Of a stretch of DNA of 64,000 bases, positions 1 through 64,000 are shown in pieces. The DNA comes from Bugula neritina (taxonomy: Eukaryota; Animalia; Bryozoa), in the NCBI GenBank assembly GCA_964035545.1, contig OZ037765.1, positions 35,054,080-35,118,079 on the forward strand. The letters run 5' to 3'. Numbering within the stretch: position 1 is the first letter of the stretch; every line of letters starts with the position of its first letter. The notes below the pieces were generated by a model that had not been told where the DNA came from, did no database searches, and was given only the letters and a program-made list of their open reading frames with translations. The translations under genes and the position numbers were made by a program.

Positions 1-185
1 ATATATAGTTACATAGTGTTAGTATATAGTGTTAGTATATATAGTATATAGTGTTAGTATATAGTGTTAGTATATATAGTTATATAGTGTTAGTATATAG
101 TGTTAGTATATACATAGTTATGCAGTGTTAGTATATAGTGTTAGTATATACATAGTTATGCAGTGTTGGTATATACATAGTTAAA
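1..185. repeat. AT-rich degenerate tandem repeat (ATATAGTGTTAGT-like)
   Basis: Repeated atatagtgttagt / atatagttatgcagtgttagt units visible directly. Confidence 0.85.
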
Positions 186-749
186 TACTACTAGTGCACA
201 TACACTGCATTTCCATGAAGACAATGGATTCGTTTAGCATTCCTAGATTACATTGAAAGAAAACCGCAAGATTCTATGCAAATGCGCCAGCTGAATTAAA
301 ATGTAAATCAATGTGGCCAACTTTGAGTTAGTGCTCATTCACTATGACAATTAAATCACCACATCTACCCCTAATTTTGCTAGATTAAATTCACTAAATA
401 CACAAACTTTGATTCAATTTGTTTTAAATTGAAATAACTGAACCAGTGGAGGCATAAAGTGCTGTGTGACCAGTAAACCAAAGCTTGAGAGTAATTTAAA
501 ATTTCAAAATGAAAATAACTGTCAATTTATTTTTAGCTTTGGCTTATAGAAAAGTTTTATAGATTTAAGATGATTGGTGATTATTCTAAATAATAGCAGC
601 TAAGATAAATAAAATAATTTAAATAGTTGTTATGGAATGAACTGCACTTTAGCATAGAAAGGTTATAACTTATAACTATGTAAGTAGCAGCCACAAAGGG
701 CTTTCTTTGATATAATGAAGGACCCATTTCCAACGTTAGCATAATGCAA

Positions 750-1405
750 TGTTATATATTGTTAGTATATAGTGTTAGTATAATATATATAGGTATGTGC
801 TGTTAGTATATATAGTTATGTACTGTTAGTATATATAGTTATGTACTGTTAGTATATTATAGTGTTAGTATAATATATATAGGTATGTGCTGTTAGTATA
901 TATAGTTATGTACTGTTAGTATATTATAGTGTTAGTATAATATATATAGGTATGTGCTGTTGGTATATATATAGTTATGTACTGTTAGTATATATAGTTA
1001 TGTACTGTTAGTATATTATAGTGTTAGTATAATATAATATATAGGTATGTGCTGTTAGTATATATATAGTTATATACTGTTAGTATATGTAGTTAAGTGC
1101 TGTTAGTATATACAGTTATGTACTGTTAGTATATATAGTTATGTACTGTTAGTATATTATAGTGTTAGTATAATATATATAGGTATGTGCTGTTAGTATA
1201 TATAGTTATGTACTGTTAGTATATATAGTTATGTACTGTTAGTATATTATAGTGTTAGTATAATATATATAGGTATGTGCTGTTAGTATATATAGTTATG
1301 TACTGTTAGTATATGTAGTTAAGTGCTGTTAGTATATACAGTTATGTACTGTTAGTATATACAGTTATATAGTTAGTAGATATGTAGTAATATAATGTTA
1401 GTATA
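750..1405. repeat. Degenerate ~21-24 bp minisatellite (tatagttatgtactgttagta)
   Basis: Tandem copies with higher-order variants, related to the repeat at 1-185. Confidence 0.85.
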
Positions 1406-1791
1406 CCTGCTTGGCTAAAAGATATTACTGAGTCATGATTAATTATTCTAGTAATCAGTTAATTAGGCTATTAGTTACCACTAGTAAGGCAGGATATGCT
1501 GAGCTGCATTCATACTGACTAGGCCATTAGATGCTCACAGCTAAACAGTGTATGACTTGCCTCACAAAAGCTGTAGTGTGAACTAGGCATGAGACAGGCA
1601 GTAGAAGAGTATATAATGTTATATTGTCACTGCAACAACTGTTAAGAATAGCTGTTCTGCTTAGCACACAGGACTTGTTTGAAAATAGTTAGAAACGCCA
1701 TTTCATGTTGGGAGAAATTCCGTTTAAGCAATCTCTGTTTTGATAAAATTATTATAGAGCAAGTCTGTTTTCACTCTGTGTAATATACTAT

Positions 1792-4700
1792 TTACTTCAA
1801 AGGTACTTTATCATGAAATTTAGGAAAAAAGAAAAGTTTCCTTAGATGAGTAAAAGAGCATTCTAGTCTGGCTGGTACATTTCCACCAACTGGTTCTCCT
1901 GTTTTCTTGCAATAAGCAATACTGACTCGTCTAACTCTATCTTGTATCTGTGAGTGTGCAGATACAATATTATGGCTATTAAATTGTTAAAAGAAACATT
2001 CAACAGTTGTCTACCAAAGGAGCAAAGCCAATATAATTACTAAGCTCGTATAATTAACCTTGTTGAAAGCATCTTTCAATAGACCATGTAAGTTTGGTAC
2101 ATTTAGTACCTTGTACCAATTCTAGAATACTCACCACTATAACTTATATAAACTTCTGCAAGTTCAAATGCAAAATGCATACTTCTAGGAAATAGCTGTG
2201 CAACTTTTATTACATGCATTATTTTATTTCGTATCTTAAATTTATGAATCATGAGTTCATTTTTCAAAATGTTTAATTTAAGTGCTTAAAAAATGCAAAT
2301 AAAAAGTACAAGTTTAAAAAAATACCCTGGTGCAAATTGACCACAGCCCCAGCTGTTTTGGCAAAACACATTTAATGACATTTTCATCGACATAGTGGTA
2401 AATGGGCTGGTTGTTTTTGGCAGATGGGTAGCACGCTGGCTGGCTGCAACTTTATACAATTCTGATTGGCTGGACTCTACATGACCAGCTAATGATTGTA
2501 TCTGATTGGCCTAATAATTCATTTGCATTTGAAAATGTAGAGTTTTATATAAGTTATAGTAGTGATATTTTAGGGTTGGTACACACCCCTTTTTTGGTTG
2601 AGTTTTATAGTCTGATCACGCTGTAGTCATCTACAACACTTCAGTGTATGGGGAAATTATTAGTATTACGAAATCTGTTTTGGCTTATATTGCTATGCTA
2701 GTTTTCTGACTTAGTTTTTCATCAACCATATGCAGGCTGTTCTAACTTGAGTGATTTCATCAAAGGTAGACATTACTTAGACCTTAGAACATCAAATCAA
2801 CCAGTGCTGTTACTTGGTTTTATTGCAAAGCAGTAGTGAGAGCATAGCACACTTGCACAGTCACCTAGCTGCAATGGCAGTGGCCACACTAAACTCACCA
2901 GTTTTATTAAAATATCTTATGTAAGGCACCTAAATACACTAGCCTAGTCTGTTAGTATGTAGAGCAGTAGCACAGTTACAGCAGTCACACCACCCCTCTC
3001 TATCCTGTCTACCAAGTACAGAGGTTGCAAAAATGATAATCATTTCATGATTTAGTTTTAAATCAATGCATATTACTGAATACATTCTCATAGTCTGATT
3101 ATTTTGTGCTTCAGCTTATTTTAATGTGATAATTTAAAAAATTGCTTCACATGCATATTACAAATGCATGAACCTACGATAACCATAAATTATTTGCTTG
3201 TGCACTCACTACTGTTTTATTTTAAATTTATATAGCAGTAGCTTTTTTAATCAATCACATATTAATCTGCAAGAGTTTAATTGCACAAATAATGTAGACA
3301 TTTTGTATAAAAATTAGTATTAACATGTAATGCCTTGCATGTGGGTCTATATTGCCAGTTGGTATCATCACCTATAATACCATGTTGATAACCCTTTCTT
3401 GTATACGATTTATTTAGCGAAACAGCATGATTATCTTACAAATGTACTGACATCAGCCATGGGACAATATAGTCTAGAGTCTAGACTCTAGAATCTAAAC
3501 TCTAGATTCTTTTAACTGTGAAGTAATCAGCCTCAAACTATTGCTGGATGAAGTGCCTACACTTAGCTGTGAAGCTACTGCAATAACATCAACAATTTTA
3601 CTAATGAGTTTTCAATACATGTTTTAGTCAGTCGGGTAAAATACAAAGGTTCTCTGGTATACGCTAGAATAAATGATGATTAAACATTGGATTTGATGAA
3701 CATTTTTTTCATATTGTGTGATGCAACATGATATTTACAGAGAAACCGCTGATTCCACTAAAACTGTAATGAAGGCATTATATTTCAACACTGACTGCAT
3801 ACAACAATGTTACCAACAGAATATTATCCAAAATAAGCATCGAGTCTGAGCTGCCATTTTATTTCACCCAAAAACCATTAATATCAGACTTTAGCTTACA
3901 AAGCATAGTGGTATAGCACATGCATATACAATAGCACACCAAAAAATTTTTTATAAAGTGCTACACTTTATTGGTTACCAAGGGTGGCTGCAGAAAGCAC
4001 AGCAGAATATTATAATCTTTTCTAAAAGAGGTGCAAACAGTAAGCTTACACCTCCAGGACTATTTAGGATATCAAGTCTTTTATGGGTTGATTGCTCTTT
4101 TAACCTGGATTCTAAGGATAGCAATTAATTTAGTTTAGAGTTACTGCATTCTAGTCAGTTGAAAATGGCCTTTCTTTCCAGGTGGCATGGCCAGGAAATA
4201 AGTAAATACTGTAAGAAGATCGCCATGGTATAGTAGAAATAGGTGTGCTCCGGAAGCACTATAGTGAAGTTTTAATGGCTGGCATATGGTATTGGATACT
4301 AGCCCTCAGAATGTTTTTGTCATCTTCCTGCCTCAATGGTGGTTGATGATTACTTTGAGTGAGGAAAAACATGTATTGAAAACTCATTAGTATAGCTTCA
4401 GAGCTAGGTGCAGATATTTCCTCAAACAATGACTTGAGACTGAGAAGCTCACATTAAATATCACTTAAAAATGAAGCAAGCTGCTAACAAAATTACTTCA
4501 TAGTTGAAAAAACTGGACTATATTGTCCTATGGCTGATGGCATTGCATTTGTGGGATAAACATGCTGTTTCACTAAGGAAATCATGTACAAACTGGTGAT
4601 GATACCAATTGTAACAGTATAAACTAGCATGCCAAGCACTACAGGTTAAAGCTCAGTTTTATGTAAATCGTCTATGTTGTCTATTGCTAAAAGCTGTGCA

Positions 4701-7700
4701 TTTTAACTCCTGCAAATAAATATGCAACCAAGTTGAAAAAATTACTGTTGTAATTTTTTTAAGTAAAATAATGGTGGGTACATAAGCAACTAATTTATGC
4801 TTAGCACATGCTTATACATGTGTTCGTCAGTGTGCTGTAAATATATGCTAGTGATGATAAATATGGTGCAGCACTGCCATTACAGTTCGCTGACTGTGCT
4901 ATGCTATTGCTACTGTTTTGCAATAGTAACAACAGTGTTTGATTTGCTGCACCTAAACAGTGTCTACCTTCGATGAAATCACCTAAGTTATATAGCTGCC
5001 TATGGTTTATTACAAACCAAGTCAGAAAACTGGCATAGAAATATAAGCCAAAACAGATTTCGTAATACTAATAATTTCCCCATACACTGAAGTGTTGTAG
5101 ATGACTACAGCGTGATCAGACTATAAAACTCAACCAAAAAAGGGGTGTGTACCAACCCTAAAACATCACCACTATAACTTATATAAAACTCTACATTTTC
5201 AAATGCAAATGAATTATTAGGCCAATCAGATACAATCATTAGCTGGTCATGTAGAGTCCAGCCAATCAGAATTGTATAAAGTTGCAGCCAGCCAGTGTGC
5301 TACCCATCTGCCAAAAACAACCAGCCCATTTACCACTATGTCGATGAAAATGTCATTAAATGTGTTTTGCCAAAACAGCTGGGGCTGTGGTCAACTTGCA
5401 CCAGGGTATTTTTTTAAACTTGTACTTTTTATTTGCATTTTTAAGCACTTAAATTAAACATTTTGAAAAATGAACTCATGATTCATAAATTTAAGATACG
5501 AAATAAAATAATGCATGTAATAAAAGTTGCACAGCTATTTCCTAGAAGTATGCATTTTGCATTTGAACTTGCAGAAGTTTATATAAGTTATAGTGGTGAG
5601 TATTCTAGAATTGGTACAAGGTACTAAATGTACCAAGCTTACATGGTCTAAGAACAGAACTTTTCTTTCAAGTATCATGTCTAGGAGAGTAGATTTAGGT
5701 AGACACAAAGGTAGCATGGGCATTATGGCATTTAGAGGTTAGTTATTGTTCTAGACTTCTAGTACACCAGCAGAGATCACCAGCAGAGATTTTATATGGT
5801 GAATCAGGACCATTCATTTGACAACTTACAATTTTAAACAATTCATCTATATCCCTGTGACAGCTGTGTCTGTAGAATGTAGCCACCAGTATTCTGATAA
5901 ACCAGGTACCATAATTCTCATTCCTACCAGCTCTATAACCTACAACACAACAATACTTATTCACGCCTTTTTATAGCATCAGATTCAAGGTGCTTTTTCA
6001 TCAAAACTTGGCTGTTGATACTTACTCTCCGTACTGGGTTTCACTACATAAAAATCATCTGCATCTAAGTAGGTAGTCTTGTTGAAGTCGATGTTTGGTG
6101 GAACATTTTCAGCCATGTTTGGTGGAACATTTTCAGCCATGTTTGGTGGAACATTTTCAGCCATGTTTGGTGAAACATTTTCAGCCATGTTTGGTGAAAC
6201 ATTTTCAGCCATGTTTGGTGAAACATTTTCAGCCATGTTTGGTGAAACATTTTCAGCCATGTTTGGTGAAACATTTTCAGCCATGTTTGGTGGAACATTT
6301 TCAGCCATGTTTGGTGAAACATTTTCAGCCATGTTTGGTGAAACATTTTCAGCCATGTTTGGTGAAACATTTTCAGCCATGTTTGGTGAAACATTTTCAG
6401 CCATGTTTGGTGAAACATTTTCAGCCATGTTTGGTGAAACATTTTCAGCCGCTAAAGGTTGGTGTTGAGTTGGTGCTGAAGAGGCTGTTGTTGGTAGTGA
6501 GAAGTTGACAGAGTTTTGTGTGTGTGCATCAATTCCCATATCAATTCTACCTGCAATAATACAAAGCTGGTATACTTATCCACTTACACACTCTCAATAA
6601 TACAAAGCTGGCATACTTATCCACTTACACTCTCTCAATAATACAAAGCTGGTATACTTATCCACTTAACACTCTCAATAATACAAAGCTGGTATACTTA
6701 TCCACTTACACACTCTCAATAATACAAAGCTGGTATACTTATCCACTCAACACTCTCAATAATACAAAGCTGGCATACTTATCCACTTACACACTCTCAA
6801 TAATACAAAATTACAGTTCTACTATTCACATGTTGAACAATAAAGGAGTGGTCTCACTTGAAATAATTTTGAGTTGGAATTAAAATGGAGCTACTTAAAT
6901 TGCTTAGCAAATAACTCCTATTATGCTAATAAAACCATCTCAAAGTTTAAATTTAAGATAGGTGCTTGTGCAACAAAATAGCAAAACTATCAAATATCTG
7001 AACACTAAGTTTATGAATCTGAATATTTGAGGAAAACATAATTTTAATTATAAATGCTTGTACTTTATTATGAAATTTTAGTTGTTTTGTTGAATTAATG
7101 GTAAATGCTAGATTGTAGTAATTAATAAAAGTATTAAATTTGCTTACTGCCAGAGCAGGCATGGAAAATGATGAGTTTGGGTTTTCCTCTCATGGCAGGA
7201 AATTTACTAGCTGAGAGTAAATCTTTGACTTCTGACAAGTTGACAGGCTTACAGTGTCTGTCATAGAAGATGTTTCCAGAAGTTCCGTGTGACATGATGA
7301 CTAGAATGAACATGCCTAGATCCTTGTGATCTCTGTGGGTGGTCTCTTTCCTCACTTCTGATAATATTTCCTGTTGGAATAATTTTTTCCATCAGGTGTG
7401 TAATAATATCAAAAGAAAATTTACGATAAATGAAAAATATTTTGGTATTTTTAAAACAAAATACAGTATTTTTCTGTAGACAAGAGATGCACCCAAAATA
7501 CAGTATATTTCTATAGACAAAAGATGCACCCAAAGAGTAAATTGGACTGCAGCAACTATGAATGCACCAGCACTAATTTAATCACCTTTTTACTTAAGTC
7601 AAAGAGAGGATCATCTTCATTAGCTACAATGAATCCCATGTCTTTGAACAGTTTACTGATATTGTAGTAGTCAATATAAGAACCATCTCGGGTTGCCTCA

Positions 7701-10700
7701 GTCAGTTCACTGCCATCATCCCGAAAGAATCTCTCATTGTTTATGATCATGACACGACCTCTAACAGGGTCACTCATCGCATAAACCTCCAAATAAATTA
7801 AACAGTTAAATTTACCTATCGAAATTTTGAATTCACTGAAACAACCTGTTTAAAGTGAACATTGTTAAACTCAGCAATAACTTGTCAGTTGCACACATGC
7901 ATTTATAACATTTAAAAAGTCTCATTTGGGCCCCATAATAAGTGTTAACAAAAATTCACCTCTAAATTTTTAAGTTGCCTTAAATATTGAATGCCAGTCT
8001 GAAAATTTCTACGTTACAATTATTGTTCAGTAATAGCCTCTAGTCAAATTACAAAATTTTTCTCAACATTTGCTGCTGCAACTTTTGCTAGTTGAACATG
8101 CCAGCGACTTAAGCTCACGATTCTCACTAGCACATGAAAAATTTGAAACCGCAATGAGATATAACCCAATATTCTATGAGTACTTAAATAAGAAGCAATT
8201 GAAGTGATTAAATAGAAAATTACTTGTCTGTGGTCATCAAACAACTGCCTAACTCGTTCATTGTTGGTAGGCCTTAGTTTCATGCCATCAACCATAGATA
8301 TGAAAGGTTCAAGGTCATCTTTAGTAAAATCAGCATATCCTTCCTCTTCTACATCAGAGCATTCACTGATGTTGTCATCTTCCATCTGGGTTTTAACAAC
8401 TTGCTGTGGTTTACCTTTAGCATACAATTTAATTCATCAGTATTAGCATCATGGTGATAATTAGGTTAAACAGTATAATTGTAACTATTTTATCATTTTT
8501 AGGCCTTTGAAGATGATGACAAACTGGAATAGACAATAGAACTTTTATGGGATGAGCTAGCCAAAGAGACCAAACATCAAGTAAGTTGAAGGAGCATGTG
8601 TTTAGAATAGATGAAGTCTAGAAACAAAATATCATTAAAAGTCCCCATATAGGTGTAGTCATGTGAATTAATGATATATAATGAATATTGTACCATTGTC
8701 ATTGAATGAATTTTGTTTCAGTTGGTTGACATGCTCCTTGATACTATGAGCTTCATCTCTGGAAAGTGGACCACCTGTTGCAAGACGAATAACATCAGCT
8801 TTTTCGTTGAACATAAGTAATGAAATACAAATGAATAATTAAAATTAATAAATAATTTTAGCACATACATGGATAAATCAGAGCACTTGGTATCTCCTCA
8901 TCATTGCATAAAGTTGTTGAAAACCCACTGCACAGCTGCACATTTTTTGGCTGATGCTTTAAAGAGCGAAGGCACCATTGGGGCCTCAACACTTTCTTTG
9001 GGCAAGTATGTCCAAGTAACAGACAGTGAGCACAAAAACTGGTAGTCACTGGTCTACTCGCTGGCCAGGTTTCCAAAACATTCTTTAAAATATTGTTTGC
9101 AGTTACAATGATTTTTTCCCACATTTTGCTGATATTGGCAGCATCAGATGAGACATAGAGCAGGATCTTTCTGTGCTTGTAGTCATGCATCAGTTGGGTG
9201 TAAATCCCATCCTGGTACACATTTGCTCCATTTCTTTTCACGTGCAACACAGCAAAATCATCAGGAAAAAGTTCCAGCAAACCAACAGTCATCTGATGGT
9301 AAACATATTGTGGAAGTGCCAATCCATTGAAATGAGTCTCAACTTTGAGGTGCATGTTCTTTTGTGAAGAGTCAAATGAGTTGTAGTACTTATTTGCAAA
9401 TGGTGGTATAATAAAGCATGGTTCCTTGAACTCTTCATATAAAGGACCATACAACAATCGGAATGTCTTGAGTAGACAAACTGCAATTCTCATATCAGTG
9501 GGACTGCTGAAGGAGGTTTCTGTTTTTATTAGATAGAGGAGAAGACTTTGCACCATCAGGCCTGTTTCAGAGAAATAGTTCACAAATTCTTCAAAATCTT
9601 GTTTTTCAATGCAAATCTCATCTTCTGAATAGTATGGCTGAAATTTTTCTATTCTTTTCTGCCATATGTCCTGTTCATGGTGGTAAAAGACACACAATAG
9701 TTTTGTGACCTCTTTTATTTTGTGGAATATGTACTGTTCCAAGGAGCCAATGTTTTCATACCACAAAACTTTCCCACAGTCATGCATGTACGTCAGAATG
9801 GTTTTCAATTGATTTTGTTCAATTTGACCAAGTTCTGCTTGCAATGCAGCCAGCGTCTCATCAATGGTACTGTATGCAGACTGCATGGACATAACCCTTT
9901 GATTGACTTCTTCCCACACTAGTGGGAGAGGTTTGACAAAATCATGACTACTTTCAAGGAGGGACTTCTTGATTAAGTCAAATATGTCATACTCATCATC
10001 TATTCCTACCTCATATATATTGCCACGAGGAAAAACCCCTTCAGGTGATTTGCTAAAATGCTGTATTTGGGCAAAATCACCTTCTAGTGCTTTTTCTTCT
10101 TCAAGAATTTTTTTGCACAGCTTATTGGAGACTTCAAGAAAGCATTTTTTTAAATTTTGAAACCTGACATTTTCAAACTTATCTTTGTGAGTAAAGATAA
10201 GCTTGGGTGCACTAAGAACTGGATTGGCCAGGTAAAGGTGTGACATGTAGTCAAATGCCAGCTTCCGGACAGCTTCATCTCTCGTTGATTCAGCTGAAGT
10301 TTGTTCATATTGTTGCATGTTCACTACAATCACTGGTATACAGTTTTGTCTCAGTGTTAGTTGATATGTTATATGGTAGACCTCCTGACCTCCCATATCA
10401 ATGAGACGAAGTGCTATGCCATCTACCTCTACCTCTTCAATGTTGAATACTTTTGTTATTTCACTTTTCGCGGCCTCTGGGCTCCTATTTGTTAAAATTC
10501 TTTTTCGGTCGGGATTTTGCAATGTTTTAATTAGACTAGTTTTTCCCGCCATTGTGTTACCCAACACAGCTATTGTAACAAATGGTAAGTTTTTACCACT
10601 ACCTTTAGCCATATCTTGGTAATACTGTCTTACAGCATTTATTCCTCTCCTGCATACTTCCTGTGGGGGAGAGTTCAGGTTTTTGCTTTCTTGGACATTC

Positions 10701-13700
10701 AGCATTAATAGTTCAGTCATGTCTAATATACCAGGATCTAAAGATGTCAAGTAATTGTTTCTGCTAATGTCCAGCTTTTGCAAACTCTTCAGTGTAAATA
10801 CACAAGAGGGTAAGCTGGTAAAGTTGTTCTCAGATAAGTCCAGGTTCCGTAACTTCTGAAGACTCTGTATGCTAAATAAAAATGTAAAAATGTTACATAT
10901 ACCCAGGTATTTTAATTGAAATTTTAGCTAAAAGTAAAGTCAGCAAAAATTTTACGTTGTCAAAAACCCATCAGAGGTGCCTAATATGGCTGCATTTTGT
11001 AGACACACATGAGATATACTACACTATCTTATAATTTGTTGATGCCTTTTTTTCAGTTTTTTCCATGCACTGCTTTTCCGATTTGCCTTGAATAATTAAT
11101 TTTGGACAAATCACCCATTTATCTGCAGCAGATTTTGATTTACATGTTCATTCATTCATTATATTTTTAACAATGAAAATGATGGGATATTTCAGATGTA
11201 ATAATTTTTTTCTCTTCTAAAAATTCAATATAATGGCACGAAGTTTACTCATTGTCATTTTTAGCATTAGTATTAGAGTGTGTAAATAAAAATTGAAGGT
11301 GTCGGTTCTGAAGTCTTCAATCAACATGATTTGGTTACAACAAAGTTAACAAATAATGTGCTTGTTTAACCTATGAACACCAAGGTCTTATGAACTTTGC
11401 TAAGATAACTCCCAAATTAGCCTCGTATAGCTGCAGCGCCAAAGAGGCTTCGCTTGTGTTTTTTTTCAGTTATACATTTTTTTCTTTCACTTTTGACTAA
11501 ATATAGCAAAACAAATCAAAAATGTGTAAAAGGAAGCTAATTTTTACTTTTCCTACAAAGTGTTTTAAATATATACATGTACATGTAGTTATTTAGTTAT
11601 TTCAACTACGGACCCTTTTAATTCTGTAGTTATTTCAACTATGGACCCTCTTAATTCTGTAGTTCTTTTAACTATGGACCCTTTTAATTCTGTAGTTCTT
11701 TTAACTATGGAACCTTTTAATTCTGTAGTTCTTTTAACTATGGACCCTTTTAATTCTGTAGTTCTTTTAACTATGAAACCTTTTAATTCTGTACTTTTAA
11801 CTATGGACCCTTTTAATTCTGTAGTTGTTTTAACTATGGACCCTTTTACAAACACAAGCTTGTGGCAAAATCTTGTTCTTCACAAACTTTTTTTTATAAG
11901 AATAAATTTTAAATTAACCTGAGTATCAGAACACTGACCTGTTTGGCAGAGTTGTAAGACCGCAGTTTCTCAAATGTAACTCTCTCAGGGATACCAAAGG
12001 AGCCAAAGCATCATCTAGCAGCCCTTCAGATAAATTGTTACCCGTCACATTCAAGAATTCAATATTCTTCAGGTGAAAGATACTGAAACAAAACACAATG
12101 GTGTATAAAGTTTGGTCAATATGATTACCCAATAGATTGTTGGTTTTTTAACCTTATTATGAAGCCACTTTGCCCCATCCTAAAAAAACGTATCCAGAAT
12201 ACTATTTCACCAGTTTTTTAGACATGTGTGGGTCTTTTTGCCTACTTGCATTCTCAAACTTTACGCTGATATAATAAGTATATTAGGGCTAAAAATACGA
12301 ATTTGAAATGATTTTTCAATGTTAGTACCAGTGCGCACACTAACTATGTTCAGCCCAGAGCCGGCTTAGAAAACTTTTGCTCAGTATGTTTGTAAGGCCT
12401 ATCTAAATCCACATGATCAGATATGATATTACTTCATCCTCCTCCCGATGTAGTAAGTCTGGCTTCAACAACCCCCTTCTCCGATGTGTAGTTCAGCTAA
12501 TACCTCATATCCCTTTTCTAAGCTGGTTTTAATAAATTCAGAAATTTTTATTTTGGACTCTCAGATTTTAAGCAGTTTTTGGAGAATATGCCGGCTAGTC
12601 TGGGCTCTCTCGATGAGGTTCTCATGCCTGTTCATTCCGTATTTCAATCGATTGTCATTAAGAGATTATATCTCATGTGGTTGATTCATATGTCATCTCG
12701 TCAAATCAAGATTTATAATAAAGATATAGATTTTAAAGGTATGCAGCTTCACAAGAACATTACAAACTTTGTTCAACTTTTTTTTGCAATAGTTGCACAA
12801 TAAAAACATCTGCAGCCACGTAGTTTTTTGATTTGCTTCATTGTGTTAGAGCCTCTATTTCTTTACAAAGCAAATGTTGAGCCAAGAGTTTTTGCATATA
12901 CCCTTTGATATTTAAACAGCTTTTATTTATATTGAAGCTTTTCAAATTCTCAAATTTTCAAACTAAACTTTTTTATTTTTTTTAATCTTGGAACTTGAAG
13001 CAATAAGATTTGCTCTCAATACAACAACTTCCTCTACCTTTAGTAGACTTAATTTTTTGTTGCTCTAGCATTGGTGGTCTTTTGAATAGTTACCTACTTT
13101 TTTAGCCCTCAATATTGTCTCCCGGTAGTAGTCATCTATAAGTGTTTATAATATATTTTCCCACCTATAACTTGTGATTTTATCTCAATAGCCTCCTCAC
13201 CTTGTCAAGTACTCAGCTGCTCATGAGTCTGTCAAAATCTTTTTTCTTGATGTAGTTTTTATATTTATTGATAGCTACACTCAAGCACTCCTTAGACTTG
13301 GGCATTCCATCAGCTTTATACCTAATTATATGTATGTAAACTTCTCCAAGGTTGGGAAAAGCAATTTTTTTCTTAATTTTTTCCACTTGAGCTTTTATCC
13401 TCTGACCATTGTCTCAGCTTCATACCTTGGTAGCACCAATTAAATGTCATGTTTTCATGTGACTGTTTCAGGCATTCTATATGCATTTCAGTGATGCATG
13501 TTTCATTATCATTTATGGCTTTAAACTTCCATTTTCTTATGTTTGTGCCAGTTATTTCATACACATTACCCATACACATTACCCATACACATTGCCCATA
13601 CACATTACCCATTCACATTACCCATACAAATTGCCCATACACATTACCCATACACTTTACCCATACACATTACCCATACACATTACCCATACACATTGCC

Positions 13701-16700
13701 CATACACATTACCCATACACTTTACCCATACACATTACCCATACACATTACCCATACACATTGCCCATACACATTACCCATACACTTTACCCATACACAT
13801 TACCCATACACATTACCCATACACATTACCCATACACATTACCCATTCACATTACCCATACACTTTACCCATACACATTACCCATACACATTACCCATAC
13901 ACATTGCCCATACACATTACCCATACACTTTACCCATACACATTACCCATACACATTACCCATACACTTTACCCATACACATTGCCCATACACATTACCC
14001 ATACACTTTACCCATACACATTACCCATACACATTACCCATACACATTACCCATACACTTTACCCATACACATTGCCCATACACATTACCCATACACTTT
14101 ACCCATACACATTACCCATACACTTTACCCATACACATTGCCCATACACATTACCCATACACTTTACCCATACACATTACTCATACACATTACCCATACA
14201 CATTGCCCATACACATTACCCATACACATTGCCCATACCCTTTTCTCATAAAAAAGGTCAATGATTCCTAAAAATCATATAGTTCTAATGATTTTCCGCA
14301 TATTGTTTGAAACTGCAGTTGGGATTTTGCTTTTTTACCAGTCAGCACAATGTTTTGTATATTAAGAAAGATAAGCATGCCTGCTTTTAGTTCTGATTTT
14401 TCTCTGAATTGTTATGCTAATGCAAAAAAACCCATAATTTATGTATTTTTCTAGCTTTTAAATGCAGCAATGATGTGGTTTTTAGAGTAGAGATTATTGC
14501 GGTCCTAATCTCATTTTTATGGGAGACCTTTTTTTCAGGACATAATCAAATGACCAACTCCTGAGCATTTGGCCATCAAACTAATCTACAGCTCTTTCAG
14601 ATACTTCATCTTTTTTCCTAATAAGTTAAAAATATATTGTCAAGTAAGCCAAATAGCTGCTAGACCCTATGACCACTTTTGTCTGTGATATTCTCCAATG
14701 TTACATTCTGCTCATAAGCCTACACCATTCATAGAAAGGATATCTGAGTTGACTGTGCCATCTATCATAACTGAAATACAAGCTCGTAGTAGCAACTCCA
14801 TATGATCTTATAGTTTATGTCTCATTTCATCAGCTTGGTAATCTAGAATAATTTTTTAATGTCAAGAAAAACTATTTTTACCATTATTTTCCATAAGTAG
14901 CTATGTATAGCCAAGTTTTTGTTATAATAATAATGTGTACTACTGTGAAAACTACTGCCCCCCCCCCCCCCCCCATGGCGAAATGAGCAGCTAGTGTGCT
15001 AACCTTCACACTATAGGCTCTACTGGAGCATCACAACCCCACTGTTACAACTAATCTTTATTGCTGGTTGAATTTTAATTTTTCCTATGCTCAATATTTC
15101 TTTGACTTTTGATATTGGCAGCAGGTATATACATTCTCTTACTTAGTGGTACTGAGTGCCTAAATTTAAAGCTTTTAAATCATCCTAGTGATTAATATGG
15201 TATCAGCCAAGAAGAGAATGTGACGCAAGTTAACAATTATCAGTAATAATTCTACCTCCACTGACCCAGGGCGATATCATGAGCAGGTAAGCTTAAACTA
15301 TTATCAGCAAGTTAAAGGTTTGTGTGGGCAGAGCTTAATTGTAGGAGTAGAAAACTTTAAAACTGCATTCAGCTGATTGATGGCCGTATGTTTCTGAATA
15401 TTTTAACATCACAGGATACAACTAGTTCATCCTGCTTATTACAAAACCAAGTCAATGCTAAATGAAACAGCTGTAATACTATTTGTAGATGGGCTGCACC
15501 AGACTATGGAAACCATTGACTGCTAGGAAACATTAAGTGGACCATCAAGTGACTCATTAAGAATGTGGTATAGCAATCCTAAGTCAGGGATGGTGCATAT
15601 GAAGACCACAAGGTGTGCTCATATATGGCTATCTATGCAGTGGGGAGAACTTTAACTAGAAGGACCTGGCTAACATTCTGAACACTAAGTTAAATAAGTC
15701 AATTGAAGAACTAAATTTACATGTGCTATTAAATTGTCTAGCTCTAAAACTGAATAAATTTATTACAAATTTACAATGGAGAGATTATTGGATCCAGCAA
15801 GTTGTTGGGAAGATGGCCAGAACAATGTCTACTAGTTTGCTCTCACCTGTTTGGTAGAGTCGTCAGGTTACAGTCCCTCATAGTCAGCTCTCTCAGTGAT
15901 TGTAAGGATGTGAACATGTAGTCAGGCAGGCCTCCAGATAGCTTATTCCCCGATATATTCAATACTTGAAGATTCTTGAGCAAGGTTATACTGTAACATA
16001 AAACATAGCAGAATACACTGTAATATAACACATAGCAGAATACACTGTAATATAACACATAGCAGAATACACTGTAATATAACACATAGCAGAATACACT
16101 GTAACATAAAACATAGCAGAATACACTGTAATATAACACCTAGCAGAATATACTGTAATATAACACATAGCAGAATACACTGTAACATAGCACATAGCAG
16201 AATATACTGTAATATAACACATAGCAGAATATACTGTAATATAACACATAGCAGAATATACTGTAATATAACACATAGCAGAATATACTGTAATATAACA
16301 CATAGCAGAATACACTGTAATATAACACATAGCAGAATATACTGTAATATAACACATAGCAGAATATACTGTAATATAACACATAGCAGAATACACTGTA
16401 ATATAACACATAGCAGAATATACTGTAATATAACACATAGCAGAATATACTGTAATATAACACATAGCAGAATACACTGTAATATAACACATAGCAGAAT
16501 ACACTGTAATATAACACATAGCAGAATACACTGTAATATAACACATAGCAGAATATACTGTAATATAACACATAGCCCACTTATGCTCTAGCATAGCATA
16601 CGACAAGATTTTTCAATAATGCAATACTTTAATAAGTGATTGTGTTCAGGAGTTGTGTTAGGAGACCCCATCTCTAAGTAAAAGTGTAGTCACATCAATA

Positions 16701-17131
16701 TAATGTCACTTGTGTTGGTGTAGTAACAGGAGTCACTGAAACTTGTCTAATAACAGTCCAGTGACAGTCTAATAACAGTTCTAGTAACAGTCTAGTAACA
16801 ATCCAATAGCAGTTCTGTAAGCCTAGGGCCGCACTGTGCGTATTTTCGCATGCGAAAATTTAAATTACAAGTAGCAAAGGTGTCCACTGTGCGCGTTGAG
16901 AAAACATTGACACTTGTCGCTCTGCATTCTCAACGCAAGTGTGAATCGTCTTTGTGGTCGTCACCTAACTGGCTGGTAGTTATTTAGCGAGCCCAATTCT
17001 TTTATTTTAGTGCTACATTCCAGTAAATTGCGTTTTATTGAAAGCGAGTGCGATTTAAAAATGACAGCTTTATTTATCACGCATCACTGACGCTACAGTG
17101 GACACCTTGGCTACCTGTGGTTTCAATTTTC

Positions 17132-17216
<85 letters not shown>

Positions 17217-20122
17217 ATCAATTGTAATTACTTAGATGTAGAACTAGACTTGTAATAAATGGTAATAATGTAATAACCTAAATTTGCTTCCCTCTTGTAC
17301 ACTACACAAGTACAAGTAGTGTATCTTCTATCATTCTACTATATTATTACTCTAGTGTTGAGGTTGTAAGAGTGAGTGTAGTGAATGAAATGATCATCTG
17401 TTAAACACACCTGTTTGGTAGAGTCGTCAGTTCACAGCCCTCCATGTGCAGCTCTTTCAGAGATAGTAAGGATGTGAATGTGTTGGAGAACAGGTGGGTA
17501 AATACTCTGTTCCCAGAGATGTTCAGCACAACGAGCTTCCTCAGAAGAGATAGGCTACAAAATACACCTCACCTTATCTAACTGATCATAAGTTGCTACT
17601 ATAGAATATACTATAGAATATACTATAGAATATACTATAGAATATACTATAGAATATACTATAGAATAGAATAGATGGTTTGTATAACATGGAATAATAT
17701 ACATTAATTAATGCAATTATTACTCAGGGAGATGGTTACATACAAGTACACAATTAGTTAAATGTATTGTATGTGTAATAATCCAATAATTCTATTTGTT
17801 TCATTGAAAATAAAAGCCTAGTACAACATGATGCGTAGTTAGTAGTTGCTGCCAGGACTATAACATTCAGTGAGAATAATGTTTATCCTTTGTGATACAG
17901 GGGAAGATAATATTTCTTTACGATTTTAAATACTTAGTTTAGATTAGAATATTGCAGTCTAATATTGAAATGACTAGCAATAGCTGCTGCAGAAAAAAAG
18001 CTAAATGATACTAAGACTAAATTTGGCCAGCAAATAAGGGAATCACTAACCAACCCTCTACCCTGAGCAGTATATTGAGTGCTGCTACTCTCAGCTGAAG
18101 GTATGTTTACTAATGTGCACACAACTCCATGAAGTATATACAGCCACACTGACCTACATAGTGAATAGAAAACTTTGTACCTGTTGAAGTTGGCATTTCT
18201 ACATAAACTTTTCAGTCTCAGATGTGTGAGATGAGGAAAGAGAGTGTTGAGATTTGGGGGAAATTCACCCTCCAGTATGACATGAGTCACTGCATGACGT
18301 CTGCTTATGTCACTGAGCTCTCCTACAGTGTAGGCAGATGTTATATTCCTCACCCAGTTGCGATCGGCTGCATGGACGATGTGCCTGTTGAACCAAACCT
18401 TGTACCTCCCTACAGTTTATATAAGACAAAGTATACCCCAGTGTAGACCTACTAATGCAGGCTAGTGACTTGGAGCTACCCATGGTATTGTCCCATCACG
18501 CAGACAAGTATAATGGTCTAGGTATTCTAGGGTCACACATGTGTTCAATTCACAAGAGATTCCCATTTAATCTAATTTAACTAGTTTATATTTAATCATG
18601 AGCACCTATAAGATGGGCTGGGTGGTACACCTAGCAGGTAAAATTTTCCCTGGAAATAGGCATAAAACATAAATGTTTATAGTATCGGAAAATTATTAGT
18701 TGGTGAAACATTCATGTGTATTTTATTCTAGAACTTGTCAGAGCTAGACTGTAGTTTTCTCCATGTTTTACTCAGTTTACATTATCAACAGGAATATTAT
18801 TAAACTACTGCTGAGCCAAGAGGCATTGTTTTTCATTTAGTAAATAAGTTACATTAGCTGCACGAACTCCGAACTCTGTGTTGCAACATGTTTTTGTCAG
18901 TAAGAGATATTTGGTGCAAGTTGATGATTACCAAACAGTTTGAATGAGGAAACAAGATGTGAAGTGATGGCCACACAGTTCCTACTAGCACAGCACTGAA
19001 CACTGAATATTACAGCTTTTAACTTACTATATTTAGACTGGGTTATACACCAACCTATAACACAATGATTCCATTAGTTTTGGTATACATTCTATATAGT
19101 ATATACTGTATAGTATGTACTGTATAGTATATACTATATAGTATAATATACTATATATAGGGACTTCTTGTAGATAAGAATTGGTTCACTGACTCCACGA
19201 AGATGGCATATAAATAATATCATAAACATACAAATTACTACTTGATAATATCCGGATTCGTGACACTTGAGAGGTCAATGAATCAGGAGAAGGCAAAGGT
19301 CATCCCTTAGCTCAATGACCTTTGCATCAACTCTGATTGTTTTTCTTGGTAATGCGGTGGAAATGTTTCACTGTGTTATGAATATACAGGAAATAGAAAC
19401 AGTGATGACTTGTGGCTCTTGACCTAAATTTTCACAGTTAGCTGAGAAAATGGAGTATTTTTGAGAAGTGAGTTCCATAAAATAGTTCAAAGATTTGAAT
19501 GTATAGTTGGAGTCTGGTAGTGCATATATCTCAATATTTTAGTTCTGACCACTAGAACTCCTTAAATCAGTACTCTTTCAGATTGGGGCCAGTTAAGCAA
19601 TGCTATATGATGTTATAGTCAGATTTTAAGACACCTAAGTCAGGGGTAACACCACGTTGTGTTATATTAGTAGTTGTGTAGATTATAATCTCCAAAGAGT
19701 TATAGTATAAAGATTGTGTACATATATATCTACCATTCTCACAATATTATTCAACATTTGGAAGGTTTTTAAGACCTCCTTCTCCGTACAGTCACTGTTC
19801 AACACTTGCAACACATCCTCAAAGTGTTGATAGAATTAATATTATAACAATTATGGAGTATTACCACTGAAATATATTTACACAACTACTACTAGCTGTT
19901 GTTATATATATTGTCGTTATCAGTAAAATGCGGAGAAATCAGAAATAATTTGCAAACTTAAATGTTCATAGTATAAACATGCAGTTTCCAAAATCTTAGC
20001 TATTCACTGCTTCAGTTTCTATTTATAGAAATTGAATGAAAAACTGAGAACATTGTAATTCACTCACCTCTGGTAGCCGAGAGTTGAGCAGGATGGCCAG
20101 CTACCAACTTACGTTGAGACAT
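1792..20122 (-). CDS. LRR-ROC-COR (MFHAS1-like Roco) / caspase (peptidase C14) fusion protein, ~1401 aa, 13 coding exons
   Basis: Phase-consistent GT-AG exons: 20068-20122, 18181-18409, 17411-17554, 15847-15990, 11939-12082, 8869-10871, 8694-8774, 8224-8414, 7586-7786, 7148-7370, 6026-6550, 5830-5939, 1792-1947 (4206 nt, no internal stop). LRRs of the LxxLxLSxN type. ROC motifs GNTMAGKTS, DMGGQ, THKD. COR motifs LPLVW, LTYMHDCGKVLWY, YIFHKIKEV, ending IPSALIYP. Caspase motifs VYAMSDPVRGRVMIINNERF, RDGS, MSHG, GKPKLIIFHACSG, DDFYVV, RNENYGTWFI, LRKLFFFP. Confidence 0.85.
2080..5650. mobile_element. Giant foldback / non-autonomous DNA element with very long inverted arms, in the last intron of the Roco-caspase gene
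   Basis: TAGACCATGTAAG at 2080 is the reverse complement of CTTACATGGTCTA ending at 5650. Arms 2080-~2690 and ~5040-5650 are near identical. Diverged inverted similarity continues to ~3625 / ~4366. No transposase ORF seen. Confidence 0.85.
6091..6450 (-). repeat. Coding minisatellite, 15 x 24 bp encoding AENV(S/P)PNM, in the caspase inter-subunit linker
   Basis: Lies inside the open exon 6026-6550, between HACSG and the DDFYVV small-subunit motif. Confidence 0.85.
6555..6809. repeat. ~41-bp tandem repeat (about 6 copies) abutting the splice acceptor at 6551
   Basis: caataatacaaagctggtatacttatccacttacacactct units. Confidence 0.9.
11590..11848. repeat. 33-bp intronic minisatellite
   Basis: aactatggacccttttaattctgtagttctttt units. 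Confidence 0.9.
13558..14240. repeat. 13-bp intronic minisatellite (cccatacacatta)
   Basis: Direct tandem copies; source of the spurious HTHYPY ORFs. Confidence 0.95.
15988..16576. repeat. 27-bp minisatellite whose unit contains the splice acceptor of an LRR exon
   Basis: Minus-strand unit ctatgtgttatattacagtgtattctg; the terminal copy provides the TTACAG acceptor of exon 15847-15990. Confidence 0.9.
16824..17132. mobile_element. MITE-like element with ~40-bp imperfect inverted repeats, right end abutting (TA)n
   Basis: cgaaaatttaaattacaagtagcaaaggtgtccactgtgcg (~16853) pairs with cgctacagtggacaccttggctacctgtggtttcaattttcg (to ~17132). Confidence 0.6.
17134..17211. repeat. (TA)n microsatellite
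   Basis: Pure dinucleotide run. Confidence 0.98.
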
Positions 20123-20464
20123 CGTTGTGTTAAGTACAGGCTGCAGACATCAAGAGTAGCTGTAAGAGTTCAGTAATGTAGGCTGGCTGCATTCAACCAT
20201 TCTGATCCGAGTTATGATTACCAGGAAAACTATTATAATAAATACTGTTTATTTGTCTAACTAGATAGCCGTATACCGATGGTAAAGTTATGGCACGTGC
20301 TATATGCAATCAGTTTGAAAAATGTGAGCAAGTAGCAAAAGCCATGGCAATCATTTGGCAGCTATTAGAGAACCCTACAGCGTGCGCATAAACGTGATTC
20401 AATACTCGCGTCTACTGCTACCCTATTGTTATACTCGCACGCTGTATATCTTACTCGTACTAGA

Positions 20465-20790
20465 TTGGTTTAAACTCAACCAATCAGAGATGCAAGATGC
20501 GATGCGTTATCTTTCATCTGTAACTTATATAAATTTCTGCAAGTTTTCTTGCAAAATGCCCGCTTCTAAAATTTAATTGTGCAGTGTTTGGTACGTGCAT
20601 TACTTTTATGATGTTTTAAAGTAATGAGTCGTACGTTAGTTATTCAAAATCATAAATGAAAACAACTGAAAACTGCAATTAGGAGTTGCATGTCTGCAAA
20701 ATATAACATAACCTAGATTCGTATCATAACATCAGCAGAATTTCACGACTCTGATTGGCTGAGTAGTCTAAACACGCTCTGTATTGGTGA
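20465..20790. mobile_element. Diverged relative of the foldback arm core, upstream of the Roco-caspase start codon
   Basis: 20520-20700 (taacttatataaatttctgcaagttttcttgcaaaatgc...) aligns by eye with 2140-2325; bracketed by inverted ccaatcagag / ctctgattgg motifs. Confidence 0.6.
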
Positions 20791-21647
20791 TAACGAGGCA
20801 CTAGTATCGCAAGCTCTTTAATCATGTTTATGAGCTATTTGAGCCCTAGATTTCAATGTTACAGTGTCGTCCTCGTTTTAAACTAGGCAAGCTAGTTAAA
20901 ATGTGACACGAATATAAGCTGTTGCTAGGGACAACTTTTTTATTTTGTTTTTTTTTACAGATAATGTCTCAGTGAGGATATGATTTCAATCAAATGGTTC
21001 TCTAATGCTAAATAGACCTGCTAATAGCTCATATCTGCACATGCTGAATATACATGTGGTACTGTAGAGACGTTACAGAGTCTTGTTTGCTACTGTAACT
21101 AAATGGAAGTTTATTTCACTGCCTTGATAGATACTGGTGATGTGTATACATATAGGCACTACCAGCAGGAGTAATGAATATGGAATACTGTTCCTTATAC
21201 ATATACTGCTATGTTACTTAAACTTGTAGTCACAGACCACAGTCACAAGACCAGGTTTGCAATTCCACTGTGAAAGTCATATTTTCACAAATCAAGTTAA
21301 TGGTGACTGGCTGAATAATAGACAGCAGCAACCTCGCGCTGTTATTAATATATAACATTAACATATAAAAATGTATATAATTTTTACAATCTAGGATACA
21401 TAATATTGCATGGATTTTAACCCTGAAATGGGTTTCTGGTGCACACTTTCCTCTAAGGTACAGCCTGGACTAGTTAATATTCCGTTTAGAAAATGCAAAC
21501 CAAATGAACCATTCAAAAAGCTATATAAATTATAATTATACGCTGATGCAAGATATAAACATGGTGTTATATACTGTTCCAGCGGGAGTAATTTTTATAT
21601 ACAACTTGCAATGTGGTTCATACTTTGTTTTGTATAGCATATGAGTT

Positions 21648-22053
21648 GCAGACCTGTATTGTAGCAGACACCTGTATTATAGCAGACACCTGTATTATAA
21701 CAGACACCTGTATTGTAGCAGACACCTGTATTATAGCAGACACCTGTATTATAACAGACACCTGTATTGTAGCAGACACCTGTATTATAGCAGACACCTG
21801 TATTATAGCAGACACCTGTATTATAGCAGACACCTGTATTGTAACAGACACCTGTATTATAACAGACACCTGTATTGTAGCAGACACCTGTATTGTAGCA
21901 GACACCTGTATTGTAGCAGACACCTGTATTATAACAGACACCTGTATTGTAGCAGACACCTGTATTGTAGCAGACACCTGTATTGTAGCAGACACCTGTA
22001 TTATAGCAGACACCTGTATTATAACAGACACCTGTATTATAGCAGACACCTGT
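21648..22053. repeat. 18-bp minisatellite (gacacctgtatt(a/g)ta(g/a)ca)
   Basis: About 22 tandem copies. Confidence 0.95.
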
Positions 22054-22951
22054 TAGGTGAGATGAATAAAATTACCCCTTGCCTCTGAATACCCACACCT
22101 TGCTAGAGGTGACAACTAGGGGCTATTACCCACAGTGACCTTGATAGGTTATCACAAATACTTTTATTTGCTATCAATATAACAATAATTCACAATCAAC
22201 TCAAGACATGGTGGTATACTAAGGATGGTGAACTGCTAATCTTATATTATTCAAATTTAATCATTTTTATTCGTGATAAAATATTCATTACTTCTTGCAA
22301 ACCTTTTGAAAATAAAATATTTTAGTTTACATTTGAGAAAGATGTTTAGAGAAACTAAAAAAGGCTGAAAGGTTAAAATTACTTTATTTCCCGAGCAAAA
22401 GAAATGTTAAACTAGTATAGGATATGAATAATAATGAAAGATTTAGGATGAAATAACTGACTGGCACGTCATTATGATAAGACAAGCCCAACAAGATGTA
22501 CCAAACAGCGCCGGGGAGAGAGAGTTCCATTCTGTGAAATGGAATGTAGAGTAGAAATATATTTAGTCGTAAGATTAGTACACAAATGAAGAATTCACAA
22601 CTAGCTATGATGTAATATCAGATATTGCTCGGGTATACACTTAGTAAGCACAAAAATAATATAAATTACATAGAAAGTACATTAGGGCTATGGTGATAAA
22701 TAGAGCTCATTGCGAGCTCGGTTATAAGAGACAGGAAACGGCATGCTGTGCCAAGTGGGCGGTTCTTAATTCACAGCCGGGAGAATAGTGTTTAATTTCT
22801 GCTTTTACCACAAGAACATACTAGTTTACCGCAAGAACATAAAATAGAGTTTCAATTATTTATTTTCACTATTCAAACACGTCTACAGAACCGCTGCCAG
22901 CTGCTGAGAGTCAGCCTGCCGATGTTTTATATGATTTCCTATCCACATTGT

Positions 22952-27158
<4,207 letters not shown>

Positions 27159-29189
27159 TTTATTTTCCCTTCACACTCTTGATAATTATGCTTAATTCCA
27201 GAAGACAAAAATAACAGAGATTATAAAAACGAAGTCGACAACGTATAGAATACAGAAAACATAAACCTAGTCCTACGGCTTTAGAATTCTAAACCGGATG
27301 TTTCCTATTTCAAGCTCTTTGGTAGTAGAAAATCCTGAAAAGTTGTCTAAACATTGATGTCTAAGTAAATGGTGTCGACAGTATTGTTATTTTGTTGAAG
27401 AGATTAATTACACTTGCGCATTATCAATAGATAGCAGGTAGCATATATAGTTAGTTACCTGTAATAGTATTAAACAATACACCAAAGGCACACGATTATG
27501 CCAATCTGACAAAATCATGTTGAAAATAAAAAATAATATCAAATTCAACTTGATAAATTATTAATTATTACTATTACCATTACAGTACTACTATTACTAT
27601 TAGTATTAGTAATTACTAATTCAGTAATTAGTAATTACTATTACGTATTATTACTACTAATACTTACTTGACTTACTTGAAGATGCAATCACGTTAGACC
27701 ACTAGATTAGTGTAAGCGACGTGCCTCGTTTGGTGAACAGAATTATTAAATGTAGTTAATACTTTTATCGCATAAGTGCAGTTCTGTTTTAAGACTTTGG
27801 TGCCAGTACAGGGCCTTATGAGTCCTGTCTGTGAGCAGCATTTGATGTTATTTTCATATCACGTATTGTTCTGGGTAGGAAGCTGGCATGAAATAGTATT
27901 AGTTTTAGTATTACTGATAGTAATGCTTATACTAAATAACTATAGTATTAGTATTACTATAGTAATAGTATTACTATTACTATTAGTATAAGTATTACAC
28001 TATTAGTATTACTATTAGTATTAGTATTACTATTACTATTAGTATTACTATTTGAGTATTCCACCAGTCAGTATTACTGTCAGTGGGACCTAGACCGATT
28101 ATGAGAGTAATCATTATCATTATGATTATCACTATCAGTCTAGCTTCAGCCTGATTTTCTCAAAAATACGATAAATTGAACCTCAAGTAATTGTGATTAT
28201 TTTCTAAGTGATAGTGATAGTGATGCCAACAAATAATTGACACATATTTATACTAACTGACCATATTCATACTAAGAGTAAATCTTAGTCTTACTCTTAG
28301 TCTTACTCATAGCTTTAGGCTTCAAGCTATGCCCATAGGCTGCGGGCATATGCCATAGTGATAATCATGGTGGTGCTCATGCTGGGCTTAAATTGGTAAT
28401 AATTATACTATTTATGATATAAAAAACTAAATAATGCTGCTGTTAGATTTACTATTTCTATCAGTATCAGCATTAAATTCAATTGTGTAAATTGTAGTTA
28501 CTCACTGATAATTGTAATTTTACCACTTTTAGCGGTATTTAGTTTTACTTGAGTAAATGTAAAACTAAATCAAAATGACTAGTTGCCCCTAAGGATAGTG
28601 AACTTTGGCTTATGCTTACTGGTTCAGACTTTGTAATTGACAACAATGACAGTGCTACTGATGCTTGTTGTTTATGAAATTATATAAGTTATATAATAAT
28701 TATCATACGATATTTAAGTTGAATGCATATTCATATTCTCAGATGGTAACTGTGCCAAAGCTACTACTAGTACTTCAGAATAGAAAAAAAATTAACTTTT
28801 TGATATCTAATAGCTGACTAATGCTTTTACAGTTTACTATTAGTTTCATTCTTTCTTCTCAGTGTTTATTCACTTTGCCAATCACTTGAATTCAACAATA
28901 CCTCCTGCATACAAAATCTCTGCATAAAACTCACTTATTGGTGCATATCTTTGTTTCATATATTGACTAATTAATTTCAACTTAATTAATTTTAGATATT
29001 GTTAAAATGGAACTAGGCCCTGTTTGGTTGTAGTTTCAGTGCCTATCACCAAAATTACAATTAATAATAAATATGTGTGCGTATTTTTAAAGAAATTTTT
29101 TTATAGGCATTTTATCAACAAAACGTTGAGTGAACTTGTAAAATAAACTTTACTGCTTAAGGTTTTTATTTTAGCATCAAGTTTACAAA

Positions 29190-29437
29190 CTATGTTCTAC
29201 ACTTCTATGTTCTACAGTTCTATGTTCTACAGTCTATGTTCTACACTTCTATGTCCTACAGTCTATGTTCTACAGTTCTATGTTCTACAGTTCTATGTTC
29301 TACAGTCTATGTTCTACAGTTCTATGTTCTACACTTCTATGTTCTACAGTTCTATGTCCTACAGTCTATGTTCTACACTTCTATGTCCTACAGTCTATGC
29401 TCTACAGTTCTATGTTCTACAGTTCTATGTTCTACAG
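29190..29437 (+). repeat. 14-15 bp minisatellite copying a splice acceptor (ctatgttctacag) in the ELP5 5' UTR intron
   Basis: The last unit ends TTCTACAG|GTCTAGG, just upstream of the ATG at 29464. Confidence 0.85.
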
Positions 29438-29463
29438 GTCTAGGGTCTATCGAGAAACAAGTC

Positions 29464-30723
29464 ATGCTTGAAGACTTAATCAACAACTTGAGGTGTGAGT
29501 CCTCTCTACTTATCAAAGACTCTTTGAGGAAAAGTGGGGCGTGTCTTATAAAGTCGTTGACCAATCAGGCTTTGAGTCAACAGAAACCTCTCCTTTATAT
29601 AAACACAGAACCTCTATTCGGCAACAGACATAGCCTTGGCTCTCTAGGAGTCCAGAATGTCGACGTGTTTGGCCAGTATGACTCGCTAAAGGAGAGAATT
29701 ATGAGCAGCGTCAGCTCTGCTAACACCGTTCTGGTCTTTCCTTCCATCTCGCTTCTCCTTCTCAGCTACTCTGTTGGGCGCTTTGCCAAGCTGTTACGGG
29801 CACTTCGGGAAAGTGATAGGGTCAACTCTGTTATAGCGCTGATGCACACAGATGTTGTATTGAATGAAGAGGTCGTGGACAGGCTAGACTACTTTTTTAG
29901 TTCAATAATTCACGTTCTACCGCCCGAATCTGAACTCTCTGTGTACTACGCTCAAGTGAAATGTTTGAGACGCAAATCTAACGGTAAACTGGAAACTTCC
30001 GAGGAATATTTTACACTGGATGACTCATGCAGTTTGAAGCTGGTCCACTCGTCGTCTTCTGCAGTAGTGAGGTCGTACACTCAGTCTCAGTCTGGTGATG
30101 TTGTCTCTAGCCTCACTTTCAACCTGTCCCTCAGTGATAAAGAGCGAGAGGCTAAGAATAGACTCCATCTTCCCTATCTCAAGAAAGACTCGGAGAAACA
30201 GGCACTGCTTTCACAGACCCACAATGGAAGGTAATAACAGCTTCAGCCACTACATAGCACTACATAGCACTACATAGCACTACATAGTACTACATAGCAC
30301 TGCATAGCACTACATAGTACTACATAGCACTACATAGCACTGCATAGCACTGCATAGCACTACATAGCACTACATAGCACTACATAGCACTACATAGCAC
30401 TACATAGCACTACATAGCACTACATAGCACTACATAGCACTACATAGCACTATATACTCAACATAGTACTATATTCTCAACATATCGGTGATAGTTTGGT
30501 CACCAAGAGAGATAACTCTCATAATTTCTTCTTTTTTGTCTGATATAAAAATTAGTCAATAATTTCTTGTAACTTCATTTTCTCTAATTTCAGTTCTGGA
30601 CGGCCATTAATTTCTATCGGTGATGAGTCATCGCAGACAAACCCCGGAGGGAAGATTTACTATCACTACGACGAGGCCGATGACTTTGATGATGAAGACC
30701 CTGATGACGATTTAGATATTTGA
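29464..30723 (+). CDS. ELP5: Elongator complex protein 5, 2 coding exons, ~298 aa
   Basis: Exons 29464-30230 and 30594-30723. Signature LTFNLSLSDKEREAKNRLHLPY and C-terminal GKIYYHYDEADDFDDEDPDDDLDI*. Confidence 0.92.
30248..30452. repeat. 10-bp repeat (tacatagcac) in the ELP5 intron
   Basis: About 20 copies. Confidence 0.95.
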
Positions 30724-32599
30724 AAAAATACTTCAAATTCTGGAATATAATATTTGCACTATGAATATACTATTATATAAATTATTTTGATATGTTTTGA
30801 AATATAATGTAGATAATAATCAACGGTTATCTGGTTATTTTATGTCAAATATAACTATAGCAATCATGGTGCTATTGTATCTGTGTCGCCTTACTGTTGC
30901 GAGTCTGCATAAACAACAAAACAAATGACTCATTGTATATATATTGTGCCTCTATTTCAAGCAATCTAAATATTGAAAACTTTGCAAATGCAATAACCAA
31001 TTCAGCTGTAACTTTTTTGTTATTGGTTAAGATATAGCAAATATGAAGTCTAAATATTATTGCAATGAAAGTTTACTTTAATTTTTATGCAGATAAAATA
31101 AAGCTGTTAAATAAACCACATACTATTATTGTAAAAAAAATGTTTCAAATATAGTGTTAATTGTAGTAGTTAGTCCTGAACTTGCAGCTAGTTTACTTTG
31201 TAAAACTGTATATGCATGTATATGAAAATTCTTACCTCTTTAGAAATTAACCTCCCTAGCTTTAATTGGCCGAATTCCAACACGAAATCCTTGGGGTATT
31301 TGTCGTTATGCAATCGTAATTTTATCGACTTGCTTATAGTGGAAATTTTCACGCTTAAACTTGCATCCACCGGTCTGCTCTGCAGCAGAACAATTTTGCT
31401 GACCCTCCTCAACACAACTTGTCAGTAGCTTAGCTCTGACTGAGGCTTCGTGAAGAGCCTATCAACACATCTAGTTATTTAGCCAGTGTGAGCCGGTGCT
31501 GGCTCCTTTTTATCAAAGTATGCTAATTTTTTATTTGTTTTGCATTACTTATCATTCATGTTAAAGCTGCTGGAAGTTTTAATTTCTGCAACAGACTTTA
31601 ATAATAATTTAAGATTAAGAATAATATTTTGGTTTAGTTTATGTTTTACGTTAGTCATTATGATTATGATTATATAATTTATTATTAATATTATGATAAA
31701 TTTATCATGGGTTACAGTTACTCATCCCTGAGTTAGTGTTACAATATCTATCAGTAACAGGTATCGTTAATGTTGTACCAATACTCATACTGATAATCAT
31801 AATGTTGATGATTATAGCATTAACTGTTAACAAGTTAAACACTGTTTTGAACTTAGAAAATGTTTAAGTTAATCTATCATCATCATGATACTGATCGAAC
31901 TAATAATAATATATTCCATTCATATATTAATATTCAAAATTTACTTTACAATATTTGTTTTTAATTTTATATCAGTATTGCTGTTTTTACTTTCACCACT
32001 ATGATTATTGCCAATAAAATACTAAATGATATTTATATTGAAATAATATGAGGATAACACTGAAAGACAAAAAAAGCTCAAAGTTAATCATTATGACTAT
32101 GACCATTTGTTTTTAATTTTATTATGTTAACATTATAATATTATTTATTATATAATTATTTTATGTATATATAATATATCACTACCAATTGAAGTTAAAC
32201 TGAAAGCATTACTGATTACTCAATTTCAGAGGATTCAAATCTAGTGTGGGCTTAGCCATAATCATAATGATAATCATAACTCCATAGTAGTAACTGTAAG
32301 AAGTTCTAAAATCAAAGAAAGATTATTTTTACAGTATAGTTCAGGCTTTATTCAATCTACTAGCATTAACAGCTGTTAGAGTAATGCTACAGTTGCAGAG
32401 GTATATGTCACTAGATGTATATACACACAATTAATATTATATATTCAATAATCATTCTGGAAGCAAACTATAAGCACTATATGTTGTACAAATATGAAAT
32501 AGCTGAAACTGTACAATTAGTTACAGTTGATAATGTTCAATAAAAATGCTCATGATTAAATATATATTTATTAGACAAAAATTAACAACGATAATCTAA

Positions 32600-33081
32600 A
32601 TGGAAGAAACTGACACAGCTTTAGAATCAGAAGAAGGGGTAAATGTGAGTAAAATTATTGGTACTAGAAACACAGACCCCGAGATTGAGCCAGTGGAGTA
32701 TGAGAAAGCTTCTGAAGTGGTGACAGAATCACTACTAACTGTTCAGCATTTATCAACAGAAATGCTTGATATACAAGGTAATTGAAGCCTGATTTGTATT
32801 CTTGCATTCAAGAAATTCAAAATAATGACGCAAGTATAACATGGTTGTGTATTCCAGTGAAATGTGTTGAATACCTGGTTGACTGGTGTTCACAATGGGG
32901 TCCAGAGATGGAGGTGCAAACAGCAGACGTTATATCTGCGTGTGATGACTGCCATACATACTATGACCAAGTGATGAATAGAATAGACAATCTACAAATG
33001 GAGCTAAATCTTCAAACTAAAACAATAGATGCACCAGATATCGGCCATGAACTTGAAATGGGTGGAAATACTGACTGTTGA
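32600..33081 (+). CDS. Small acidic helical protein (~133 aa), 2 exons, possible SYCE3-like
   Basis: Two track ORFs join in frame through an 80-bp GT-AG intron at 32778-32857 (CAA G|gtaatt...ttccag|TG AAA). Family assignment is tentative. Confidence 0.55.
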
Positions 33082-33293
33082 ATTTAACTGTAATAATTTT
33101 TTATTTGTTTAAATATAAATATAAAAGTTGACATTATTTTTGTTGAGAAAATAAAATAAGTATTACCAATCGACTTTGAGTGCTTTGATTGCTGGTGAGT
33201 GCTATAAAAACTTTCAAGTAAAAGTTCAACAATATCTACAAAAATAGCAGTGTATAAAATGCTTGAATAATAATGTTTATTGTTGACCATCCT

Positions 33294-36200
33294 CTATCGT
33301 GCTAGAACTTCTCTGTACTGGTCGAATATGAATGTTGGAATATGAGCCTCAATAACCTATAAAGTAAAATACACAACAGCTAAAACTTAAGCTCTCTTCT
33401 CACAAATTCAACTTTTACATTTGTGGCCATATAATAGTTACAGGGTAATGGCATTTATTGATTGCCACCTCCATAGAAAACAACTGATTCTAAATCATTG
33501 TCAGGTGGAGATTAGTTGGTTTTTTATGTTATGAATATTTTAACTAGTGAATAAAAGATTCAGTCAAATTAATCACATACCTTTCGGCGTATTCTCCCAT
33601 GATATATAAACTCTTCAAGGAACAGCATCCCACATACTGCATCGGCTGGAAAATCTTGCATCTTCTGACTGAAAATATTTAAATTTCTGCAATAATGTGC
33701 AGTGTTGCCTAGTAATCAACTATGCTTTATATAAATTCATAACATGAGAAATTTCTGAATAACACATGTGAATGTTGAACGAGCAAGTATAGAACTTTTT
33801 AATGATATAAAAGTGACAAGAGACTTTCACCAGTGAGAATATTGAGCTAGTAATACTCATACTTAGCTGATCCTTCCAGTGACAGAGTCTTGATATACTG
33901 TGCCAAAAGCTGGAAGAAAGTGTCCGTCAGTGTAGAGTTGAATTGCTTCAATACCGTCAGACAGCCAATGACAAATGGTGCACCATCCAACCCATCTGTC
34001 ATTCGTTTAGACATCATTGTGCCTAATTAAAGAATTACTCAATACTGTGAGAAGGTATCATCGGAGATATTTTAGTGTAATTTGTTGGTGCAGAATGTTT
34101 TATATTTGAGGTTTAATGTCAGGCTTAGCCTTTATAAAATGGCAAATTCAGAGCTTTACGAGTGAAATTCATTATGATAATTTATTATAAACACAACCTC
34201 CTCTGTTATTTCGCAGAGAAAACTTTACATTTTTAAAACTGAGTGAAAATAGTTTTATTGGAAAACTTTTTACGTTGGTAAATGGGAAAACAACAAGTTT
34301 GCTAAAAGAAGTCTCAGTACACAAGGATGTATTTATAGACTATAGCATAGTCAATAGCAAGTGAAAGTCTCAGTACACTAGGATGTATTTATAGACTATA
34401 GAACAGTCAATAGCAAGTGAAAGTCTTAGTACACTAGGATGTATTTATAGACTATAGAATAGTCAATAGCAAGTGAAAGTCTTAGTACACTAGGATGTAT
34501 TTATAGACTATAGAATAGTCAATAGCAAGTGAAAGTCTCAGTACGCTAGGATGTATTTATAGACTATAGAATAGTCAATAGCAAGTGAGCACTTGTTGAC
34601 TGCAATATGAGACTGCCTTAGGTTTCAACAGGTCTTGAAAAGCTGATAATCAGTTGATACTGTGTATCACAAGAGATTGCACTACGTACCGACACTCTTG
34701 ATATATTGCAGCTTGGGAAGTTGTGTGATCACCAGCATAAATATAGCTAAGGGTAGAGATGGTATGTTCTTGGTAGTTATGTATATCTACAACATGTAAT
34801 AAAATATACAAGTAAAACAAGGGCTGAAAATTCTTATCATTAAACTGCTTATACAGGTTTCTATATTTTCTCTCATACAAACAGTAAATCTATGTTCACT
34901 TAAGCTATAAAAAGTTCCAATTGGCAATTCAAGTCTTACATTAGAGCAGCACAAATAATCAAATGATTAGACCACTAGCTGTCACACAAACTAACAATTA
35001 TTGTGACTAGCTGCAAAATCAAGACTCTTTTTCTCTACTCAATTATTATTATACCACCAATATTGATTATTAATGGGAAACGAAAACCACAATTCCTTCA
35101 CATGAGTCACTGCATCACTAGCATGGTTTACTAAACACAAACTGAGTGAGAACTGGCACAGCCACACAATATACAACCTTGTCAAAGGGGTTTGAGAGTC
35201 CTATAGATTCCAGGTAACTGGTCAGTTCATACATGAGAGGGTTTTCTTCACTTGGATAGGGTAGACTGGGCTCCTTGTAGTGCTTCTCAATATCATTCAG
35301 CAATGACCTTAATCAATCATATTGTATACAGAGTGCACAGAACTACTAAACAGGTAAAACAAACTAAACTATAGTCACTAAAAGATAAAAAGTTGCTATT
35401 TAATAGATTGCTAACAATTGAAAAAGCAATTTTCAAAGCCATAAACATTAACGAATATAAATATTATTAAAAAGAATAAAAGGTGGACGATAAATAACAT
35501 AAAATAAAAAAATAATCATCATAATTGCAAGTCCTGTAATTTAAACATTGCAAGTAGATATTTGACCAGAGTTCGGATTGGTGACTCACACATTCATATT
35601 GGACAAGGCACTGGCCAGGAACTTAGAGTCAAACTTAGAGGAAGTGGCTAACTCATGGGCTATCTGTTTCCTTAGTAACTGCATTTGTCCAATCTATAAA
35701 ATACCACATAATTCAGAATGTTATATCTGTGTACTAGTCGGTGTATAATATATCAGTTGGTATATAACATATACTAGTGAGTACAGAGAACTCTAACTCA
35801 CCTTGAGGATGGAGTTGACAAACGGAGGCCACAGCTTGGCTCCAGCTTGTGAAATCTGTTGATAAACTTTCTGATCAGCTAAACATACGAACATAGCATT
35901 TCAAGTAAAATACAAACCAAGTAGAATGTGTAAAAATAGAGGCTAGATATATAGATATATATTCTGCTAGCTGCGTATTTAGAAAGCTGGAGAGTTGGCA
36001 GTATGCATTGAATACAGCAGAAATATTCTCTGATACGGAAGAAGATTAACATGACCAAACATGGTGCTGATGAGATATTATTCAACATTACAAAATACAT
36101 TCACAAGAAACTTTCACTCTTATAAATCACTAAATTAATTTTTTTATGCAAATATCTTTATACTGATTAGAGTAAGTAAATATTACGTTTTCTGATTATA

Positions 36201-39200
36201 TGAAGAGTAAGTAACAGAGTAGGTAACAGAGTAGGTAACAGAGTAGGTAATAGAGAAGGTAACAGAGTAGGCAATAGAGTAGGTAACACAGGAGGTAATA
36301 GAGTAGGTGGACACATGTGACTCACCAGGAAGTCTGTCTATAGGCATCAGGGCTGACTCAGCAACCGACTTCACTTCCAACCAGACTTTCTCCCTGGCGA
36401 CAACTCTCTCAAGGTACTTGACAAGTTCTTGCAGCTGCTGTACTATCATGAATGAGAAGAGCCTGTCTAGCCCTGTCAGCCCCATGACATCCACACTTTG
36501 CTACCAAAGATTATATATACTTATAGTGTAGCTCCACACTCTGCTACCAAAGATTATATATATTTATAGTGTAGCTCCACGCTGTGCTACCAAAGATTAT
36601 ATATATACTTATAGCGTAGCTCCACACTCTGCTACCAAAGATTATATATATTTATAGTGTAGCTCCACACTCTGCTACCAAAGATTATATATATACTTAT
36701 AGCGTAGCTCCACACTCTGCTACCAAAGATTATATATATTTATAGTGGTCAGGTCAGGATCTAATAACCTGCTACTGGTACCATGTAATCCAGTACCACC
36801 TGTTTCATGATCGAGCCGCTGGCGACTAAACCAGTGTACACCCGCTGCCTTGCGGGATGTGTTTCAAATAAACACAAAGGCTATGGGAGGTGGTCCCTAT
36901 ACAAACACAACGGGTCTGTGAACACTCGTCAGGAAACTGAAAGGGCGAATGAATTCCATGAATCAACGGCCATTCACTGCAACTAGGTATGTTTTCCAGT
37001 CGTCGAGGCTCCCTTGCCACTGGATCCATACATGCCTAGCCAAGCTTACAGAGTATCGTTTCGTGCGACAATGCTCTATACCACGCACAGCTTCTGCTTG
37101 CAACCCTCCTCAAGCCCTGCGGCGATTGGAGCGTAGCGACGGGAACAGGGAAGTGAAGCCTGGAAGTTTCCAGTTACAAACCAGCACGTAGGCGGTAGAG
37201 ATTTATCAGTCGCTCAACTTAGGACAGGGAGCAGTATGGTTGTTCGGTAGTGATCTCTATGACTGAGCAGTCCTTTTTAGGACCCACTCTGCTCACCTCA
37301 ATCAGAGGAGAGGGCTAGAAAAGGTGCCCCAAACATAGTCTGCTCCCAACTCAACCTGGCTGGATTACCGCGTCCAGCGGGTTCACCTCTTTGCGGTCAG
37401 AAAATACAAATGAACATAGCAACCTGGAATGTACGGACAATGATGGACAATGATAAATCAAACAGACCTGAGAGAAGAACGGCTTTCATAGCTCGTGAAC
37501 TCAGAAGACTAAATGTAGACATAGCAGCCCTTCAGGAAACTCGCTTAGCTGATGAAGGGCAGCTCACGGAAATTGGTGGTGGGTACACTTTTTTCTGGAG
37601 AGGGAAACCAGCTGATGAACAGAGAGTTCATGGGGTTGGTTTCGCTATCAAGAATGAGGTTGTGAGGAAACTCGACCAGCTACCAGTGGGAATCAACGAC
37701 AGGATGATGACTCTCCAACTAAACCTACGCCGCAACAGGAAAGCAACATTGATTTCAGCATATGCACCGACATTGCTTGCTGATCATCAGGAAAAGGAGC
37801 AGTTCTACTCCAATCTAGATATGGTTCTATCAGGGATCCCCAAGAGTGCGAAAATCATGGTCCTTGGAGATTTCAATGCTCGGGTTGGAAAAGATCACCA
37901 TGTGTGGAAAAAGATAATTGGTAAAGATGGGACTGGGAAGCTAAATAGCAATGGGGAAATACTGCTCACCAAATGTGCTGAACACTCCTTGGTAATCACA
38001 AACACTCTTTTTAGACAGAAAGACCGACGCAAGACCTCATGGAGACATCCCAGATCTGGCCACTGGCACCTTATCGACTACATCATTGTCAAACAACGGG
38101 ATGTGCAGGATGTGTGTATAACCCGAGCTATGGACCTATCTGATGCTTGCTGGACAGACCATCGACTGATTCTGGCAAAAATGAACATATGTATTCATCC
38201 AAAACAAATGAACAGGAAAAGAAAGCAGACAAAAATAAATCTATCGCTGCTCAACCAGCCAGAAATAAAGCAGAGCTTCCAAAGTGAGCTCACAGAGAAT
38301 ATCCAAGATATTGATATAAATTCTACTCATGGCAGCTGGGAAGTTCTGAGAGATTCGATCTTGAAAACATGCCACTCAACCCTGGGTAAACCAGAACGAA
38401 AACATGAAGATTGGTTTGATGACAACGAACAAGAAATAAACGAGCTCATAAAGGAGAAACGCCATGCTTTCAGCTTATGGCACCAAGACTATAGAAATGT
38501 GGAAAAAAGGGAACATTATCATAAAATGAGAAGGAAAGTACAGGCGAGAATAAGGACAATAAAAAATGACTGGTGGATCCGAAAATCTGAGGAGCTTCAG
38601 AGACTTGCTGAGACAAACAGTAGCAAAGAGTTCTTTTCCGCTACGAAGAGATTGTATGGCCCAATTTTTGGAGGATGTGGGCCAATAGCTTCCAAAGATG
38701 GTTCCACAATACATAAGGGGAAAGATGAGATCAAGGGCAGATGGGCTGAACATTTCTCAGAGCTGCTTAACCAAGACACTATGGTAGATGAGAAGACCTT
38801 AGAATGTCTGCCACAACTGTCAATACTGACCCACCTAGCCGAACCCCCAACGATTGACGAACTTGAGAAAGCATTATCCATGACTAAGTCAGGAAAAGCT
38901 GCCGGACCGGATGGAATACCTGGAGAGATTTTTAAAGGTGGTGGGCTAGAATTGAACAGAAAATTGCTGGAGCTCTTTCAGCTGATTTGGGAAAAAGAAT
39001 CACTTCATCCTGATCTGAAGGATGCTAATATTGTAACTCTTTACAAGAAGGGTAACAGAGCCGATTGTGGAAACTATAGGGGTATCTCTCTGCTATCCAT
39101 TGCTGGAAAGCTTCTGGCGAGAATAGTTAGTTTTAGACTTGGCCAATTGACAGAGAGATGCCTACCAGAGAGCCAATGTGGCTTCAGACCTTACCGAGGA

Positions 39201-42200
39201 ACTGTGGATATGATTTTTGCTGCTCGGCAGATTCAAGAAAAATGCCTAGAGCAGCACCGTGATCTGTTTATGGCATTCATCGATCTAAAGAAAGCCTTTG
39301 ACACAGTTCACAGACCAACGCTGTGGAAAGTGCTAGGCAAGATTGGATGCCCCGACAAATTAGTTACCATCATTCGCATCTTACATGATGACATGAAGGC
39401 ATCAGTATTAGTTGATGGAGACCACTCTAAGGAGTTTCCTGTGAACACAGGAGTAAAACAGGGATGTGTGATAGCACCTACTTTGTTCTCGATTTTCCTC
39501 ACTGCTGTACTTCAACTAGTGAGTGAATGTATGCCATCTGGAGTAAGAATCAGATATAGATTTAATGATATTTTCAATGTCAGACGTCTCAGAGCTAAGA
39601 CGAAGACAGCTACCGAGGCTATCCATGAACTGCAGTATGCTGATGATAACATGATCATGGCTCATTCCGAGGAGGAACTTCAACTTGCTCTCACAGCATT
39701 CAATACAGCATACACCTCTCTTGGTCTAACACTCAATGCCAAGAAGACGCAAGTAATGTACCAACCACACCCGAATACTGAAAGACATGAGGATTTTTCC
39801 CTCAAGGTGGGAGACCAAATATTAGACCAAGTCACTACCTTCAACTATTTAGGTAGCTGCCTATCCTCTAAAGCAAACATTGATGCTGAAATAAACCGAA
39901 GACTCCAGGCCGCCAGCTCCGCATTTGGGAGGCTGCAAACACGCATTTTCAACAACAAGGATATATACAGACAGACCAAACTAAAAGTATACAAAGCCAT
40001 TGTTCTCCCGACACTACTTTATGCCTCTGAAACTTGGGTAACCTACAGCCACAACCTGCTGTCCCTCGAGAGATTTCACAACCGCAGTCTCAGGCGAATC
40101 CTCGGAGTCAAATGGCAAGACAGGCAGACTACTAACAGTGTCCTCGATAAAGCTCAAACTACAAGTATTACTACCATGATTGTGAAGAGACAACTGAAGT
40201 GGTCTGGCCATGTGGTAAGAATGGATGATAACCGGCTACCAAAAAAGATCATGTACTCTGAGCTGAACACTGGAAATCGCTCACAGGGTGGTCAGAGGAA
40301 AAGGTATAAAGACACTCTACACGAGAGCCTTAAGCAGTGTTTCATTCGACCACAGACCTGGGAAGTTCAGGCCTTGGACAGAAAAAATTGGAGAACTGTT
40401 GTGCATCAAGGGACAGCGATTTTTGAACAACAACAACGCCAAAAACGAGAGCACAAACGGTTGTTAAGGAAAAGCAGGGAGTTAGGCTCTGTTACACACC
40501 CACCAGTGACTAACTCTAGTAACATTTGTCCTCACTGTGGCAAATTATGCCGATCTCGAATTGGGCTTGTGAGTCACCTCAGAACTCACAACCTCTAGTA
40601 GGATTTTACGGATTTTTGAACTGGAACGGATTACGGATCACGGCACAGACTAGGGCTTGCAAGCAGACATCATACTCGTCACACGAGGGATTGCTGACAC
40701 ACATATTTATAGTGTAGCTCCACACTTTGCTACCAAAGATTATATATATATTTATAGTGTAGCCCCACACTCTGCTACCAAAGATTATATATATTTATAG
40801 TGTAGCTCCACACTTTGCTACCAAAGATTATATATATATTTATAGTGTAGCCCCACACTCTGCTACCAAAGATTATATATATTTATAGTGTAGCTTCCCA
40901 CTGTGCTACCAAAGATTATATATACTTATAGTGTAGCTCCCACTTTACTACCAAAGATTATATATACTTATAGTGTAGCTCCACACTGTGCTACCAAAGA
41001 TTATATATATTTATAGTGTAGCTGCCCACTCTGCTACCAAAGATTATATATATTTATAGTGTAGCTCCCCACTCTGCTACCAAAGATTATATATATTTAT
41101 AGTGTAGCTCCCCACTCTGCTACCAAAGATTATATATATTTATAGTGTAGCTCCCCACTCTGCTACCAAAGATTATATATATTTATAGTGTAGCTCCCCA
41201 CTCTGCTACCAAAGATTATATATATATTTATAGTGTAGCTCCCCACTCTGCTACCAAAGATTATATATATTTATAGTGTAGCTCCCCACTCTGCTACCAA
41301 AGATTATATATATTTATAGTGTAGCTCCCCACTCTGCTACCAAAGATTATATATATTTATAGTGTAGCTCCCCACTCTGCTACCAAAGATTATATATATA
41401 CTTATAGCGTAACTCCCCACTTTACTACCAAAGATTATACACACAGATATGCTGGTGCTCTACCTGCAACTGATGGGCAAGCCTGCTGTTCACAACCTCT
41501 TCCTTTGTCTTGTAGTCATACCAGGCACTCATCTGGTCTATGTACACAGTTGATCTACAGAAAAAGGTTCTGAGGCTATGTAGCTATATATGACAGTACT
41601 ATGTAGCTATATATGACAGTACTATGTAGCTATATATGACAGTACTATGTAGCTATATATGACAGTACTATGTAGCTATATATGACAGTACTATGTAGCT
41701 ATATATGACAGTACTATGTAGCTATATATGACAGTACTATGTAGCTATATATGACAGTACTATATAGCTATATATGACAGTACTATGTAGCTATATATGA
41801 CAGTACTATGTAGCTATATATGACAGTACTATGTAGCTATATATGACAGTACTATGTAGCTATATATGACAGTACTATGTAGCTATATATGACAGTACTA
41901 TGTAGCTATATATGACAGTACTATGTAGCTATATATGACAGTACTATGTAGCTATATATGACAGTACTATGTAGCTATATATGACAGTACTATGTAGCTA
42001 TATATGACAGTACTATGTAGCTATATATGACAGTACTATGTAGCTATATATGACAGTACTATGTAGCTATATATGACAGTACTATGTAGCTATATATGAC
42101 AGTACTATGTAGCTATATATGACAGTACTATGTAGCTATATATGACAGTACTAAGCTATGTAGCTATATATGACAGTACTATGTAGCTATATATGACAGT

Positions 42201-45200
42201 ACTATGTAGCTATATATGACAGTACTATGTAGCTATATATGACAGTACTATATAGCTATATATGACAGTACTATATAGCTATATATGACAGTACTATGTA
42301 GCTATATATGACAGTACTATGTAGCTATATATGACAGTACTATGTAGCTATATATGACAGTACTATGTAGCTATATATGACAGTACTATGTAGCTATATA
42401 TGACAGTACTATGTAGCTATATATGACAGTACTATGTAGCTATATATGACAGTACTATGTAGCTATATATGACAGTACTATGTAGCTATATATATGACAG
42501 TACTAAGCTATGAATAACCCCAAAGGGGAGATAAACCTGCAGTTAGAATCTCACCGAGGATCCGTGATTCTGAGAATCTCCTGCGCCAACCTGCCAATGA
42601 AGTTCACGGAGCTGTCAACAGGGGGAAACCGGGGAATGGGAATTGTCTTACTTTGATAAATGCTTTGGAAGTCTAACACCTGCAGAGAAGAGCATATTGC
42701 TGCTATTATTACAAGACATAGAGACTTGAGTTGACAAGACATAGAGACTTGAGTTGACAAGACATAGAGACTTGAGTTGAGAAGACATAGAGACTTGTCA
42801 ATTCAAGTTGAAAAGCAAGCGCTAGCTGGTGGTTTTATTATTCAATATGCATGTTGCATGGCAGGTTTATGAGCTACACACCTGTTCATTTACTACAAGC
42901 TTTAGTAAGAATTATGTCAACATATTTAAAGGTTTCAAGCAGGTGAGTCGAGGTAATATATAGAGACAACATCTACATAGTGACAGGAAGTAGCAGTGAC
43001 AGGAAGTAGCAGTGACAGGAAGTAGATGTGACAGGAAGTAGACTACCTTAGTTCGGAGGAAGCTGTTACACTCTTGCTCGACGTTGTAGTTAACAATACG
43101 AGACAGCTCCTCCTGCCATATCTTGAGGCCGTAGATATCCACGTAGTCCTGGATGTACTCAAATGACCTCCTGAACCCGTCCATCTTGGCACCGAGCTCA
43201 CGCAGACGCGGCATCAACTCACTCGTCTGCAAACGAGAGACAGACACAACTATCGCCAGAGTAACAGAAGAAATAAGTTCACCAGTTGTAATAGAACTTC
43301 AGACTACCACAAATAGGACTGACAATTTCTACAGACAGAGCAAAGAGTAGAACACACAAACTTTGAGTAAACATAAACAAACATACTGCTGTTAAATTAA
43401 AACATTCACATCACTTTTTCACATAAAAACTAAATCTTGCACTTCTAAAATAATGTCTACTGGCAGCATTCTATATAACTCTCCTTGAGTTCAGAAAACT
43501 GCTACCTATCTATGCGAAACCGGGTGACAAGGTGACCTTGACTTGACCTCAACTGTTGACTGACAAGAACAGTTAGCCTGAGTAACTTTTGACAGACCTT
43601 AGCCTTAGGATTGAACATGAGTCCTTTGTGTAGGGCGTATGCCACCTGTTTGACCAGCTCTTTTCTGATTCCATCCTCGAGGAGCTGCTTGGGGTCGACC
43701 TTGATGATCCCCATGAGGGTCGTCTTCATCATGAGTATCCCCTCGGTGAACACGGAGATTGCGTAGGTGAGTTCTGCAACCTGCACACAGTACCGAATAT
43801 GCAGGTAACACCCTCACTGTAGCAGTGTACTATACATAACACACAGTATTCTGCAGGTAACACCTTCACTGCAGCAGTGTACTATACATAACACACAGTA
43901 TTCTGCAGGTAACACCTTCACTGCAGCAGTGTACTATACATAACACACAGTATTCTGCAGGTAACACCTTCACTGTAACAGTGTACTATACATAACACAC
44001 AGTATTCTGCAGATAACACCTCACCTTGTATCTCTCGTCCAGCTGTGCATACTCCTTCATCTTGTCTTTATCCAGTCTGGTCGGCACTTCTCTGATCTTA
44101 CTAGTCTGCAGCTTGATGATCTGGTCCAGCAGGGAGAACATCGTCTCAGGTATAATCTACAGAATACTGTCTCAGGTATAATCTACAGAATACTGTCTCA
44201 GGTATAATCTACAGAACATCGTCTCAGGTATAATCTACAGAACATCGTCTCAGGTATAATCTACAGAACATCGTCTCAGGTATAATCTACAGAACATCGT
44301 CTCAGGTATAATCTACAGAACACTGTCCCAGGTATAATCTACAGAACATTGAAGCTGTAATCAAAGTTCAACACGGACCTGCAAGACTTTCCGGACGTAA
44401 GAGACCAGCTCCCCTGAGTAGTACTGAGAGACACTGATGAGGTCCGGACTCTTGGCCTGGCTAATTCTCATCAAGGGAAGGTCAAGGGCAGATGCTAGCT
44501 ATAAATAGTACGACAAGCGATAGTAGTCCTATAAATAGTATGAGACGTGGTGTAACATAGGACAACATACACATTTAATCATAATAAAATACCTTCAGGA
44601 AAGTTGCTCTTAGTTTAATGACAAGATCTGCTTTCTTCTTCACTCCTTCTTGCATATAAAACGTGTAACTAAAGCAAAGTTTGAAATACATAAATAAATA
44701 CACCAACAACTTCATGATAGTAAAAGATTCATTACTTTCCCCCAGTAGTTGGAACAAAAGTAAGCAATGCAACCTATTCTGGAGTAGAGTCACACAGTGA
44801 CATTTACTCAGTCACTCAGTCACTCAGACACTCACTCAGTCACCCACTCACTCACTCACACACTCACTTACACACCCACCCACTCTCTCACTCACTCTCT
44901 CACTCACTCACTCACTCACTCACTCACTCACTCACTCACTCACTCACTCACACACTCACTCACTAGCTCACTCACTCACACACTCACTCACTCACTCACA
45001 CACACACTCACTCACCCACTCACTCACTCACCCACTCACTCACTCACCCACACACGCACTCACTGACTGACTGACTGACTGACTGACTCACTGACTCACT
45101 TACTGACTGACTCACTCACTCACACACTCACTCACTTACTCACTCACTCACTCACTCACCTGTCTATGATCTGCCAGGCATAACTAAGATCCGATACAAT

Positions 45201-48200
45201 TTGCAGATTAATCAGGACTTCCTCCTTAATATTAATAGTTCTGATCATCTGGTGGAGGTACTGTCTGGTGTCTGCTAGAAACTGCTTCACTTGTAAGTTG
45301 GAGTCTAATTGGTGGAACTCTTGCACCTGTGAACCAATCATACATCTTCTTGCATACTCACAAGTTTAGAGCAACACACAACACCTTTATTTTATCGGTA
45401 GAAACGTATACTAAATATCATCAGAACTGTCATGGAGAGGTTAGTGAAACTACGACACTACCTCTTCCAGTGCCTGCATCAGCTGAACTATCTTACGACC
45501 AGCTGACGTGGAGTCGTCGTGGTTTAGTGAGTCCATTTGAGCACTCATTGAAGAAAACCATGTCTGCAATTTATCTACAAGAAGAATAACACAAGTTTAT
45601 AATATAACTTATAGTATTTCATAGTGACAACCACACACTATAGTATCATTACGCCAGACTAACACACACTATAGTATCGCTACGCCAGTCTAACACACTA
45701 TAGTATCACTACGCCAGTCTAACACACTATAGTATCACTACGCCAGACTAACACACACTATAGTATCACTACGCCAGACTAACACACACTATAGTATCAC
45801 TACGCCAGACTAACACACTCTTGTATCACTACGCCAGACTAACACACACTTGTATTACTACGCCAGACTAACCGTTCTTCTGCACTCTGGTTAAAGGTTT
45901 AGTTCCAGAAAAGACGTCAGCCAACTCCTGCATTCTCTCTCGGCATTCCTTCTTACAACTCTCCCACTTCTTCTCCTTTTCATCCAACATTTTTCTAAAC
46001 ATCTACCAACATAAGATTCATTGCTTCAACCAGACACAGTGTTAGTTGAGTTACAGTTTACTCAGAGAGAGTTAGTTGAGTTACAGTTTACTCAGAGAGT
46101 GTTAGTTGAGTTACAGTGTACTCAGAAAGAGTTAGTTGAGTTACAGTTTACTCAGAGAATGTTAGTTGAGTTACAGTTTACTCAGAGAGTGTTAGTTGAG
46201 TTACAGTGTACTCAGAAAGAGTTAGTTGAGTTACAGTTTACTCAGAGAGTGTTAGTTGAGTTACAGTGTACTCAGAGAGTGTTAGTTGAGTTACAGTTTA
46301 CTCAGAGAGTGTTAGTTCAGTTACAGTGTACTCAGAGAGTGTTAGTTGAATTACAGTTTACTCAGAGAGTGTTAGTTGAGTTACAGTGTACTCAGAAAGA
46401 GTTAGTTGAGTTACAGTTTACTCAGAGAGTGTTAGTTGAGTTACAGTGTACTCAGAGAGTGTTAGTTGAGTTACAGTTTACTCAGAGAGTGTTAGTTCAG
46501 TTACAGTGTACTCAGAGAGTGTTAGTTGAGTTACAGTTTACTCAGAGAGTGTTAGTTCAGTTACAGTGTACTCAGAGAGTGTTAGTTGAGTTACAGCGTA
46601 CTCAGAGAGAGTTAGTTGAGTTACAGTGTACTCAGAGAGAGTTAGTTGAGTTACAGTGTACTCAGAGAGAGTTAGTTCAGTTACAGTGTACTCAGAGAGA
46701 GTTAGTTGAGTTACAGTTTACTCAGAGAGAGTTAGTTGAGTTACAGTTTACTCAGAGAGTGTTAGTTGAGTTACAGTGTACTCAGAGAGTGTTAGTTGAG
46801 TTACAGTGTACTCAGAGAGAGTTAGTTGAGTTACAGTTTACTCAGAGAGAGTTAGTTGAGTTACAGTTTACTCAGAGAGTGTTAGTTGAGTTACAGTTTA
46901 CTCAGAGAGAGGTCATCTTATGTTTCATCTTCAGTAGAAAATATAATTCAGTGTATAACCACTAGTCTATAGTGAGAGATTAATTATATGCTGCTTAATG
47001 AACTTGTAATCAGAGTAATAATATAAATAGTAATATATAAATAATAATATAAATACAATAATCTACTCATATAGATAGAAGTCACATGTTGCAGAAAGCT
47101 GCAGGGCGGGAGTTATCATACCAAACATATTCTACTTATTATTCTATATTTAGAAAGACTCACTTCTCTTAGCTTCAGTTCCAACTTGGCCACATCCATG
47201 AGAACTTGTAGAAGTTGGAGGGGGTTAGCTTTACTCTCCTGAGTGACTTGCTCCCGTATCAGTTTGCATCTCTTGTTGGCCTCCACCACTGTACAGGATA
47301 AGAGTATGTTACATAGTAGAGTAGAGCTGTGACAGGTGGGGGGGGGGGTTACCAGCCCGACCCAAACTACTCACCAGTTGAGAGGACCTGAGTGTGCAGC
47401 ATGAGCCACCTGATGGATACGTTGGCCTCCCGGATGAGTGCCATGAGTTTAGAGATGTTGTCCAGCACGTACACTTCCTGTAGCACGCCCTCCTTTAGCG
47501 CCTGCACCAGCTTCGGCTGCACTTGCACCAGCTTCTTAGCGTGCTGCGTATAGACAGAGTACTGCATGGTAACAAGGTGGTTGTTATGGTACTGCGTAGT
47601 AACAAGGTGGCTGCTATGGTACTGCGTAGTAACAAGGTGGTTGCTATGGTACTGTGTAATAACAAGGTGGTTGCTATGGTACTGTGTAGTAACAAGGTGG
47701 TTGCTATGGTAACTTGTTGCAAACAAACCTTGATAGACTGCTCTCGCACGTTGTTGACATCCAGAGTGTTGTTGAGTGCAGTGGACGCTGCCTTAAACTG
47801 CTGCCAGGAGTCCACCAGGTTGATGGTTATTCCCATGTAGACACTGATAACCTGCAGACACACAGTGAGACATGTCATCTGAGACAGGCTGGTTGGCAGG
47901 TGTCACTGGTGAGCACTAACAAACCTACTCAACACAGACACACAGATATGCAGAGGACACACAAACAGACACACAGACAGACACACAGACAGACAGACAC
48001 ACAGACAGACAGACAGACAAACACACACACAGACAGACACACAGACAGACACAGAGACAGACAAACACATAGGTAGGCAACAGAGACTCACCCAGTTGTC
48101 CGGGAAGTGTTTGTCCACGATCTCCCTCATCTTGGCCGGCTCTGAGTGGAGAATCCCGGGAGAGAAGAAGAGGATAATGTAGAGCATGCCGGCCTGAGTG

Positions 48201-50906
48201 GCCAGGGCCGTGCTGCGGTGCTCGGGGAGGGGGTAGGCGGCTATCTGGTTGTACACGTCGTCAGATCTCAGTCTACCTATCAGCATGTCTACATACTCTT
48301 CATTGACTGGAACTCTCCTGGCAGATATATTATATGATATATTACTACGAGATATATTATATGATATATTACTACGAGATTTATCATATGACATATTACT
48401 ACTAGATATAACATATCATATATTACTACAATATATTATATATTATATTACCAAGAGATATATTATAATATAGCAACACGCAAAGAGACGTACTGGAAGT
48501 AAGAGACGGGGTAGTTGGCCGGCAGCTTAGCTCCCGGCAGCTGACTCAGTCCTGTACTCCTCATCAACTTGCAGACGTCGTCTATGTTAGAGTTGAAAGA
48601 TGCGTTCTGTGCACTGCAAGGAGTTAGCTGCTGATTACACTCGGTATAACTGAACACATTTCATTAGGAGAAACAGGAGATAAGCTGTTGATATCCACAC
48701 TTCAATCGTAACAGAATATATACAGCTATGTTATTCTGTGTTATTCATCATAGCCAGAGTTCTCGGAAATACCTGTAACGGTGGTAGGAGACGAGCATTC
48801 TCTCTCTCACTATTCCCTCAACTTTGAGATCCACAACTAAGAGTATAACACCGTAGAGATACAAGGCTTCACACTGCAAGTATATACCACTTAGTATTAT
48901 ATGTATGTATATAGGCATATATTATACCACTTAGTGTTATATGTATGTATATAGATATATATTATACTAGTTAGTGTTATATGTATGTATATAGATATAT
49001 ATTATACCACTTAGTGTTATATGTATGTATATAGATATATATTATACTAATAACTAGGAGTTATCTACTCACAAGGAGTTGTTTCCCATCACCATTGAGT
49101 AGCACACTCTCCAACGTCTGCTGTATGTATACTCCTTCTTCCAGTTCCTCCAGGAATCTACACAAATGGAATAGCTGTGAGAAACACCTCAATAGAGTCA
49201 TCCAAGAGAGGGCAATTCTGTTTATTGATCACAATATACCACCAATATCATCTCATACTGCCAAACTGATGTCAAATTATTCTTATGTTTAAATATTTAC
49301 CATATAAAATATGATAGCTATACTGAATCTGATACAAAGTACAGTATTGTAAGGCCACACCTACCTGTTCAAATCTGTAATATACTTATGAATTCCTTCA
49401 AAGGCCGAGTAGAACCTATTCAGTATATCAATATGATTCTCTCTGAACTCATCGTCAAAATCTTGGATATCCTAAACGATATATCATTATAGTAATATGT
49501 TGAATATCCTATACAATATATAGTAATATGTTGAATATACTATACAATATATAGTAATATGTTGAATATACTATACAATGTATAGTAATATGTTGAATAT
49601 ATTATACAATGTATAGTAATATGTTGAATATACTATACAATATATAGTAATATGTTGAATATCCTATACAATATATAGTAATATGTTGAATATACTATAC
49701 AATATATAGTAATATGTTGAATATCCTATACAATATATAGTAATATGTTGAATATACTATACAATATATAGTAATATGTTGAATATACTATACAATATAT
49801 AGTAATATGTTGAATATCCTATACAATATATAGTAATATGTTGAATATACTATACAATATATAGTAATATGTTGAATATACTATACAATATATAGTAATA
49901 TGTTGAATATACTATACAATATATAGTAATATGTTGAATATACTATACAATATATAGTAATATGTTGAATATCCTATACAATATATAGTAATATGTTGAA
50001 TATACTATACAATATATAGTAATATGTTGAATATACTATACAATGTATAGTAATATGTTGAATATATTATACAATGTATAGTAATATGTTGAATATATTA
50101 TACAATATATAGTAATATGTTGAATATCCTATACAATATATAGTAATATGTTGAATATACTATACAATATATAGTAATATGTTGAATATCCTATACAATA
50201 TATAGTAATATGTTGAATATACTATACAATATATAGTAATATGTTGAATATACTATACAATATATAGTAATATGTTGAATATACTATACAATGTATAGTA
50301 ATATGTTGAATATACTATACAATATATAGTAATATGTTGAATATATTATACAATATATAGTAATATGTTGAATATCCTATACAATATATAGTAATATGTT
50401 GAATATACTATACAATATATAGTAATATGTTGAATATACTATACAATATATAGTAATATGTTGAATATACTATACAATATATAGTAATTTGTTGAATATA
50501 TTATACAATATATAGTAATATGTTGAATATACTATACAATATATAGTAATATGTTGAATATACTATACAATATATAGTAATATGTTGAATATACTATACA
50601 ATATATAGTAATATGTTGAATATATTATACAATATATAGTAATATGTTGAATATACTATACAATATATAGTAATACAACAAACTCACTATGTTGGTTTCG
50701 ATCTTGTGGTCGTAGGATACGGCGTTGTTGAAGTAACTGAAATCAAAGATAATGTCAGCGTGTTTGTCCTGCTGCTTGATGTCCATACGAAACGCCGGAG
50801 GTACAAACTCCGAGAGACGGAGTATTTCTGCTATGATGGCGTTACCTCTGGACACGAGACGCAGAAGAGTCTGCCCGCAGGCATTGTTCTCAGCCAGGAA
50901 GTCCAT
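33294..50906 (-). CDS. WASHC5: WASH complex subunit 5 (strumpellin), multi-exon (about 27 coding exons)
   Basis: N-terminus [32 protein letters not shown]. Internal [30 protein letters not shown] and [27 protein letters not shown]-terminus [20 protein letters not shown] with stop at 33294-33296. Confidence 0.97.
34308..34588. repeat. ~57-bp tandem repeat x5 in a WASHC5 intron
   Basis: aagtctcagtacactaggatgtatttatagactatagaatagtcaatagcaagtga units. Confidence 0.9.
36748..40702 (+). mobile_element. Full-length RTE-clade (BovB-like) non-LTR retrotransposon, ~3.95 kb, 12-bp target site duplication
   Basis: ATATTTATAGTG at 36736-36747 and 40703-40714; ~660-bp 5' UTR; single intact ORF; short (CA) tail; antisense to WASHC5. 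Confidence 0.93.
37410..40598 (+). CDS. RTE polyprotein: AP-endonuclease + reverse transcriptase + C-terminal C2H2 finger (1062 aa)
   Basis: [29 protein letters not shown] (endonuclease); [33 protein letters not shown] (RT); [21 protein letters not shown]. Confidence 0.96.
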   Translation: MNIATWNVRTMMDNDKSNRPERRTAFIARELRRLNVDIAALQETRLADEGQLTEIGGGYTFFWRGKPADEQRVHGVGFAIKNEVVRKLDQLPVGINDRMMTLQLNLRRNRKATLISAYAPTLLADHQEKEQFYSNLDMVLSGIPKSAKIMVLGDFNARVGKDHHVWKKIIGKDGTGKLNSNGEILLTKCAEHSLVITNTLFRQKDRRKTSWRHPRSGHWHLIDYIIVKQRDVQDVCITRAMDLSDACWTDHRLILAKMNICIHPKQMNRKRKQTKINLSLLNQPEIKQSFQSELTENIQDIDINSTHGSWEVLRDSILKTCHSTLGKPERKHEDWFDDNEQEINELIKEKRHAFSLWHQDYRNVEKREHYHKMRRKVQARIRTIKNDWWIRKSEELQRLAETNSSKEFFSATKRLYGPIFGGCGPIASKDGSTIHKGKDEIKGRWAEHFSELLNQDTMVDEKTLECLPQLSILTHLAEPPTIDELEKALSMTKSGKAAGPDGIPGEIFKGGGLELNRKLLELFQLIWEKESLHPDLKDANIVTLYKKGNRADCGNYRGISLLSIAGKLLARIVSFRLGQLTERCLPESQCGFRPYRGTVDMIFAARQIQEKCLEQHRDLFMAFIDLKKAFDTVHRPTLWKVLGKIGCPDKLVTIIRILHDDMKASVLVDGDHSKEFPVNTGVKQGCVIAPTLFSIFLTAVLQLVSECMPSGVRIRYRFNDIFNVRRLRAKTKTATEAIHELQYADDNMIMAHSEEELQLALTAFNTAYTSLGLTLNAKKTQVMYQPHPNTERHEDFSLKVGDQILDQVTTFNYLGSCLSSKANIDAEINRRLQAASSAFGRLQTRIFNNKDIYRQTKLKVYKAIVLPTLLYASETWVTYSHNLLSLERFHNRSLRRILGVKWQDRQTTNSVLDKAQTTSITTMIVKRQLKWSGHVVRMDDNRLPKKIMYSELNTGNRSQGGQRKRYKDTLHESLKQCFIRPQTWEVQALDRKNWRTVVHQGTAIFEQQQRQKREHKRLLRKSRELGSVTHPPVTNSSNICPHCGKLCRSRIGLVSHLRTHNL
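41576..42512. repeat. 23-bp minisatellite (tatgtagctatatatgacagtac) filling a WASHC5 intron
   Basis: About 40 near-identical copies. Confidence 0.97.
43783..44024. repeat. 52-bp tandem repeat spanning almost an entire WASHC5 intron
   Basis: cacacagtattctgcaggtaacaccttcactgcagcagtgtactatacataa units between exon boundaries at 43780 and ~44025. Confidence 0.9.
44136..44349 (-). repeat. 26-bp x8 repeat made of acceptor TGTAG plus the first 21 nt of a WASHC5 exon
   Basis: Minus unit attatacctgagacgatgttctgtag; the true exon (IIPETMF...) starts at 44156. Confidence 0.92.
44805..45159. repeat. (CACT)n / (GACT)n microsatellite continuous with a GTGAGT donor
   Basis: Minus strand reads AG|GTGAGTGAGTGAGT at the exon end (45160). 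Confidence 0.9.
45632..45872. repeat. ~30-32 bp repeat containing the donor GTTAGT
   Basis: acacactatagtatcactacgccagacta units ending at the exon boundary. Confidence 0.85.
46039..46911. repeat. 30-bp intronic minisatellite
   Basis: gttagttgagttacagtttactcagagagt x ~29; source of the spurious 314-aa ORF. Confidence 0.97.
47559..47713. repeat. 30-bp repeat containing an acceptor-like CAG|TAC
   Basis: gtaacaaggtggttgctatggtactgcgta units; real acceptor ATGCAG|TACTCT near 47562. Confidence 0.8.
49487..50675. repeat. 30-bp AT-rich minisatellite filling WASHC5 coding intron 1
   Basis: atatatagtaatatgttgaatatactataca-type units; some read TAG|GATAT on the minus strand, like the true acceptor at 49471. 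Confidence 0.95.
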
Positions 50907-53529
50907 CTGACCTTCCAGTGACCTTCGAGTGGTCCTGCTGTAAACTATATAGACATTCGCTGATCAGCAGTATTATGTATTGAATGGAATTCTACTGAGT
51001 ACAGGTTCTAATTATGACTACTTCTTATTGTAGAAATCAATTGGATGCTGTGGAAGATAGCATTAATAATGTATATGTTGCAGTGCATACTATGAATTCT
51101 GCCTCATCACTTTGATAAATATAATAACTGATAATACTAGTAACAGTAGATCAGCTCCTACAACTTCTCAATTTTGATGCAAATAAAAAATATGTAAAAC
51201 TACAATAAATTACTATTAACAAAACATATATTAGGCTATCATGATCATTACCTCATCACAAATCATATTTCAAATTATTCTCAGCAACTAATTTACAGCA
51301 ACTTAATGTTAGTTAGTGAATGGTTATCAGTGAATGTTGAATAAGATCATGATAGCAACCAAAGAGTATGACTAGGAATAGAAGTTACTTCTAGTGAGTA
51401 GGCTAATCCTTAATCTTATATTTATTCAACATTAACAAACATTACTGAAGCTTCCTTATGATAGATTATAAGTCACTGTTTCACTGGTCGTCAATTTTCA
51501 GCTGAATCACTTTCAAATAACTTTGACTATCAGCATCATTATTATTACAATTACAAATATGATTATAGATAAATATTTTAAAAGATTTTAAATAAAGATA
51601 ATAGACTAAATCTCAGGCTGATATGAAGACCACAACTATTAGCAATAGTCCATTACAATTACTAAAAGTATAACATTAACTATGAGTATTAAAATTCAAC
51701 ATTTTTACTCCAGTCTATAAATCGAAGTATAACATTAGTAATACTAATAGTAACAATAGCAGTAATACCAAAATAAAATATCACCAATATGCATCATAAA
51801 TTACATATCCACTAACTAATGATAATAGTTATACTTATAGTGCTTCCTGTACTACTGCTAGTAGCAGTAAAATTAAATAAGTGAACGTATTGCTTTATTG
51901 TTATTACTAGTAACATAAGCTAACATTAAATTTAGTGATTATCATTCAGCTGAAGTTTTACTGTGCTGCAATATTAAGTATAACTATAGATACTATCAGG
52001 CATAGGCATAGGATTAATTAATCTAAACTTTTAATTTTATGTTAAACATATGACAAAGTTTAAGTTAATAAATGATATTTATAATTTGCACTCATAACTT
52101 AGTTATGATTTATGACTATGAGCACAAATAGTATTTATTGCCATTACTGAGCATTACTATTAGTATTACATCTTGATCTAGTTCTACTGCTAAAACCTAA
52201 AAGTTTAACTCTAAAAGAAGAGCAAGTCTATCAATATTAATATGGAAATCATTTTGTTATTGTAAGGCTAAGCATAAGTGTCAGTAATAAGATCAAGATT
52301 AAGTATTGGATTTAGTAATAGTTATACTTATTGTTAACTTAAAGTTAAACTACAAGACTAAGTTTTCAGAGTTAATCTTAGTTCTGGTTGACATGAACAT
52401 GATCATCATGCCATTAGCTAGAGCGTGACTGATTACTATAACACTAAAATTATAACTATTTTAAATTACTTCTACTTTTAGTGAAACTAATTAAAATTTA
52501 CATTTTTATGTTGATATACTTTTAGTTTTACTTTTAGTCATTTTGATTTACTATTTTAATTTTATTTATAACAATAACATCACATTTCACATCAGAGTAT
52601 CACTTGAATTTATGAAAGTAAATGAGAAAGCGTCAACTGCTCATTTACTTTAACCATTGCTTATGTGAATGTGGCTTCAGAGTCATAATGATAATCATCA
52701 TGAATGAAATAAATTAAATTTCCTGTAGCACTACCAATTTTAATTTAGCATTATGAACCCCCCTCCCCTTACAGCAGGAAACAGCGCATGATAAACTAGC
52801 CAATTACATTGTCTCAATAATTGCGCTTAATAAATAGCTTTCGATCCAAAGTTATTGTCGTATTTTCAATCAAAGCTACGTTATTTTGTAAAGTGTTTTT
52901 TTAATTACTTGAACTAAGCCTTTCTTTGATTCGCTACAAGTCTTTTCCAAGGGTGATAGGTAAACAGTTTTATCACATTGACATTGCTATGCTATCTTAA
53001 TCCTGACAATTCCTAGTCATTTGTTTAAAGGCAAACTTGAAATCAATAGCACTAGTAACAAAAATGATGAGAAAAAGATCCTTTTTTGTAAAATTGTTAT
53101 ATTCATTGCTGTGTTTTAGTACTTCTTTTCATATCGATATCATTATATACTTATAATATTAATAGTATTGTACTATTTAGCTGAATGTTTTAATCTTTAC
53201 AGTTGAAGCTCAAATTCTGAGTGAGACGTTTTTTAGATAAGCAGAAGGTAAAAACTATAGGTATGATCAAAAGTAAATGTTTAAGACTTGAAGTAATATA
53301 ACTGCATGTATCAAAAAATAAAGTTTAAGCAATTGCCTATAAAATGGTTTTAAATAAAAATCCCAGACGTTTACTCACCAGTTTAGTGCTCAGTTAGTTA
53401 AAACAGTAACAGTCACTAAACTGAAATTTATATAACGAGTTGCTTAAATAACATTCTTAACGCAGTTTTAAGTTTATTAAAAATTTTCTCATTTGTTAAG
53501 TTTCTTTTTAGGGCCAATTCTAATCAACA

Positions 53530-56500
53530 ATGAGTGGAAAACCCAAGTCAGGTAAATCCGGAGGGCTGAGAAGTGTAAGTTGCTATGGCATAATGGTTTC
53601 TTTACATCTTATATGTACAGATTCAAGTTTTAGTGACCTTATCAAAGTTTGTACATTCAAGGAAGCTATTTTGTCCAGTCTCTTTATTACATTTGTTGTA
53701 TGCCCATCTCACTGCTCATTCTAAGATCTAAGTTAGGCCTACATGTAACTTTCTTTGCATAAATATAGTTTTACTTTATTTAATAAAACAAACAAATAAG
53801 GATGCACAAACACTCAAGTGTTGAAGTAATAAAATGCTGGTATTCAACCATTTACACAGTATAATATATACACTAAGCATTTTTGGTATTTAAAATCCAT
53901 TTTAGCATCAGGGTTGGGGTCAATCGCATGTGAATGTAATTAATTACTTTTATCACAACCCTGTTTAGCATATTGAAAAATAATTGTCCCCACTGGGAAT
54001 CGAACCCGAGACCTCTGGCATGCAAGCAAGTTCGCTAACCATTACACCACGGAGAACCACTGGGTAAACTTATCACTACACATATATACTGAACTATGAT
54101 TCTTTTCCAAACAATATCTTCTCTACTAAATTTCTTACTCTAAATAATATAATAAATATATTATGATAATAGTAATTTGTGTATATTATTGTTGTGTATA
54201 GGGTGCAGCAGGTGGTAGTAAAGTGACTACTAAGGATGTAGCTAAGCCAGGAGCTATGGCCAGGAGAACACCAGCTGGTCTGGTACCAAACATGGACCCG
54301 ATTCCCATGGACCGTCTTGCTGACGGCTCATTAGCTCCTAAGGGTTAGTGCAAGTCCTATAATGAAGCTTTCAGGCTGTCTTTAGTAATGGGCTATTTTC
54401 TTCTGATTCTTCTTTATCTATTGTTTAATTTTAACATTAAAAAGCTTTCACAGCTTTTTACATTATATTATATTATATAGCATTACATTATATTATATTA
54501 CATTATATTATATTGCATTATATTATATTATATTATATTACATTATATTATATTATACTGCATTGTATCATATTGCATTACATTATATTATATTACATTA
54601 TATTATATTATATTATATCGCATTATATTATTATACTGTTATCTGTATTTCAATTCATAGTCATGCATATAAATTGTTTGTTATTTACTACAAACAAGAA
54701 AATTATTGGTGTTAAACAGCTTTTTAATATTTATATATTTATATGTGTTATATTTATTAATTATTGTAAAAATATCACTTCTTTTATATTTATATATTAT
54801 TCTTTCTATTGTTATGCTTTATTATATTTATGTTATATACCATTTATTTTGTATATTATCATTATCATTATGCAGGGTACACAATGAGACCAGTAGTCGC
54901 TGCCAAAAACTATGATGTGGTCAGTTTTGCCAGAGCTATGAACGATGACTTTGCTCCTCGAGTCAAGAAGCTCTTTGATCCGGAGAGGAAGGCAGCAGTG
55001 GAAGCTCAGAGAACTGGTGAGTCATAGTACCCTCTCTAACAACTAGTACCCTCTCTAGCAACTATTACCCTCTCTAGTAACTAGTACCCTCTCTAGCAAC
55101 TGGTACCCTCTCTAGTAACTAGTACCCTCTCTAGTAACTAGTACCCTCTCTAGCTACTAGTACCCTCTATAGTAACTAGTATCCTCTCTAGTAACTAGTA
55201 CCCTCTCTAGTAACTAGTACCCTCTCTAGCTACTAGTACCCTCTCTAGTAACTATTACCCTCTCTAGCTACTAGTATCCTCTCTAGTAACTAGTATCCTC
55301 TCTAGCTACTAGTACCCTAATGGAAAGTTATGTGTATTCTGTAGTCAGGTGTTTTTCTCACTTCAATGTGCAAATCGTAATTGTCCTCTCACTGCCATGA
55401 TTTCTGTGCAGGTGTGTACATCGGCTGGAGGTTACCTGGTCAGAAATTCGACTGTCAGCGAGTGAGTGACACCTCTCTGTGCTTCTGCGGTCACTTGCTC
55501 GGCGAGCATGCTCAGTACAATGGTAAGTATACTCAGTACAATAGTAAGTACACTCAGTACAATGGTAAGTATACTCAGTACAATAGTAAGTATACTCAGT
55601 ACAATAGTAAGTATACTCAGTACAATAGTAAGTATACTCAGTACAATAGTAAGTATACTCAGTACAATGGTAAGTATACTCAGTACATTGGTAAGTATAC
55701 TCAGTACAATAGTAAGTATACTCAGTACAATGGTAAGTATACTCAGTACAATGGTAAGTATACTCAGTACAATGGTAAGTACACTCAGTACAATAGTAAG
55801 TATACTCAGTACAATAGTAAGTATACTCAGTACAATGGTAAGTATACTCAGTACAATGGTAAGTACACTCAGTACAATGGTAAGTATACTCAGTACAATG
55901 GTAAGTACACCCAGTACAATGGTAAGTACACTCAGTACAATGGTAAGTAGATACTACATAATATATATGTACAGTCTATAAGATATGCATGTACTATATC
56001 GTGTTACCTAACAATGCCGTAGGTCGCAGTGTGAGGGTCCCTTGCGCTCAAACAGGATGTAAGTGCAAAGCCTTCCAGTGGATTCCTTCTCGACCAGAAG
56101 ATGTGGGGGAGTTCTGGCACCAGAGGAGAAGGAACTTTGACCCGACCACCTGGAGGGCCAAGTGTCGGTGTAAGCACTCCCACGAGCAGCATGACTGTAC
56201 CGGCATGAAGGCCTGCAGAGCTAGAGGTATTCTCTCTCCTATTCTAAGACTAGTTACCTGCAGAGCTAGAGGTATTCTCTCTCCTACTCTAAGACTAGTT
56301 ACCTGCAGAGCTAGAGGTATTCTCTCTCCTACTCTAAGACTAGTTACCTGCAGAGCTAGAGGTATTCTCTCTCCTACTCTAAGACTAGTTACCTGCAGAG
56401 CTAGAGGTATTCTCTCTCCTACTCTAAGACTAGTTACCTGCAGAGCTAGAGGTATTCTCTCTCCTACTCTAAGACTAGTTACCTGCAGAGCTAGAGGTAT

Positions 56501-58333
56501 TCTCTCTCCTACTCTAAGACTAGTTACATGGTTTAGGAAATATTTACAATAATAATTTCCTATAATTCTCCTCCATTTGAAAGATGGTTCAGTTAATTAA
56601 ATTACTAGACGTAGCTTGCTTCTATATTTCTCCTTGGAATATCATTTCTTTCCTGGTGACTTTTTCTATAAAACTTTGCATACAATTCTATATTTATTAG
56701 TAATCAACTAGTGTCTATGGAGAGAGAGGTATTACTATAGTTCAAATAGCAAAAGCTTCTGTAATATTCCATAAGAAATCCGTGTATGATAAGATAAAAC
56801 CATGATGCAATATTGTCTATACAGTGTATATTACTATATTAAAATAATATAGTAATAGAATACGGTGATATGTGCATTATAGTATTATTTTCATACTAAA
56901 AGCGGTACAGTAATATAATATAGATATTATATTAATATAATATGCAGTATACATATATAGTAATGCTATATACAGTATAGTTATATAATAATATATGCAG
57001 TTAGTAATATAATAATATCTACAGTTGATAATATAGTAATAATAATATAGTAATGGAATAATATAGTAATATAAAACTAATAATATAGTAATATAATAAT
57101 AATGATAATATAGTAATATAGTACTAATAATAATATAGTAATATAGTACTAATAATAATATAGTAATATAATAATATAGTAATATAATGGCATAGTATTA
57201 TAATAATAATATAGTAATATAATAATATAGTAATATAATAATATAGTAATATAATACTAATAATAATATAATAATATAGTAATATAATACTAATAATAAT
57301 GTAGTAATATAATAATATAGTAATATAAAACTAATAATAATATAGTAACATAATACTAATAATAATATAGTAATATAGTAATATAGTAATATAATACTAA
57401 TAATAATATAATAATATAGTAATATAATACTAATAATAATATAGTAACATAATACTAATAATAATATAGTAATATAGTAATATAGTAATATAATACTAAT
57501 AATAATATAATAATATAGTAATATAACAATACAGTAATATAATACTAATAATAATATAGTAATATAATAATAATATAGTAATATAATAATATAATAGTAT
57601 AGTAATATGATAATATAGTAATATAATAATATAGTAATATAATATATTCTTGCTTCAAGGATGTTCATGCTCAGCCTTTGATTCTAATTTCCTGTGTGCT
57701 GCGTGTGACAAACACTGGGAGGAACACGAAACTTTCTTTGAAACTGAGGCTATGAGAGTAAAAGAGGGTTTACCTACAGGTTAGTCTAATGGGCAGACAA
57801 CTCCCTTTCTCACAGTTATAGACTAGAACTGGAATAGCTAACAGAGCTTTGAACTCTTTGCTAAACATTTTTGTCACGAGACTCAGCAGCTGAGAAATGC
57901 ATTGCTATTATCTAAAGCTTGCAGTTCTCTGTACAGCATCAATTATTTTACACACAACACAAAAGACTCAATATTTCACAGCCTTGAGTTTTCAGTTTAA
58001 ATTAAGCTCAGAAATCTAGGCTAGTTAAATTTCATTTTGGTAGTTAAGGGTTGGGCAGGGTTTACTCATAATAAGCCACGCCCATAGATCCTACCAGATT
58101 GTTTTCATATAGACTAGTCCAGAATATTTGTTTTAGGAGAAGCCTATCTCCCGTTTGCTGAAATGCCCAACCTTAGAAACGCTGTGCTCACTGGAGATGA
58201 AAGTGATGACTCGGCATATTTGGCATTGACCGGAGGTCAAGGTCATATTCCTATATCTGATAAACCTCATGGAAATGATGCGGTGTTCTCCCCAGGAGGG
58301 GGTAACTCCAGGTTTAGACCAGTGTATGATTAG
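53530..58333 (+). CDS. FAM221B: FAM221 family protein, FAM221B-like, about 7 coding exons
   Basis: GVYIGWRLPGQKFDCQRVSDTSLCFCGHLLGEH, PSRPEDVGEFWHQRRRNFDPTTWRAKCRCKHSHEQH, SNFLCAACDKHWEEHETFFE, YLPFAEMPNLRNAVL. Approximate exons 53530-53574, 54202-54342, 54876-55017, 55412-55522, 56023-56226, 57660-57779, 58137-58333. The 5' exons are less certain. Confidence 0.85.
53909..53963. mobile_element. 55-bp hAT-like miniature element
   Basis: TIR CAGGGTTG...CAACCCTG with an exact 8-bp duplication TTTAGCAT (53901-53908 and 53964-53971). Confidence 0.8.
53985..54057 (-). pseudogene. tRNA-derived sequence (tRNA pseudogene or SINE head, Ala-TGC-like loop)
   Basis: A box TGGTGTAATGG, B box GGTTCGATTCC and a downstream T-run; acceptor, D and anticodon stems contain mismatches. 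Confidence 0.65.
55025..55318. repeat. 19-bp intronic minisatellite (tagtaccctctctagtaac)
   Basis: Begins a few nt after the donor at 55018. Confidence 0.93.
55510..55948 (+). repeat. 21-bp x ~21 repeat made of exon end plus GTAAGT donor
   Basis: ctcagtacaat(g/a)gtaagta(t/c)a units; the first copy is the likely FAM221B donor. Confidence 0.93.
56212..56527 (+). repeat. 45-bp x7 repeat made of exon end plus donor (AGAG|GTATTC)
   Basis: cctgcagagctagaggtattctctctcctactctaagactagtta units. Confidence 0.93.
56830..57646. repeat. Low-complexity (AATATAGT / AAT)-type repeat
   Basis: Almost entirely A/T degenerate short units. Confidence 0.85.
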
Positions 58334-59012
58334 AGCCACCTGGCTGTCTTGCTGGTAGAAACTCTCTAGCTGGTTACTATCTTCTAGAGATTTTGGAGCA
58401 CCTGGAGTACCAGTTGCAGTGTTTATATATACAGTAGTGTGTATCTAATATTCCTGCCGCCATCTTGTTTCCTGTGTTATCACATTTTTTGACATAAAAT
58501 TATTGGTGTTTAATTTTATAATTATTTAGTTAAAGACTTGATAAGAAATAAAACAGATTTTATTTTGTGCATTTATAAAATACCATATTACCTTATTTTG
58601 TAATGTTATACTATATACGATACCTATGTGGTTGATATTTGAAAAGATGGTTATTTCAGTGACGTTTTGTGCTGTGCTTTAGTGTGATATTAGCCTCAAA
58701 GTCTGTGCTTATACAAAACATAATAATATTATGTTATATCATATAATAGCAACATATTATTGTTATTTGTTTACTATGAAGCTATTTTTGTAAAACAGAG
58801 TTTTTATATCATATGCTACATTTTTCGATGCGATTTTTCTTGTTTTTTGGCCTAAAATTAAACTCTTTTCGATTTTCTTGCCAAGAGCTTAAAACTATTC
58901 TTGTATAGCACTTCTAGCAGTTTATTTGTTTTAATCTATAAATACAAAATATATGTTTACTGTATGACAAATGTTACCATTACATATATATACATGCTGA
59001 TTACTGCTTATA

Positions 59013-59963
59013 TCACATGGCCCGAATACCACGTCTCATTCCTGTGGCAGACTTGTATAGCTTCCAGCTGTAATCTGTCATATAGAAGAGGAGTCTGTAC
59101 AACATGATTCCTGCTAACAGTATAACGAGACTCTCTGCTTTCCCCAGTCTCCTCGAGCCAGTCAGTCTGAACTTCCACACCAGAACTCTCTGGAACATCA
59201 ACCTGCCGAGACCTAGTACTATTAGGATAGCGTTTTGTCGTGCTGCTCTCACTAGCTGAGTCACACCAAACTCCTCAGGGTTTAGTTCCGGGAGATCCAC
59301 TTGTTCCGAGGAGTCTTTCCTATCCAAGAAGTCTCCATCGGCAAATCTTACGGGACTCGTGCACTTGGAGACGTATCCACTTATCCGTCTGTTTCTAGGA
59401 CTCGAGTCTCTCACTGGAAGCTGATGGTTATCCCGCTCTTCATTTCCAGCTCGAGGCGTGCAGTAGGGGGATGCCGGACTCTTAGGAGGTATGATAGGGG
59501 AAGGTTCCCGGGCTGCCCTGTCTATCATGTATCTTGTAAAAGAACTTTGGGAGTCACTTCCAATCGTTGAAAATGAAATGTTGTGAAGGCTTTCATTGAA
59601 TGCCTTCTGCAGCTCAAACTCTTTCTTCATGGAGCCCAAGTTTTCAGCGTGTAAAGAAATGCGAGATACAAATCCCGGTAAAGGCTCAATGTCATTTCTC
59701 AGGTAGCTAATGAGTCTTTGCAGGTGCCCTGGTGACAGGTTCTTTTTGATGACATTGTCTGCTTCGTTGAGGTTCTTCAGAAGTTGGTTAATGAGTTTAT
59801 TCGTGTGTCTGAGAACTGACTTTTGGAGGTCTTGTCGCTGTTTGATTGTCTCGTATGTTATGGCTGCCGTCTTCAAATCCTGCTGCTGCTTGCATCGGGG
59901 ACTCACCAGAGCATACTGTGTGGTCATGCTGACCTTTGACCCTTTTTCTAAACTATTGCACAA
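59013..59963 (-). CDS. Hypothetical protein with a coiled-coil-like N-part, Pro/Ser-rich middle and two hydrophobic C-terminal segments; 5' end uncertain
   Basis: 316-codon non-repetitive ORF, GC-richer than its flanks; no family recognised. Confidence 0.55.
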   Translation of the reverse strand: MCNSLEKGSKVSMTTQYALVSPRCKQQQDLKTAAITYETIKQRQDLQKSVLRHTNKLINQLLKNLNEADNVIKKNLSPGHLQRLISYLRNDIEPLPGFVSRISLHAENLGSMKKEFELQKAFNESLHNISFSTIGSDSQSSFTRYMIDRAAREPSPIIPPKSPASPYCTPRAGNEERDNHQLPVRDSSPRNRRISGYVSKCTSPVRFADGDFLDRKDSSEQVDLPELNPEEFGVTQLVRAARQNAILIVLGLGRLMFQRVLVWKFRLTGSRRLGKAESLVILLAGIMLYRLLFYMTDYSWKLYKSATGMRRGIRAM

Positions 59964-60361
59964 AACACAAAAATATTAAGGCAAGAAAGTTCAAGCAGCT
60001 GATTTAAGTTATTTTACGATTGCAAATAAAATATAACTCACAAATTAATTTAACAAAATATCAAAAGTAATACACTTTCATGTAATTAAACAACATATAT
60101 CAGATTTGTTAGGGCTAGTATTAACAAACAGTTTTTGTTCTATTTAACATCATGCATGACATAACTAACTAACACTAACAATACTTACAGTTAAACAATA
60201 TCTTTTGAGCCACAACTTGAGCAACTACATTATTATCAATATGATATTATTTTTGAAGTAATTTGTGGAATTCAGTTCACAACAAATACAATTGCAACAA
60301 TGCTAACAATATTTTACTGTAATTATTGTTTTTTCCAATAAAATTAGCTACAAGCATTTTG

Positions 60362-61930
60362 ATGGATAATGCTGAGAATGCTAGAAATTCAAGTGAGAGC
60401 TTGGAAAAAGATTGTGGAGTGTTTGATGAGACGGAGAGACGGATTACTAAAGCCATAAAAGCAGCCGACGAGCAAAGAAGGAGTGTAGAAGAGAAACTGC
60501 TTTTGACATTAAAAGAGTTAGAAGATGACAAAGAAAATGAGCAGGGTTTATTTTCTCTTACTTTCTCTTCACTCACTGAACAATCGGAAAAGTCAAAAAA
60601 TATACCTTCTGATTTAAATGGAACAAAATCTTCTACAACAAAGATAATTAAAAAGGCTGCAGTTCAATGGTTATCTAGAACAGGGAAAGGCAAGAACACA
60701 GATGTTGTGCAATTACCAAGTATTGTTCAGCCAATTTCTCAGTCATCTGAGAGTGACTGGCCCAATGAGACTGCTTCAGAGAGAACTCAGTCTAACAAAT
60801 CACTAGCAGACACACGTTCAGCAGAAGAGCGCAGGCGATCATTTGCAGCAGAAGATCACGATGACAGAGCTTCAGATGACGGTAAACAATCACTGACCCC
60901 AGATAAAGTAGCTCAACAAAAAGCCGTCCGATGGTCTCTTGACAAAACGACTTCTTTGAGGCCTGCTTTACTTTCTCAATTGTTTGACCAGATATCAGAA
61001 GAGATTGCATCACTTGACACTTCGCAGCGGTCTTCAGCGGAACTCCCAAGTGATGGTAAACCTCATGTTTCCATTGGCATCCAAGTCAACTCTAAAGAAC
61101 GCTCAGACTTTGAAAAATATGTCCACTTGAAGCGAAAACTGGGCCAGTTAAAAGAGAATCCTCGAAGTTTACTAAAAAAAGAGTCAAGGTACAATTATCT
61201 GAAAGATATACCAGTTGAAGAGTACATGTCATACAAATATAAGTCGTCAAACATGGACATAGCAAACTCGGTCAAATCATGGAGCTCAAAACTGAAAGCC
61301 GCTTCTTCAAGCTCAGCTCAAACACCAAGTAGCACTTATCCTGATCTTTACAATATTCAGAGCAAGCAGTTTTATTTGATAAAAGACTACATAGATGAGA
61401 AACAGCTGGTTAGTTCTTGTAGAAAACAAAAAGAGTCAAATAATGTTAAGATCATTATGAGCCCCAATACACTCCGTCCTGTACCAAATGCTTTCAGCCA
61501 GTTTATAGATTTTAACAAAGTCAGCTGTGACAGAATGTCTGGGTTTAGCAGCCAATCTACGGACTTACTTCGAGACTTGATTGCTAGGTTTACAGCCCCA
61601 CTCTCTTCTACAGCCCCACACTCTTTTACAGCTCCACATTCTCTTTCTACAGCACAATACTCTTCTTTTATAACGAAGCAATTCTCCTCTTCTAGAAAAC
61701 CAGCTTTGTCTTCAGCCCCAGCTCCACCTCCAACATCTTCAGTCCCGCCTCCAGTACCACCTCCAACTTCTTCAGCCCCACCCGATAGTTTTTCAGAGTT
61801 TCAGGTTTCAGCCACAGACATACCTGTGAACGCAGCTTCAAGACCTTCTTTTGGATATCGCCACTCCCAAAAAACTCATCAGTTTTTGCCCATAATTTTA
61901 CCGACAAAAACACTCCATGAAAACAGGTAA
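60362..61930 (+). CDS. Hypothetical Ser/Pro-rich, probably disordered protein (~520 aa, single ORF)
   Basis: Long non-repetitive ORF in AT-rich DNA, first ATG at 60362; no family recognised. Confidence 0.6.
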   Translation: MDNAENARNSSESLEKDCGVFDETERRITKAIKAADEQRRSVEEKLLLTLKELEDDKENEQGLFSLTFSSLTEQSEKSKNIPSDLNGTKSSTTKIIKKAAVQWLSRTGKGKNTDVVQLPSIVQPISQSSESDWPNETASERTQSNKSLADTRSAEERRRSFAAEDHDDRASDDGKQSLTPDKVAQQKAVRWSLDKTTSLRPALLSQLFDQISEEIASLDTSQRSSAELPSDGKPHVSIGIQVNSKERSDFEKYVHLKRKLGQLKENPRSLLKKESRYNYLKDIPVEEYMSYKYKSSNMDIANSVKSWSSKLKAASSSSAQTPSSTYPDLYNIQSKQFYLIKDYIDEKQLVSSCRKQKESNNVKIIMSPNTLRPVPNAFSQFIDFNKVSCDRMSGFSSQSTDLLRDLIARFTAPLSSTAPHSFTAPHSLSTAQYSSFITKQFSSSRKPALSSAPAPPPTSSVPPPVPPPTSSAPPDSFSEFQVSATDIPVNAASRPSFGYRHSQKTHQFLPIILPTKTLHENR

Positions 61931-63269
61931 AACTTGAGCTATTTGAATTATACAAGAGATTGCATATCTTACCCTTTAAAGCTTCTGCCATTTTGTTGTA
62001 TTCAAATTGATTTTGTTGCAGCAAAGGTCTCCATCTGTTAGAGAGAGGAACCCGAAGTCTAGTTAACAACATTGCAGGTCCTAAACATGCCTCGGAGAGC
62101 AACGCTGTTCAGACAGGAAATGTCCGAAAATATGTGACATCTGCAAAATCTAAATACGTGTTAGCATTAAGTCAATCTAAAAACTGACAACTGATTGTAC
62201 TATAGCTCTCTTAGTTTATAACATTATACCTACTGACATTGTTCTAATTATATAATAATAATATACTAATATAACATATATAGCTCACACGGAAATGCGT
62301 ATTTAGTATAATTTGTTTTTATCATGCATATGTATTATAAAACATGTATATATTCATTGTGGTTTATATTAAATAAAATTTCTTCACTTTAATATCTGGG
62401 GAAAGTTCTTGATGTATTATCATCTATAGGTGACAGCCCAATCACTACAAGAGGGTGTTATTCATTCGAAAGCAATCATCTTGTTATTGTCAGCATACAT
62501 TACAACTCCACAGCTGTAGTACTGTATCATTTGAGGTTTAGAGCTAAGATGTGGGATTATCACACCAGAAAATGGTAAACTTTCGGAGTTGTCTATTATT
62601 GCTACCACGTAAGAGTTACGATCTTGGCACTATTCTGTCAAGTCGAAATGTTACGATGCAATACAGACGCGTAAGAAGCAAACCTGTCGTACAATATTCA
62701 CCCTATTGCATTTCGTTGAAGTAGGGAGCTCAATGTGGAGTTACCAGATCCTATCTCATATATTTCTAAGGTACCTTCTGTTCGAGTCTCACTCTGATTG
62801 GAATATCAGGTCGGATTTTACTTTATAACTTGAGTCTGATTTCAGAGTCTGGTTACAAAACAGTAACAACATTACAATAATGAATATGGTGACAATTAGT
62901 ATTACTAATTCAAAATCAAAATGCTTTGAATTTGATAATCATAAGTTGATTAAGTGATAATCATATTTATAATGATAAACTCATAATGATGATGTCAATC
63001 ACAATAATATTAATATTATAATTGTTATTAGTTCTATTTTTATTTTAATTTAATCCAATTTAATTTCATTATAATTATTCAATATTTTGTTTTATTTTTA
63101 CACTAATACTAATACTAACACTAATAGTAATACTAAGTAATACTAATACTAATAGTACTAATAGTAATAGAAATTTAAATTGAATCAGAATATTATAATT
63201 ATTGAATACTAACAGTGATTAAACTTAATTGATAATTCAATGTAATTGTAAAGTTGTGTTAAATTTAAT

Positions 63270-64000
63270 ACTAATAGTACCAAATCTCTTAAAAACACAA
63301 CCGAAAACAATTAAACTATACAAAAATGCAAATATAACTGGTTTCAGAGACAGTATGCAAACTGTCTGTAACAAACTTGAGGACATGTCAGACCCGGACA
63401 ACATGTGGCTCCTTTTTAGAGAAGGTCTTGCGCAGGCTTGCAAAAATCACATTCCTACAAAAGTTTTAAAATCAAAAAACTCTCGCTGGCCTGTTTGGTT
63501 TGATAAGGAGGCAAAGAAGCTTGCTCAAAAGCAAAGAAAAACTTGGTTTAAGTATAAAAAAACAAGGGATGTGTTTTTCTTGGAGAAGTATAAAACAGAG
63601 CGAAAATCTTGCAAAACATTGCTTCGTCACAAGAAGAGGAACTATGTAGTTGAGAAGGTATGTAAACCATTAGAGAGGGGAAATTCCAAGCCTTTTTTCA
63701 AACACCTGAGGCAAAAAACTGGTCAAGATAATATTTCTATGTCTCTTACTGACCCTGATACTAATCAACTAACTGACAACTCACTGAGATGCGCTGAAAT
63801 CTTGAACAGTTATTTTTATAGTCAGTTCTGCCAAGATCACCAGGTGTCACAATATCCAAATTATAGCAGTGATACTCATAACATATGCATATCCATCAAG
63901 GGGCTTGAGTCACTTATTAGAGGTTTGGCAAATGGTAAATCACCGGGGCCAGACGGCATAAGAAAACCAGACCTATTAGTTGATACTGGAATAAATGCCA
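63270..64000 (+). mobile_element. 5'-truncated non-LTR retrotransposon ORF2 (CR1/L2/Jockey-type tether region), runs off the window
   Basis: Open frame reading LYKNAN, DNMWLLFR, PVWFDKE, NSKPFFKHL, AEILNSYFYSQF and KSPGPDGI, the usual pre-RT motifs; no endonuclease domain upstream. Confidence 0.8.

What the first reader, a model, noticed from the sequence alone, without database searches (positions are those of the whole stretch)
1792..20122. Roco GTPase fused to a caspase: a possible one-chain sensor-switch-protease (LRR-ROC-COR-caspase)
Seen: 13 exons splice in consistent phase into one 4206-nt ORF. It runs LRRs, ROC (GNTMAGKTS/DMGGQ/THKD), COR, a ~90-aa acidic linker (exons 8694-8774 and 8224-8414), then caspase large and small subunits with both catalytic residues (SHG, HACSG). 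The ORF-track stop at 8858 is bypassed by the donor CCA T|gtatgt. No CARD/DED-like prodomain is recognisable. Known: the COR (LTYMHDCGKVLWY...YIFH, ending SALIYP) resembles MFHAS1, which as I recall ends soon after ALVYP. Roco proteins dimerise through COR in a nucleotide-dependent way, and initiator caspases are activated by induced dimerisation. Inference: COR could replace the death-fold platform, so LRR sensing and a GTP/GDP cycle would directly gate caspase activity, like an inflammasome in one polypeptide. I do not know of a described animal protein with this architecture, but I could not search.
Basis: partly seen in the sequence, partly recalled or inferred. Interest (0 to 1): 0.92.

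Follow-up and report, generated by a model that had tools for sequence, protein, structure and literature searches.

The report
Bryozoan LRR-Roco GTPase fused to caspase
This moss-animal gene really does splice a variable leucine-rich-repeat surface, an LRRK2-type GTPase switch and a caspase protease into one message; it is one of at least 56 such genes in a genome with almost no detectable NLR receptors, so the family may be an untested one-chain route from sensing to cell death.

Summary
Confirmed. Thirteen GT-AG exons give 4206 nt and 1401 aa: LRRs, ROC-COR, an acidic linker and a caspase with His and Cys. RNA contigs from four studies carry the joints from COR into the caspase large subunit. 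The genome (Bugula neritina or close kin) has at least 66 such ROC-COR exons; at least 56 of 65 paralogues have a caspase downstream. Watersipora and amphioxus gene models share the architecture. Family LRR exons are hypervariable on the concave face (dN/dS about 2). ROC-COR trees reject caspase types as clades, and this copy is a mosaic: an old front half (dS 1.4-1.9) on a recently shared caspase (dS about 0.45). NACHT and NB-ARC are almost undetectable in the genome. The architecture is not unprecedented: papers list bacterial LRR-ROC-COR-caspases, amphioxus 'LRRs-caspase' and one annelid ROC-caspase. I found no paper on the bryozoan expansion. Most likely a single-chain innate sensor-caspase gated by Roco self-association. 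Activity, ligand and nucleotide direction are untested; known Roco data hint that GTP may be the off state. The scan found this family before at other loci of this genome (62 notes).

The parts
20068..20122 (-). Exon 1 as proposed (ATG, phase-1 donor GTGAGT); unproven
   Evidence: In frame; no paralogue match among scored hits; outside the RNA stretch laid
18181..18409 (-). Exon 2, family-specific N-terminal module leading into the LRRs; no Pfam hit
   Evidence: 59 matches in the genome; DNA conserved in over 20 paralogues; weak match to a Watersipora N-terminus; no Pfam family
17411..17554 (-). Exon 3, 144-nt phase 2-2 LRR cassette (two repeats)
15847..15990 (-). Exon 4, 144-nt phase 2-2 LRR cassette
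11939..12082 (-). Exon 5, 144-nt phase 2-2 LRR cassette
   Evidence: RNA loose end at 10873 matches its 3' end with 2 differences
8869..10871 (-). Exon 6 (2003 nt): last LRRs, ROC GTPase (G1-G4 motifs), COR-A, COR-B, C-terminal Cys/His cluster (possible metal site)
   Evidence: Pfam; AlphaFold pLDDT 89, pTM 0.88; Foldseek LRRK1, LRRK2, CtRoco; atlas MFHAS1 TM 0.82; motif conservation
8775..8868 (-). 94-nt intron holding the in-frame stop at 8858-8860; spliced out
   Evidence: Skip of 94 in 4 of 4 runs; one retained-intron contig in X4 at depth 254 against 1388; donor position kept in all 21 copies while read-through tails differ
8694..8774 (-). Exon 7, start of the COR-caspase linker
   Evidence: RNA joints; predicted helix in the relative
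8224..8414 (-). Exon 8, acidic linker, low-confidence or disordered in the relative, no death fold
   Evidence: RNA joints; no Pfam hit
7586..7786 (-). Exon 9, caspase large subunit start, with the first S1-pocket Arg (RDGS)
   Evidence: Peptidase_C14; RNA joints
7148..7370 (-). Exon 10, caspase catalytic His1092 (SHG) and Cys1136 (HACSG)
   Evidence: Peptidase_C14 E 4.8e-10; aligns to caspase-3/6; RNA
6026..6550 (-). Exon 11, inter-subunit linker and small-subunit start
   Evidence: RNA loose end from exon 10 reads into it; 3' end conserved in paralogues
6091..6450 (-). 15 copies of a 24-nt coding repeat (8-residue unit), 99% matched, not seen in the sampled paralogues
5830..5939 (-). Exon 12, caspase small subunit with the second S1-pocket Arg
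   Evidence: Peptidase_C14; 86-89% identical in type-A paralogues
1792..1947 (-). Exon 13, caspase C-terminus and stop, after a 3.9-kb intron
   Evidence: 67-83% identical to paralogue exons that lie closer to exon 12; matches the Watersipora C-terminus

Best explanation
A functional member of a large bryozoan family of single-chain, MFHAS1-type Roco proteins whose C-terminal effector is a caspase, acting as intracellular innate immune or danger sensors. SHOWN: one spliced message joins LRR, ROC-COR and caspase; GTPase and catalytic motifs are intact; family LRR cassettes diversify on the concave face while ROC-COR and caspase are under purifying selection; front halves and caspases have been re-paired between paralogues. 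INFERRED: the LRRs bind a foreign or damage ligand; this shifts the ROC nucleotide state and Roco self-association; paired COR modules bring two flexibly tethered caspase domains together and activate them by proximity, in place of a CARD/DED platform. For the direction I favour (about 55:45) a GTP-bound monomer at rest and a GDP or empty dimer as the active form.
For: RNA joints in four studies. At least 66 ROC-COR exons; caspase exons downstream in 20 of 20 fetched paralogues and in at least 56 of 65 overall. Independent spliced models in Watersipora, Bugula and amphioxus. Concave LRR positions dN/dS 2.0 (bootstrap 5-95% 1.1-3.5) against 0.38 elsewhere, 18 paralogue exons. ROC 0.19, COR 0.21-0.24, caspase exon 0.16-0.18. 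AU test rejects caspase type A (p 2e-43) and type B (p 5e-4) as clades on the ROC-COR tree. NACHT one partial match, NB-ARC none, CARD four. No death fold in the linker. GTP monomerises CtRoco, and loss of GTP raises MASL1 toxicity.
Against: No activity, ligand or dimer was tested. The pentapeptide is HACSG: the conserved Gln is His, which may weaken or change the S1 pocket. The bootstrap 2.5% bound of the LRR ratio is 0.98, and the exons are not independent. The NACHT/NB-ARC blank comes from an exon-by-exon search and may miss split or divergent genes. Dimerisation mechanisms differ among Roco proteins. No expression data after infection were seen.
Confidence: 0.6

Rival explanations
1. The fusion is real and active, but ROC-COR restrains the caspase in cis. 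Ligand or nucleotide exchange opens the LRR-ROC hinge and frees the caspase, which dimerises by itself or is cut loose at the acidic linker.
For: GTP causes a large LRR-ROC hinge opening in CtRoco; ROC inhibits the kinase of DAPK1; the linker is long, acidic and flexible; the caspase scores best against effector caspase-3, whose domain dimerises constitutively (the last point from own knowledge).
Against: A tether of about 90 residues with low model confidence gives no sign of a fixed ROC-COR/caspase contact (pTM 0.67); free exchange of caspase types that are only 46% identical argues against a co-evolved inhibitory interface.
Confidence: 0.17
2. Sensors of self or non-self or of tissue state in colony biology (allorecognition at colony contact, polypide regression, symbiont control) and not pathogen receptors, using the same chemistry.
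For: Expansion and LRR hypervariability fit allorecognition equally well; the gene is present in RNA sets of four unrelated studies with no challenge on record; bryozoans cycle polypides by programmed degeneration (own knowledge).
Against: Parallel expansions in solitary amphioxus carry other conflict effectors (GT4, OTU, Death), as do the bacterial systems, which points to anti-invader use.
Confidence: 0.13
3. This copy is a weak or non-proteolytic scaffold or decoy (cFLIP-like) that pairs with active paralogues.
For: Gln-to-His in the pentapeptide; a 120-residue repeat inserted in the inter-subunit linker; the candidate cleavage Asp after the catalytic Cys reads Glu in the RNA contigs; one sampled paralogue has Tyr for the catalytic Cys (L014).
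Against: His and Cys are intact; exon 10 has zero amino-acid change against L004 and L013 despite dS about 0.2; HACSG is shared by 9 of 10 type-A copies; both S1 arginines are kept.
Confidence: 0.08
4. Two adjacent genes (an MFHAS1-like gene and a caspase) joined only by read-through or by a modelling error.
For: A retained-intron contig exists in one run; no single contig spans from COR to the catalytic Cys.
Against: One 2308-nt contig runs from exon 5 into exon 8, further contigs join 8/9 and 9/10; same order in 20 of 20 paralogues; RefSeq models of another genus are fused.
Confidence: 0.02

Closest known systems
Amphioxus LRR-ROC-COR-caspase models (e.g. C3XQ16/BRAFLDRAFT_67388) and the 'LRRs-caspase' proteins of Zhang et al. 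2008, PMC2575513
   Same: Same domain order with an intact caspase; proposed there as a direct link from pathogen recognition to apoptosis.
   Different: The paper does not mention ROC-COR, and I could not match its model numbers. Amphioxus keeps QACRG and swaps caspase with Death, GT4 and OTU effectors. Its ROC-COR is only about 23% identical and forms a separate clade.
Bacterial LRR + AP-GTPase + COR + variable effector conflict systems (Kaur et al. 2021, PMC8195603)
   Same: Same architecture, including listed LRR+AP-GTPase+COR+CASPASE proteins, multi-copy and with exchangeable effectors.
   Different: This is an intron-rich animal gene with an animal-type two-subunit caspase and an MFHAS1-like ROC-COR. 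The same supplement lists a sponge protein with ROC-COR and caspase, but with DED and TRADD-N between them.
Human MFHAS1/MASL1 and other Roco proteins (LRRK1/2, C. tepidum Roco)
   Same: LRR-ROC-COR fold and G motifs.
   Different: MFHAS1 has no enzymatic effector after COR and is single-copy (copy number from own knowledge); here a caspase occupies the place of the LRRK2 kinase.
Owenia fusiformis caspase with a ROC pro-domain (PMC11463336)
   Same: ROC and caspase in one lophotrochozoan protein.
   Different: A single gene, no LRR or COR reported, no family; no bryozoan was examined; homology not tested here.
Brown-algal LRR-ROC-COR genes (PMC11378527)
   Same: Expanded family with exon-encoded LRR cassettes under diversifying selection, proposed as immune receptors.
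   Different: No caspase effector; one LRR per exon there, two per 144-nt exon here.
NLR inflammasomes and Apaf-1/caspase-9
   Same: Sensor, nucleotide switch and proximity-activated caspase as a logic (inferred here).
   Different: Small GTPase with COR in place of a STAND ATPase; no CARD, DED or adaptor; one chain.

Membership tests
Roco proteins | ROC GTPase domain directly followed by COR | tested here: met
   Pfam Roc E 1e-7 and weak COR-A; model aligns over about 700 columns with LRRK1, LRRK2 and CtRoco, E down to 3e-24
Roco proteins | Intact G1-G4 nucleotide-binding motifs | tested here: met
   P-loop GK[ST], switch-I Thr, DxxG and T[HK]xD present and 90% or more conserved across 70 rows
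Roco proteins | GTP binding and hydrolysis; nucleotide-dependent dimerisation | not testable with these tools
   Only single-chain models could be made
MFHAS1/MASL1 subfamily | ROC-COR nearest to MFHAS1, no kinase | tested here: inconclusive
   Best atlas match MFHAS1, TM 0.82; RefSeq names relatives MFHAS1 homolog; no vertebrate MFHAS1 or LRRK row in the tree
MFHAS1/MASL1 subfamily | Protein ends shortly after COR, with no enzymatic effector | tested here: not met
   About 495 further residues with a caspase are spliced on
Caspases (peptidase C14A) | His-Gly and Cys dyad, large and small subunit | tested here: met
   caspase fold modelled with high confidence in the Watersipora relative
Caspases (peptidase C14A) | QACxG pentapeptide and Asp-selective S1 pocket (Arg, Gln, Arg) | tested here: inconclusive
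   Both Arg kept, Gln replaced by His (HACSG); Watersipora and L011 keep QACSG
Caspases (peptidase C14A) | Proteolysis after Asp | not testable with these tools
   Needs an assay
Initiator caspases | CARD or DED prodomain | tested here: not met
   No Pfam hit in exons 2 and 8; one helix and a low-confidence linker between COR and caspase in the relative
NLR / STAND receptors | NACHT or NB-ARC ATPase | tested here: not met
   The switch is a ROC GTPase
Amphioxus LRR-ROC-COR-caspases | Same domain order | tested here: met
Amphioxus LRR-ROC-COR-caspases | Common origin of the fusion | tested here: inconclusive
   Bryozoan ROC-COR is one well-supported clade apart from amphioxus, where caspase-bearing rows are mixed with other effectors; caspases 26-29% identical; no outgroup caspases, so no test
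Bacterial AP-GTPase conflict systems | Prokaryotic host and gene neighbourhood | tested here: not met
   Spliced gene between animal housekeeping genes

The most novel reading that the evidence does not exclude
Cheilostome bryozoans have largely lost NLRs and Apaf-1 and replaced them with dozens of single-chain LRR-ROC-COR-caspase receptors. Recognition is diversified by two-repeat LRR cassettes, effectors (two active caspase types and a dead one) are re-paired by recombination, and the Roco nucleotide cycle gates the caspase directly. This would be a GTPase-based inflammasome equivalent and a natural protease read-out of Roco dimerisation.
Probability: 0.35. Interest if true: 0.88.

Novelty: new variant of a known kind. 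Interest (0 to 1): 0.67.

Why it matters
It would show an animal lineage routing intracellular sensing to caspase activation through a Roco GTPase and not an NLR or Apaf-1 ATPase, the same design that bacteria and amphioxus appear to use. It also makes an open question testable. How the ROC-COR nucleotide state controls self-association and a C-terminal effector is still disputed for LRRK2. A caspase is a simple proximity reporter in that position, so GDP versus GTP and COR mutants can be read out as cleavage.

Tried and rejected
Two separate genes: rejected by RNA joints and paralogues. A conserved Roco-only isoform with a prenylation-like tail from the retained intron: rejected, read-through tails differ among 21 copies. 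A hidden death fold in the linker: none by Pfam or model. An upstream myristoylation-type first exon, suggested by several Watersipora models starting Met-Gly: no convincing candidate up to 29300. Other LRR, ROC or caspase exons in the window: none. A caspase-region search among long proteins found only Watersipora fusions and one ankyrin-caspase, but that search needs shared exact words. Paper searches pairing bryozoa or Bugula with caspase, LRR or NLR terms gave nothing. The model numbers of the 2008 amphioxus LRRs-caspases could not be read. Searches were frame or size slips, corrected. No caspase tree was built, for lack of outgroup sequences with a reference.

Full report
Observation. The gene is on the minus strand. 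Boundary checks gave 13 exons, 4206 nt and 1401 codons, no internal stop and GT-AG at all 12 introns. Exon 1 is the only in-frame ATG exon within about 5 kb upstream of exon 2, but has no outside support. Scripts before label exons differently: E4 = exon 5, E5 = exon 6, and so on to E12 = exon 13. The search with the joined protein was left out; the joined model was translated once in a local script only to check the frame.

Domains. Pfam finds LRR, Roc and weak COR-A in exon 6 and Peptidase_C14 in exons 9, 10 and 12. An AlphaFold model of exon 6 is confident (pLDDT 89, pTM 0.88). It matches LRRK1, LRRK2 and C. tepidum Roco over its whole length, and its best atlas neighbour is MFHAS1 at TM 0.82. 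G1-G4 residues are nearly invariant in 70 relatives, as are three Cys and one His at the end of COR; the spliced exon 6/7 codon supplies a further conserved Cys, so a metal site is plausible but inferred. The caspase is animal-type, best scoring against caspase-3, -6, CED-3 and -9.

Transcription. Contigs of four runs from four studies cover the exons and little of the introns. They skip exactly the 94, 279, 437 and 215 nt introns between exons 6 and 10. One 2308-nt contig runs from exon 5 into exon 8 with 36 differences in exon 6 (1.8%), while the nearest paralogue is 72% identical in DNA, so it belongs to this locus. A second contig joins exon 8 (no differences) to exon 9. Loose ends read on into exon 11. 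Caveats: these are assembled contigs, RNA status is a guess for three runs, no single contig spans COR to the catalytic Cys, and exon 10 pieces may include close paralogues.

Organism and family. A Bugula neritina GenBank protein of this family (KAF6024315.1, named CASP8) matches the genome at 91-96%, so the source is B. neritina or close kin (inference). Exon 6 has at least 66 full-length matches at 59% identity or more, clustered on C1 and C6. All 20 fetched paralogues have caspase exons downstream on the same strand. Pairing of hit lists plus these loci gives at least 56 of 65, a lower bound because the caspase list was cut. Three caspase types occur: SHG with HACSG or QACSG, THG with E[TVA]CSG, and one copy with Tyr for Cys. 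Watersipora subatra RefSeq has at least nine fused models labelled MFHAS1 homolog or uncharacterized. Pfam often misses their ROC, which may explain why the family went unnoticed.

Signs of a recognition role. Upstream LRRs come as 144-nt phase 2-2 cassettes in variable number. In 18 paralogue cassettes the a priori concave positions give dN/dS 2.0 (bootstrap 5-95% 1.1-3.5, 2.5% bound 0.98) against 0.38 for the rest. ROC, COR and the catalytic exon give 0.16-0.24. This is a simple pairwise count on non-independent sequences, so it is suggestive only. The window's own three cassettes were left out of that count and are more divergent. A genome search found one partial NACHT match, no NB-ARC and four CARD matches. 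The lead came from an earlier scan note and was retested here; exon-wise searching limits its force.

What is special about this copy. Its exon 6 is about equally distant from all 20 paralogues (67-71% aa, dS 1.4-1.9), yet its caspase exons are close to type A (pooled dS 0.42-0.49 for seven of nine; exon 10 identical in protein to L004 and L013). Conversely ROC-COR is as similar between A and B carriers as within them, while A and B caspases are 46% identical. On the exon 6 DNA tree, AU tests reject type A and type B as clades, with or without this copy. Front halves and caspases therefore have different histories, through module exchange or gene conversion; the data do not say which half moved. 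Introns do not align with those of paralogues, so the event is old or limited to exons. This copy also has a private 15-unit repeat in the inter-subunit linker. It sits among housekeeping genes and is the outermost close copy on its side of the C1 cluster.

Mechanism. The full-length Watersipora relative folds as LRR-ROC-COR, one helix, a low-confidence tether and a caspase, with no death fold. Established: initiator caspases are activated by proximity (own knowledge; chemically induced dimerisation is cited in PMC2575513), and Roco proteins self-associate in a nucleotide-dependent way (PMC6320773). Inferred: ROC-COR replaces the adaptor platform. The direction is not the obvious one. GTP makes CtRoco monomeric (PMC11052575), and loss of GTP raises MASL1 toxicity (PMC3995007). 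I therefore slightly favour a GTP-bound resting monomer and activation as a GDP or empty dimer. None of this was tested.

Comparison with what is known. LRR+AP-GTPase+COR+caspase is listed for bacteria, and a sponge protein has ROC-COR, DED, TRADD-N and caspase (PMC8195603). Amphioxus LRRs-caspase proteins were proposed as shortcuts to apoptosis (PMC2575513). My searches show at least eleven amphioxus models with LRR-ROC-COR-caspase, next to ones ending in Death, GT4 or OTU; that these are the 2008 proteins is likely but unverified. One Owenia ROC-caspase was reported, and that paper does not mention bryozoans (PMC11463336). Bryozoan ROC-CORs form their own clade, so parallel origin is plausible but untested. 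The library lacks most subscription papers, so absence of a description is provisional.

Verdict. A real, expressed, intact gene. It is a Roco protein and a caspase by sequence and fold, but not a typical MFHAS1, initiator caspase or NLR. The architecture has been glimpsed before; the bryozoan expansion, LRR diversification, effector re-pairing and near absence of NLRs appear undescribed. New variant of a known kind, interest 0.67. The scan noted the family at other loci of this genome; those notes were not counted as support.

Noticed in passing
window 8506-8580 and 8722-8772 (+ strand); G000:C1:35051865-35051893: Two RNA runs show a + strand GT..AG skip (8581-8721, consensus donor and acceptor), and a loose end that maps 2.2 kb before the window start: probably a spliced antisense transcript across the caspase half of the gene. 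A genomic deletion allele is not excluded.
   Followed up: partly
window 6520-6550 (exon 11 start): All four RNA runs read Glu where the genome has Asp at a candidate self-cleavage site just after the catalytic Cys.
   Followed up: no
L014 (G000:C1:32581046-32591045): Paralogue with a third caspase type in which the catalytic Cys is Tyr: a pseudo-caspase; its ROC-COR is sister to that of an intact type-A copy.
   Followed up: partly
G000:C2:9943461-9945862 (-): A CARD match lies 1.8 kb upstream of a strong Roc/small GTPase match on the same strand; possibly a CARD-GTPase gene.
   Followed up: no
G000 small contigs C66, C101, C110, C160, C42, C204, C307 and others: Rab-like genes read through many TAA/TAG codons: probably ciliate contamination in the assembly.
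   Followed up: no
Amphioxus proteins P0161-P0203: One LRR-ROC-COR chassis carries caspase, Death, GT4-conflict or OTU effectors, singly or combined, much like the bacterial AP-GTPase systems.
   Followed up: partly
Watersipora P0151, P0156, P0025: Several models start Met-Gly with Ser or Cys nearby, a possible N-myristoylation signal for membrane targeting; not present in the proposed exon 1 here.
   Followed up: partly
window 22955-24901 (-), 29236-30231 (+), 37410-40595 (+), 47906-48394 (-): Neighbours: GOLPH3-like (GPP34), Elongator subunit Iki1/Elp5, a LINE-type endonuclease-reverse transcriptase ORF of 1062 aa, and a strumpellin exon.
   Followed up: no
window 2106-2680 and 5100-5650: A stretch of several hundred bases appears twice in inverted orientation within the last intron, seen by eye; probably a mobile element.
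   Followed up: no
window 59016-59963 (-) and 60326-61927 (+): Two long ORFs (316 and 534 aa) without Pfam match.
   Followed up: no
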